A stretch of 64,000 bases of DNA, taken from Geosiphon pyriformis uo1. Its lineage: Eukaryota; Fungi; Glomeromycota. Position 1 is the first letter of the stretch, and every line of letters begins with the position of its first letter. The notes beneath the pieces were generated by a model. The model made no database searches. It had not been told where the DNA came from and saw only the letters and a list, made by a program, of their open reading frames with translations. The translations under genes and the position numbers were made by a program. Below are positions 1-64,000 of the stretch, one piece after another. The stretch is taken from the NCBI GenBank assembly GCA_016748015.1, contig JAAOMT010000479.1, positions 461,824-525,823 of the forward strand, written 5' to 3'.

Positions 1-1839
1 AAGAACATCAAAAGTGCTGCAAGCCAGAGAGATCCTATCTAAAAAGATCTTGAAGAGAATCTTGTAGGCTGTTTCAATTAAAGCTATAGGATGGGTGTTC
101 ATGAGAACTCCCTCCCATTCATATGGTTTAGGAATCATCGAAACCCAAGCTTCTCTCCAAGGCCCAGGGACCAACTCACCAACCAAACAGAAATTCAAGA
201 GCACCAAAAGCATATCCAAAACAGATTTGTCACAATGTTTCCATAATTCGTTGGAGATACCAAAAAGACCAGCCGCTTTTCCATCAGGAAGATCCTTAAC
301 AACAGCTGACAATTCATCAAAACTAATCGAACACATGACATCAGAGAAAGCACCATCGAACATGTAATCCAGAGGCCAATATTGACGAGCCCAATCCTCA
401 GACAAGTCAGACACCACCTCATGTTTTCTGGTCCATCTCTTCATAATTTTGTCCATCTTAGACTTAACCAACACAGGCTCTAAAATCAACTCATCCTCTA
501 TAACCAAATGATCCAGGACCATCTTGCGAAAAGGACGCTCCAAAACACTCCTAATGGTATGACCCTTGTTCAGTTCAAAACTCTCCATCCTCTTACCAAT
601 AGCCTGCTTGATCAAGAATTCTTTAGCACACTTGGATTCCACTAATTTGTAGGAGTGGTATGATTTTCTTGCTTTGGCCAGCACAGAACAAATAAGATCA
701 AAATTAGAACCTGAAAGAAACAGAGACTTAACCGCCGATGCATCAGGGGAGTCGAGTCTGTGCCACACCTCCAACAAAGAAGCAAAACCATCACTAGAAG
801 CCAAATGCGAAGCCTTGACCAACTTAGAAACCAGTAGCTCCAGCTTGTGAAACCTAGAAGAAGTCTTGGTAAACACACCATCAAAATCTTTAAATTATTT
901 TTTCTTAAATGTACCACCTGCTGAAAGAACTATAATCTTGCGAACAATGTCCCACATAGCATCTACATCAGAAAATCTTACTGCCACACCAAAAGCATCC
1001 GAGAACAAAGAGACATTAGCAGCTAAGGCATTCCTGAACTCCAACCACTTAGCTTTACTGGCATTATTGACGTCAAACTTCCAATGGTCTTTATTTACTT
1101 GCTTGCAAAGAGAATTCAAACGCATATCCAAGAGCCTGTCCAAACCCAAATTCACTGAAACAGCTTGATGATCCGTGTCAAAATGCTTACTGACATTCAA
1201 AACTTCACAATGCACTATTGCATTGACAAGACTCGAGGAGACAAACACGTAATCAATTGTTTTCTTAACATCCCTAGAATTTTCCCAAGTGGGCTTTTTT
1301 GCAGCTGGGCTACCAACTAAAGAATTGACCAGACCCAAATCAAAGCATCTTTTGAAACTTGCACTTTTATGAGAGCCGTCTTCATTAAAATTGCCACCGA
1401 GAATGATGAAAGAAGATTCGTTGACAGCCTTCGCAATGAGAGAATTGATTTCACTAGCCTGAGAAAACCGAACCATTAAAGAAGCACCAGCATAAAGCCC
1501 CAAAATCGACACAGAAAGTTTACTCTTGAAAAGTAATTTAATGGAAAGAAGCCAACCAGGCACCTCAGAAACCTTGCACACATAACGAGCCAAAGAAATA
1601 TCCATGATAATGGCAACATCCACACCCAAGTGACCAGAGTCCAAACCAGAAGTGAACACTCAGACACCATCGAACTTGTCTACAATCCACGAACAAACCC
1701 TACTTCTTAATTTTGTTTCAGTAACAATAGAAACCAAATTGTTCATTTCCTTATGCTACCTAATAATGTCCTTTTGCTTAGCGGGATTGTTCATGCTCCT
1801 AACGTTGCACGTAGCAACTTTCCAGACTAAACTGCTCAT
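1..1839 (-). pseudogene. LINE-1 ORF2, 5' part (APE endonuclease to start of RT)
   Basis: ATG at 1839 reads MSSLVWKVATCNVRSMNNPAK. ORF 895..1659 carries the APE core. Internal stops are present. Confidence 0.9.
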
Positions 1840-3629
1840 TGGGTGAGGGGTAGAGACACCGAAAGCGCACTTATACTATCCACTTTGGCCGAAAGGCCCA
1901 GAACCATCTCCATTAGACACTTCATGCTGTCTTCCAGCTTAGACACTGAAGACACATTAAAAGACACTGCTCCCGCGACATTCCCACCACTAGTGAACAC
2001 ACCTGAACCCTTACTCATCACTACATCCGCCCCTTGATCCTGTGATGAAGGGGTCACCAACGGCTGACATCCAGGGCTAGGCTGGGGAACCATTGGCCCA
2101 AGTGCATTCAACCTCTTAGCCAGCTTACCAACTTGCTCTGCGAGGCTGGCGAGACTGCACTCAAGAGTGGCGAACCTATTGTTGACTTTCATTGCAACCT
2201 GTAGGGATGGCTTTATCTCCGAAGAGGAGCCATTATTCACTACAACGTTCTGACCAGAGAAGGGGGGCAAAAAACACCCACAAGCAACCTTTGCCCAAGA
2301 GAGACCACCAAAAGAAACCAAACAGGCAACTGGAGCCGAGCGTTTGGCATAGATGGTTGCTAGCCTGCTTTTATCCGTATCTGAGAAAACCCTACGCAGC
2401 GAACTATCAGAAGATAATTTCCCACCAACTGCACAACCCAATGACGTGTGACCCAATTTCTTACACTTGGTGCATTTAGCAGAAATGAGGCAAGACCAGC
2501 AGAGATTGGTGTTCCTGAGTACTGGTATGGTACCCACAGCAGTATCCAATGATTCAGCAGAGTTGAAACAAACAACAGCACACCTGGCCCGAGCATACAT
2601 AACAAAATGACGATCAATGACGCAAGTTTTCCCACCCACAGATCTAACAAAGTCCCAGATATCATGAGTGGTGGTCCCCATCGGCAATGTGTAGAGCAGT
2701 GCCCTATGTTGGTCCCTTACATCTCACGCTTCCTTGTCTGAATCAGTCTTAGCCACATGTACAGCATCTTTCCCGATTAAGATGGACCACTCAGCTGCGG
2801 TCAAATCAGCTTGATCCGATCATTCGAATTCCACCATCACCTTCTGCCACAGCCCGATCAACTGCATCTTGATTGCCTTAATAACTCCAAACTTGGATAG
2901 TGCAGCGTGTACAGTCTCAGTCAATGTTCCAACTGGAATTTCTTTCATGACCATAGCCCGATCTGATCACTCAGATGATCTCTTAAGATCAGTGTTTACC
3001 ATAATATTCGCACCAGTAGCCTTTTCAGTGGCCTTCATTAGATCTGATTTGGAAGTGAATGTTACTCTGATGATCCCTAAGAATTTTGAGGGGATAGATG
3101 CCCTCCCAAAACCATTAATTCCAGAAAATAAACTCCTGATCTTCTTGAGCTTCTCCTGGGCCAAATTTTCTTCTACTGCTTTTAGATCCAAATCCAAAGC
3201 AAATGACTTTCTAACTAAAACATTGACCAGGTTCTTAAGAGGAGGGGGAAGCACCAGAGAGGCATCCAGAAGAACATCATCATTATCATTGTCATCCAGG
3301 AAGTCGATCTTTCCCAAAGGTTTTCCCAATGCTTTCCTAGTTGTTAACTGCGAACCTTTCGGCATTTGATCCAAATCTCCACCAACGAGCGCACCACCTT
3401 CACCATAATCGAAACTTGTCTCCTCAACAAGACATTCCTCTTCCATATCAACACTGTTAGATTCTGTGATATCACCAGTCTCCGAACCCCATGAATGACC
3501 ACTATGTACCCTAGCAAAACCCTTTTCAGCACCAGCATTGTCCTCAAGAACACTGCCTCTTCTCTTTTTCCTTGACAGAACAGCCTTGAAACCACCCTCA
3601 GAGCCAAAACTTTTAACCGTCTGTTTCAT
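1836..3629 (-). pseudogene. LINE-1 ORF1 (gag-like, RRM-like region plus CCHC knuckle), disrupted by in-frame stops
   Basis: ORFs 2967..3629 and 1836..2687 are in the same frame. Knuckle CTKCKKLGHTSLGC fits CX2CX4HX4C. Confidence 0.88.
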
Positions 3630-4350
3630 GACAGCAATACTAGGGCCAACAACAGCCTCATAATCAAGCAGAAATGGTTTGGATTTATCATACTGAATGG
3701 TAAAAAACTTCTTTCAAAAAACTTTTGACTTTTTTTTTTAGGATTTGTGGAGGAATGAGAGAAAAAAGTTTTATTTATTTGCTTTAAATTACTAATTTTA
3801 AAAAATTTAAATATTGTTTTAAATTATAATATTATACAAAAAATTTTATTATTAAAATTTTTAAAATAATATTTAAATTAATTATTAAATAATTTTTAAT
3901 TTTTTTAATATTATAACTAGTTTATTTTGATGTTTTATATCTTTTTAGTAAACAATCTTAGTTTTTTAATTATTTTTTATATTATTTTTTGTGTTTTTTA
4001 CTAAGTAATTTTTAATGTTATAATTTTAATACTTTTTTTTAATCAATTAGTTTTAACAATAAAATAATAACAGAAAAAATAAAATAAAATAAATATAAGA
4101 AAAATAAAATTAGCAATTTATTAATAACTATAATTAAAACCTATTGTTTTAGTATTTTTTTTATTATATTTAATAAATAAAATCCAATTATAATCTAATA
4201 TAATATATTAAATTAAGTAATTTAAATTAGATGTAATTTATATATTTTTTACATATAATTATTTACTTAAATCAATTAAAACAACATTATATTGTTACTT
4301 GAGTAAAAAAACTAAATAAAAACTGTTAAAAAAATATAATTACTATGTAA

Positions 4351-4460
4351 AAACACAAAATAACATAAAATAATACAAAATAATATAAGTTAACATAAAA
4401 TAATACAAAATAATATAAGTTAACATAAAATAATACAAAATAATATAAAATAATACAAAA
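4351..4460 (+). repeat. Decamer minisatellite (TAACATAAAA/TAATACAAAA/TAATATAAGT) with a 30-bp higher-order unit, part of a dispersed repeat split by LINE-2
   Basis: Direct tandem repeats. The same array resumes at 21161-21230, and an unsplit copy lies at ~55060-55370 on the minus strand. Confidence 0.8.
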
Positions 4461-4581
4461 AAACTTTTTTTTTTCTTACTTTCAAAAATCCTCAAAAAAT
4501 GCATTTTTTGAAAAAGAAGTTTTTTATTTTTTCTTGTTAGTTTATATCAATATTTTTTTGCCTAATAATAACCCATTTTTC

Positions 4582-6465
4582 ATGAATTTGGAGGCTTCTA
4601 CAAGTAGCATCATATCTAAAAAGAAGGCATCCAAGGGTGTTTTTCATGGTTCTGCTAGTGGTTTTTTTTTTCAGAAGAAGAAAGTCATTCTTGGAAATAT
4701 TAAACACTTTGGTGATAAAAAGAATATCTCCTTAAGTAAATTTGGGCTTAGTAATAATGTGTACTCTGATATGGAAAGTCTATTTGGTGATAATAAAAAT
4801 ATTAGCATGTCTAGTGCAAATAGTAAGTCTCTTTTGGGCTCGGCTGCTACCATACTCAAGATAAAATGAGTCAATACTGGTGTTGTTTTTGGCTTTCCAC
4901 TCAGTTTTTCCAATTTTAGTATGGATAATGATAAAGTGGTTTTCTTTTCTTGCTTGTCTATCTCTTTTGACAAAAAGTGGATTGACCCTAAAATCATTAA
5001 AACTCCAGTAAAAGTGTCAATCAAAAAATTGTTTGCTTTAGATATTAATCTCTCAACTGTGGAAGAGAAATCAGTAATGGCAAAAACTCAATTGATTAGA
5101 AAATTTTTTTCTTCAGTCAATGGTTTTGGAGGAACCACTACTTCTTCAAAATTTGAGAGGATCATCAGATTTATTTTCATTTCAGAAAAGAGCATAGAAA
5201 TGGCTATGTTATTGGCCAGAGAAAAAGAGATCAATGTAAACAGTAATCTTAAAAAACAAAGAATGTGGTCAAATCAGGCTGTAGTAATTAAGAAAATTTT
5301 CATAGATACACCTAAAAATATGATTGTTGCCACAGTATCCGAATTTGGGGAAATTAAGTCAATCAAAATTCAATTAATTAGGATGTGGCAAAAGGCTGTA
5401 GTAGAATTTGCTGAATTGAACCAAGCTAATTTGTTGGTCTCAAAGTAATCATTTCTGATTAGAAAAATTCTGTACACATAGCCAAAGCTGTAAAAAATTG
5501 TGAAATTTGGGCATCTAAGGATCAGTTCAGGGTGCTTTTGTTTACTTTGCCAGTAGGAACAACAGCACATAATCTTGGAACTCTTTTGGAAAGGGCTGGT
5601 GAGAAAACCTGCATCATAAACAGATCTATGAAAACTGATAATAGGATTTGCTATGCTGTGGTTGGTTTTAATTCTGATGATAATTTGGAATTTGCTTTTC
5701 ACATAGAGCCTATTTTTGGTGGAATAAAATTATCTTGGGCTAGAATAAATTTGGTTTGCTATAAAAAATATGAGTGTTTTGGGCATTTAGCTCTTAAGTG
5801 TGATACTTTAGACATATTTGTGCTGCTATTATCTAAGAGATCATATAAAAAGATTGCTTCAGAGGAAGTTTGCTTTTGGCTCACTAAGTTGTACAAGAAA
5901 AAAGATGTTCTAATCTCTTGTCCTGCTGTCTTTGGTGGCAAATTTTGAGCCCAAGTGGTCTCGCTAGCTAATTTTTCTGGTGGTGCTTGCTTTAAGTCTG
6001 GTTCTAGTTTCTCTCCTCTTGGTGTCTCAAGTTTGGGTGGTACTCTTTCTCCCACTTCAGCTGATATCTTTGGCTTAAGTAATTGTTTGGCAGTTTTAAA
6101 ATGCTCTTTAGGGTTTTTGTCAGATCAGGTTTCTGTTTTATTGAAGAAGTTGAGCTTTGTAGAGTTGGTGCCCTTGACTACATCCTCTCCTGCTCCTTCT
6201 TTGGTTGCCTCTGTTTCTCTAACTCCTGTTTTGGATTCAAATATGGTTTTGGATAATGTATTGGTATTGTCCATTCTCTTTTTCCTTGCTGGTTTTAATG
6301 CAGTTGCTAATTTTAGCTCTAGTAGTTCTAAAGGTTCTGACCACCAAAATGGGTGGTTTGGAGTCAAAAATAGTGACTTTGGAGACATCAATTAATTTGG
6401 TTTTGGGAAGATTGAATCATCTGTGTTCTGGTTTGGGTTTGTCAGTTCCTTTTTTATTTCAATGA
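4582..6465 (+). pseudogene. LINE-2 ORF1, frameshifted and stop-disrupted
   Basis: Fragments 4534..4869, 4921..5448, 5532..5948, 5955..6395 and 6256..6465 align with LINE-1 and LINE-3 ORF1 (VNGFGGTTTSSKF, WQKAVVEF, TLPVGTTAHNL, decayed CCHC). Confidence 0.85.
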
Positions 6466-8473
6466 TCAGTTTGGTTTGAAAAATTGCTATATGCAATGCT
6501 CAGAGTATAAACAATCCTGCAAAGCAGAAAGATATAGTTCATTGGCACAAAGATATGGGCAATTTGATTTCAATTATTATTGAAACTAAGTTAAAAAGTA
6601 AGATCTGTCTGTAGATTGCTGATAAGTTTGATAATGTCTATGTCTTTACTTTTGGTATGAACTCTGGTTATTTGGGTTCTGGTGTTGTCATTATTATGAA
6701 CATTTCTCTGGCTTATTACGTGTGTAGAATTTTTAAGGTGCCTGGTCAGCTCTTTTCTATTAGGTTACTTTTCAAAAATAAACTTTCTGTTTTGATTTTG
6801 GGACTCTATGCTGGTGCTTCTTTTGTAGTTTGGTTCTCCCAAGCTGGTGATATTAATTCTCTGATTGCAAAGACTATGAATGAATTCTCTTTTGTCATCT
6901 TGGATGGTAATTTCAATGAAGATAGTTCTTACAGATGTGTGAGTTTCAGGAAGTGCCTTGGTTTGGAATTGGTCAATTTTTTGTTGGGAAGTCTAATTGT
7001 GAAAGATCTTACATAGATAAATTCAAAAGACATGGAAAAAACAATTGATTACATGTTCATTTTTTTGAATTTGATTAATGTGGTAATGGGTCACAATGTT
7101 GTGAATGTTAGTGAACACTTTGATACTGATTACAAAGCTGTTTCTGTTTCTGTTAGTTTGGATGAATTACTGAATATGCAACTGAACTCAGTGTACAAAC
7201 AAGTGAATAGAGATTGTTAGAAGTTTGACTTCAAAAATGCTGATGAGTTGAAATAGTATGAGTTTAAAAGCACTACAGTAGTTAATGCTGCTATGTTTTC
7301 AAATGAATTTGATATGTGTAAAAAGTTCTCAGATTTGAATATAATGTGGAACATTGTTTACAAAATTATGATCTTGTTAGCTAATGAAACATTTAAAAGA
7401 AAATGGTATAAGAGTTATACTGGGAAGTTCACCAAGAAATCTTCTAAATTTCACAGATTAGAGCTTTTGGTGTCAAAAATTGTCAGGTGTTTTTATCTGA
7501 GTCTTGAAGGTAAATTTACATTTCTGTTGAATCTTTGGTTTTCTTTGAATAACAATAATGTCTTAAATATCAGAACTCTTCTGGATTCTAGTGCCAACTT
7601 CAATTGTGTGCATTTTGCTTTTTTTAGAGTGAGAAAGTTATATCATGTCAGCAAACTTGCTGAATTTAAGAAAGCTGAAGAAACAAGCATTAGACATGTC
7701 ATTGATAGGAGGATAAAGAGTTTTGAGGTGAACAAAAGCCACATTATCAGAAGTGTTTTGGAATGTTCTTTCCAAAAAGTGGTTCTGAATTATCTGATAA
7801 TTGATAATGAACTGGTTCTAGAACCTGATTGAGTTAAAGCCAAGATGGATATAATCATGGAGGATTGGACCAGAAAACATGTGGTTGTTGCTAATGTATC
7901 TGGAAATTGGTGCCATTAATATCAACTTTTAGAGTATGTTTTTGATGAAGCCTTTTCAGGAGTAATATGCCCAATTGATTTTGATAAGTTGTTCAATGTG
8001 GTATCCAATCTTCTCAATAGTAAAGCTGCTAGGCTTTTTGGTATTTCTAATAAACTTTGAAAACATTGTGATAAGACCAATTTTGGATATGCTCTTAGAG
8101 CTCTTGAATTCTTGTTTAGTTAGTGAATTAGTGCCTAGTTCTTGGAAAGAGACTTGAGTGTCAATAATTTCTAAACTGTATGAATAGAAGGGTGTTCTAA
8201 TGAATACTCATCCTATTGCTTTAATTGAGACTACATGTAAAATTCTCTCTAAGGTTTTCTCTGATAAAATTTTGTTAACATACAGCATGTATGATGTTCT
8301 CTGTGAGAACAATTTTTTGGTTTTAAAGAGTACAATTACACAGTCTTTTATCTTTGCAATTTAATCAATAATCGAAGATGCATTGGAAAAAAACCATAAG
8401 CTATGGTTAATTTTGCAGAATATGCAAAAAATATATGATTTTGTTGAATGGGAGCATCTCAAAAAGAGCCTGA
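6462..8473 (+). pseudogene. LINE-2 ORF2, 5' part (APE plus N-terminal RT)
   Basis: LDGNFNED, KTIDYMF, DTDYKAV and PIALIET motifs. Ends at ...EHLKKSL at the LTR junction. Confidence 0.88.
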
Positions 8474-9453
8474 TGTTACCAGACAAAATTAGAGACATTA
8501 TTTAGCATGAAATTATCTTTATAATTCCCATCATTAATTAACATATATTATCATTTCAAATTATCACTTATTACATTAGCAAAATGTCCAAAATTATTAT
8601 TTAATTAATAACTCAATTTATATAAACACAAATGTAACCTAATTGTGATGATCAATTATGCAATACTCCAAACTATGTAACATTCAAAAAGTTTACCAAA
8701 ATTTGTAGAAATTCGCCGAAATAATTGATAGTTCACCAAAATATCTAATAGTTTGCAGAAATAACTTGTAGTCACCAAAATGTATCTTTAGTTCAGCGAA
8801 ATTGTAGAAAATAGCAAAGTTCAAGTTCATAAAATAGTGTTACGACAAGTTGTATAAAAGAAAAGCATCTCTCTTTGAGAAAATGTATCTTACTTTAGAT
8901 TTATCTCTTAAAACCATTCCTATATACACAAAAAGAAATAAATATCAAATAATTTGAAAAACCAAATTCTTTAATTATTGTACTTGGAAAATTCTCAAAA
9001 ACCCAACTAACATTTTGAAATTGATTAGCTACTAATTTCAGTAAACTGTTAGTGACTCCAGGCCTGGATAGAAAACGTTTCCCTTGACAGAATTCTATTT
9101 CTTTTACATTTTCTTTTATTTTTCTTTTCTTTTCTTAGTATAGTCATTAGGGTAGTCTACAGACGAGATTCCTGTAGAAGAGTTGACTTTCACAGCAAAG
9201 TAACTACACATATTTTGTGAGCTTCCAGATGAGCAATTCCTGGGAAAAAGTTAACGTTTACTACAATGTAACTACATAAAGTAACTGGCATGGAATTGGC
9301 CATTTCACTTATAAGCCCAGCAATTCAAATTATAGGAGATAATTTGAAGATAAATTCAGTTACTGGAAGATCAACCACATCCAAAAAACGTGAATTCACA
9401 ACAAACAGGCATCAACAACATTTAAGAAAAGAGACCAAAAACCTCTGGTAACA
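8474..9453 (+). repeat. Gypsy-1 5' LTR
   Basis: Direct repeat of 17368-18346 with 7-bp terminal inverted repeats and TATAAAAG at 8853-8860. Confidence 0.97.
8691..8860 (+). promoter_or_regulatory. U3 array of six TTC-N3-GAA-type units at 20-bp period, followed by a TATA box
   Basis: Units start at 8691, 8711, 8731, 8751, 8771 and 8791 (17585-17697 in the 3' LTR). TATAAAAG at 8853. Confidence 0.6.
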
Positions 9454-9455
9454 TT

Positions 9456-9467
9456 TGGTGCTCTCCC
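9456..9467 (+). promoter_or_regulatory. Primer binding site (TGGTGCTCTCCC); tRNA not assigned
   Basis: TGG begins 2 nt after the 5' LTR and is complementary to a tRNA ending ...GAGAGCACCA. Confidence 0.8.
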
Positions 9468-12049
9468 ATAGAAACAACACAGCAAAAACAAATTCAAAGT
9501 GGTGACTATACCAGATACAACAACTCTAGAGTATTACCAGTCAATTTACACCCACTGCAAGCAAAGATTCAACATTCCAGACGGAATTGAAGTTGTCAAG
9601 AAATCAATATACCAATACATTAAAAACCACATCAACAATTATCTTTTTGGAAATTACAATATCTCAGAAGTTAGAAGCAATCTTTACAATAATTTAGCAC
9701 ACTATTCACAGTTGGGAACTGAAGATCTTAACAGTGAAACACTTGCCACTTACTTTCAAGAACTTAATTTTAACATTATCAAGTACTGTGAAGAAACATA
9801 TCCAGTGCAGTCTTAATACTCTATTGATTTTGAATCGAAAACAGAAACAAGCAACAAAGGCAAACACAAATTGAAACAATACTCAAAAACCACCCCAAAT
9901 ACTCCAATACTACCAAAAACAACTGCCAAACACTTACAAACACCTGAACAAGGAACCAGTTCAAAACTCTCACTCACTATTACACCTTTTCCAGCTTCAC
10001 TTGCACAAACACAAACACCTAATTCACTCTTGAATCGATTTGCAAGACCAGAAGATTTTACATCACTCAGAAGTCCCACCAGACAGCAAGAACCCCTTCA
10101 AACTAGTTCCAATTTTCTTGATTTTCTAGCTGAAAATCAAAGTGAACACTTTGAGACAGCAGTAAACGAAAAAAATGACTCTGAAATAACTGAAGAAGAA
10201 TCAATAGACAGTGAAAATAAAGAAGATGAAATGACAGCATACATCACAAAAATTCCTGAATTTAATGGAGAAGACATTGAGACCAGTCCCCAAGAATGGC
10301 TCGACCAAGTTACTAAAGCTGGAGATGCAAATGGATGGAATGCTGCCAGAATGTTAAAAACAATTCCCTACTTTCTCAAAGGAACAGCAGGAGAATGGTT
10401 TGAAAACTTGGCCACTCCATTCAATGATTGGGATGCTTTCAAAGCAGCTTTTCTTGAACAGTTCACTGACAATAATACCTCCATCACTCTTCGAAATTGG
10501 TTTTGCAATATCAAACAAGAATCCTCTGAATCTGTTATGACTTATATTGGAAAATTCAACAAACTTCTCAGACAAATTCGCCAATAATTATTATTCTGAT
10601 GCCCAAATCTTGGATCAATTTATCACTGGTTTAAAAGATAAACTGATTAAAAAGGTTTGCCCACATGTCCCAGAAGATTTAAACTCTGCCATTTAGCATG
10701 CAAAGAGATATGAAATAGCCATAAAAGAAGCCAATCATACAAAACTCGTGAACTTAGCCATTGGAAAGACCAGCTCAGCGGCTGAAGAGAAAATTGACCA
10801 ACTCACAAAGAAAGTCAAAAACTATTTCACCAACCAACAACAACAGCAACCCCAAAGATATTAACCACCCCAAAGACAAAATTAAAATAACTTTGTACCA
10901 CTTTCTAATAACCAGCCTCAGAATTGCCATTATTGTGGAATCTCTGGCCACTGAAAAAAAGATTACAGAAAGCTACAACAAGACCAACAAAATAAGAGTA
11001 ATCAACATTACCCTCCACCACAGCAATCTTATTATCAACCACCACCAGCTTACTATCCACCAAGACCCCAATACCAAAGTAACTATTATCAGCCCACCCC
11101 ACAGCCAATCCAACAACACTACCAACAACCACCCACACAACATTATCAAGTACCTGCTCAAAGACTGATTACACAAAATCAATTCACACCACAAAACTGA
11201 TACCAAGTAAACAATAATAGAATCAGTTCAAACAACCAATTGGTTCCCCGAAATTCCACTCAACCAAAACCCAACCACTATTACACTCAACCCAGTTATT
11301 TAACAATGCCAGAAGAACAAAATTTTCATCATACTGTACCCTTGGAAGATAGAGCTACAGCACAACAACAAAATTTTTCTTATAACCACATCACTATTCC
11401 ACCAGCCAGAATTGCTGAAAACACTAATCTTTCTGATATATTCCCTTTTAAATTTGAAGCAAATGAATTATCATTCTTGCTTAGCAGTGTAGCGGCTAAT
11501 GATCAAAAAGCCATTACTGCAATATATATAGAAGTTGAAACAGAAGGAAAGCCAATTCACTTAATTCTAGATAGTGGATCCACTGGAAGCATTATTACCT
11601 ACCAGTTGATGCAACAGTTAAAGAGAAATGTTGACTGACCAGCTCAGACAGTAATCATTACTGCTAATGGCATGAAAAAGACTCCAGTAGGAAAAATTGA
11701 CAATTTTCCATTCACTCTTGATGGAATTACCATTCCAGTCAAAGTTCTTGTAATAGATGCTCTCCAGTATCAAGCCCTTGTTGGAAACTATTGGCTCCAA
11801 AAAGCCAATGCAAAATTAGACTGGGAAACCCAAGAACTACAAATCTCTTACCAAGAACAACATGTCCGAATATCTGCCACTTGTGGTACATTCAACAAAT
11901 GCTCCGAAAAAGCCCCAGCTTTTGAATTCAAACCAGAAGAAGAAAAACCAATAATTGAAACATTTATGGCTCTTGGATCAACGTCCAATTGGGCCAATAA
12001 AACTGAACAAAAACATTTTACCCCACACTCTGAACCCAAAACTCCTGGA

Positions 12050-12730
12050 TGAAATATCCCTTACTCAAAGCCTAAACCAAAGAAACAACATTCCTATATT
12101 TCTCTTAAATGTAAGGACTACAACAAGAAACTCTCATCAATGGGAGCCTGCATTTCACTTGAAGAAGAATATGAAAATCATACTTGTTACTATTGCAAGG
12201 CTTGTCACAAAGAACAATAGGGCTATTTAATAAAAAGAAGTGGAAAATGGGACAACACCCCTTGTTTGACTTGTGGAGATATGCTACCAGAAGAATGCAA
12301 TTGGATTGATGTAGCAATGAGAGGAGGAGTCTGTAATCAAATCTGCCAAAATGCTTTATCAATTTCAGAAAAAGTCAAAAGATGAACACCCTTTAATGCA
12401 GCATACAACAGTGCTCTCAACAAACTGTACTATTATCCTTATGATGCCGAAATAATTTTCAATCTAGCAATGGCTTTAATCAATAAAGCCATTCAAGAAA
12501 ATGTTTGTCAAATGAAAGAATCAGAATACATTGCATACACCTTTGAAATCGCTGGATACAACTACGAAGATGAAGTATAAGTATATCACCAAATTGCCAG
12601 TCACACTTATCCGACCAAAGAAGCTCAAGCTCAATGGCTAGAGCAAATGAACATTAAATTGTGTGAAGAATACATAATGCTCTGCAATGAGCAATGGTGC
12701 CCTAAATGCTATGCTCTTAGTATTCCCCTG
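12050..12730 (+). other. Cys-rich putative Zn-binding domain between protease and dUTPase (decayed)
   Basis: In-frame translation: CKDYNKK..ACIS..CYYCKAC..KWDNTPCLTCG..EC..GVCNQIC......LCEEYIMLCNEQWCPKC. Homologs are present in Gypsy-2 and Gypsy-3. Confidence 0.7.
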
Positions 12731-12849
12731 CCCAGTGAAAATGATGAAAACAAAATTGAATTTGAAGAACCTGAAGCAACAGAAGAAATTGAAACAACAC
12801 CTATCTATCTTATCAAAAGTCAGTCTGTCTTACAACTCAAATACTTTAA

Positions 12850-13266
12850 CAACAATGGACAAGGAATAAAACCCGAAAAAGCACATGAAATTGATGCTGG
12901 ATATAATCTAAGATATCCAGACAAGGATACTTTTGTTCTCAAATCCAAATCTCTCACAAAAATCAACCTCAAAATTGCACTCAAAATCTCGCCAGGAGCA
13001 ATAGTTTAAATCGCCTTTCAGTCCTCTCTGGCAAGCAAAGGAATCAATGTCAGAGGAGGAATAATCAATGCTGGATATACTGGAGACATTACAGTGATGC
13101 TTCAAAATGAAATTAACAAACCATTCAAGATTGACCATGCTGAAAAAATTGCCCAAGCTATTTACCTATCCCTAATCAACATTTTGAGTTTGCAACTAGT
13201 CAATCAAAGAGAACAATTAAGAAAAAGTGATAGAAGAACCCAAGGTTTTGGTTCAACTGGACGATT
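12850..13266 (+). pseudogene. dUTPase domain within pol
   Basis: All five trimeric dUTPase motifs in order: DAGYNL, SSLA, GIINAGYTG, KIAQAI, RRTQGFGSTG. The D>N changes are explicable by G>A. Confidence 0.93.
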
Positions 13267-15154
13267 CACAATTCCAGTTAATATAGCTCTTAACACACAG
13301 AACAAATCCCACCAGATTCTCAGACTTCCACAACCAATTACCATCTCACTCTTTGGAAAACATCCAGAAATCTACATCTGTCCAAAGCCAACAACCACAT
13401 AACAAATTTTTGAGTTCAATGAACAAGTTTGCTTGGAACATAATATTTCGATCCCAAACATTTATATTTCAGAAGGAACAAAAAAAGTCCGAGTTACTTT
13501 TTACAATCCCAACAATTACCCCATAGTTCTATTAAATAACTTAGAAATTGGAGTCATTCACAGTAACATCTTTTAACAAGAACTACTCCAGACAGTTTCC
13601 AATTTTTCAGAAATTATTGGACATTCACTACCAAAAATCAACCCAAACCCTAGTTCTGAAAACTACTATGTTGTCATGGAAAAACTATCTCGAATCAACA
13701 TGGGACAACTTGAACCACAACAATAGAGCCAGCTCAAAGAACTAATTGTAGAATTTGCCGATATCTTTGCTGAAAACAACAATGACTTAGGAAGAACCAA
13801 TTTGGTCCAACACCAAATTTATACAGGAGATGCCAAACCAAGAAGACAAAAAGCATATCAAGTTGCTCCAGAAAGCCACCAATTCATCCAAGAAGAAGTA
13901 CAACAAATGCTTAACAATGGGCTCATCCAACCCTTCATGAGTCCTTGGGCTTTACTTATAGTGCTAGTTAAAAAAAAAAATGGAAAGATACGATTTTGTG
14001 TTGACTATTGACAACTTAACAGTATTACAATTGGAGATGCCTACCCCTTTCTCTGAATTGATGACATGTTAGATGCCCTTGAAAAATCCAAATACTTTTC
14101 AACACTAGATTTAGAAAGTGGTTACTGGCAAGTTGCTATGGATCCCAAAGATTGCCTCAAAACAGCATTCACCACCCAAGGTAGAAATTATGAGTTCAAT
14201 GTAATGCCTTTCAGATTATGCAATGCACCAGCAACATTTCAGAGATTAATGAATGTTGTGTACCAAAGACTCCTTTGGAAGTCAGTAGTCGTTTATCTTG
14301 ATGATACTGATGTTTATTCTCCATCGTTCAAATTACATTTAAAACATCTGCGAGAAGTTTTTCAATGATTACAAAAAGCAGGACTAAAACTCAACATCGA
14401 AAAATGCTACTTTGGAAAAACAAGCTTGGCCTTCCTTGGTCATATTGTTAGTAAAGATGGAATCAAACCAGACCTTAAAAAAATCAGCGCTGTTAAAAAC
14501 TTCAAAACTTCTCAAAACACTACAGAACTAAGAGGATTCATAGGGTTAGCCTCTTACTATTGGAAGTTTATCAAGAGATTCTCAAAAATCACAAAACCTC
14601 TCAACCAGCTTACCACCAAAAACGTTAAATACAAATGGACTGCTGAATGCCAAAATGCATTTGAAATCCTCAAAGAAAAACTAATGACAGCTCCAATTCT
14701 CACCTATCCAGATTTCAGCAACCGATTCCAATTAGCAACAGATGCCTCTTATACTGCCTTTGGTGCTATTCTATCACAATTGGATGACAATAAAAATGAG
14801 CAGGTAATTGCTTATGCTAGCAGAACATTAAAACCAGCTGAAAAAAATTATTCTGCCACTGAATTGAAAACAGCAGCTGTAATTTGGGCCCTACATTATT
14901 TCAACCTTTATTTTCGGCCAAAAGAATTTGATATTATCACTGATAATATTGGACTCAAATAGCTTCAGAACAAAAATACTTAGCTGAATGCAAAACAAAC
15001 TCAATGGACAGGATTTCTAGCAAACTATTAATACATAGTACATCACAAACCAGGAAAACTCTACACCAATGTTGACTGTCTCTCCAGAATAAGACAAGAT
15101 TAGAAAACACAAAAACCAATACTTAACTTAACCAACCAAAACAGCCAACAAACA

Positions 15155-16540
15155 ATGAATTCGGAAAACTACAACAATCTTAAACAATATTTGGAAACAT
15201 TAACAATCCCAACAGATTGGTCGCCAGATGAAAAACATCAACTACAACAACAAGCCAAACAATATTTTTTACACAACAACATTATTTATCATCAAAATTT
15301 CAAAAACCCAGACAAACCACTCAGATTAATACAAGAACAAGAAAAAGAGACTATATTATACAACATGCACTCAGATCTTTCATCAGCACACTTTGGAAAA
15401 AACAGTACCACCCAAAGAACACTAGAATACTACTTTTGGCCTTGAATGAGAAAAGACATTTACGAATATGTCAAATCTTGTGATAGTTGTCAAAGAAAAG
15501 GAGGAACACGCCCTACTGAACCATTAAATCCAATTAAAGTTGGACAGCCTTTTGACCGAGTTGGTATCAATTTAGTCAGACCATTATCTATCACTATTCA
15601 AGGAAACTATTATATTGCAGTAGCTGTAGACTATCTTACTAAATGGCCTAAAGCCAGAGCCATTCAATGAGTAAATGTGAAATTAGTAGCAAATTTCATC
15701 TATGAAAACATCATTTGTAGACATGGATGTTCAATTGAACTTTTATCTGATTAGGGAACACACTTTGTGAACAACCTGATACAAGAAATTTGTGAATGAT
15801 TCAATGTCAAAAAATCTCTGTCTTCACCCTATCATCCACAAACAAATGGGCTTGTAGAATATTTTAACAGAATATTGTGCGAGTCATTAGCCAAAGTCTC
15901 AACCAATTTTGAGCAAGAGTGGGATATCTTTATTCCATCAGTGTTACTAGTATACAGAACACTAAAACAAGATACCACAAAACACACACCATTTGATTTA
16001 ACTTATGAAAGGACAGTAATATTACCAATTAGTTTCATAGTAGAAACATACCCAGCACAACCAATCAATGAAAACAATTTTCAGGAAATGCTTCAACGAA
16101 GAGCCTACATGCTTCTCAGCATATTGGAAAGAAAATGACAAATAGCGGCCACCCATATTAAACACTCCCAAACTCAACAAAAAAAACAGCATGACAACAA
16201 ATTGCCTCCAGTTACCAATGATTTTAAAGTTGGAAACAAAGTTCTCCTACACAAAACTAAAGCTGAAAAACAATGGAGTGGAAAATTTGAAAATAAATGG
16301 GATGAACCATTCTTTATCCATGAAATACTAGGCAATGAATCATACAAGTTAAGACTTAATAACAAAATCCTAGCAAAAGTTGCACATGGAGATTGTTTAA
16401 AACACTATCATTTCAGAAACAATTCTGAACCATTAATTCCATAAATTGGTACACATTCACCTTTAGTCAATCCCGAAGATATTCCCCGAAACATAGAACC
16501 AATAGTTGTTATTGAACAACCTTCCAACTTGAACACTTAA
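15155..16540 (+). pseudogene. Gypsy-1 integrase (HHCC, DDE, GPY/F-like module, EPIVVIE tail), apparently its own ORF
   Basis: MHSDLSSAHFG..YFWP..CDSCQR; PFDRVGINL; VDYLTKWP; SD.GTHF; YHPQTNGLVE; GKFENKWDEPF. ATG at 15155 follows TAG at 15101; natural-looking stop at 16538-16540. No chromodomain seen. Confidence 0.9.
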
Positions 16541-16679
16541 TTTAATTTTACTAGTTATTCCCTTATAATTTAAAAATAATTTCACAAAAACAAAACAAAA
16601 CACACTGAAAGACAAAATAACATAAAAACCCACATACCAAAAATAATTTCAATCTATCTTTCTCACTCAAATTTTTATA

Positions 16680-17399
16680 ATGACTATCCCTTAAAATATT
16701 CAACAAATATCTTAAAAATTAATGCTAGCTCTAAAGACAATACCCGAATTATCTATTACTGTTACTGGAAACCATATTAATTATACCCAAACAGAAGTAG
16801 TTACAAATTTAGTCCCAAATTCACGAAAATATTACCCACATAAGAAGAACACAAGAAGTTATTCTGGAATTCACCTACCAGAACTTTTGAAGCTTGCTTT
16901 AAGAGAAAACTTATTGCTCATCCCTATTAGTATTCTACCAAATGCTACTATTCAACAAAAACTTCAACTGTGCCTTAATAAAGAAAACAGCAAATACCCC
17001 CCAATATATAGATATTTCTACATTAGAAAAACACTTTACGAACAAAAACTGGAGCTTACAGCAGCAAACCTCACAAAAAAAGCTATCCAAAAACAACTCT
17101 ACAATAAATTTAAGACAACAGCTGGACCTACAAACAGTCATTATAAATTAAGAGCAGCTCTTAGACTTTACGACTTATTCCACATCTGTGAAAACGTCCT
17201 ACAAAACCCAATTTTACAACCTTTGAAGATTCAATACATTGGAAAGCTCACAAAACTGAAATTTCAACAATTTTCAGACCAAATTTCTTCAATAATTTTG
17301 GATTATTATCTGGAAATTACAAACAGTACTTGGACTTCGATGGAGCTCAGTCTTAAGGAGGAAGTTATGTTACCAGACAAAATTAGAGACATTATTTAG
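16680..17399 (+). CDS. Gypsy-1 ORF3, unknown basic helical protein (not Env-like), overlapping the PPT and 3' LTR
   Basis: 225 open codons at 16722..17399. An upstream in-frame ATG at 16680 is separated by two probable CAA>TAA stops. No signal peptide or TM segment. Decayed homologs occupy the same position in Gypsy-2 and Gypsy-3. Confidence 0.65.
17355..17364 (+). promoter_or_regulatory. Polypurine tract of Gypsy-1
   Basis: AAGGAGGAAG ending 3 nt before the 3' LTR, preceded by GGAGCTCA. A similar context is seen in Gypsy-2. Confidence 0.85.
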
Positions 17400-18346
17400 C
17401 ATAAAATTATCTTTATAATTCCCATCATTAATTAACATATATTATCGTTTCAAATTATTACTTATTATATTAGCAAAATATCTGAAATTATTATTTAATT
17501 AATAACCCAATTTGTATAAACACAAATGTAACCTAATTGCAATGATTAATCATGCAATACCCCGAACTATGTAACATTCAAAAAGTTTGCCGAAATTTGT
17601 AGAAATTCGCCGAAATAATTGATAGTTCACTGAAATATCTAATAGTTCGTAGAAATAACTTGTAGTTCGCCAAAATGTATCCTTAGTTCAGCGAAATTGT
17701 AGAAAATAGCAAAGTTCAAGTTCATAGAATAGTGTTACAACAAGTTGTATAAAAGAAAAGCTTCTCTCTTCGAGAAAATATATCTTACTTCAGATTTAAC
17801 AATTAGAATTATTCTTTATACACAAAAGACAAAATAAATATCAAATAAATTCGAAAAACCAAATTTTTAATTACTTTCCTTGAAATTAACCAATTCCTAC
17901 TAACAGTTTGAAATTGACTAGCTACCAATTTTAGTAAACTGTTAGTGACTCCAGGCCTGGATAGAAAACATTTCCCTTGACAGAATTCTATTTCTTTTAC
18001 ATTTTCTTTTATTTTTCTTTTATTTTCTTAGTACAGTCATTAGGGTAGTCTACAGACAAGATTCCTGTAGAAGAGTTGACTTTCACAGCAAAGTAACTAC
18101 ACATATTTTGTGAGCTTCCAGATGAGCAATTCCTGGGAAAGAGTTGACGTTTACTACAATGTAACTACATAAAGTAACTGGCATAGAATTGGCCATTCCA
18201 CTTATAAGCCCAGCAGTTCAAATTATAGAAAATAATTTGAAGATAAATTCAGTTACTGGAGGTTCAACCACATCCAGAAAACGTGAATTCACAACAAACA
18301 GGCATCAACAACATTTAAGAAAAGAGACCAAAAACCTTCGGTAACA
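17368..18346 (+). repeat. Gypsy-1 3' LTR
   Basis: Direct repeat of 8474-9453. Confidence 0.97.
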
Positions 18347-18350
18347 CTGG

Positions 18351-21027
18351 TTAGGATAAAAATGTGCAGTAAGTTTATTTGATTTTTTGGCAGTATCCAT
18401 GGTGGTTGTATTAACAAGATTATGACTAACTTTGGTTTGACAAACAGATATCTGGTACATGATGGTTTGGATCAAGGGGAGGTGTTTTCACCTTTTTTTT
18501 AGTGTATATTTTATGATCTTTTGTTGTGTGAAGTCAAGAAACAGGAGAGCTTATGTAAATATAAATTGATTTCTCACTTTGTTTCCAAGACAGGTTGTAC
18601 TAAACTTCATGCTAAACTAACTTTTTTTCTCATTGCTGGTGCATTTGTAGATAATACTATTTGAATTGGTTGTAATCTAAGAGCTATTCAATATATCCTA
18701 GATATTGCCAGTGATTTTTTCTGTATTAATAACATCTCCATAAATAATGACAAAACAATAGCTATTCTTATCAATTGCAATGTTAAGTGCTCTTTTTTGT
18801 TGATTAGTGGGTTACCTATTTTTATTGCCAAAAAAGGCAAATCTTATTGCTATCTCAGTATTTATCTGTCTACTAATGGACTTTTAAAGTCTAGCTTGGC
18901 TAAGGCATATTCTAACATTTGGTTTTTTGCCAATCTTGTTTTGAAAAAAACTATCTCAGACAAGCAGTTTTTGTATTTAGTATTAGTTATGTTTTATCTT
19001 ATTATTGGTTATAAGACACAATTTAGCTTTATTTCTATTGGTGTATACAATAAATGGGATGTTTTAATTTATAGAAATTTGAAGTCAAAGGCTTGTCTAC
19101 CTTGTGATTTTTCTGGTAATGTGGTTTATTACCCTTTCTTTTACAATCTAAAAACTTTTGAACAAGTTCAGTCTGAAAGAAAATTGGCATTTTTTGTGGT
19201 TTTTGCAAATTCTGATGGGATTTTAGAACACTTGTTCTCCCACAAGTCTCATGACTTGCAAGTTTTAAGTTGGCATTCATTCCATCCTTTGTGTTTTTCA
19301 GTTCATACAAAAGTCAGTCCTTCTAATAACTTTTTGGCAGGTGTGGTACATGTTTTTTTTGAGTGTAATTTGTCTTTGAGTGGGTCTTTAAATAGCTCTT
19401 TCTATCTTCAGAGTGGTGTGTTCATGTCAACTGCTCTTGGTGAGTCTAAGTTTTTCAAATTCTTCTTTTCTCTTTAGTAATACAATGTTGTTTTTGTAGA
19501 CCAGCTTCACGATTGTCATAATGCAGTCTTTAGTTGGAATACTTTTAAGTAATAGAAGAGGCTTGATCTTCATGGTCCTGTTTTTGACTGGTTTAAGTTA
19601 TCTGTTACTTTTCTCAATGATGCAAATCTTTTCTTTAATAGCCCTTTAGTTTTGGGTGGTTTTGAATCTTCAAATGTTCTTATGTCTTGCAAGTTTAAAT
19701 CTATTTTTAGTCAACTATCTCATGTCAGTTTTAATACTCTGTCAGTCTATACAGATGATTCTCTGAAAAACATGAACATGGTTAACAGGAAAACTGGCAC
19801 AACAGTCTTTTTTAAAGACATTAACTCAAGTTTGGGTATTGGTGTTTCTGGTTTAATGTTATCTACTTTGGCTGAATTATAGGCTATAGTACTGGCTTTT
19901 GAGTGTGTTCTCTCTCTTAGTTTGGTTCAGTTGTTTACAGACAGTCAAGCTGCTTTGGATGCATACAAATTGGAATTGGGTTTGATATATTCAGATTTTC
20001 ATAACCAGTATTGGGTGAAATGCCAGCATATTGTGAGCATTATTCATAATAAAAATTTAAGGGTTAGTTGGCATAAGGTTAAGAATTACTCAAGTGTATT
20101 GGAAAATGAATGTGCAGACATACTTGCTGATACTGCTTTTCTTTCTAAATAGTGCCTCTCACTCCAATTGAAGGAACATTATATACTGGCTAGAAGTGAG
20201 GTTGTTTTTGGTAGCTCAAGATACTTTGTTTGTGATATTTTTCAGTTTATGTATCATGCTTATTGGGAAATTGGTTTTGGTTCTAGGTTTCTGGTGGATA
20301 GTTTGCTTTTGGACATTGATTAGTTTAGTTTATCTTTGGTGTGGCATCTGGACTTGCATATGGCTGCTGGTTCTACCAGTAGACTCTCTACTGGTGCTTG
20401 TACTTATTTTATGAAAACTCTGTACTATTGGCTTCCAGTTGCTGTACAGAAGCATTTTTACAACAAATACAATCTTGGTGTAATATGTTTATATTGTGGG
20501 GATGTTGAGATGTCAGATCACATTTTTTCTTGTATGACTGATAAATCTGTTCATAGCCAGTTGTTAGATGCTTATGCAGTTTCTTGAAGGGCAATTTCTG
20601 GTTTTTTTCATTCATTTTCTTGTGTGTTTCAGCTGATGTTATCTTGTGCTTTTAATGTTAATATGTGTATGGCCATTTGTAAGAGTTTTGTCTTTGCAGG
20701 TTGGTTCCAGAAAGGGGTGTCAATTTTTGGTGACTCCAAAGTGGCACATCTAAAAGTTGTTGAATTTGTGTGAACTTTTTGTCTTACTTTTAGGGATGAA
20801 ATTTGGTTAGTTTGGGCTAAGCATCATGTCTTTATGAAAAAAAATGGGCTGATTCCACTAGGCAGTTTGGCCTCTATCTCAATTTTTGGTTTGTCTTTGG
20901 GGTTGTCTGCTGGTGTTGTTAGGTTGTTTGGAATTGCTGAAGCATTTGGTGTTTGTTTTGGGTTTTATAAGTCTTGTTTGTTTTTTCAGGGGTTGAAGAC
21001 CTTGTTTTGGTTTATATAAGTGTGTAG
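18351..21027 (+). pseudogene. LINE-2 ORF2, 3' part (RT core, RNase H, C-terminal CCHC)
   Basis: GLDQGEVFSP, AGAFVDNTI, VYTDDS...STLAEL, FTDSQAAL, WHKVK, CLYCGDVEMSDHIFSC. Confidence 0.9.
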
Positions 21028-21150
21028 TGTTGTTTTAATCAGTTTGAGTGACTGGTTACATATAGAAAAAACATGATTTACACTTAGTTTAGATTACTTA
21101 TGTTAATGTATTGTGCTAGGCAGTGTTTAGACCTCACTTGTAAAACGTAA
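21028..21150 (+). promoter_or_regulatory. Conserved structured LINE 3' UTR (copy in LINE-2)
   Basis: About 120 nt alignable almost without gaps to 22078-22198(-) and 38515-38636(-). Stems and a loop-to-3'-end pairing are preserved in all three. Confidence 0.7.
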
Positions 21151-22198
21151 TAATAAAAAAATAATATAAAATAATATAAAGTAATATACAATAACATAAA
21201 ACAATACAAAATAATTAATAATAATATAAGATAACTAATTATAATATAAAAATAAAGCAATAACAAGAATAGTAAATAATAGTTAATAATAACAAGTAAT
21301 TAAAAACAATTTTATAAAACTAGAAAATATGTGTAAAAATAATTAGTTTTAATAAATAGAAAAAAATTAAAATAAACAAGAATTAAATTTTTTCTAATAT
21401 CTTATTTTTAATTTAAAAACTTTTTTTATTTTATTTTTTTCTATATCTCTTATCAATTAAATAAAATATTATTATTGTATCTACAATTATATAATTTTAA
21501 TAATTTAATTGTTAAAATCTATTTAATTGTTTTTTTTATTTTTATTTTAGACTAAATAAAATTAGCATAAATGTTTTTAAAATTTTAATAATTTGAATCA
21601 ATTGTTTTTAATTATAATAATAATTAATGAGATACTAATTTTTTTTTATTTTTTATTGTAAAACAATAATATTAAAAATCAACTGTCTTAAAATTAGACT
21701 TTATAATAGTCTGGTAAAAAAAAGCTTTTTCTAAGTATTAAATATTAATTTTATCTTATTAACTTACTAAAAAAGTAAAAAAAACAATATTAAATTCTAG
21801 TAATTATAATTAAGACAAAAAAACACAACTATTATAATACAATTACTAAAACAATATTTCTGTGTTTTATAACAAAAAAACTTTCAGAAATTAATAAACT
21901 AATTTATTACAAAAATCTATCTATTAGAAAACTATTTTGTTTCTATTATTTAATCATAAATACCAAATATTATGATTATATTTTACTAAGTTTATTTGTA
22001 ATAATATTAAAGTAAAAAAAGCTAAAAATAAATTTATTTCATTAATTTTTTCAATAATATTATTTAAATTTTTTTTTATTGCTTTACGAATGAGGTCTAA
22101 ACACTACCTAGTACTATACATCAAAGAAATGATCTAAACTAGGTGTGAATCATGCACTTTTTACACGTGACCAGCCACTTGAACTGATCAAAACAACA

Positions 22199-25100
22199 CT
22201 ACACAGCTATATAAACTAAAACTGAGTTACCTACACTTAAGAAAAACAAACAAGATTTGTGAAAGCCAAAACAAATACTAAAAGCATCAGCAATGCCAAG
22301 CAATTTGACCATCCTAGTCAACAACTCAGAGGCCAAACCAAAAACTGAGACAAGAACTGAACCATCAAGAAAAATCAACCCATTTTTTTTCATATAAACA
22401 CAATGTTTAACATGAACTGACCAGACACTACTCCTAAAATCAAGACTAAAAGAGTACACAAATTTGACAATTTCCAAACCAGCAACCTTGGAATCATAAA
22501 AGATGGTGACCATCTCATGAAACCAATCATTAAAAATGAAACTCTTATAAAAAACCATGGCCAAAAAGGAGTCAGAAACACATGAAGACAACATTTGTAA
22601 TATGCCCGAAGAAGAATGAGAGAAACCAGAGATCACCTTTCAGGAGTCCACATAGGATTCCAACAACTGACATCGGACAGATTCATTAATCTTGTAAGAG
22701 AACACATGATCTGATGCCTCCACATTGTCACAATATAAGCACAACACACTCAAATATAGTCTATTATAAAGGCACTTTAAAACAGCAACTAGCAGCCAGT
22801 AGTGCAAAGTCTTCATGAAATAAGAGTGAGCATTAGCTGAAGGTCTGCTGGTAAAACCAGTGGCCATGTGCAAGTCAAGGTGCCAAACCAAAGATAAATG
22901 GAGCCAGTCAACCTCAAAAAGCAAGCTGCCTGCCAAAAACTTGAAACCAGAACCAACCTCCCAGCATATACAACAAACTGAACAATAAATATCACGTACA
23001 AAATGTCTGGAATTGCCAGAAACCACACTACTATTAGCCACTAGGAAGTGTTCACCCAAGTGATAAGAAAGATACCAACCAGAGAGAGAAATATCATCAG
23101 CAATTGTGTCAGCATGCTCATTTCTTGAAATGCCAGAGTGGCCCTTAACCTTATGCCAGCTGACCTTTAAATTTTTACAGTGAATAACATTGACAATATG
23201 ATAATGTTCAACCCAATACTGATTATAAAAGTTGGAACATGCCAGACTTAATTCAGACTTGTAGGCATCCAGAGCAGATTGACTATCAGAAAACAGTTTA
23301 ACAGAGCTCAGTGGGGGAACACACTCCAGAGCCAGTGCAATAGCCTGCAACTCCGCCAAAGTAGATGACATCAAATCCAACACACCGATGCCCAAACCCA
23401 AATTAATGTCCTCAAAAAATGCAGCAGCGCCAGTTCTACAACCAACTGTACCCAGATTACTAAAAGACCCATCCATATACACTGACAAACTGTCGACACC
23501 AACTTGCAAGAAATAATCACAGACAGAAACAAAATTACTAGATTCAAGAATATTCAAAGAACCAACCCCATCCAAAACTGAGAAATGAGTGAAAAGAAAA
23601 TCTCCACCATCAAGAAATGCAACAGAAAACTTGAACCACTCAGAAACAGGGCCATGAGGGTCTAATTTTTTCTAATGCTTGAAGGTGTGCCAATCAAAGA
23701 CAGAACCATGACAATCGTAAAGTTGATCCACAAAGACAACACCATATCATTGGAGAGAAGGAAAAAACCTGAGAAACTGTGACTCACCCAGAACAGCAGA
23801 CATAAAGACCCCACCACAAAACTAAAAAGAATTGGCCAAAGAGCCATCCCGGAACAAATCGCAGTCAAGAAGAATGCAAACCATGCCTGCCAGAAAGTTA
23901 TTAGAAGAACTGACACAAATACGCACAGGAAAACTCAATAAATAAACAGAACACCAGCACAGAACCTGCAAGTCATGGAACCTGTAAGAGAACAAACATC
24001 CCAGAATACCACCCGAGTTTGCAAAATTAACAAGAGAGACTATCTTGCTCTTAGACTGAACTTGAAAGAAAGATTTCAAACCATAAAAAAAAGAGTGATG
24101 AACTGTATCACTAGAAAAATTAAGAGGTAGGCCAGATTTAAATTTCAATCCTCTATGAATCAAGGTATCCTATTTGTTGCATGTACCAATAGGAACAAAA
24201 CTGAACTGAGTCCTATAACTAACTATAAGATAAAGAACTACTGACACTAAATATAAGAACTGTTTATTCAAGACAGCTTTTTTCAGGACCAGATTGATAA
24301 AAAAATGAACATCTGAATTCGCCTTTACCAAACTAGGCTTTGAGAAATTTTTAGTCAAGAAAAAAATACCCAAATATCAATGAAATTCACCCTTTTTAGC
24401 AATGGAGATTGGCAAGCCACTAATAGAAAGAGAAGGAGTGCTGACTCTGTAATTGATAGGAATGGCCACAGTTTTGTCGTTATTGATAGAAATATTATTC
24501 ATCCGAAAAAATTCACTTGTAACATCTAGAATGTATTGAATAGCTGTCTAACTACTACCAACCCAAATTGTATTATCAACGAAAACACCAGCAGTAAAAA
24601 AGGAAGAGAGCCCAGCCTAGGACTTAGCATGACTATTCCTTGAAATAAAATAAGAACTTAATCTATAACCACACATGCTTTCCAGACTTCACATAGTAGA
24701 AGATCATAAAATATACACCACAGAAGAGAAAAAAAAACCTCCCCTTGGTCCAAACCATCATGCACACAATAACCATTTGTCAGTCCAAAGTCCGTCATCA
24801 CCCTGTTGATATAATTTTTATGAATACTACCAAAAAACTGAATAAACTTGCCACACATCTTGATCCTGACCAAACTTTTCTCGAGATGTTCCTAGCTGAC
24901 TGAATTGTATGCTTTTCACATATCCTGCAAAACCAACCAGAGTTCTTGATTCTTTTCCAATGCATCCTCAATCATTGATTCAACTGCAAAAATAGGAGAC
25001 TGAGTTGTTGTACTTTTTAAAACTAAAAAATTGTCCTTACAAAGAATGTTGAAAGAGCTGCATGCCAAAGAAATCCTATTAGAAAGAATCTTGGAAAGAA

Positions 25101-26880
25101 TTTTACAAGCTGTCTTGATTAAAGCAATAGGACAGGTATTCATGAGAACACCTTCCCATTTATATGGTTTAGGAATTATTGAGACCCAAGCTTTCAACCA
25201 AGATCCAGGCACTAATTTGGAAGACAAACAAAAGTTTAAAAGCACTAAAAGCATATTCAGAATTGATCTGTTATAATGTTTTCAAAGCTCGTTTGTAATA
25301 CCTGAGAAATCAGCAGCTTTGTCATCAGACAGATTGGAAATCACATTAAGCAGCTTATTAAGCTCAACCAAATGCATTACACCAGAAAAAACCTTATCAA
25401 AAATGTAATCCAATGGCTGATATTAATGAGACCAAACATCAGTGACATCAGCAATCACATTATGCTTCCTGGTCCAACCTTCTATAATAACATCTACCTT
25501 AGATTTAACTGAATTGGGCTCCAAAATAAGCTTATCCTCTACAACCAGATGGTCTAGAACCACTTTGTAGAAAGAATGCTCCAAAACACTCCTGATAGTA
25601 TAATCTTTATTCATCTCGAAGCTTTCCATCCTCTTATTTATAGCAGTCCTAATGTTTGTTTCTTTAGTTGCCAAAGACTCAGCAAGCTTGGATGCATGAT
25701 AAAACTTTCTCATGCCAAAAAGAGCAGAATAAACATAACTAGAGATTGCACCAAAGTTAATAAGATCCTGAACAACTGAGGCTTTGACACTGTTCAAAGA
25801 GTTCCAGCACTTCATAAGAAAGATGAAACTACCAATATTGCCCTTACAAGAGGTCTTGACAATCTTCAAAACCAAAAGCTCCAATCTATAAAACTTTGAA
25901 GAGACTTTGGTAAAAACACTATCAAAATTCTTGAACCATTTTTTTTTAAATATCTTATTTGCAAAAAGAACCACTATTTTGCATAAAACATCTTACATGG
26001 CATCCAGATCTGAGAACTTGACAGTGGCAGCGAATTTGTCAGAGAACATCTCAGCATTAGCCAATGTGGCATTTCTAAAATTTTCTTATCTACTGTTATT
26101 AGCACCCTTGAAATCAAACTTCCAGTGATCCTTATTAGCCTGCTTATAAAGAAAGTTTAACCACATATCCAAAAGTCCACCCAAACTCATTGACACAAAA
26201 ACAGCTTGATGATTAGTATCAAAAAATTTACCAACATCACACACTACGCAATCCACCATGGCATTGACTAAGTTTGTGGAAACAAATAAGAAATCAATAG
26301 TCTTAGTCATGCCCTGAGAGTTAGCCCATGTGAGCATTTTAACAAAAGAACTTTTACCCAAGAAATTAATCAAACCAAAATCTAAACACTTTTTGAAACT
26401 AGCACACCTTTGAGAGCTGTCCTCATTGAAGTCACCACCCAAAACCACAAATGAAGATTCATTAACTGCTTTTGCTATCACAGAATTAACTTTATTAGCC
26501 TAAAAGAAGTAAACAGCCAGAAATGCTTCAGCATAGAGCCCTAAAATTGACACAGAAAGTTTATGTTTGAACAACAGCTTGATTAAAAAGAGCTGACCAG
26601 GCACCTCAAAAACTTTACAAACATGACAAGCTAGAGAATTGTTTATAATGATTGTAATGCCAGCACCAAAAAACTCCTTATTCAACCCAGATGAAAAAAC
26701 TTTAATCCTATTGAACTTATCCTTAATCCAAAACCTACAACTAGATCTCAGCTTTGTCTCAGTAATTATCGAAACCAAATTTCCAGAATCTTTATGCCAA
26801 TGGATAATGTTCTCTTGCTTGGTGGGGACATTGATACCACGAACATTACACGTTATAAATTTTCAAACAAAATCACTCAT
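22199..26880 (-). pseudogene. LINE-3 ORF2 (APE, RT, RNase H, CCHC)
   Basis: LGGDFNED, IPKPYKW..PIALI, LQDM, GLDQGE, GVFVDNT; RNase H VYMDGS..STLAELQAI..FSDSQ..KVKGHSG..NEHAD; CLYCDNVEASDH. Confidence 0.93.
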
Positions 26881-28825
26881 TGGAGAGAAAGAGAAATAGA
26901 CAATTCCAAACCAGAGCACAAACAATCCAATCTTTTCAAGACAGATTCAACTAACACCTCTAAAGCCACCATTTTGGATTCTAATTTGCCCACCTTGGTG
27001 GTCAAAACTTTAGAACTACTTAAACTGAGGTCAACAACCAAGTCTGTAACAACAACCAAAAGAAAGGAAAGAAGAGATGCCAGTGTATTATCTAAAGCCA
27101 TTTCTGAGTCCAAATTAGACACTACAGGCACAAAAACAACCAGAGGAGGGACATGAGAATCAGATGCCAAAGGCACCAATTCCACAAAGCTCAATTTTTT
27201 CATAATAGCCAAAATCTGGTTTATCAAAAGCTTTAAAGAACATTTCAGAGAAACCAATCAATTAACCAAGCAGAAATCACCAAGGGAGTCAGAAACCAGC
27301 AAGCCAGGTTTAGCACCTAAAGATGAACCAGTACCAAAAAAACCTGACAAAACCACATGAAAAGAAAAACTGCTAGCAGCTTATGTCCAAGTTTTTCTGC
27401 CAAAAAAAACTGGACGAATGATTGGCACCTGTTTCTTCTTATATATATTGGCCAAATAGACCTGATTCTGAAGAGTTACCACCTGCTTACCATAAGCACC
27501 AGAATTCCTACCCAATGAACACACTGTAGAGATATGACCCAATTGTTTACATTTGGCACAACAAGCCAGAGAAAAACCAGCCCAGCACAAATTTACACTC
27601 TTATAAACTGGAATAGAACCAATAGCAGCCAATTTGGATGCCTCATTCTTAAAACAGACCACTGTACATCTGTTACATACATAAGAACTAGGATTGCGAC
27701 CAATAAAACAGGTCCTTCCACCATATGATTCAAGTAAACTAGACAAATCATGAGCAGTGGTACCAACTGGTAAAGTATAGAGCAAAGCCCTATGCTGATC
27801 CCTAAATATCCAAGATTGTTTATTCTCAATTGTCAAGACAACTTACACAGAGTTCTTTTCTATGAAAACCAACTACTTAAAACCAACTAAACTAGCTACT
27901 TTAGATGATTTATATTTGACCAAAGCTTTTTGCCACAGACCAATCAATTGCATTTTGATTGACACAATCTTTCCAAACTTAGAAAACACAGATTCCACAG
28001 CCAATTTGGAAAGATTGACTGGGATCTTCTTGATAATCACTTCCTGATCCAAACAACTGTTTACTTTCCTTATCTCATTATTAACCAGAATTTTTTTACT
28101 AACAGCTGATTCTTTTGCCTTTTTTAAACTAGATTCTGAAATAAAAGATGATCTGATAATTCCAAAAAATTTTGAGGGAGTAGAAGCTCTCCCAAAACCA
28201 TCCACATAATAAAAAATTTTTTCACACAAATCAACTTATTACTAAATGTCTTACCAGACACAGCTAAAAGTTCAATGTCAAGTATGAAAAATTTCAACAA
28301 ATTGAAACTCTGTTTCTCTGGAGCACATGATTTGAGCAGTGGCAACTTATTGGACCCCAAAACCACATGAGGAGGAAGTACTTGTTCACTATTGTTATTA
28401 CTCATACAGTTGAATAAAGGCTGCTTTGGCAGGTTTCTCAACATATATGTATGGATGCGAGTTTTTCTCAGTGTAGTCTCATCTATATTATTATTCTCAC
28501 CTGATTCTGCATAGCTGGTTTCTTCGGCTACCATGTTTGTCATATTCTTGACATCTGAGAGTTTGCTTACACTGCCAGTGACACTGCCAACTTTGCTGTT
28601 CCAAGACACCACAGGTTCAATGCCAACACTACCAATATTTCCCAAGCTCAGAGAGCCTGCAGACGAGTCAATCATGTTGTCAATTATGGTTTTCTTTGTT
28701 TTCTTATATGATGCACCACAGAAGTAAATGGTATCTAAGCAATTCTTTTTAGCATTCAGGTAAGTCTCCAAACCAGCCAAAACCGAGCCAGAACCACCAG
28801 CAGACAAGCCTACTGGTTCTATCAT
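26877..28825 (-). pseudogene. LINE-3 ORF1
   Basis: ORFs 28124..28825, 27873..28229, 27381..27836 (CAKCKQLGHISTVC) and 26877..27257. Confidence 0.88.
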
Positions 28826-28969
28826 GACAAAAGGGGTTGTGTTAAAAGAAATGACTTGAATGTACTAAGGGAAAAGGAATAAAGTAAAGCAATTTCTTCT
28901 ATAAATTCTTTCACTCTTGTAGTGGCCAGAGGATCAATGAGAAAAAGATAGTAGATTATTTAAATTTCT

Positions 28970-31600
28970 AAAATTAAAAATAAATTTACTAAAAAACAAA
29001 TTAATTAACTTAATACTATTTTTAATATTAGAACTTAATTTATATTACAAAGTTATAATATATTTAATAGTGTTTTTATTTAAAAAAAAAGATTTAACAG
29101 TTAATATCTTATTATAATTTATTTTATTAAAATCAATTTTAAATTTAAAACAAACAATATTTTTAAAAACACTAAACAAAAAATTAGCAAAATTATTAGC
29201 AGCATTTTGTATAAAAAACAGATTTTTCTCTATTTAAAAAACTTTGTTAACATTATTGTTTAGAAAACTGATAACTAAAATAATCAAAAAACCAATAAAC
29301 TTAATAATAAATTTTATTAAAACAGTTAAGCTTAATATTTAAGTTTTCTAAGAATTCAATTTAGACTAACAACAAGATTAACAGCAAAAACAACCAGAAA
29401 AGTAGCAAAAAAAAAAGCAAAAAAAGCAAAAGTCTTGACATAAAACTTTCTATTAACAAAAAAAAGACATGAAAGACTTAAAACCAACAACAAACTTAAA
29501 AAACAACTTAGAAAAAAAAGATAAAAACACTTTGTATTTAGCAAACAAATAATTCAAACTTTAATATTTGTAATAATAATAACTTTAAAAGTTTTTTACC
29601 AAATATAATATTTGTATAAAATATTAGTTTTAGTTATAATAAGCTTTGGTATTATATAAGACTCAAAAATAATAACAGCAAAATATTAATAATAATAAGA
29701 GTTAGAAAAGTAGAAAATAAAACAATATGATTATTAATCTAAAAAATTATATTACTAATTTTAAAAGCAATACAACCAAAAAAAAAAGTTGACTAAATCG
29801 GTTTTCAAAAAATTTTTTAAGATAATAATCTCTTTTTAATTGAAAAAAATCCAAATACTGTCTTTTTAATTAATACAAACCAGTTATTAAAAGTAATAAC
29901 AGCAAAAAAAAAGTTTTTAAAAATCATAATAGCATATTGTTACAAATTAGTAAGCTTTAATTTCACAAAAATAATAACACCAAAAATACCAAATATATTT
30001 TTAATATTATCAAAAAATGTGCCAAAAAAGACATTATAAAATACAACAAAAGTAAAAAAAAAAAACTAAAAGCCAATACAGAAAATTTTAAAATTTTAAA
30101 TATAATCAAAAAAAAAGACCATTAATAAAATCTTAATAATAGCAACAAAAAAATCTTTAGAAACAAAGTCTATACAAAACAATTTAATATTGTTTTTGAA
30201 AACTAATTTAATTTTAAATATAATATTAAGCATTAAAGTAAAAGTTATCTATTTAAAAAATTTTTGACAATTAAAAATTGTTTTTTAAGTATTATTAAAG
30301 GCAGTATCAGAAAACAGAAAAGAAAAAATTAATTTAATTTCTATTTAATTAATTTAATTCTTAAGATCAAATAACTTAATAGATTATTTTGCTTTTAAAA
30401 CTGATAATAATCTACCAAAAGATATTATATTTATAGTTTATAAAATTAATAACTTGGTTTTTTAAATTAATAATTAAATTTGTTTTATTTTTGGTTTATT
30501 AATATTAATTATTATTAATAAATTGTTATTATTATCTTTAAATCTAAAAAGTTTTTAATAAAACAATTATTAAAATTAATACTTTATATAAAAGTTTTAT
30601 TTTTTTTTTGAATATTAATATTGTTAGAAATATTAAAGTTTGAATTATTTAATATTTGTTTGTAAAAATGTTTTTATTGCTTTTTTTAAACAAAATTTTA
30701 AGTTTTTGTTGTGTTTAAGATTTTTGTTAATTGGTTTACTGAATTTATGTTTTATATTAAAACTGTTGCTTTTTTATTAATATTTTATTTTAATATTTTT
30801 GGTTGTTTGTTAATAAAATATATAAATCTAAATTAATTTTTAAAATTTAAGCTGTAAAATTTGTTATTTTAAATATATAATTACAAAAATTAATTTTTTA
30901 ATTGATTGTTTTTTTTTGGCTGTTAAATTTAATTTTATAAAGATTATATTGTTTTTTTAAAAATTTAAATTAATATTATTAACTTATTTATTATTGTATT
31001 TAAAGATTTTAACAAATTCAAAAATAAAAAAAGACTTATTAATTATAAAAATATATAGTATTATAATAATAATAAATTAAGTTTAATAAAAATATAATAA
31101 ATAAAAAATTGTACAAATTTGTTAAAAATAAACAGATTTTTGTCAAGTACTTTAAACATTTAATGTTTTTGGTTTAAAAAATAGATAAATATTTATTGGC
31201 TTAAGTTTAAATAATTAATTATGTATTATAAAAAATATAAAATTTAATTTTAAAAAATAGAAACATTAGATTTTTGGTAAAAATTTACTTATTTAAAATA
31301 TTAAATATTTGATTTAAATTATTAAAGTAAATATTTTTTTTATTTAATATGCAAGCTTAATTATTATTTGTAAATATTTGGTTTTAATTTTTAATGTTTT
31401 AATAATATTGTTTTAGTTTTTTGCATATTTTTTTATTAATTTTATTTAATAATAATAATAACATATTAAATTTATTAAAATAACATAATATATATATTAA
31501 AGAATAATTCATAATGTAAATAAATTAAAAAAATAATTATAATCGATTAGTCTAAATTAAAACAGTATTGTAATTCAAAAAAAGTATATTAAACATTACA
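28970..31600. other. Extremely AT-rich tract, probably terminally mutated TE remnants
   Basis: Almost no G/C; an A-rich half switches to a T-rich half near 30450, like the LINE strand bias seen elsewhere in the window. No motif is confidently readable. Confidence 0.4.
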
Positions 31601-31677
31601 ATAATAAATTAATAAATGATCCAAAAACACTTGATGACAGAGAAGGAACGCGATCAAATTTCCAAGTTTTCCACTTC

Positions 31678-33201
31678 ATGGCTGCCCAACCGAAAACCGA
31701 GGAAAGGCTGTATCCCTCGCTTGAATCTTTTCGGACTCGTAAAGGGGATAAAGTGACGCGAAAGTACACTCAAGCTCTTAATTCTGACAACTTAGTTGCT
31801 CAAAATCTCAAGAGACCGAAAGGAGAACGACTTTATCCTTCGCTTGACTCTTTTGATTCAAGTAAACAGGACAAAGCGACGAATCAACCGACATACACGG
31901 GCACTTACGCTCTCCGTCTTGGCTATATCCCACCTGACAAGCTACCCAAATCCAAACCTGGTTTCGACCTTCCTGCCACTTATAAAAAACCCTCGACTGC
32001 TTTTTGGAAAAAAAAACTGTGGTGGTGGTTTTTCTACCTTCTACTCGCTACACTATTTTATTATTACTATTGGAAGCCAAACATGGAGATCGGCTTTTGT
32101 GACGAAGAGAATCGTGAGAGGAAAGGTATGAATATTATAGTGAATATTTATTTACAACATTAAATTGCAAATTCTCCAGTTTTCAAGAATCTGCTTTTTT
32201 CAAGACCTACTTGACTATTATACACGAGTTACCTGTACGGAATGCCCTCCACACGCCAAGTGTAGCAATGGAAAATTACTGGGATGTTCAGAGGGATACA
32301 GCTTAGATAAAATTCATCCCTTATTTCAACGTTTTTATCCAACATCACAGCGTTGCGTGCCTGATCGTCAGCAACCCGAAAGGATACAAAAATTAAAGAC
32401 TGCCATCGATAAATTAGTCGCCCAGGAAGCTGGAAAGCTAGCTTGTAAATCTACTTCTGGGAGGTACGAATTTGCTGAAGATTATATCAAAAAATTATTG
32501 AAACCTTCGCTTGTACTCGTACCGGACGATTGGTCAGAAGCAGTTAAACAATTGGAACGCGAAGGCGTGGGCGTAGAAATAGAATGTGATGACAAGTATG
32601 CATTTTTTACGAATATTCAATCAAATTTATTTTGGATCAATGGCTAATGTGCAGATTTGATGAGAATAGAAGGAAATGTTTCTTCCAATCGATGCACCCC
32701 GAGATTCCCCTTATGTGTCGATTTCGAAAAGCGACCTACAATTTCTTGCGGCCATTAATACTCATATTAGTAATAACATTTAGCTCGCTGGTATCAATAT
32801 ATTTTATTTTCGGCCCTCTCGTGAAATGGATATACTCTTTCTATTTGAAAGGTAAAAGAGAAAAGCAAGAAAATCGCGAATACGCAAAACGAATAGCACT
32901 TAAGCTGAACGAATGCTTGCATAAATCCTCAAAAGAAAATGTAAGCGCATGAAATAAGATTTTCATATGTGATCTCATCATAATCTAATTTATTATTTTT
33001 AATGATCTTAAATTAAAGCGCCCATTCTTTCCCATGGCTGTTGAACATGAGATCTTTCGCCATTATCAGCAGCTGCCCACTTATAGATTTCGAAGAATAT
33101 GGAAGGTGGCAATAGAAGAGTTCAAAGAGCTTCCAAATGTCCAAGAAAGGATGTTTGGTCAAGAAACAGGTTATATATTTTTATCTGGGATATCATCCTA
33201 A
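31678..33201 (+). CDS. Src1/Heh1/Man1-family inner nuclear membrane protein (MSC domain), ~435 aa, 4 exons
   Basis: Exons 31678-32125, 32205-32595, 32655-32940 and 33019-33201 join in frame across GT-AG introns. TM1 WWWFFYLLLATLFYYYYW; IGFCD; luminal CTECPPHAKC..C..HPL..CVPD; IPLMCRFR; TM2; C-terminal RRIWKVAIEEFKELPNVQE winged-helix-like motif. Confidence 0.85.
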
Positions 33202-33916
33202 GATTAATTGACGAGATGAAATACCAAAGACAATCATAACTTATACCTTTAATTACTCTGTTTAATTTTCTGGCATTTTGCTAAAACTGAATGCCCCGAA
33301 TTTAAATTTTAATGGCCGCTGGGAGTTTAGTTGAAACCTCGGAAATTTCGGTTTCCTGAGATCCTAAATCCCTAATATCCGTGATGTACCAATAAATGTG
33401 TATGCTCTGTCATGGTGTTTGGTCAATCTTTTAATTAAAGGGAAAATTTTTTGATTCCCTTTCGGAAACTTTTGTTTGTTTGTTAAGCTTCATTATTAAA
33501 TTTTCATGGAGATCTCCACAATAAACTAAATATTGATTAATCAAATCAAATACTTAGATTCCCCCAATTTTTTTGATTCTAAAAATTCCGAATTGTTACA
33601 GCTTTTTTTCAATTTTAAATAAACTTTTGCGTTCAAAATACATGATCTTCGTGATTATTCATTAATACCGTATATAGTTGGACTGTAACTAAAGCTCAAA
33701 AATTAAATTAAATTAAATTAAGATGACAGTAAAATTGTCCTACTGTAAGTTTCTAGATATATCCCCATCACTTACCACCTCGATGCTTCGTGACTAAAGA
33801 ATATTCAACCATGTCCTCGTTTCATACAAATTGCCTATCACTATGTATAAAGTCCAGAAAAGTCTCTTACACTACTTTATCGATTAAGAAATTAAAAGGC
33901 CCAAGTTCTATAATCA

Positions 33917-35936
33917 TCATGAAGGGGGCTCGATAGTAGACTTGGTAAAGTCTAGACTTTCTTCAGATTTATGAACATCACTAGCCCGAACTTCAGGGAT
34001 GGGACAGATCTCCGAGGCTTTCGGATGAGAATCCCAATCGTGCTCCACCAGAAAACAACCAGTTACTGGCTTATGATCGGAAAAGCCTATTACATTCATA
34101 TGACCTGTATAATTCTGTACAATGACCGCGTTAGTTTTTGGAACTCTTGTTTTGTAAATTATTCTATCTGTCCAACTTGGCACTCGTTGTTTCTCACTAG
34201 TATCGTAAGGGGGGGTACAGATCTTTGGTGTACAAAATGAAGGGGCGGAGTATGATTGTGTTATTCGCGGCCTTCGATGTCGATATTCATCGCTGTGATA
34301 GGTGATATCAAATTTGAAAGTAGGTGGAAATGTTATCGGGGCCTCGTGAAAATTAGCCAATATCGGATTTTTTAGAAGTTCTTTTGAGAGTTGATCACGG
34401 GAGAGCAGAGACTGTTGTGAAATAACAGAAAAGAATTATTTGATGACTTCTTTATAAAAGCAAATTTCAAATACACGCCACCACTTACTGCAAAGTCACC
34501 TCTGTCTAATAAGATATTGGCTTCTTGTCGCGACATGTCGACCCGATAATTCATGTCACCAAACCAGAATGCATAATCAAAGCGATCTGTGACATAATTG
34601 AAGGCTTTAATGATAAAAAGACGCGTTACTCAATATATAAAGGCTTGGCTCCATCAATATTCCATACAATAAATAACAAAAAACCTACCTTTATCAGTTG
34701 GAAAAAATCCCTTTAACTTTAATTCTTTCGTTATCTTTTTGACGTCATGTGATCTTTGTTTAAGTTTTGATTGGTGTGCTAAGTTTAAAATAAAGACTTT
34801 TATTAAATCCTGAATGTTTCATTTGCAAGCAAATAATATATCAATAAAATACCTGCTAAGTGGGAATTTATAAACAATAGAGAAGTATTACCAAACAACA
34901 GCGAAATACCGACAGCACCCTGTTAACATAAGATATAAAAAAATTGCGTATTAAAAAATCAAAAATGTAAATATGAGGTTTACTTTGTTAGCAAATAAAT
35001 TAGCGATGCCGGTTGGTATGGATGCATGTTGATATCCTAAATTTAAGAAAAGTATAATATTAACTTATATGAAATCCTCTAAATCAATTTTTTCTAATTC
35101 AATAATCTTCAAATCAAAGCTTACTTTGAACCCAATATTTACATTCAACCCAAACAAAAACGGCCTAGCATGAAAATTTAATGATAATAAATATTATGGT
35201 AAAAGTTCAATAAATCAAATTTCAATTAATCCCTCGAACCATTTACCAAGTGTAGGCCAGCCAAAGTTTCTGCTTTCACTAACACATAATGATGTCCAAG
35301 ATAATCTTTCAAACGAGATTCCCACTCTTCCTTGGAAGGGAAAAATACGGAATGATTGATGTTATGTTGACATTCTTGAGTGCCAATGACAATCAAATGA
35401 TATGGATGATGAGGCAAGCGATCAAGGTAAGGTCTTTTGCAGGCCGTACTTTTTTTGATACAGCGAGGCGCTTCTAAGAAAGGAGCAAGTTCATATGGTG
35501 GTAGCTAAATTCAATTAATTTAAATAGACTTTAATATTTTAGCATTATCTTGATATTTTTTTGAAGTGAAAAATGAAAAAAACACCAAGGCGATTAATAT
35601 TTGGATCTGACCATTGAACTGACGTTACCTTGCCATGCATATTCCAAGTTCCTATAAAAATCTTAAGTTTATTTTTGGCGAATTCATCTTCCTTTGTGAG
35701 TTCACGCGTACTTACATGTTTGCTTTTCTTCGGAGAGAAGAGATTCTTTAAATATGTTTTTAATTGCCTTAATGACGAATACCTTGGGACGCGTTTTGTG
35801 GTGGTGAAAGAGGTTTTCATGATATCCGTATCTAAAAATAAAATGTATGTAAAAAATGAAGATTACATCTAAAGGAGTTCCTACCACATAAAGAGCGGTA
35901 ATGAATACCTTGGCTGCTATTAAAATTGGTTCCCAT
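33917..35936 (-). CDS. Inositol polyphosphate 5-phosphatase (INPP5E/type IV-like), multi-exon
   Basis: IFIGTWNMHGK, VIGTQEC, NKGAVGISLLFGNTSLLFINSHLAAHQ, FDYAFWFGDMNYRVD, FHEAPITFPPTFKFD, KQRVPSWTDRIIY, SDHKPV. About 10 exons; the probable first exon 35936-35909 splices in frame to 35831 (an alternative start lies at 35820). Confidence 0.92.
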
Positions 35937-36192
35937 ATTTTCAGTTTTTAATAAAATAGTGAAACTTATTTTGACAAATGACGATGAAACCTTTGAATGG
36001 GAAAAGGGAAACTACAAAGAGAAGTTTTAAAAGTCCCGAGCCATAAATCGAAATTGAAGCCGCAAATTTGAGGATTCCAAATAACTGCTGTTTGTCAACC
36101 TAAGAGACAAAGATGTTTATACAATGAAAAAATGAGCGTCATAACAGATCTTCATTTGTTTAATAAATAGAGGAACTGAAACTCTTGTTATC

Positions 36193-37759
36193 TTAACATA
36201 GCTTTCGAGCTGTTAAAAAATAATTAACACTCAATTTCCATGGTACCCATTCACCAATTTTTGTCCACTTCTTCGTTATTGGATTGTAACCAACACCGGC
36301 TACGTCTGTAATTATAAAACCTCCTCCCTTTTCAATATCGCTCCTTTTGATAATCTCTTGTAATTCTGCAAATTTTATGTATTTTTCATATTTATGGGTT
36401 TTGTCTGGAACTAATTTCAGAATGTCTTGTGCCATCAATATTGTGAGCAAGTATGACAATGGCGTACGTGAGATTGTAGACATTATCAAATGACCACCAT
36501 CAGGCTACCAAAAAAGAGATTGTAAGGAAAGAATTTTCATCAATTTTTTTTAAGAATTTCTGCTAACCTTAACCAATCCAGTACAGGCTTTAAGAAATTG
36601 CGCGGGGTTATTGACGTGTTCAATAATTTCTAATGCACAAACTATATCGTAGGGCGTTTCATTTTCTAAAAGTTGCTCTTAATAGATTAGGTGTTAGGGG
36701 AAATTAAAATTTTAGACTGGGAATGGAATAGATGTGGGCCTGATAAATCGTATGATTAAGAAAAAAGAGTATCAATCTTGACAGAATAAAATTATGGGTC
36801 GAAGAGGATCAAACATGATCACAGTCTTGGGAGAACTATGGGACCAATTTCAGTGTCCATATTTTACCGGACTAGTGGATGCCTCAAGAAAGCAACCAAA
36901 ATTCGAGTACTGACTCCTTTATCAAGGGATTTCCATCAATCGACCAAGAACAATACTTTTCTTGTTCATTAATAACAGTCCTTTTAAAGTTATCGAGGTC
37001 ATGTTGCACTTACCTACAGTGGTGCATCGATACGTGAGAGATCCTGGGCCATTAAAGATCGCGGGATCTTTCCTGGCATGAAGTTTAGCAACTTCAATAC
37101 TTTCTCTTGACGCATCTGCCCCTAGGACATCTCCGCCTAATCGTGCTAAAGCCTTCTTTCAAAAAACTAAGGGATTGCAAAAAAAACCTAAGCCAAATTA
37201 TAGTATATGACAAATTACCTCCGATAGAATACCACCGCCACACCCGATATCCAAAATACGCAACCCTTTAAATGGATATATGAGCGAGGAAAGATCTAAC
37301 GAAGAGTTGGGTTCTTTTGAGCTTAAATCTGCTTCTTCTCTATCATCCTTTTTTTTATCCAGATCAAATTCATTAGTCATATGTGCCTTTTCAATTTGAT
37401 CTCTAATGTAAGGCAGACGAAAAGAATTCATGCTATGCAAAAGACTCAATGAGCCACTTGGCGACCACCATTCCTTTGACAGATTATTGAACTTTTGAAG
37501 TTCTTCCGAATCGACTGTTGTTTGCCCTGTATTTCTGTGAAACATAGAACTGTGCTGTGTGTCTTTTGAAATTGAAACACTTGAAGAAAGTTAGGAAGAG
37601 CAAAATGTATATTTGATACATATTGTGACTTTCAGTTGTATAAGACAAAATGCATCCTTCAAATAAGGAAACCTACTTTTGCAGACGACGAGCTTTGGTT
37701 AAAATCGAGGCTAATAATTTAACTTGGCTTTGATACTTGGTCGAAAAGGATAGAAACAT
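36193..37759 (-). CDS. COQ3: Ubiquinone biosynthesis O-methyltransferase, mitochondrial
   Basis: Exons 37759-37677, 37579-37219, 37152-37014, 36677-36568 and 36504-36193. Motifs VDSEELQKF..WW...LHSMN..R, LDIGCGGGILSE, LARLG, ALEIIEHV, STISRT..SY, LVPDKTH; basic N-terminal presequence. Confidence 0.95.
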
Positions 37760-38505
37760 ATTCTGTTTTAAGTAAAAAATTCCTTGAATATTTTATTGTA
37801 TTATATATATATATAGCTTATATACATGTTTATTATAAATATAAATTGTACATTATACTAAAACACCAGCATTAGTTTTATTAGAAATCTATATTTTAAC
37901 TTTATAAATTTTAACAGCTTTTGACAATTTGCAAAAATTATACTTTATATTATACTAATAAACCAAAATATTATCAAAATTTACAAAGCTTTAATTATTG
38001 TTCAAATTAATATATTTAATAAAATACATATATATATATTTTAATTTCAAAAAAATTTGCTTTCTAATTTTTTTATTTAATGTGTAATCCAATTTAATAC
38101 AATATAACATAAAATATTTAAATTAAATGTAATTTATGCATTTTTTACATATAATTAACCATAAATTTAATTAAAACTAATTACATTAAAACTATAAAAA
38201 TAAATCTATTTAAAACAGTTATCTTATATATATATTTATAATTAATTATTATTATCAAAATTAAATTAATTAATTATAAAGCTGTTTTATTAATATTTAA
38301 TCTAATTTTAAAAGTTTATATTAGAATTTAGTTTATTATTAAACATATTATTATTAATTATATTATATTTTATCTTAAAATTAATAATTTTTTTATTTAA
38401 ATTATTAACAAATTTTTTTTTATTTCAATATTTAAAAAAAAATACCAATATTATAAGTAATTATATAGTTTATTAATAAATTAATATTATAAATAAATAA
38501 TTAAA

Positions 38506-41500
38506 TTTTTTTTTATTCATTTAACAAGTAAGATTCAAACACTGTTTAGTATAATACATCAAAGAATTAATCTAAACTAAATGTAAATCATGTATTTTCT
38601 ACACATGACCAGTTACTCAAGCTGATTAGAACAACATTAAGCATCTATGTAAACAGAAACAGGACTCTCAATACCCAAAAAAAATAAATAAGATCTATAA
38701 AAACCAAAACCAACACCAAATGCCTTATCAATTCCCAGCAATTTAACCACACCAGTAGAAAACATTGAAGACAGCCCAAAAACCAAACTCAGAACTGACT
38801 CATTACATGGTATTAGCTTATTTTTTTTCATAAAAACACAATGTTTAGCATAAACTAACCAAATCTTTTTCTTAAAGCAAGACAGAAATCACACACAAAG
38901 TCTACAACTTTTTTATCCATGACTTTAAAACCTTTGAAAACAGAAACAGTCTTCTGAATTCAATCTTTAAAAACAAAACTCTTGCAAAAAATTGTATATA
39001 CTGTAGCATTTAAAACACAGAAGGACAGTAATTATAACATGCATAAAGATAAAAGGAAAAGACCAGAAAATGCACACCAAACAGCTGTATAGACATCCAA
39101 TAATTAATGATAAACAGAATTATCAACCATGCAAAAAAAAACATGATCAAAAATCTTAATATTGCTACAATACAAACATAATACACTAGAGTAATACTTA
39201 TCATATAGGTATTTCTAAACAGCAACTAGTAATTGACAATGCAAAGCTTTTATAAAATATGTGCAAATACCAGCAGTAATTTTACTAGTAAAACCAGCAG
39301 CCATATGTAACTCGGAATGTTACACCAAGGATGAGTTAAGCCAATCAACATCTAAGAATAAACTATCATCCAACATTCCAGATCCAGAACCAACTTCTTA
39401 GCATATACAATAAATAAACTAAAAGATTCTACAAACAAAATGTCTAAAATTACCATACATGACACTATCTTTAGCCAAGACACAATGTTCTTTCAAATCA
39501 GAAAAAAGACATTAGGAAGAAAAAAAAGCATCATTAGCAAGTACATTAGCATGTTCATTACCAAAAATATCCAAGTGATCTTTAATTTTGCACCAGCTAA
39601 CATTTAAATTCTTTTTTCTAATAATGTTTATGATGTGCTAATGCTCAACTCAACACTAATTCTGAAAATTTAGATACACTAGACCCAGTTCCGATTTGCA
39701 GATATTTAGAGCAGCCTAACTATTCGTAAAAAAACAAACTGAGCTAAGAGAAAAGACACATTCAAAAACCAACACAATAGTCTGTAGCTCTGTCAAAATA
39801 GAAAACAACAAACCAAAAACCCTAATCTCTAAACTCAAGTTCACATCCCCAAAAAAAACTGCTGCATTAGCTCTTATATTAGCACTTTCTAAGTCCTTTA
39901 GAGATCTGTTTATATAGACAGAAAGACTGTTAGCCATAACATCCAACAAATAACCACAAACATGTTTGAACTTATTAAACTTCAAAACACTTGAAAGTCT
40001 AAAACCACCCAAAAAAGAAAAGCCAACAGGAAAAAAAACTACACCACTAAGAAAATCAATAAAAATCTTAAACCAGTCAGGAAAAAAACCATGTGGATTT
40101 AATTTTTTTTAATACTTGAAAGTTTTTTAATCAAAGATAGCACTTTTTCAATTATGAAACTGTTTTATAAAAGCAATACCATATTACTGAAATAAAGGGA
40201 GAAACCTAAAGAAATCAGACTTACCAAGCACAGTTAACATAGAAGTTCTATTCCAAATATGAAAAGAATTGACTATTGGACTACTTAAGAACAAATTGTA
40301 CCCAATATTACTGGAGGTTTTTGGTCTCTTTTCTTAAATGTTGTTAATGTTGATTTGTTGTGAATTTACATTTCCAGGAAGTAGTTGGACCTCCAGTAAC
40401 TGAATTTATCTTCAAATTATCTCTTATAATTTGAACTTGCTGGGCTTATGAGTGGAATGGCCAATTCTGTACCAGTTGCTTTATGTAGTTATGTTGTAGT
40501 AAATGTCAACTCTTTCCCAGGAATTGTTCGTCTGGAAGCTTACTAAAAATGTGTAGTTACTTTGCTGTGAAAGTCAATTCTTCTACAGGAATTTTGTCTG
40601 TAGGCTATCCTAATGATTGTAATAAGAAAATAAAAATAAAAATAAAAGAAATGTAAAAGAAATAGAATTCTGTCAAGAGAAACGTTTTCTATCCAGGCCT
40701 AGAGTCACTAACAGTTTACTGAAATTGGTAGCTAATCAATTTCAAAACGTTAGTTGGGTTTTTGAGGATTTTCCAAGTACAATAATTAAAGAATTTGGTT
40801 TTTCAAATTATTTGATATTTATTTCTTTTTGTGTGTATAGAAATGGTTTTAAGAGATAAATCTAAAGTAAGATACATTTTCTCAAAGAGAGATGCTCTTC
40901 TTTTATACAACTTGTCATAACACTATTCTATAAACTTGAACTTTGTTATTTTCTACAATTTTGCTGAACTAAAGATACATTTCGGCAAACTACAAGTTAT
41001 TTCTGCGAACTATTAGATATTTTGGTAAACTATCAATTATTTCAGCAAATTTCTACAAATTTTGGTGAACTTTTGAATGTTATATAGTTCGGGGTATTGC
41101 ATAATTTGATCATTGCAATTAGGTTACATTTGTGTTGTGTACAAATTGGGTTATTTAATTAAATGATAATTTTGAACATTTTGCTAATGTAATAAGTAAT
41201 AATTTGAAACAATAATATGCTAATTAATAATAGAATTTATAAGATAATTTTATGCTAAATAATATCTTTAATTTCATCTGGTAACACCAAGAAAAATATA
41301 AACCATGCCAGCTAAAAAATTATTAGATAAACTGAGTCTAATACAAACCAGAAAATTCAAAGAATAAAGTAAACATCAATTTAGAGTCTGCAAGTCAAGA
41401 AACCTGTATAAAAACAAACAACCCAAAATTTTAATAGAGTTCGTGAAACACACAACAAAAGCCACTTTGTTTTCAGCTTAAACCTGCTTAAAAGTTTTCA

Positions 41501-44500
41501 ATTATATAACAAAAGATAATAAAACACATTACCAGAAAAGTTGAGAAGCAAACCAAATTTCAATTTCAAGCCTTTGTGAATTAAAACATCTCACTTCTCA
41601 CATACTCTAACAGAAATAAAGCTGAATTGCATTCTGTAGTTAACAATAGGATAGAAAACAGCCAACACCAAATATGAGAACTGCTTATCCGAAATGGCTT
41701 TTTTTAATACAAAATTGGCAAAAAATCTGACATTCAAATACACCTTGGCCAAACTAGACTTTGACAAACTCTTAATAAACAGAAAAATACCCAGGTAGTA
41801 ATAAGACTCTTCTTTCCTAGCAATGGAAATAGGTGAATTACTGATTGACAAAAAAGAGCATTTAACTCTGCAATTAATAGGAATGGCTACTGTCTTGTTA
41901 TTATTAATAGAAATATTATTGATTCTAAAAAATTCATTAGCAATATTGAGAATGTGTTGTGTTGCAGTTTGACTGCCACCAACTTAGATTGTATCATTGA
42001 CAAAAGCACCAGCAGTGAGAAAAAATGTTAATTCAGTCTGAAATTCCACATGACTAGTTCTGGCAACAAAATAAAAATTCAATCTATATCCACACATACT
42101 TCTTTGTTTCTTGACTTTACATAAAAAAGAATCATAAAAAATGTGCCAAAGAAGAGGTAAAAACATCTCTTCTTGATTCAAACTATTATGTATTTGATAT
42201 TTATCTGTCAATCCAAAATTAATTATAATTCTGTTGACATGATTATTGTAAATGTTACCAAAAAACCTAATGAACTTGTTACACATTTTTATATCAAGCT
42301 TTTTCTAAGATGCTTCCAACCAACAGAATCATAAGCCTTTTACATGTTCTATAAGACCAGTCAAAATTTACAGTTTTTTTTTAAAGTATTTTCAATAACC
42401 AAACCAATGGCAAAAATAGAAGATTGCATTATTATACCTTTTAAAACCAAGAAATTGTTCTCTTATAAAACATCAAAAGTGCTGTATGCCAAAGAAATCC
42501 TGTTCAAAAAAATCTTGAAAAGAATTTTATAGGCAGTTTTAATCAAGACAATAGATTAGGTGTTCATGAGAACTCCTTTCCACTCATATGATTTGAGAAT
42601 CATTGAAACCCAAGCTTTCTTTCAACCACTAAACACCAACTTATGAGATAAACAAGAATTCAAAAGCACTAAAAACATATTTAAAACCAATCTGTCACAA
42701 TGCTTTCAGAGCTTATTTGAGACTTCAGAAAAACCAGCAGCTTTGTTATTAGACAAACCAAAAACCACATTGAGCAACTTATTGATATTAATCAGACTTA
42801 TCATATTTGAAAAAGCATTATTAAAAATGTATTTTAATAATTGATATTAACAAAATTAGTTATTAGAGAAATCCACTACCATCTTATGCTTTCTAGTCCA
42901 GTTTTTTATAATTATATTTACCTTGGTTTTAACCAGATTAGATTTCAGAATCAGTTTATCTTCAACAACCAGATGATTTAAAACCACTTTTTGAAAAGGA
43001 CACTCTAGTACATTCTTAATTATGTGATCTTTATTGACTACAAAGTTTTCCATTTGTCTATTAACAACTACTTTAATTCTTGACTCTTTAGCTTGTAAGA
43101 ATTCAGCAAACTTAAAGACCCAATATAATTTTCACACACTAAAAAGAGCCAAATACACACAATTAAGATCCACACCAGAACCCAACAAAGCCTAAACTGA
43201 TGAGGCTCTATTGATGTCCAAAGATGTTCAATGGTTTATTAAAAACTCAAACATATTATTAACACCTCTATGCAAAGATTTAATTATTCTTGACACCAAA
43301 ATTTTTAACTTATGAAACTTAGAAAACTTCTTAGTAAAAACATTATCAAAACTCTTGAATTATTTCTTCTTGAAAATCTCATTTGCCAAGAGATATATCA
43401 CTTTGTAAACAGTATTCCACATAGCATCCAGATTTATAAATCTCTCAGACACAAAAAACTTATTGGAGAACATTGCTGCATTTGCCACTGTAGACTCTTT
43501 AAACCTGTATCATTTTGCTTCATTAGCATTCTTGATATCAAACTTTCAATAATCTTTGTTTGCTTGTTTGTAAAGAAAGTTTAACTGTGTATCCAAAAGT
43601 TCATCCAAATCCACAGACACAAAACTAGCTTGGTAATTAGTGTTAAAGTGTTTGTTAACATCCAAAACATTATAACTCACTACAACATTAACCAAATTTG
43701 AGGAAATAAATACATAGTTTATTGTTTTTTTAGCACTTCTTGAATTTTTCTACATAAAATTTTTTGCAACTGAACTTTTTGACAGAGAATTTACCAACCC
43801 TAAATTGAGACACTTTTTGAAACTGGCACACCTGCACAAATTATCTTTGTTAAAATCTCTATTCAAGACAACAAAAAAAGATTCATTTACTGTTCTTGTA
43901 ATCAAAGAGTTGATCTCCTCAGTCTAAGACAAATGCATAAACAGCACGGCACCAACAAAAAGTCCCAGAATCGAAACAGATAACTTATTTTTAAAAAGCA
44001 GCCTAATAGACAAAAGTCTACCAGCAATCTCTGAAACCTTACACACATGTTTTACCAAAGCAACATTTATTATAATCACAAGACCAAAGCCCAGATGACT
44101 AAACTCCAAACCAGATATAAACACCCAAACTCCATCAAACTTATTCTCAATTCATGAATGAACTCTATTTCTTAATTTTATTTTAGTAATAATAAATACC
44201 AAATTGTTTATTTCCTTATGTTAACAGACAATATCTATTTGCTTGACAGAATTATTCATGCCTCTAATATTGTATATAGCTATCTTTTAAACTAACACAC
44301 TCATTGAGATGAATGAAGAGCCAACAAACCTGAACCAGAGCACAAACTATTCAACCTTTTTAAAACAGAATTAATAAATACTTCCAAAGCCACCATCTTT
44401 GACTTTAAACCACCCACCTTGGTAATTAGAACCTTAGAACTACTTGAACTGAAGTCTGCAATTACATCAACAACAACTGGAAAGGGAGGAGCAGATGACA

Positions 44501-46366
44501 CTAATGCACCATCCAAAACTATATTTACATCCAAATTGGAAACCAAAAACACAGAAATAATTAGAGAAAAAGCTTGAGAAAGAGGTGTTAATAATACCAA
44601 TTTGACAAGTTCAATTTTTTTATAATAACAGAAATCTGGTCTGCCAAAAGCTCCAAGAAGTGTTTCAAAAAAGCCAAATGATCAATCAAATAAGAATTAC
44701 TAAGAGTATTGGAAGCCAACAAAATGGAATCTGCACTTGAAAATAAACTAGCACCAAAAGAAACTGATAAGACCTTATAAGAAAAAAAACTACCAGCAAC
44801 TTGGACCCAAATTCTATCACCAAAAAAAACTGGACAAGCAATGAATGCTCATTTCTTTTTATAAATATTGGCTAAGCACACCTAATTCTGAGAAGTTACC
44901 ACCCACTTATTACAGCCACCAAGCTTTCTATTTACTAAATAATTATCAGAAATATGACCAAACTGTTTGCACTAAGCACAACAGACCAAAGAAAAACCAA
45001 TGCAAATTCACACTCTTAAATACTGGAGTAGAACCAATTGCAGTCAACTTAGATGTCTTGTTAATAAAACACACTATTGCACATCTATTACACACATATA
45101 AATTGGGATTACAGCCAATAAAACAAATCTTCTCACCATATAATTTCAATAAATTAGACAAATTATGAGTTGTGATCCCAATTGAGAGAGTATACAACAA
45201 AGCCCAATAACAATCTCTTGTTATCCATGATTTTTTATTATTAACCATCAAAACCACATGCACCAAATCTTTATCCATGAAAACCAATCATTTGAAAGCA
45301 ATTGAGTTAGCCACATCTAATAACTTAAACTTCACCAAGGCCTTTTTCCAAAGACCAATCAATTGTAATTTGATTGAAACTATCTTGCCAAATTTGAAAA
45401 AAACTGATTCCACAGCTGACTTTAGAAGATTAACTGGAATTTCTTTGACAATTATTTCCTAATTCAAATGGTTGTTTATCTTTTTTATATTATTGTTAAC
45501 CAAAATTTTCTCACAGATCACCAAATTCTTGGTCTTATTCAAGTTAGATTCTGATGTAAAAGATGATTTAATGATTCTTAGAAATTTTGAAGAAGTGAAA
45601 GCCTCTCCAAAACCATCAATTCAATAGAAAATTTTTTTGATTGCAATTAATTTATTACTATTAGTTTTCCCAGGTATCACCAACAGCTCTATATTCAGTG
45701 CAAATAATTTGGCAGAATTAAAATTCTTAACTTTCTTATTCCGCAATTCAGCCAATGATAGTGATTAAAACCCAAAAAACTTAGATACAGGCAGCATCAT
45801 TTTGGCATTATTATCACTTAAATTCTTAAAGAAGAGCACTTTTGACAACTTACCCAAGACAAATGTTTTTGTACATGTCTTTTTTGAAGTTGTATTGTCC
45901 ACTATATTATCAGTTTTAGAAGTGTTTAAATCTATGTAATTTGTTTCCTTGGCTATTATGTTGTTTATGTTTTTAACATTAGATAATTCACTAATACTAG
46001 CTTCTTTGCTTTCCACTTCACTACTCCAAGACACTTTGTATTTACCACAAACAGCTTGTAAAATGTTGATAGGTATAAGTCCAGCTGATAAGTTCATTAC
46101 ACTACTAACAATATTGGATTTCTTTGATTTTTTGTACAAAAAACTGCAAAAGTAAATATTTTCTATGTATGCTTTCTTTTTAGTGTTAGACTGGGTCCCC
46201 AATTTAGCTAAAATAGAACCAAAACTACCAGTGGAAGAGCCTACTGGATTCATAGCAACAAAAGAGGTTATATTAAAAAAAATAACTACAAAAATTAGAA
46301 GAAAAGTGTATTTCTTTTAACAACTTTTAGCTCTCATTATGTTCAAGGAATCAATGAAAAAAAAAG
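38506..46366 (-). mobile_element. LINE-4: full-length, more decayed LINE interrupted by a solo LTR
   Basis: Poly(A) ~38506-38514, 3' UTR, ORF2 44304-38637 (GAFVNDTI), ORF1 46253-44301. Probable TSD TAAATAATTAAATTT at 38494-38508 and 46386-46400. Confidence 0.92.
40306..41286 (-). mobile_element. Solo LTR of the Gypsy-1 family
   Basis: Reverse complement of the Gypsy-1 LTR over ~980 bp, with a perfect 4-bp TSD CCAA at 40302-40305 and 41287-41290 and no internal region. Confidence 0.96.
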
Positions 46367-47726
46367 TTTTTTTTTTTAATTGAATTAAATAATTAAATTT
46401 AAGAATTTCAATAAATTTAAAAGTTTTAAAAGTTGAATTTTTTATATAATAAACAAAAATTTAAGTTATAATAGTTAACAATATCTAATATTTTATTTTT
46501 TTAGTGTAATAATTGGTTTATTCTGGTGTTTTTTATATTTTTTACCAAACAATTTTTAATATTATAATTTTAGTGTTTTTTAATTAATTAGTATAAACAA
46601 CAAACAATTAAAAATAAAAAATAAAAAATTAATATTTTTTTAATAGTTATAATTATAAGTTATTGTTTTTATATTGTTAGTTTTTTTAAATAAATATTAT
46701 TAAAATCTGTTATTTATAATAAATCAAATATTAAAAATAAGTATTTTTAATAAGATAAATAATAATTTATATGAATTTAATAATTAAGTTAATTATAAAT
46801 AATTATTGTAATTTTTTTTAAATAATAATTTAATTTAAATAATAAATTACTAATTACTAAAGTAAAAAAATAAAAAAATTATTAAAAAAAGATTTTTTTT
46901 TTATTTTTAATAATATTAATATATGTATAAGTTTTTATAATATGAAAATTTTGGAATTTTTAATAATTTTTATACTTTTTTAAATTTTTGCAGAAATTTT
47001 CAGCATTTTTGCTAGTATTTTTAAAATTTTTAATAATATTATTAATATTATATTATTTACTAATTTTTAATATATAATTAATTATTTATATTATATTTAA
47101 TTATTAATTATTATTATTTATTATTTTATAAATAATAACAATTAATTTTACAACCAAAAAATCAGAATATTAATAAGTTTAACAATAAATTAATTTTATT
47201 AATTAATTTAAACAGCTTAAATTTCAAAAAACCAACTTAGAATTAATTGCAAAATTAATAATATTAGCAAAAAAACAAAAAATTAACAGTTTTAAAAACC
47301 TTAAAATTCTTAAAATATACAATAATTAACTAGTAAATTTTAAATTAATTTTAAAAATTTTATCAAAATTACTTAAAACATTTTAATATTATTATAATAA
47401 TTTTAAAAAAATATATTATGTAAATTAATAAAAATAAAAACAAAAATAACAATAAATATTACAAAAAATTTAGCAATTTTTTAAATAAAAAAAATTAAAA
47501 AAAAAATTAAATTTTAATAATAGTATTTAAAAAAACTTGAAATACAAATTTTATAAAAATAAATAATAATATTATTTAATAAATTACAAATTTTAATACT
47601 TTTATTAAATATTAATAATTTATTTAATAATATATTTGTGTTATAGTATATAATTATTTTAATTATAATATATATAAATATATTAATTAATTTCTAATAA
47701 TTTAAAAATAAATAAATATTAAAAAA

Positions 47727-48103
47727 CTTTTTTTTTTTCATGTTTAAAATTCTCTAAAGAATTTACTTTTGAAAAAAAGTTTTTTTGTTATTATCTTATT
47801 ATTTTTTTTATCATTTTTCAACTTAATAATCCATTTTTTGTGAACTTGAAAGCTGTTTTCAGTAATAGTATGTTAAAAAAAAAGACACTTAAAGAGATTT
47901 TTTTTGGTTCTGTTAAAGAATCTTTTTCTCAAAAAAAGAAGATTGTTCTTAGTAATATTAAGTATTTTAGTGATGAAAAAATGTAGTTTTGATCAGATCT
48001 GGTTCTGATAGTTTATATTTAGATGCTAATAATAAATTTAGTAGTAATAGAAACAATAACATAATAAAAAATATTAGCAGTAGATTTATTTTGAGTTTGG
48101 TGG
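47727..48103 (+). mobile_element. LINE-5: 5' stub (5' UTR plus start of ORF1) of the LINE-2 subfamily, cut by Gypsy-2
   Basis: Aligns with 4464-4850 (AATAATCCATTTTT..AAAAAGAAGATTGTTCTT..TGATGAAAAA). Confidence 0.8.
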
Positions 48104-49058
48104 TATTATAAGTAATTATTTGGGGTATGAAAACAAATAACAAATCTGTAACTTGGTGCTCAATAGCTGGATAGTATTAGTAATATCTAAAAATTTTCAT
48201 ATTTAAAAGTTTTGATTGAGTCTTTTGTATAATAGACAGAGATTCAATAATAATATTCTTTGGTGATGTTTCAACTTTTCTTTTCCAACTTTCAAGTTGG
48301 TATGCTTTAATGTTTATTGCTTTCCAGAATATTTATATTCTGTTAATTTTTTTCTCAGCTTGGTGGCCAGTATTTTCTAATAAGTTATTCTCAATTTCAA
48401 GTGTTTATCCTTATTTCTGGGTCTTTTATTAGTGCTATTTCCTGATATTAGTACTTTGTGTATTAATCCTTTTAATCAGTTAGTAAATCAACAAACAAAA
48501 ATAAAAAAATAAAAAAAAATAAAAAAATAAAAAATTAGTATTTTGTTAATAGTCATAATCAAGAACTATTGTTTCAGTATAATTAAGTATTAGATGTTAT
48601 TAACATGAAGTGTTGATAAATAGAAGAGTAATTAAATTCTCAAACAAATAACAATAATATGAATTGGATAATAATAAATATGTTTTATTTGATATTTTTG
48701 TTAATAAATTTACTTTGATTGATATTATTATTTATAAAGTAAAGGTTAATCAATAATTAAGAAAAAAAATGCTAACTGAAAATAAACTGACTTTTGAATA
48801 TTTTTTTCATTTCTAATACTATTATTATATATACATAATTAGTGTTATATAAAATTTCTGGAATTCTACAATTTCTTTAAAAAAATCTTGGATTTCTGGA
48901 TTTCAAGAATTCTGTAATTTTTTATAAAGAATTCTGGAATTCTGAGATTCTGGAATCCTGTAATTTCTTTAGAAAAATTCTGAAATTTCTCTATTATTAT
49001 GTTTTTTTCTGATTAATTATTCCTTTAATTATGATATTTTTAATTTCTATAAGTAATA
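48104..49058 (-). repeat. Gypsy-2 3' LTR
   Basis: Decayed TGTTAC/GTAACA termini and an adjacent PPT. The U5/R half is homologous to 55506-56050. U3 has TTCTGGAATTC repeats at ~48855-48990. Confidence 0.8.
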
Positions 49059-52000
49059 TTATTCTCTCCTTTTTAATATTAAGCTTCATTAAAATTTTTT
49101 AAACTTTCTAGATTTTTTTCTTGGATTAATTTCATAACTTCTTTCTTCAGAATTGTTTTTGTAATTTTCATTTGCAATTCATTAAATTAAATATTAATTA
49201 ATTTTTTCAATTAATTAATAATTACAGTATCTATAGTTGAGTGTAATAATATTTTTGGTCTGTCTTAAAATTCTATTTGTAATTAGTAAATGGCTTTTGC
49301 ATATGTAAATAAATTGTTCTTTTTAATAAGTTGTTCAATTTATTGTAGTTGAATTGGATTAATTTTTTTTGTTTTATCAGTATATAAGTTTTTAATGCTT
49401 AATTATTGTCTTAACTAATAATAATAAAAGTTCTTTGAATTTTGTTGTATTTATTGGTTCTAATTTTTTAAGATCAATTTTTTTTTGATATTAATATTCT
49501 TGGATCTTTCAATGTCTTTTCTATCTTTCTTATTATTTTATTTACAGTATTTTCAGAAATGTGGTATCTGAAATATTGTTCTTTGGTTTGGTTTTTTCAT
49601 GATATCCTTTTGTTTTTGTACTGTATTATGTGTTTATTGATGATAATTTCTATTGTTGAATCAGTTGTAAAAGTTGTTGTGTAAGTAAGTAAATGTTGTT
49701 AGTAATTTATATTTTTTTTTGTTGGTTTTGTTATGTATGCTGGTTTCTTATATATGATTCTAGTAGATCAATTTGACATGTTTGCTTCAATAATAATAAT
49801 TGGTTCTAAATCTTGTAGAATCTTATCTGGTTCAAGTAGTATTCTTTGTACTTTCAGTTGTAAAATATTATTGATAAATAATAATATTATATTGTAGTAT
49901 AGTTTTAGTCAATCTCTATGTACTGCTTTAGCTAAAATTTTGTTGTTCTATCTTAGTTTATAAGTTTCATTTTCTAGAATTTCTTCAATGTGAAATAGTT
50001 TATCTCATTTGGTGTCAAATTTTTCACTCCATTGTTTTTCTACTTTGGTATAATATAAGAGTATTTTGTCTTCAATTTTGAATTCAATTGGTTTATCTAG
50101 TAATTGGTTATTATGTTATTTTTTTTGTTTTTTTTGTGATCTTTGAATGTTATTAGCTGCTCTTTGTCTTTTGTTTTCCAATGTTTTCATTAATTCATAT
50201 GTTCTTTGGAAGTTGGCTTCTGTTATTGGTTCTATTGGATATGTGTTGATGTTTATCTTAACTGGTAATGTTGCTGTTTTATTATAAACAAATTCAAATA
50301 GTGTTGCTTATATAATATCTTGTTTTATTGTTTAATAAGCAAATAATACTGATAATATAAACAAATTCCATTTGTTCTGGTTTTCTTGGCTGATTTTCAT
50401 TATCATTTTATACAATATTCTGTTAAATCTTTCAATTAAGACATTTGTTTGTAGATGATATAGTGATAATAATGGTCTTTTAATTCCAAATTTTTGACTT
50501 AATTTTGCTAATATTCTGTTTACAAAATAAGTTCCTTAATTTGATAGTAATTTTTTTAGACATTTGTATCTACAAATTAAATCTTTGTAAACAAATTTAG
50601 CTATAGATTTTGCATCTGCTCTTTGAATTGCTTTTGCTTTTGGCTATTTAGTAAGATAGTCCATAGCTATTATTATATAATAATTGCCTCTACTGGTTAT
50701 TTTTAATGATCTAACTAAGTCAATTCTAATTTGATTAAATAGTTGTCTCATTTTAATTGGTCTTAGTGGTTCACTTGGTCTTGTTTCTTTTTTTTTTTGA
50801 CAAACATTACAATTTTGAACATATTAAATGATATCTGAATACATAGATGGCCAATAGTATCTTTTTCTGGTTTTTTCTATAGTTGTTTCTTTATGAAAAT
50901 ATCCTGCTGTTGGATCTGAGTGTATGTTAAATAGTATTATTTTTTTCTCTGGTTCTGTGATAATTTTGAGTGATTGATCTGAATATTTTCTGTTTTTCTG
51001 GTATAATATATCTTGGTAAATAATAAAATATTTTGATTGTTGTTTTATGTTGTTTTGTTCCTTTTGAGATAATTTTTCCTTGAATTGTTGAGTATTAATA
51101 TAATATTGGAGTTGTTGATATTTTTGTGTGTTTATTTTTTGTTATATTTTTGGGTTGAAATATTCTTAGATTTGTTTCATTTATGACAAATCATTGACAA
51201 TTTTATTTTATTTTATTTTTTTATAATATACTGTATAATTGAATGATAATAGTTTTATTTTCTATCTTGCATAGTAATTATTTCCAAATTTCTGCTTTTA
51301 AATTAATGTCAATTCTTTGTAATCAGTGTATACATCAAACTTTTGACTTAAATATTCTTTTTATTTTATAACAGTCTAATAGATAGCCAAATATTCTAAT
51401 GCTGAAGTTCTATAGTTCTTTTCAGCTGAGCTTAAGCTTCTCCTAGTATATACTATTAAGTGTTTTCTTCTATTTGGTTTTTTTTGTAACAATACTGCTC
51501 TCAATACTTGATCTGATGCATTGGTAATGATAATGAATAATTTGCTGTAATCTAAATAAATTAGTACTGAGGCTTGAATAAGCTTTTTTCTCAAGATATC
51601 AAAAGCTTTTTGTTGACTTTCAGTCTATTTGTATTTTACATTTTTGGCTTGGAGCTGATAAAATGGTTGAGCCAATTTGAAAAAATTCTGAATAAAGCAG
51701 CAGTAGTATCTAGCAAATCCCAAAAATGCTCTTAATTCTGTGAGATTTGTTGATACTAGAAAGTTTTTGACAATCTCAATCGTATTTGAATCTGTTTTAA
51801 TACCATCTTTGTTTACAACATATTTCAAAAATTTCAGTTCTGTTTTGCCAAAGAAGTATTTAATTGTGTTTAATTTCAATCCAGCTCTTCTTAATCTCTC
51901 AAACACTTGCTGAAGATAGTGCAAATACTCATCAAATATTTTTGAACATATATTGGTGTCATCCAAATACATAACTACTGATTTCTATAGTAGTTTAGTA

Positions 52001-54050
52001 TAGATGATTTCTATTAGCAATTGAAAGATAACTGGAGTATTTATTAAGCCAAATAACATAACATTGAATTTAAAGTTTTCTTCTCTGGTTGTAAATACTG
52101 TTTTTTCTTTATCAGTTAGATTCATAACTACTTACCAGTAATCACTGTTTAGATCCAATATTAAAAACTATTTCTTTCCTCTAAATGCATTAAATAGTTC
52201 TTGAATCTGTGGAGTTGAATAACTGTTTTCACAAGTAATACTGTTAAGTTTTCTGTAATCTACACAAAAACAGATTTTTCCATTTTTCTTCTAAACTAGT
52301 ACTACTGGTAATAACTATGAACTTATTGATAATTAAATTAACTCATTGTTTAACATCCAGTTGATTTCTTGTTGGATGATTTTATGGCTTGCTAATAGTA
52401 CTTTATATGTTTTTTGTTTAATTAATATTGTATCTCTTGTCTTGATTTAGTATTAGATGATATTTATTCTGCCAAATTCATTTTTACTGGCAAAAATGTT
52501 AGTGAAATTGTTGAGTAGTATTTTAAGTTGTATATGTTGAAGTGGATCTAAATTTCCCAAATTTATTTGGTCTAATTGTTTTGGTTAGAGCAAATAATAT
52601 TCTTCTCATCTGTATATTGTTTGTAATATGATATCTACATATTTACAAAGCTGTAGAAAATTTGAAATAAGGTTTGGTAGTTGGTCCTCAATTTTAGTGC
52701 TTAAGTATCTAATGGTGGTTTTACTTAGTATTTTAATGGTGTCTTTAGTTGTATAAGAATTTTAATGTGTTTATTGTTCTTGGCTAATATGTAAAGATTG
52801 GTAATTCTAATCTTTCCTGATTTATAAATAATTGGTTTTGCTTCAAAAATCTGGGGCTGGTTCCTTATTTTTCTTTCTATCACTAATATGTACTGGTCAT
52901 ATAATAGAATAAAAACTAATTAATAAGTGGAGATAATTTTTTCCTTATTAATTGTTTCTTTTTTTGCCATATTAATTAGTATATTTAATTTATTTGTGGA
53001 TTTAAATCCATTTTTTCTTCTTGTTGTAATTCCTAACTCTTTTTTTTTTCTTATTAAAATTAATTAGGCTATTTTCATCAAAGATAGAAATATTGTCTGT
53101 GTTATCTTTTTATTTAATTCAATTATATATGGTTTTTCTGATTCATTTTATAGTATTGTGATAATATTTTCTATATATCTCACATTAATTATTTCTTCTT
53201 TAATGCTGATTTTTTTTTTGTTAAACTAGATCTGGATGCTAATTGAATTATTGTTGTTGCTAGAATTTCCAATGCTATCTTTAAATTAACACAAGTACAT
53301 ATATTAGATTTCAATATTATAGCATATTTTCTTGGATATCTTAGATCAAATCCTAAATTAGTATTATGCATGCATTCTGGCATAATATCTTTATTATTAT
53401 CACTGAACCATCTTAGTTTCTGTTCTATAGATAGATCTGAAAGTGCAATATATTGTTTAAATTTTAAATCAAAGTTTGAATTGTTATTGCCATAGTGAAT
53501 AAAGTTGAAACTATTGTTGTTATTATTGTTAAAATCTGAATTAAGATTAAATTTTGATTTCAATTTCACTATATATTCACTAATTAGTTTTTTTTCTTCT
53601 GGGATCAAATAGATCATGCATGGTAGTAGATTGTGAATAAATTACAATCATTACAATAATCAAAGTCACTGAGAATTAGGCAATGTTTATACAATCTTGT
53701 ATTTAACTGTTTTAAATACTGTTTTTGCTCTTTTTTAGTGAGTGCTAGGTTCTGGTAGTGTTTATAGAAGTATTCTGAATTATTTAAAATATCAATAAAA
53801 ACATCTAAATTAAAGATAAGAATGGTTTCAACTGGTTTTGATGGGTTATTTTTGATTGCTAATATTTTGTTGAACAAAGTGCCTTCAATTTTAGTACTTA
53901 CTATTCACCAAATTTTGTTTTTATTGTGAGAATAGTGCTCAATTTTACACAGTGTTAAAGAGTGTTTTTTAGTTTACCCAATCACTTATTAGAATTGTGT
54001 ATTAATATAATACATTATATATTCCTTTTTAACCAGAAATCTTCTTCCAT
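48104..54050 (-). mobile_element. Gypsy-2: decayed, 5'-truncated Ty3/Gypsy element related to Gypsy-1
   Basis: 3' LTR 48104-49058; PPT 49062-49074; ORF3 remnant ~49080-49720; IN ~49770-51135; RH 51376..51594; RT YLDDT ~51960; dUTPase GFDLRYP..LASRSSL (53189..53617); Cys-rich domain 53620-54050. Confidence 0.9.
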
Positions 54051-55059
54051 ATTCTTTTATTAAGTAGTGTTTTTCCAATTAAAATTTGTGAATTTTAAAA
54101 CAGTATTAATTATAAAAAAATTTGATTTAATGTAAAATTTATTTATTAATTTGTAATAGTTAAATAATTATCAAAAAAGATAATTCTAAGCTAAATATAT
54201 TTTTTTTAAAAAAGTTTTTTTATAAATTTATTATAATATTATTCTATAATTTAGTATTTTTATTATTATTATTATTATTATTTAATAAATACAATCCAAC
54301 TACTATCTAGTACAAAAAAACAAACTAAGTAATTTTAACTAAATATAATTTATGTATTTACTACATATAACTAGTACTATAAGTAAACTTAGTGAAGTAT
54401 TATAATAATATTTAATATTCTAAATTTGAATATATAAACTATAAGGTTTTTTTTGATTACATAGAAAATGTTAAAGTTTATTAGTCTTTAAAGATTTCAC
54501 TATATGTAAATTTATTTGTGAAGTTTTTTGGTTATAAGACATAAAGATATGTTTTTGGCAATTTGTAGTTGTAAATATAAGTTATTTTTTCTAAGTTAAT
54601 TAAGTACAGTTACAAAAATTTAATATTGTTTTTTTGCTTTTTTAGTAAGCTAAAAAAATAAAATTAATATTCAAACTTAAAAAAAGTTTCTTTTTTTTAT
54701 CAAACTATCATGAAATTTATTTTCAAATAATTAATTTTTTTTATTACTATTTTACAAAAATAAATAAAATAAAAAATAAAAAAATAAAAAAAAATAAAAA
54801 AAAAAATTTAGTATTATTAATTACCATAATTAAAAATAATTAATCCAAGTTGTTAAGATTTTAAAACTATTTATATTAATAGTATCTGACTTAAAATAAG
54901 AAAAACAATTAATTTAATTTTAATAACATGAATTTTGTGATCATATATAAGAGGATTGAATAATATTTTTATTTAATAATAAATAGAAAAATATAAAAAA
55001 AATAAGATAAAAAAATTTTTATCAAGTTTAAAGCTAAGATATGTTTTAAAAGAATAGGT

Positions 55060-55370
55060 TTTTGTTTTTTGTCTTTTTTTCTATTTGCTAAAACTACTTG
55101 TTTTTATATATATTTTTTAGTTTTACAAGATTGTTTTAATTATTTATTATTATTAATTATTGCTTACTATTTCTATTATTGTTTTGTTTTTTTATGCTAT
55201 AACTAGCTATTTTGTGCTATTTTATGTTATTGTGTATTATTTTGTGTTGTCTTAAATTATTATACATTATTCTGTATTATTTTGTATTATTATGTTTTTT
55301 ATATTATTATGTATTAATTATGTTTTTTCAATAGATTTAAATTGGTTTTTCTACTTGGGTAATATTATTT
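55060..55370 (-). repeat. Unsplit copy of the dispersed decamer-containing repeat that flanks LINE-2
   Basis: The reverse complement matches 4290-4460 joined to 21161-21370. Confidence 0.7.
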
Positions 55371-55505
55371 CTTCTTTTTAAAATTGAGTTTTTACAAAAT
55401 TATATGTATTTGTAAAAATTGTTCTTTTGATATAATATTTAATTGTTGTGTTAAGTATTGTTTTTTGTAGATTTTTAAACTATGAATTTGTTATTTATTT
55501 TATGT

Positions 55506-56395
55506 TGTTACAAGTGATTATTTGGGGTGTTAATACAAATAACAAATCTATAACTTGGTGCTCAATAGCTGAATTATGTTAGTAATATTAAAAGATTTTG
55601 GTAATCTGAAGGTTTTAGGTTGGAGTTTTTTGTATAATAAACAGAAATTTAATAGTTGTTTTTAATAACCTCCTAGAATAATTATTCTGTCAAATTTTTT
55701 TCTTCAACATGATAGCTGGTTTATTCTGGTAATTATGCTTTTTTGGTAAACTATCTATTAAGTTCTAAATTCTATACTCTTATTTTTGGATCTTTTATCA
55801 GACTATCCTTAATGTCAATTACTTAGTATTTAATCTCTTTAATCAATTAGTAATCAACAAACAACAAAGAAAATAAAAAAAATAAAAAAAGGAAATAAGA
55901 ATTAGTATTCTATCAATAGTTATAATTAAGAGTTATTGTTCTAATGTAATTAAGTATTAGATTCTATTAATATGGAGTGTTGATAAAGTGAAGATAATTA
56001 ATATTCTTTAATCAAGTGATAATAATATGGATTTAAGTAGTAATTAATAATTTATTGATATGTGATATGGATTTTGAACTGCTTTTAACTGTGTTTCTTA
56101 ATTGAGAATTTTAGTTATATGTTTTGTCTTTTCTGTTTTTAACACTTTCACTATATATATATAATTGATGTTCTACAAGATCTCACATATTTATAAACAA
56201 TGTATTATAATTTTTTAAACAATATTCATATTGCTAAGCAATATGCTTTAATCTATTAATATTGCTCATATTGCTAAGCAATGTGCCATAATTTACTAGT
56301 AATATGCTTACATGTTTAATACTACTTTCTTATTGGTCTATTTTTCTTATCTGTTTTTCTTATTATTTCTTTTGTACTCTTTTCTATGAGTAATA
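55506..56395 (-). repeat. Gypsy-3 3' LTR
   Basis: Starts TGTTACAAGTGATTATTTGGGG like 48104. U3 carries ATTGCTAAGCAAT palindromes at ~56230 and ~56270. Confidence 0.75.
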
Positions 56396-59300
56396 ATATT
56401 GTTAATTGTAATAGTTTTTAGTAAATTGTCTAATAATATGACTAAACAACATTTAAATATTAAATACAATTAGTATATTGCTTTGTAATATAATATTAAG
56501 TTGTTTCTTCTAACAAATTTTTTTACTTGTTTCAGAGCTTTTTTATTAAATATTTGTTTGTTGATATTTAAGTATAATGTTTATAAGTTTAATTTTTAAA
56601 AAACCAGTAAATTAATAAAAAGTTTTTTTTCCAAGTTTTAAAAGTTTTTAGTATTTAATCTCTTATGTCTAATTCTATAACTAATTTATTTAAAGCTTTT
56701 TTAATTTTTTCAAACATATAAAACCATGTATTTTTTTTTTTCTCTTTTGATTGTTTATAAAAATAAAAATACTTACTTTTAGTTAAATTCTTATTCAATT
56801 TTTTCTTACTCATATTTTTATATTGTATTTTTTTTCTATCAATTGTAATTTTTATTAGTATTATAGATTGTTAAATTGTTTTAAATAGTTGTTGTAAAAG
56901 TTTCAAGATTTTGTTTAAAAGATTTATATTACAAGTATTATTAATTTTTTTCATATTTTTGGTATTTATATATTTATTTTATGTAATTCAAATTATCATA
57001 CATAGATTGTGTTCAATAATAATAATTGGTTTTAGATTTTATAGTATATTTTCTAATCTAATTAATAGAATTTATGTTTTTAGTTAAAATACAAATAATG
57101 ATAATTTTTGTGTTATATGATAAATTCTTAAACAATTTTTATATGTAGTTTTTTTTAAAATCCTGTCTTTTAATAATAATTTGTAAACTTTATTGTCTAA
57201 AACTTTATATATTTAAAATAATTTGTCTTATTTTAAGTCAAACTTTTCACTTTACTGTTTTTTAGCTTTAATATAATATAATAATACTTGATTTTCAATC
57301 TTAAATTCAATTAATTAATTTAGTAAATAATTATTATGTCTTTTTTTTTGTTGTTTTTAAGTATTATTAATATTGTTAACTGTTATTTTATGATTGTTTT
57401 TTAATGTTTCTATAAAATGATATGTTTTTTGATACAAAGTAACTTTAAAATTTTTTTTGGTAATTGTTTTTGTTAAAAAAAATATATTTTTTATTTAATA
57501 AATAATGTGGTTTTTCTTCTATAAACTAATTTAAACAATATAAACTGAATAGTATTTTGCTTTAATGTTTAATATACAAATAATACTAAAGATATAAATA
57601 AGTCTTATTTTTACATATTTTTGTAACTTATTTTTGCTAATATTTTATATAATATTTGGTTAAATTATTCAAATAATTTATTTATTTAAAAATAATATAG
57701 TAATAATAATAATTATTTTATTATAAATTATTAGTTTAATTTAGTAAATATGCTATTAATAAAATAAGTTTTTTGGTCAAACAATAATTTTTTTGGGTAT
57801 TCATATTAGTAGATTAGATTTTAATATATAAATTTAGCTATTGTTTTGGTATTTGCCACTTGAATAGTTTTAGTTTTAAACTATTTAATAAGATAGTTTA
57901 TAGCTACAGTAATATAGCAATTTTTTTTAGAGATAATTGAGAAAAATTTAACTAAATTAATTTTAATTCTATTAAATAAATTTCTAACTAAAATAGATTA
58001 AAATAGTTTTATTATTTTGGCTTTATCTTTTTTTTGATAGAAGTTACAATTAAAAATATATTCGAAAATATTCTTATATATTGTTGGCCAATAATATAAA
58101 TTAATTATTTTCTCTAAAGTAATATTTTTATTAAAGTATTCTGTTATTAGATTAGAGTATATGCTAAATAAAACAATTTTTTTTATTATCTTTTATAACT
58201 TATTATAATGTAGTGTAATTTTGGCATTTTTAATAATATAATTAGTTATTTTACAAAAAATAGTTTAAGCTTGTTTTTATATAACACTTTGTTTTTATTA
58301 AAACAGTTTCTCTTTAAATTAAAGTGTTAATAGATATTTGTATAATTATTAATAAATGGCTATAACTATTAGTCAAAATTAGATTTGAGTTATTTTTAAT
58401 AACTTATTAGTATTGGTGTTTTTAGCTCTTTTTTATAATGTATTTTGTATGAAAATTGTTACAGATAAGTATTTTATCTTGTATATTTTTTTTTAAGTTG
58501 TGATTTGTTAAATAATCAAATAAGTTTTTTATAATTAATATATAAATTAAATAATTAACAAAAATAATATTTTTAGTTTTATATAGCCTAATAAATAATA
58601 AAAGATTTTAAATCAATAGTATTATATATTTTTTTAACAGTACTAATATTGCAGTTAACATAAATAATTTTATATTTTTAACTATTGAATTTGATTGTAA
58701 TAAAATGGCTTTTAGTGTATTTTTTGATATATCTATAATAATAATAAAATGTTTATTAAAGTTTAAGTAACTTAGAATTGATGTTTTTATAAGTTGTTAT
58801 TTAAAATAATTTAAAGTTTTTTGCTAATTAGCCTTTTATAAATATAGAATATGTTTTAATAATAGATAATAAAAAGATTTGGTAATATTAAAAAAGTTTT
58901 TGACAAATTATTAATAGTATTTAGCCAGTTTTAAAAAAAATTTTAGTTTTTTAGGTTGGTTAAAACAAAAAAATTTTAATTTTTGAATTTTGTTAAGATT
59001 TAATTTTATTTTATTTTTATTAATAATGTGTTTCAGAAATTTTAGCTTGGTTTTTTTAAAAAAACATTTATTAAGATTAGGTTTTAGTTTTAAATTCTTA
59101 AGACAATTAAAAATTTGTTAAAAATAGCACAAATAGATATCAAAAATTTCAGAAAATACATTTATATTATTTAAATATACTACAACTAATTTCCAAAAAA
59201 TTTTCTTGTATATGATATTTATAAGATATTAAAAAGTAGCAGAAATATTACAAAATTCAAAAAACATTATATTAAATTTAAAATTTATATTTTAAGTGGT

Positions 59301-60558
59301 GAATGTCATTTTTTTTTGTCTAAGAAATCTATTTTAATTTGTTAATATTCATTAACTAAATCTAAGAATGAGAACTATTTCTTATTTTTTAAATTATCCA
59401 GAATTTTTTGAATAAAAAAAATTAAGTAATTATCTCTTTAAGTGATATTGTTAAGTTTTTAATAGTTTACACAGAAATTATTTATTTTATTTTTTTTGGT
59501 AACTAATACAACAGATAAAAACCAAAAGCTTAGTAATTTTTTAATTAATTTATTATTTAGCATCTATTATTTTTTTTTTAATTAATTTATTATCAACTAA
59601 AATTATTTAATAGACTTGTTATTTAATAAATCTGGCATTTTTTATGTTAATTTTATGCTTTATAATATTAATATATCTGAATTTGTTTTTACTGGTAAAA
59701 ATATTAACATATTAATTTAAAAGAACTTTGAGTTATATTTGCTATAAAGTATTTAAATTTTCTAAGTTTAATTTATTGATTTTTTTTATTATGAATAAAA
59801 AGCTTTTTTTTAACAAGTTTTATACTTAAAAATAATATTATGTAAAATTAGAAATAAATTAGAGTTTTTTGAGATTTTAAATGTTTAGAAAAATAGAATT
59901 AATAAAAATTTTTTTGAGAATCTTAATAACATCTTTGATTAAATTATAAATAAGAATTTTAAAATATTTGTAAGCTTTGACAAGTATATATAAATTTGCA
60001 ATATTAGCTAAAAAACAGATTTTTAGAACTATTTTAAATAATAAAACTTAATTCTGAATTTTTTAATTAACTTTTAGAATGTATTGTCAATATAATTGAA
60101 TAAAAATAATAGTATTAATATAGATAAATTTTACTTTATCAATAATGTTTTTCACAAAATTAACTTGTATATTTTTTTTTATTTGACTTAAATTCTTGAA
60201 TTTTTTAAGCAATAAAACCTAATTTTTTTTGAAATTAGTTAAAAATTTTTTACAAAAAGTAGAAAGATAGTTTGTACAATTTTTTTTTAGGATTTAATTA
60301 TATAAGACTTATTAAAATTGTTTTAAATTATTATAATTATATTTTTAGTATATCTAATATTAATTATTTTTTTTTAATATTAATTTTTTTGTTTACAAAA
60401 CTAGACCAGAATGCAATTTAAACTATGATATTAATGGAAATTTTTAAAGTTAATTTAAATCTATTTTTATAAAAAAATAGAGTATTATAACTATAAAAAA
60501 ATATTTAAAATACTTTAAATTGAATTTAACATTATTTTTATATGCTTTTTGGAGCATA

Positions 60559-60589
<31 letters not shown>

Positions 60590-63500
60590 GTATTACTTTA
60601 ATTTTAATTCTTTAGAAAAATTGAAATAAGTAAAATATTGTTTTATTTTTGTAGTCATACTTAATTTTTGAAATATTATGTTTTTTATTGCTAATACATA
60701 TTCTTTTTTAGGTTTTTAAGTTTAAAAATAGAATAAAGTGTTTATAAAAATGAATTAAACAAAAAATTGTACTTATTATAATACTGAAAATAATAAAAAA
60801 TTAAATAATAATTACACAATTTTGTATTGAGATTAATTAATATTTGTTTTTATTTTTTTTAAGTAGAAACAAATTCTTAATATTAGTTTTAAAATGCTTT
60901 GGAATTACTAGTAAATAGATTATCTATTTTTTTATAATTACTAAAACATTTTTTATGATGTGTATTTCTTTAATTATGATGTCTTTCTATTTTATAATAG
61001 TTATTTTTCAAATTTTTTTTTATTGTAAAAATATAAATCCAGTTGATTTAATGTTTAATTATAAATTACAGTAAAAAAAATTTATTTTTTAGTTTAATTA
61101 TTGATTAAAATAGTATATTGACAGAATTTGTCACATATTTTTTTTTTGCTAAAGATATTATTTTATAATTTTTTATTTGATAAGATTTTGTTACATATAA
61201 GACATAATATATTGTTCTATTTTTTTAATCATTTTGGTTATTTAAATTGTTTTAATATACAAAGATAACAATAATATCTGGTAATAATTGGTCATATTTT
61301 ATTGTTTTCAATATATATATCTATTAAAAATAATTTTTTTCTACAATTAATACAAATTAATTTTAGGGATTAATATAATTAATTTCTTTAATTCAGAATT
61401 AAATAAACTAATATTAATATCTGTGATTTTTTATTAGCTCTTTTTTTTTTCTTATATGGAAGATAATAATAGCTCTATTTTGAAATTGTTAATCCAAAAA
61501 ACTTAATAAGTTTTTAAGATTGATTAAAGATAGGTTTTTCAAATTTGATTAAGAATTGTTTTAGAATTGTTGTTCTAAAATATTTATACATAACAGATAC
61601 TTTAATGTGTTGTTTATTAAAAGTAATTTGAATGTTCTAGTTAAGTGTAATATAGGTTTTAGTTAATCAATTGTTTTTTATAAAAGCTTAATATTAAGTG
61701 GCTTTTATAAAAAGTATGATTCACTTAATAACTTAATTAATCTATAAGTTGTTTTGTAATTATACTATTCATTAATTTATTGTCAATTATCAATTTAATG
61801 TTTATTTGTTTTATTTTGGTATCAGTATATATTGCTGTAATTAGTTTGTTTTAATTACTGATAGCTCTACTAAAAAAATTAATAGAGTTTAGATTATTAA
61901 TATCAAATAAAAATATGATAGCAAATATGTTATTTTTAGTAATTATAACAGAGAAAATTATAGTAAAAATAGTTTAATTGTTGTTAAAAGAAGAAAAATT
62001 GGTAATTTTAATTACAGTTTTTTTTTAAGATATAATATTACTAAAATTCAGAGTTTTTATAAGACCAAGATATAAGATCTGGTTTAAATATTCTATTAAA
62101 GTTATTTAAGATAATAGATTTCTAGTATTATAATAAATTGAATTTGATTTTTACTGTTGTTTTATCATTCTTGATTGTAATTAATAGCTTAAAATTTTGA
62201 ATTATTATATAGTAGAACTTAATACTAAGATAAAATTGTTAATATAAAAACAAAAAATATTAAAATTTTATAAATTATAGATATCTAAATTGTTCTAATA
62301 TTGGTTTTTACAATTCTAATTTGATAGTTTTTTGTAGCAATCTTTTATAATGTAACCAGATTTTTGACAATAATAACAATTATAAAAATCTTGTTTCTAA
62401 GATTGCTATTGTTGTTGGCAATATTACTGTTACTAGTATTTATTAGTATTTTCTTTATGTTATAATGACTAATAAGTTTTTGTACTTTTAACAAAAAATT
62501 CCTTAATTTTTTGAATCAATTTTTTACTTAATTAGGTAATTTTTGTATTAATATTAAAAGTTTTATTTATGACTAAATTAATAGTTTAGATATAATTGAC
62601 TTCTTGTTTTATTAATTCAAAATTTTAAGCAAGTATTATTGCTTTTTATAAGTTGTCAAAATATTGGAGTTTAATAGATTAAAAAATATTGCTCTTTAGT
62701 TTCTTAATAAATGGGTTAAAAATTTAATTTAAGATGTAATAGTTTTTTTTTATTGTTTAAATTTGGTGAAAAATTTGATTAAATCTTTCGAAATAAGTGG
62801 TTATAACTTTATAATTTTTCTGTTTTATTATGCTAAATTGATTTTGTAGTTTAATAAGCATATTTGAATTATAAAAATATTATAAAAAGGCAAGTTTAAA
62901 GGTGGCAAAATTAATTAATTTTTTATTAAAACTTTAATATTATAAGTTTACAGTTTCAATTAAAAAAAAAGATAAAACTTGAATTGTTTCAATTTTATTT
63001 CAATTATTGGTTCTAATTGCTTTTTTAGCTTTTATAATTTATGTATATATGTTGTTTTTTTTACCAAAAAACTTTTTCAGTTTAACAATGTTTCTATAAG
63101 TTATAATCTAAGTTGTTTAAGTGTAAATAAAAAAGATATTGATAAAAATATATTTGGTTGTTTTGTTAATCTTGAGACTGATTGTTTTTTTTGTTAATTG
63201 TTCTAATAGGTTACAATATAGATGTTTTTTTAAAAAAATAGTTGTTGATTTGGTTAGTAATTAAATTAAAAATAGTGTTCAAAAGAAAATACTTTTGCTT
63301 GGATTATTGGTAATTAAAATAAGACTTTTAAACAAAAATTTGTATTTTTTTAAAAATTTAGTTTAAAAGTTTTGGTTAAAGTCTTATAAATACAGATTTT
63401 TAAAAGTCTTTAAAATTTTTGATTGTAATTTGGTAAATTAATTAAGTAAAATTCTGCTTTTTGAAATTTAATAATATAAGAGAATTATTGATAAAAAAAT

Positions 63501-64000
63501 TCTTGATTTTTTATTAATCATAAGTAAAACTCTTTTTTATATAATTTATATATTATTATTAAAGTTAAACTTAAATTCTTTGAAATTGGATTTCAATATT
63601 TGTTTTTTTTTAAATAAAAGTATTACTTTTGTAAATATAACTCAATTTTTTTGTCAATTAAGAAAAAAGTTTTAGTTATAACTTTTATAGTAATTAAAAT
63701 TAAATATGCTAATAATAGTTGATAAATTTGCTCTTCAAATTTTTTTATATTTGTTGTTTAGCCTAATAAATAGTTAATTTTAGTGTGTACATAATAAATA
63801 AAATTGCTTTTAGCAGTAACAATCTTTGTTAATATTTCTAATTCTTTTCAAAAATAGTAATATAATAATTTTTTAAATAATAAATAATCTTTTTCTATAG
63901 TTTTAATAGTTACTATTTTTGTAAATTTTTGAGATGTTTTGTTTCTGTAAATTTTATAATCTTACAAGTAGCATCAAATATTACAAGTAAACTTGATAGA
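55506..64000 (-). mobile_element. Gypsy-3: heavily mutated Ty3/Gypsy element with internal deletions or insertion; probably continues past the window end
   Basis: 3' LTR 55506-~56395; IN tail (PIIIIE) 57012-57032; RH/connection ~58400-58980; dUTPase remnant ~60380-60560; Cys-rich ~60750-61150; protease context ~61700-61950; capsid ~62700-63000. The RT core is not recognisable. Confidence 0.75.

Follow-up and report, generated by a model that had tools for sequence, protein, structure and literature searches.

The Gypsy-1 element and other copies in the window

The window analysed here is a 64-kb stretch (64,000 nucleotides) of the Geosiphon pyriformis genome, in which LTR elements are reported to account for 41.2% (PMC11952901). 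Positions 8474–18346 of its forward strand are a decayed Ty3/gypsy LTR retrotransposon, Gypsy-1, with the following hallmarks of this group: direct LTRs with TG...CA ends, a primer-binding site (PBS), a polypurine tract (PPT) and a target duplication. Comparison of the LTR pair places the 5' LTR at 8474–9453 and the 3' LTR at 17368–18346. They have the ends TGTTAC...GTAACA and are identical in 908 of 984 columns, with 52 transitions, 15 transversions and 9 gaps. The target duplication is 4 bp long with one mismatch. The PBS (9456–9470) begins with TGG, 2 nt 3' of the 5' LTR, and the relatives discussed below share the TAACA+TGGTG layout at this boundary; no tRNA genes were found within the 64-kb window. 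The PPT (17355–17367) directly precedes the 3' LTR.

According to Pfam and the translation, the domain order PR-RT-RH-IN is that of Ty3/gypsy. The translation starts with a long N-terminal Gag extension containing one stop (9472–10230), and extensions of 200–500 aa are present in relatives too. The capsid (PF03732) and a CCHC knuckle follow at 10231–10966, with one frameshift near 10587 and no in-frame ATG before 10231; by eye, the last Cys of the knuckle is lost in this copy. Next come the aspartic protease (11531–11860, a weak PF13650 match interrupted by a stop), a Cys-rich region (12101–12720), a dUTPase (12830–13265, PF00692) and the reverse transcriptase with RNase H (13760–15100, PF00078, PF17919 and PF17917). 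The Pol stop codon is at 15101–15103. It is followed by a spacer of 51 nt (15104–15154) that is A/C-rich, AUG-free and unstructured, and then by a stand-alone integrase ORF (15155–16540), running from the ATG at 15155 to a stop at 16538–16540 and containing the zinc finger, the core and an SH3-type end (PF17921, PF24626). A second AUG-free spacer of 139 nt (16541–16679), which differs by 1-nt and 4-nt indels among copies, separates integrase from ORF3 (16680–17399, profile iE 1.6e-28). The ORF3 frame crosses the PPT and extends into the 3' LTR.

From RT to the end of IN, Gypsy-1 has 15 stops in 947 codons, two of which are the junction stops, and ORF3 contains two stops within its first 12 codons. 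As the copy is broken, the junction stops cannot be judged from Gypsy-1 alone; they are confirmed by the other copies and the relatives. A decay stop at 15029 lies close upstream of the Pol stop.

Further copies lie on the reverse strand. A solo LTR of the Gypsy-1 family is found at 40306–41286 with a perfect 4-bp target duplication. Gypsy-2 (about 53900–48100) is 5'-truncated and decayed; it retains the end of the Cys-rich region, dUTPase, RT, RH, IN and an ORF3 remnant with a weak profile match (iE 0.0012). Gypsy-3 (about 63100–55500) is heavily decayed, with CA, CCHC, PR, Cys-rich region, dUTPase, RT, RH, IN and a doubtful ORF3, whose profile match is not significant (iE 0.33) while its frame matches that of the Gypsy-2 ORF3 (E 1e-5). 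Both have a stop after RH, at 51168–51166 and 58381–58379 respectively, in a place homologous to the Gypsy-1 Pol stop. Both are heavily decayed, and an ATG after this stop is kept in neither. The module order is common to the three elements, as the initial annotation proposed, for the domains that can be read, but ORF3 is weak in Gypsy-2 and doubtful in Gypsy-3. Three divergent families had also been proposed, a number that is uncertain: the 3' regions of Gypsy-2 and Gypsy-3 match each other at 71% over 603 nt and do not match the Gypsy-1 LTR, so that the two elements might belong to a single old family. Paired LTRs for Gypsy-2 and Gypsy-3 were looked for in the window and not found.

The junction between Pol and integrase

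Comparison of copies and relatives shows that neither the stop behind RNase H nor the ATG of integrase is a product of decay; both are inherited. Among the copies in run X1, no alternative letter reaches 3% at either the Pol stop or the integrase ATG, while three positions near the junction differ in 97–99%; runs X2 and X3 contributed next to nothing. Eighty related loci from soil metagenomes were gathered by a DNA search that is blind to reading frame, and none of the 80 contains a single ORF with both RH and IN. Across copies and relatives, the layout Pol-STOP, ATG-integrase-STOP and ORF3 is kept, as expected of the coherent lineage first proposed. Stand-alone integrases start with Met in 117 of 120 cases, mostly at the same place (by eye).

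The gap from the Pol stop to the integrase ATG is measurable in 54 relatives and ranges from -20 to +365 nt. Nine are overlaps, eight are of 0–30 nt, 29 of 31–100 nt and eight of over 100 nt; an ATGA stop-start overlap occurs in 4/54. The three frames are represented by 15, 18 and 21 relatives, i.e., 39 of 54 are out of frame, and only two are both in frame and stop-free. Viral cases of reinitiation are described as tolerating gaps up to 29 nt or so (PMC5972666). While 17/54 gaps lie within -20 to +30 nt, 37/54 are farther, as is the 51 nt of the window, and these 37 exceed the viral distance, which speaks against reinitiation.

The integrase AUG is in a strong context, with a purine at -3 in 47/54 relatives and G at +4 in 44/54. 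In 37 spacers of 10–170 nt only 5 AUGs are observed, whereas dinucleotide shuffles predict 27.9. Just 5' of the Pol stop the AUG density is normal, so the AUG-free stretch starts at the stop. The test is weakened by a depletion of GTA as well (12 vs 28) and by three long spacers that are not AUG-poor (15 vs 14). An AUG-free leader is also compatible with a subgenomic RNA.

Relatives and host range

In a tree of RT-RH plus IN, the split elements group with the window copies and with gene models of arbuscular mycorrhizal fungi (AMF) in a single branch with 98/99 support (the bootstrap being unsettled), and in a tree of RT-RH only the same branch is weakly supported (SH-aLRT 86). Both trees were built from search matches. 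The nearest fused gypsy Pol proteins fall outside the split branch, with one exception, P0127, in which RT-RH-IN-ORF3 are fused in one frame. RT-RH is 44–47% identical to fused gypsy Pol proteins. The chromodomain PF00385 has no match on the window IN pieces or on 120 stand-alone integrases, and Pol proteins that bear it, e.g., P0133, P0134 and P0166, lie outside the split branch; this speaks against chromoviruses, which have a chromodomain at the IN end.

The soil-metagenome loci carry no host label, and the fungal host range is based on a small number of named AMF gene models. A search of viral contigs for the integrase gave three weak, unrelated matches. In the literature searched (titles and abstract openings) the layout was not found described. 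The claim of an undescribed system holds within that literature and not as a general claim, as a description may exist in Repbase reports or GyDB, in subscription journals, or in supplements such as the AMF TE libraries.

ORF3 and the modules between PR and RT

ORF3 is a conserved all-helical protein represented by 651 clusters. None of 150 homologues has a hydrophobic 19-mer above 1.6, and ORF3 as an envelope protein (env) is rejected for want of a membrane helix; the term "retrovirus-like" used in the initial annotation was an overstatement. No Pfam match below 0.01 was found in 28 members. The fold is predicted at pLDDT 95, and a fold search gave a best Z of 5.2 (rmsd 3.5, 69 aligned), with no match at E<=0.001 in PDB or BFVD; this missing match would not by itself establish a new fold. 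Because one relative has ORF3 fused to the integrase end, it can be speculated that the protein is soluble and assists integrase at DNA or chromatin, although the odds are rather against it.

In the Cys-rich region, 12 of 13 Cys are kept in 74–100% of Geosiphon copies, and the region is likely zinc-binding; its single-sequence fold is uninformative (pLDDT 49). Neither this region nor the dUTPase has a match in the 80 soil-metagenome relatives, and all 120 homologues of the two among the matches listed are from G. pyriformis. These accessory modules therefore fail as a mark of the lineage and would rather be local acquisitions of the Geosiphon families. Nor is an insert between PR and RT unprecedented, as had been thought, since a dUTPase in this place has already been reported in gypsy elements of fungi and rotifers (PMC2864245, PMC6431247).

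Expression of integrase and ORF3

We suggest, with a probability of roughly 0.55, that Gypsy-1 is a decayed copy from a fungal Ty3/gypsy lineage that has Gag-Pol, integrase and a helical ORF3 as three frames, the downstream two likely being made by termination-reinitiation on the full-length RNA. Ribosomes would terminate when a frame is complete and resume at the following AUG of the same RNA, at once where stop and start overlap, or else after scanning briefly through the spacer. The conserved hairpin found 5' of the integrase AUG in one subgroup could position or hold the ribosome. This proposal is drawn from the three-frame layout and its conservation, the conserved start Met in strong context and the AUG-poor spacers. 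That the layout needs either reinitiation or subgenomic RNA was already part of the initial annotation and is supported here, with internal entry added as a third route.

An unlikely alternative is that integrase and ORF3 are made from shorter RNAs, started at internal promoters close to where the upstream frame ends. Spacers of 60–365 nt exist, the short ones are AUG-poor, several spacers have short repeated words in common, and the start context is strong. However, there is no non-coding room for a promoter in the nine overlaps and the eight gaps under 31 nt, the normal AUG density persists as far as the Pol stop, and the covarying hairpin points to a signal at the RNA level in one subgroup.

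This hairpin lies just 5' of the integrase AUG in 22 of the 80 relatives, always before the IN start. Both sides have changed in 7 of its 12 pairs, 97% of cells are paired, the loop letters are invariant, and none of 500 shuffles reaches its covariation score. The sole match in a collection of prokaryote genomes is likewise before such an integrase. The hairpin appears to be new: when 13 loci were compared with Rfam 15, none had a hit covering the motif (E up to 5), and window positions 8400–18400 gave no Rfam match either. A hairpin before the AUG could equally block scanning. A viral contig, L084, that matched the hairpin pattern is a chance hit, with no score under the hairpin model.

The hairpin invites the idea that the spacer RNA itself acts as a structure, by internal ribosome recruitment or by RNA cutting or a decay block that frees an integrase message. 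The covariation and the constant position favour this idea, which we regard as rather improbable, since the hairpin model finds no match in 58 of the 80 loci (one weak match, L022) or in the window, the 13 loci compared with Rfam gave no family for it, and single hairpin sequences fold no better than shuffles.

Spliced subgenomic RNAs, as for env-type ORF3s, are more doubtful still. ORF3s are described as typically spliced (PMC5408684), and several AMF gene models bridge the stop, connecting RH with IN or IN with ORF3. However, these models drop the RNase H end, as expected of prediction artefacts, and only 4 of 18 hairpin-free spacers have a YAG no more than 30 nt from the ATG.

Readthrough of the Pol stop, which would give a low level of an ordinary Pol-IN polyprotein, is very improbable for the lineage, although it may still apply to the Geosiphon family: all three window copies have an in-frame spacer, stop-free in Gypsy-1, and two of the three gapped run X1 contigs among those listed have gaps of 3n. 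UGA-CUA, a readthrough-type stop, is also found between PR and RT in seven loci; the lineage therefore uses recoding elsewhere too, a point that counts for reinitiation as well. Against readthrough stand the prevalence of out-of-frame spacers among the relatives, the conserved IN Met and the Pol stop itself, which is mostly TAA without a common 3' context.

That the stops are C-to-T decay products of dead copies, as the 13 further stops in the same Gypsy-1 frame might indicate, is ruled out by relatives whose Pol and IN frames stay open over long distances and are yet split at the same place, and by the stop being common to the run X1 copies.

More tentatively, termination-reinitiation may be part of a wider picture. 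The elements could form a widespread, undescribed clade of AMF LTR elements with a polycistronic Pol and free integrase made by serial reinitiation, which in one branch a structured RNA of a new class would steer, and with a conserved accessory protein, lacking a PDB fold match, as integration cofactor or reinitiation activator. We would put this at clearly less than even odds.

Comparison with known systems

In LTR retroelements, integrase normally reaches the particle within the Gag-Pol polyprotein. A diverse clade that makes integrase separately must package it and set its amount otherwise, and would test the necessity of the polyprotein. With dozens of naturally occurring junctions, among them overlaps, spacers without structure and the covarying hairpin, it could serve the study of reinitiation after long frames in fungi. 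Many genes annotated as "hypothetical" and many stand-alone "integrases", in AMF annotations as well as in soil metagenomes, would also be explained by this clade.

The elements share with Ty3/gypsy (Metaviridae) the LTRs, PBS, PPT and target duplication, the order CA-NC-PR-RT-RH-IN and the gypsy-type RT, RH and IN Pfam domains. They differ in that IN is a frame of its own with its own Met, in the conserved non-envelope ORF3 and in having no chromodomain match. IN inside the Pol polyprotein is usual for Ty3/gypsy, not defining. Errantiviruses, Athila/Tat and other three-ORF gypsy elements also have an extra ORF between IN and the 3' LTR. In those elements IN is part of Pol; the present ORF3 lacks a membrane helix and matches neither a Pfam family nor a known fold.

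The dUTPase between PR and RT of the Geosiphon copies is also described for PosPlaTy3-5, Phanerochaete, Tuber and the rotifer elements Juno, Vesta and TelKA, and rotifer gypsy elements have non-env ORF3s too (PMC2864245, PMC6431247, PMC5408684). As far as these accounts go, IN lies inside Pol in the dUTPase-bearing fungal and rotifer elements, while in the present lineage the dUTPase is confined to the Geosiphon families. Ginger/TDD DNA transposons likewise have a gypsy-type integrase as its own gene (PMC2836005); a transposon of this type, in which the integrase gene lies between inverted repeats and has no RT, is ruled out by RT-RH upstream of IN, inside LTRs.

Termination-reinitiation is reported for SART1, LINE-1 (63-nt spacer) and fungal victori- and hypoviruses, where the downstream frame similarly lies behind a stop-start overlap or a short spacer, with RNA structure near the junction (PMC5972666). 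These systems are unrelated to the present lineage, in which the putative coupled product is an integrase, the arrangement occurs twice in series and the gaps extend from -20 to +365 nt.

The integrase has its own reading frame

In Gypsy-1 (window 8474-18346, plus strand), Pol ends in a stop after RNase H (RH) at 15101-15103, the integrase (IN) begins at its own ATG at 15155, and ORF3 (16680-17399) lies behind it. This split is real on three lines: contigs from the same organism, proteins and DNA context. In 432 contigs of sequencing run X1 covering 15020-15180, neither the Pol stop nor the IN ATG has an alternative letter at 3% or above, whereas at three nearby positions 97-99% of depth departs from the window. 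The window itself may derive from X1, and rare variants are lost from contigs of this run. In 17 X1 contigs the sequence diverges from the window within the Pol stop codon and then carries a different spacer, i.e., the stretch from Pol stop to IN ATG.

A protein search restricted by length gives 403 stand-alone IN matches of 263-839 aa. Among the 120 matches listed, 117 begin with Met, in most cases at the homologous position as judged by eye. For the DNA context, the best 80 of 577 confirmed metagenome matches (L numbers) were analysed. The initial annotation had proposed a coherent lineage; instead of one continuous gag-pol ORF through IN and no conserved ORF3, we find RH and IN in a single frame in none of these 80 loci, and ORF3 is conserved. 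An upstream frame plus an IN Met is present in 55 loci, 12 are without upstream DNA, 12 without the IN start and one without the Met. The gap from Pol stop to IN ATG ranges from -20 to +365 nt, with frames 15/18/21, in 54 loci, L080 being left out as its RH is itself broken; the frames are 12/13/17 among the 42 loci with RH demonstrated upstream. The departure from the gypsy plan is real and lineage-wide, and the layout is solid.

The literature searched, which includes papers on arbuscular mycorrhizal fungi (AMF) and was judged by titles and abstract openings, gives no description of the split layout. The parts consulted of two AMF transposon papers (PMC11952901; bioRxiv 10.1101/2021.03.30.436303) and of PMC3248453 handle gypsy elements only by superfamily or clade. 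Bacterial MAGs also hold integrases of the same or a related gypsy type (L085, P0082, P0228), likely fungal contamination of the bins.

Phylogeny and fused forms

The tree of RT-RH plus IN (59 rows, LG+G4, midpoint root) contains 26 split loci (three near-duplicates dropped), two window copies, three AMF models and 28 of the 120 fused hits listed; it compares search hits and window copies with one another. The metagenome protein P0127 falls in one branch with the window copies, the split loci and the AMF models at 98/99, the bootstrap being not fully settled; RT-RH alone supports the same branch weakly (SH-aLRT 86).

The search for longer proteins gives 669 matches. Among the 120 listed, identity of 44% or more is reached by five gene models from AMF and a single metagenome protein. 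The AMF models look as expected if predicted introns span the Pol stop, because the RH end is missing in four and a 96-residue linker is present in the fifth. P0127 (protein sequence only) carries RT-RH-IN-ORF3 in one chain and nests with a split locus at 100/99, which makes a re-fusion likely; several independent splits may explain it instead.

A hairpin adjoins the integrase start in a subgroup of loci

A pattern match lies directly 5' of the IN AUG in 21 loci. It is a conserved, covarying 40-nt hairpin with invariant loops that adjoins the AUG (e.g., L060:1131-1187). In 18 aligned hairpins, both sides have changed in 7 of 12 pairs and 97% of cells pair, against 22-52% in slid controls, in a kind of test that relatedness among sequences inflates. 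The hairpin model finds 22 of the 80 loci strongly and one weakly, with no match at the window's junction. Hairpin loci are L025, L026, L027, L029, L033, L034, L036-L040, L042, L043, L051, L053, L054, L057, L060, L068, L073-L075 and L085. A scan of a prokaryote-genome collection gives a single match; it sits on a short contig, again ahead of an integrase of this type. Rfam gives none over the motif in the 13 loci searched, and we propose a new RNA element. In L026, L038, L053 and L071, mostly hairpin-bearing, about 270-340 extra residues without a Pfam match follow RNase H.

Expression of the integrase and ORF3

We suggest that ribosomes could terminate at the Pol stop and reinitiate at the IN AUG. 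Among the mechanisms considered, this fits best, because AUG is scarce in 37 short spacers (5 observed vs 27.9 expected), the IN start context is strong, stop and start overlap in 9 of 54 loci (as ATGA in four), the spacers in the window lack both AUG and structure, and YAG acceptors are rare in hairpin-less spacers. AUG depletion starts at the Pol stop and is not seen in three long spacers; GTA is low too in the short ones (12 vs 28). The part consulted of PMC5972666 offers precedents in fungal viruses, SART1 and LINE-1, whose spacer is 63 nt long.

Less likely alternatives are internal promoters driving IN and ORF3, internal ribosome entry and, for the window's family only, readthrough of the Pol stop. 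Splicing is a further one, and only 4 of 18 hairpin-less spacers have a YAG acceptor. One hairpin-less subgroup (L004, L005, L007, L008, L010, L017, L019, L020, L024) shares short words 5' of the IN AUG, namely YGGAY repeats together with a T-rich TTGA element.

The protease-RT interval of seven loci (L014:2498-2503, L016:2882-2887, L018, L055, L059, L076, L078) contains an in-frame UGA with CUA as the next codon. We take this to be a readthrough-type context, so readthrough is predicted to couple Gag-PR and RT-RH in this subgroup.

ORF3

A profile built from 28 members matches 29 of the 42 loci that extend 600 nt or more beyond IN, the Gypsy-1 ORF3 (iE 1.6e-28) and 651 clusters at 50% identity. 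Among 150 homologues listed, 145 start with Met, 147 are no longer than 250 aa, all lack a membrane-type stretch, and the median pI is 8.7. Named carriers are Rhizophagus, Gigaspora and Glomus (10 looked up, 4 named, one merely "hypothetical"). The predicted structure of one relative's ORF3 is confident and all-helical, without a clear structural match; Pfam gives no match either. Ten of the 16 variants listed in window 17111-17322 fall at third codon positions of the ORF3 frame, a hint of selection.

Some relatives have no ORF3 and others a different one: a NUDIX hydrolase (L030:1945-2889), an HTH protein (L020:6546-6944) or a Cys/His-rich protein (L024:2258-2701). The Gigaspora gene model P0388 contains two ORF3-like domains; expanded gene families of the host may be related to ORF3.

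Accessory modules and the window copies

The accessory modules had been taken as a mark of the lineage, and this is not supported: dUTPase and Cys-rich queries match none of the 80 metagenome loci, many of which are too short to reach the region. All 120 homologues listed for the Cys-rich plus dUTPase region are Geosiphon pyriformis proteins, at up to 83% identity, which makes this fungus the most likely origin of the window. A dUTPase between PR and RT is known from fungal and rotifer gypsy elements, according to the parts consulted of PMC2864245, PMC6431247 and PMC5408684. In the Cys-rich region, 12 of 13 Cys are retained in 74-100% of aligned Geosiphon copies, and it is likely zinc-binding. 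Between dUTPase and RT, about 140 codons (13271-13700) are without a Pfam match.

The LTRs, PBS, purine tract and module order of Gypsy-1 are as first annotated, and a 4-bp target duplication is present too. The copy is dead: gag carries a frameshift, RT through IN contains 15 stops in 947 codons, and ORF3 has two stops within its first 12 codons. Gypsy-2 (~53900-48100, minus strand) and Gypsy-3 (~63100-55500, minus strand) keep the claimed order where it is readable, and each has a stop at the equivalent position behind RH. The ORF3 match is weak for Gypsy-2 and falls short of significance for Gypsy-3. At the 3' end these two copies match one another, not Gypsy-1.

The window is rich in decayed repeats. 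Gypsy-1 inserted into a LINE, whose halves (6080-8468 and 18348-21175) match one continuous copy (27264-22054). Decayed LINE copies with an RRM-like ORF1, endonuclease and RNase H lie at 1-3700, 4444-8468 plus 18348-21175, 22054-28864 and 38480-45700; such copies are the insertion sites of both Gypsy-1 and its solo LTR. Host genes at 31561-34435 encode a Man1/Src1 C-terminal domain (PF09402) and an endonuclease/phosphatase-family protein (PF22669).

Follow-up and report, generated by a model that had tools for sequence, protein, structure and literature searches.

The window, that is, the whole 64,000-nucleotide stretch of Geosiphon pyriformis DNA analysed here, carries on its forward strand a complete LTR element of the Ty3/Gypsy type, which we call Gypsy-1. 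The 5′ LTR (8474 to 9453) is a direct repeat of the 3′ LTR (17368 to 18346), which is preceded by a purine tract. Both have TG...CA ends, and they share 91–96% identity across their three longest blocks and 77% across one 69-nt block. The 4-bp flanks on the left and right, which differ by one base, represent a short target duplication. The first reading frame, ORF1 (9472 to 15103), is decayed and encodes gag, protease, dUTPase, reverse transcriptase (RT) and RNase H, with Pfam matches to Retrotrans_gag, Asp_protease_2, dUTPase, RVT_1 and RT_RNaseH. Its damage consists of stop codons and a single frameshift near 10590–10600, within gag, which is likely due to decay as well. ORF1 ends four codons past the RNase H motif, in the sequence L-S-R-I-R-Q-D-TAG, and the assignment of this TAG (15101 to 15103) as the end of the frame is based on other copies and on relatives. 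A 51-nt spacer (15104 to 15154) follows, which is A/C-rich (59% A, 29% C, 2% G), contains no ATG and is predicted to be unfolded. ORF2 (15155 to 16540) is a stand-alone integrase that opens with ACA-ATG at 15155, with an A at position −3, giving MNSENYNNLKQYL. Its protein comprises a zinc finger, a core and an SH3-like end. ORF2 is decayed too, and the TAA at 16442 inside it is likely a decay stop. A third frame, ORF3 (16680 to 17399), runs into the 3′ LTR and is weakly akin to a family of post-integrase proteins in relatives; its open frame begins with ATG at 16722, and 16680 is the probable original start. The order gag, protease, RT, RNase H and integrase, as assigned by Pfam, is that of Ty3/Gypsy elements. 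Integrase of LTR retrotransposons and retroviruses normally enters the particle as part of Gag-Pol, and in Ty3/Gypsy elements it usually forms the end of Pol. Because a stop codon and a separate ATG stand before the integrase here, Gypsy-1 has to be regarded as a variant and not as a canonical member of this group.

A second, heavily decayed copy, Gypsy-2, lies on the reverse strand. Its RT-RNase H part (51166 to 52206) ends in L-S-stop-M-K-Q-I-TAA, with the TAA at 51168–51166. After a 30-nt spacer (51136 to 51165), the integrase frame (49894 to 51135) starts with ATA at 51135 and continues with NTQKYQQL. The stop codon occupies the same position in both copies, four residues past the LSR position, and the ATA of Gypsy-2, standing in the register of the conserved ATG, is likely a decayed ATG. 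An earlier sequence-only reading had described both junctions, with the TAG at 15101, the 51-nt spacer and the ATG at 15155 in Gypsy-1 and the stop at the same codon before a 30-nt spacer in Gypsy-2, and all of these are present. Its caveat that both spacers stay in frame is also correct, as 51 and 30 are multiples of 3. A third copy at about 57100–59300 on the reverse strand is very decayed and its junction is unreadable. The window's own copies are dead relics. Gypsy-1 has 11 stops in 796 codons and Gypsy-2 holds 14 in 561, and CpG dinucleotides have been strongly lost, to 0.24 and 0.04 of expectation, respectively. Simple arithmetic from these stop counts gives a chance of ~3% that a shared glutamine codon decayed to a stop in both copies. 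Since both copies hold so many decay stops, the window taken alone is weak and suggestive evidence for a separate integrase.

The sequence-only reading had itself cautioned that both stops could be mutated glutamine codons, in which case two dead copies would share a decayed codon and the ATG would be incidental. C-to-T stops are indeed plentiful in both copies, at the frequencies given above. To judge other copies, 3541 contigs of run X1, which may be the window's own sample, were compared with positions 14700–15500. In these contigs, the decay stops at 14981, 15029 and 15443 are replaced by a C in 85,434 of 100,837 (85%), 39,551 of 66,865 (59%) and 96,663 of 110,909 (87%) of the depth, respectively. 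A change at 15101 is absent among the best-supported 40 of the 146 differences found over the same interval, although a minor variant at the stop may occur among the other 106. Eighteen contigs diverge from the window after 15102 and carry TAA and another spacer. A narrower comparison over 111 nt (117 contigs) likewise left the stop and the ATG unchanged; as it missed a known difference at 15091, it is insensitive near the ends of the stretch and was not counted. The other copies thus mend decay stops and keep the junction stop, and relatives with stop-free frames retain the split, both of which speak for the claim that the stop is ancestral and make a decayed glutamine codon hardly credible as its origin.

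Relatives were located as DNA loci without gene calling. Among 84 such loci, 46 have an RNase H end upstream of the integrase, and in all 11 of the closest of these a stop is followed by an ATG in register. The spacers of the close loci measure 365, 89, 62, 163, 30, 63, 727, 110, 74, −8 and 278 nt, and the integrase frame is stop-free in 10 of the 11. In one locus (L007), an open frame of 1434 aa extends from gag to RNase H and is followed by a separate integrase. The sequence-only reading had named three observations that would speak against it, namely a sense codon at the junction in young copies, spacer lengths that are always multiples of 3, and the lack of a conserved ATG. What was found is a sense codon in none of the 11 close loci, an in-frame spacer in two of them, and, among the 23 loci in which the integrase N-terminus is present, an ATG in register in 21 and an ATA in the other two, as in Gypsy-2. 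The 35 distant loci comprise 29 that read through the junction in frame and 6 that are broken, none with a methionine in register.

Proteins were searched separately with the integrase and with the RT-RNase H part. For the integrase, the best 120 of 1393 matches within a size range of 235–749 aa were evaluated. Their lengths are 392–453 aa, and 100 of the 120 start with a methionine at exactly the register seen in the window; 3 start at most 5 residues from it and 17 further in. Because this size range is blind to fusions, longer proteins were searched too. Only 4 of the best 120 of 506 longer proteins with an integrase match reach at least 40% identity, the others having at most 38%, and all four are named gene models from Glomeromycota. 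Two of them, P0121 and P0122, join both parts without the RNase H end motif and without the first integrase helix, and they look as a false intron of a gene model would. Of the other two, P0123 falls in a branch with long tails, and P0124 has no RT. For RT-RNase H, the length range of 824–2624 aa admits fusions, and 58 of 120 matches, each a single match of at least 400 residues, were kept; the 62 left out, largely tandem gene models from animals and algae, had several or shorter matches. All 14 homologs with at least 51% identity finish at most 30 residues past RNase H and lack integrase. Integrase is also missing in 15 of 17 at 49–51%, in 13 of 24 at 47–49% and in 2 of 3 under 47% identity. 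In twelve homologs, a tail of 166–404 residues follows RNase H, again with no integrase. The close relatives that bear a name belong to Rhizophagus irregularis, which has stop-free members (P0008 cluster), and to R. clarus, Cetraspora, Entrophospora and Paraglomus, which points to a mycorrhizal-type fungus as the likely host. One member of the cluster of relatives is filed in a bacterial metagenome bin, which we take as misbinning. We consider it highly probable (about 0.95) that, in Gypsy-1 and in a large group of relatives, the integrase is encoded by a reading frame of its own that opens with a separate ATG.

Quick IQ-TREE runs with hand-chosen rows and SH-aLRT as the sole support measure were used to place the split. 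In the RT tree (90 rows), 51 split rows, 3 gene models and the fused protein P0126 form a clade with an SH-aLRT of 99, which includes 51 of the 52 split rows; P0123 was left out of this tree, its match being too short. In the integrase tree (93 rows), 51 free integrases and again P0126 form a clade with an SH-aLRT of 98. The fused form of P0126 is real, since a second record, P0465, has the same form. P0126 may be a re-fusion, but its position within the clade is uncertain, because a constrained tree that holds 50 free rows together without P0126 was not rejected (p-AU 0.694; L032, an off-frame slice in the integrase tree, was omitted from this test). The split locus L035 sits on a long branch that is part of neither clade, and it may represent a second origin of the split. 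The split RTs nest among fused Gypsy-type proteins, in a tree built without copia, Bel-Pao and retroviral rows. The simplest reading of these trees would be one old split of an ancestral pol, and the split organisation is lineage-wide and a variant of the Ty3/Gypsy layout. Viral contigs contributed 4 loci, none of them inside the split clade. Capture of the integrase from a Ginger transposon was considered as well and is unsupported, as the presumed Ginger-like rows, a label that depends entirely on a Ulp1-type domain precomputed for 3 rows, fall outside the clade of free integrases.

A long Pol might still be produced if ribosomes read through the stop codon or if an intron of the Ogre type removed it. 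Ogre elements excise a region between two ORFs (PMC6317226), and the Ogre/Tat group of plant Gypsy elements resembles the split lineage in that a polyprotein region is broken by a non-coding stretch (PMC6317226). By frame, readthrough is open to Gypsy-1 and Gypsy-2, because both spacers are multiples of 3 and that of Gypsy-1 is open in frame, and some public gene models do join RNase H to integrase. However, the constant phase, the freedom from second stops and the conserved context expected of readthrough are not seen across 12 junctions: just 3 of the 12 are in frame, one of them with a second stop, and the stop codon and the bases after it vary. A conserved donor and acceptor that would restore the frame, as expected of an Ogre-type intron, are not found either. 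There is no GT between the last conserved aspartate of RNase H and the stop in 4 of the 12 junctions, and none of the 10 short-tailed junctions has a consensus donor. In the joined gene models the end motif of RNase H is lost, and a fixed methionine in a good start context would be unexpected in a fusion. Both routes are largely refuted at the level of the lineage, and we regard a long Pol produced by readthrough or by an Ogre-type intron as highly improbable.

How, then, might the integrase be translated? In the reading that we prefer, and to which we give about even odds, it would be produced by termination and reinitiation, with scanning over a short, AUG-poor spacer. ORF1 and the integrase frame would both be read from one genomic RNA; ribosomes would finish the frame for gag, protease, RT and RNase H, scan the spacer and restart at the integrase ATG. 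A purine at −3 is present at 18 of 21 integrase starts vs 75 of 120 internal ATGs (p 0.046), and the second residue is D, E or N in 100 of 100 integrase starts vs 129 of 580 positions after an internal methionine. The integrase start therefore looks used, and the second-residue preference could reflect a helix cap and not be a sign of a free N-terminus. In 11 spacers of at most 200 nt, AUG was seen once vs 8.7 times expected, a count as low as this being reached in none of 1500 dinucleotide shuffles. This count leaves out three of the 11 close loci, L001, L016 and L035, whose spacers of 278–727 nt contain 3–12 AUGs and are beyond plain scanning, which weighs against the preferred reading. The shortage of AUG is not fully specific, because GTA (3 vs 10.8 expected) and CAT (6 vs 13.5 expected) are likewise scarce in spacers. 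Within one clade, spacers range from an overlap of −8 nt up to tens of bases, which fits a restart near the stop. In reinitiation by the TURBS type of signal, the start lies at or near the stop and a UGGGA core complementary to helix 26 of 18S rRNA precedes the stop. Among the lineage's junctions, 1 of 12 overlaps, and the window spacers measure 51 and 30 nt; the calicivirus core is found at 4 of 15 junctions, either within the spacer or in the 90 nt upstream of the stop, and not in the window.

The shortage of AUG and the good start context point to scanning, either by restarting ribosomes or, if there is a separate mRNA, along its leader. An AUG-poor spacer with a good start context would suit the 5′ leader of a short mRNA equally well, whether this arose from an internal promoter or by splicing from the LTR leader to an acceptor ahead of the ATG, in the way known from foamy-virus Pol and retroviral env. 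Such an mRNA would account for the free length and frame of the spacers, including the AUG-rich ones of 278–727 nt, and it has a parallel in foamy virus, where Pol is expressed apart from Gag and packaged otherwise (PMC3196705). On the other hand, AG is missing altogether from the spacers of L012 and L021 and from the final 40 nt of 4 of 14 spacers, so that no splice acceptor is conserved there. In addition, L022, where the two frames overlap (−8 nt), has no space for a non-coding leader. A separate mRNA is thus possible, though we think it doubtful. Restart is favoured by the absence of a conserved acceptor together with the variety of spacers in one clade, where some frames overlap and others are tens of bases apart.

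In nine related loci, an RNA motif of ~40 nt was found whose 3′ end lies at most ~16 nt before the integrase ATG and whose predicted fold is a three-way junction. Its alignment comprises 7 sequences, with 97.4% of the cells paired and with 5 of the 11 base pairs varying on both sides, the structure having been drawn from the same 7 sequences on which it was scored. None of 500 shuffles reached its covariation score, and slid controls were 18–44% paired. Searching 82 sources with a model of the motif added L032 (52 bits) and, weakly, L003 (19.6 bits); neither the window nor 10 of the 11 loci that have RNase H upstream contain the motif. Rfam searches for 13 loci yielded nothing at E up to 1, and there was no exact match in contigs of prokaryotic genomes or in viral contigs. 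A covarying junction so close to the ATG raises the idea that RNA structure brings ribosomes straight to the integrase start, by internal entry or by a post-termination tether, with the A/C-rich spacer of the window as an unstructured version. That the motif is missing from the window and from nearly all RNase H-bearing loci, that its structure was scored on its own source sequences, and that it may equally be a packaging or integrase-binding signal all weigh against this idea, and we consider it quite unlikely.

Reinitiation at the integrase may not be the last restart on this RNA. In 8 loci that were examined, an ORF of 119–230 codons comes after the integrase, and its family comprises 438 representatives at E up to 0.001. 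The span of the integrase-ORF3 junction varies from a 4-base overlap to 181 nt, and in 8 spacers between integrase and ORF3, AUG occurs once vs 4.6 times expected (p 0.025). ORF3 could be reached likewise, by termination and reinitiation. The ORF3 of the window matches the family weakly (probability 20%, E 0.001). It contains no Pfam family, and among 8 relatives there are two weak single-member Pfam matches. By sequence, no solved structure matched ORF3. The model of one relative is all-helical (pLDDT 95.5); Foldseek gave no match for it at E up to 0.001 in the PDB or viral libraries, and in a wide structure search the best Z was 5.0, which implies neither a new fold nor a function. Look-alikes of ORF3 from the atlas were not convincing. 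An extended form of the preferred reading, which we put forward as an unlikely one, would have a polycistronic RNA with gag-pol, integrase, ORF3 and sometimes an ORF4 read by repeated restart in an old and widespread fungal lineage. In it, the three-way-junction RNA would place the ribosome in one branch, and ORF3 would be a restart helper or a packaging adaptor for integrase.

In the literature searched, the scope of which stopped short of Repbase, most subscription journals and the structure table of PMC2864245, no description of a separate integrase ORF in Gypsy elements was found. The available parts of PMC6839031, PMC6431247 and PMC5911963 do not mention a split between RNase H and integrase, the last giving as the usual layout an integrase that is the end of Pol and is freed by protease. 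In the available text of two papers on Rhizophagus transposons, PMC11075540 and PMC8647823, the word integrase is absent from one and occurs once in the other. A survey of 25 fungi describes mostly one Gag-Pol ORF or two ORFs and includes families with a dUTPase, such as PosPlaTy3-5 (PMC2864245); it took in no Mucoromycota or Glomeromycota. Fungal Ty3/Gypsy elements like PosPlaTy3-5 share with Gypsy-1 the LTRs, the order gag-PR-RT-RH-IN and a dUTPase between protease and RT (PMC2864245). Unlike the fungal elements surveyed there, the Gypsy-1 lineage breaks between RNase H and integrase and has a conserved ORF3 after it.

Other systems offer partial parallels for the way in which the integrase may be translated. 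For ORF2 of LINE-1, termination-reinitiation over a 63-nt spacer has been proposed (PMC5972666). LINE-1 ORF2 and the coupled frames of SART1 resemble the split in that a downstream enzyme follows a stop and starts at an AUG of its own (PMC5972666), but they belong to non-LTR elements, which have no particle for the enzyme to enter, and for the split lineage such a mechanism is putative. Caulimoviruses are also reverse-transcribing, with serial long ORFs and spacers from an overlap to hundreds of bases, and the viral helper TAV of CaMV allows restart over up to 700 nt (PMC5972666). Whereas caulimoviruses have TAV, no TAV-like protein was identified here, ORF3 being without a clear fold match. 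Ginger1 transposases carry an N-terminal YPYY-type motif common to some Gypsy integrases, including a Rhizopus family (PMC2836005). They resemble the split integrase as free-standing, Gypsy-like integrases that start just before the YPYY-type helix, and their 4-bp duplication, CCGG or CCGT, is similar to the flanks of Gypsy-1 if CpG decay is allowed for (PMC2836005). However, Ginger1 consists of a lone transposase with terminal inverted repeats and no RT, whereas the Gypsy-1 integrase sits in an RT-bearing LTR element.

A lineage that makes its integrase separately needs another way to translate, dose and package it. Independent expression and packaging of the integrase, as the sequence-only reading had put it, would follow from the gene layout and are putative. 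With reinitiation, integrase would be made in smaller amounts than Gag and RT, both of which are encoded in a single frame. Free integrase would join the particle through binding to RNA, Gag or RT, in a manner like foamy-virus Pol, which is made apart from Gag and packaged without covalent linkage (PMC3196705). The whole of Pol is separate in foamy virus, whereas in the split lineage RT is fused to Gag and integrase alone is free (PMC3196705). Besides the split itself, the lineage shows long spacers and a conserved third ORF; the covarying RNA structure just before the integrase ATG is confined to relatives. An ATG-started free integrase is also the type of module proposed as a source for Ginger1-like elements (PMC2836005); our integrase tree shows no such link. 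For annotation, the result corrects gene models of mycorrhizal fungi that splice over the junction or name the free integrase a transposase. For the biology of these elements, the split makes two processes testable, namely the restart of ribosomes after a very long fungal ORF and the entry of an unfused enzyme into a retro-particle.

Nine related DNA loci that hold integrase (L-numbers), one of them only weakly, share a conserved RNA motif with the pattern GTGMAAGCNNAAGTGTNNNCANNGTGANNNRCAGC, whose stems covary and whose 3′ end lies at most about 16 nt upstream of the integrase ATG. The motif was located at L004:581-628, L006:181-228, L007:4459-4506, L011:486-533, L018:171-218, L024:4-51, L028:488-535 and L032:15-62, with a weak match at L003:20-65. 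Nothing in Rfam matched it, and the window lacks it.

Downstream of integrase, a third frame, ORF3, occupies window positions 16680-17399 (+ strand) and also follows integrase in L004, L005, L006, L007, L008, L011, L012 and L016. The ORF3 family is conserved, with 438 representatives, and its predicted model is all-helical; neither a known family nor a clear fold match was found for it. In certain public gene models (P0121, P0430 and P0431), ORF3 is fused to integrase. In two relatives ORF3 is followed by a fourth open frame (L005:3226-3781 and L007:6804-7436), for which Pfam gave no match in L005.

One branch of the split clade, the relatives with separate integrase, carries 166-587 additional residues between RNase H and the stop, followed by free integrase (loci L007:2-4441 and L016:3361-6705; proteins P0313, P0314, P0321-P0323, P0337, P0338, P0346, P0348, P0351, P0352 and P0354). 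These residues had no Pfam match in the two members scanned. According to precomputed domain annotation, P0324, P0325 and P0335 contain a NUDIX domain (PF00293) in their Pol frame, at the place of the dUTPase of other members. In Gypsy-1 ORF1, a Cys-rich stretch of ~250 residues between protease and dUTPase (window 12050-12800) had no Pfam match.

Gypsy-1 is flanked by CTGA (window 8470-8473) and CTGG (18347-18350). These flanks are compatible with a CCGG-type target after decay, the type of target reported for Ginger1 (PMC2836005). Elsewhere, the window contains several decayed LINE-like (non-LTR) elements (850-7830, 18600-28900 and 39700-46300), whose endonuclease and RNase H frames lie on both strands. 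Host genes split by introns form an island at 31560-37600, which includes a Man1/Src1-like gene (32144-32644), an inositol-phosphatase-like frame (33917-34432) and, as read from the sequence and without Pfam match, methyltransferase-like frames (36193-37590).

The RNase H/integrase junction is also split in L035:1-2666, with a spacer of 278 nt. This locus falls outside the main split clade in both the RT and integrase trees, and its split possibly represents a second origin.
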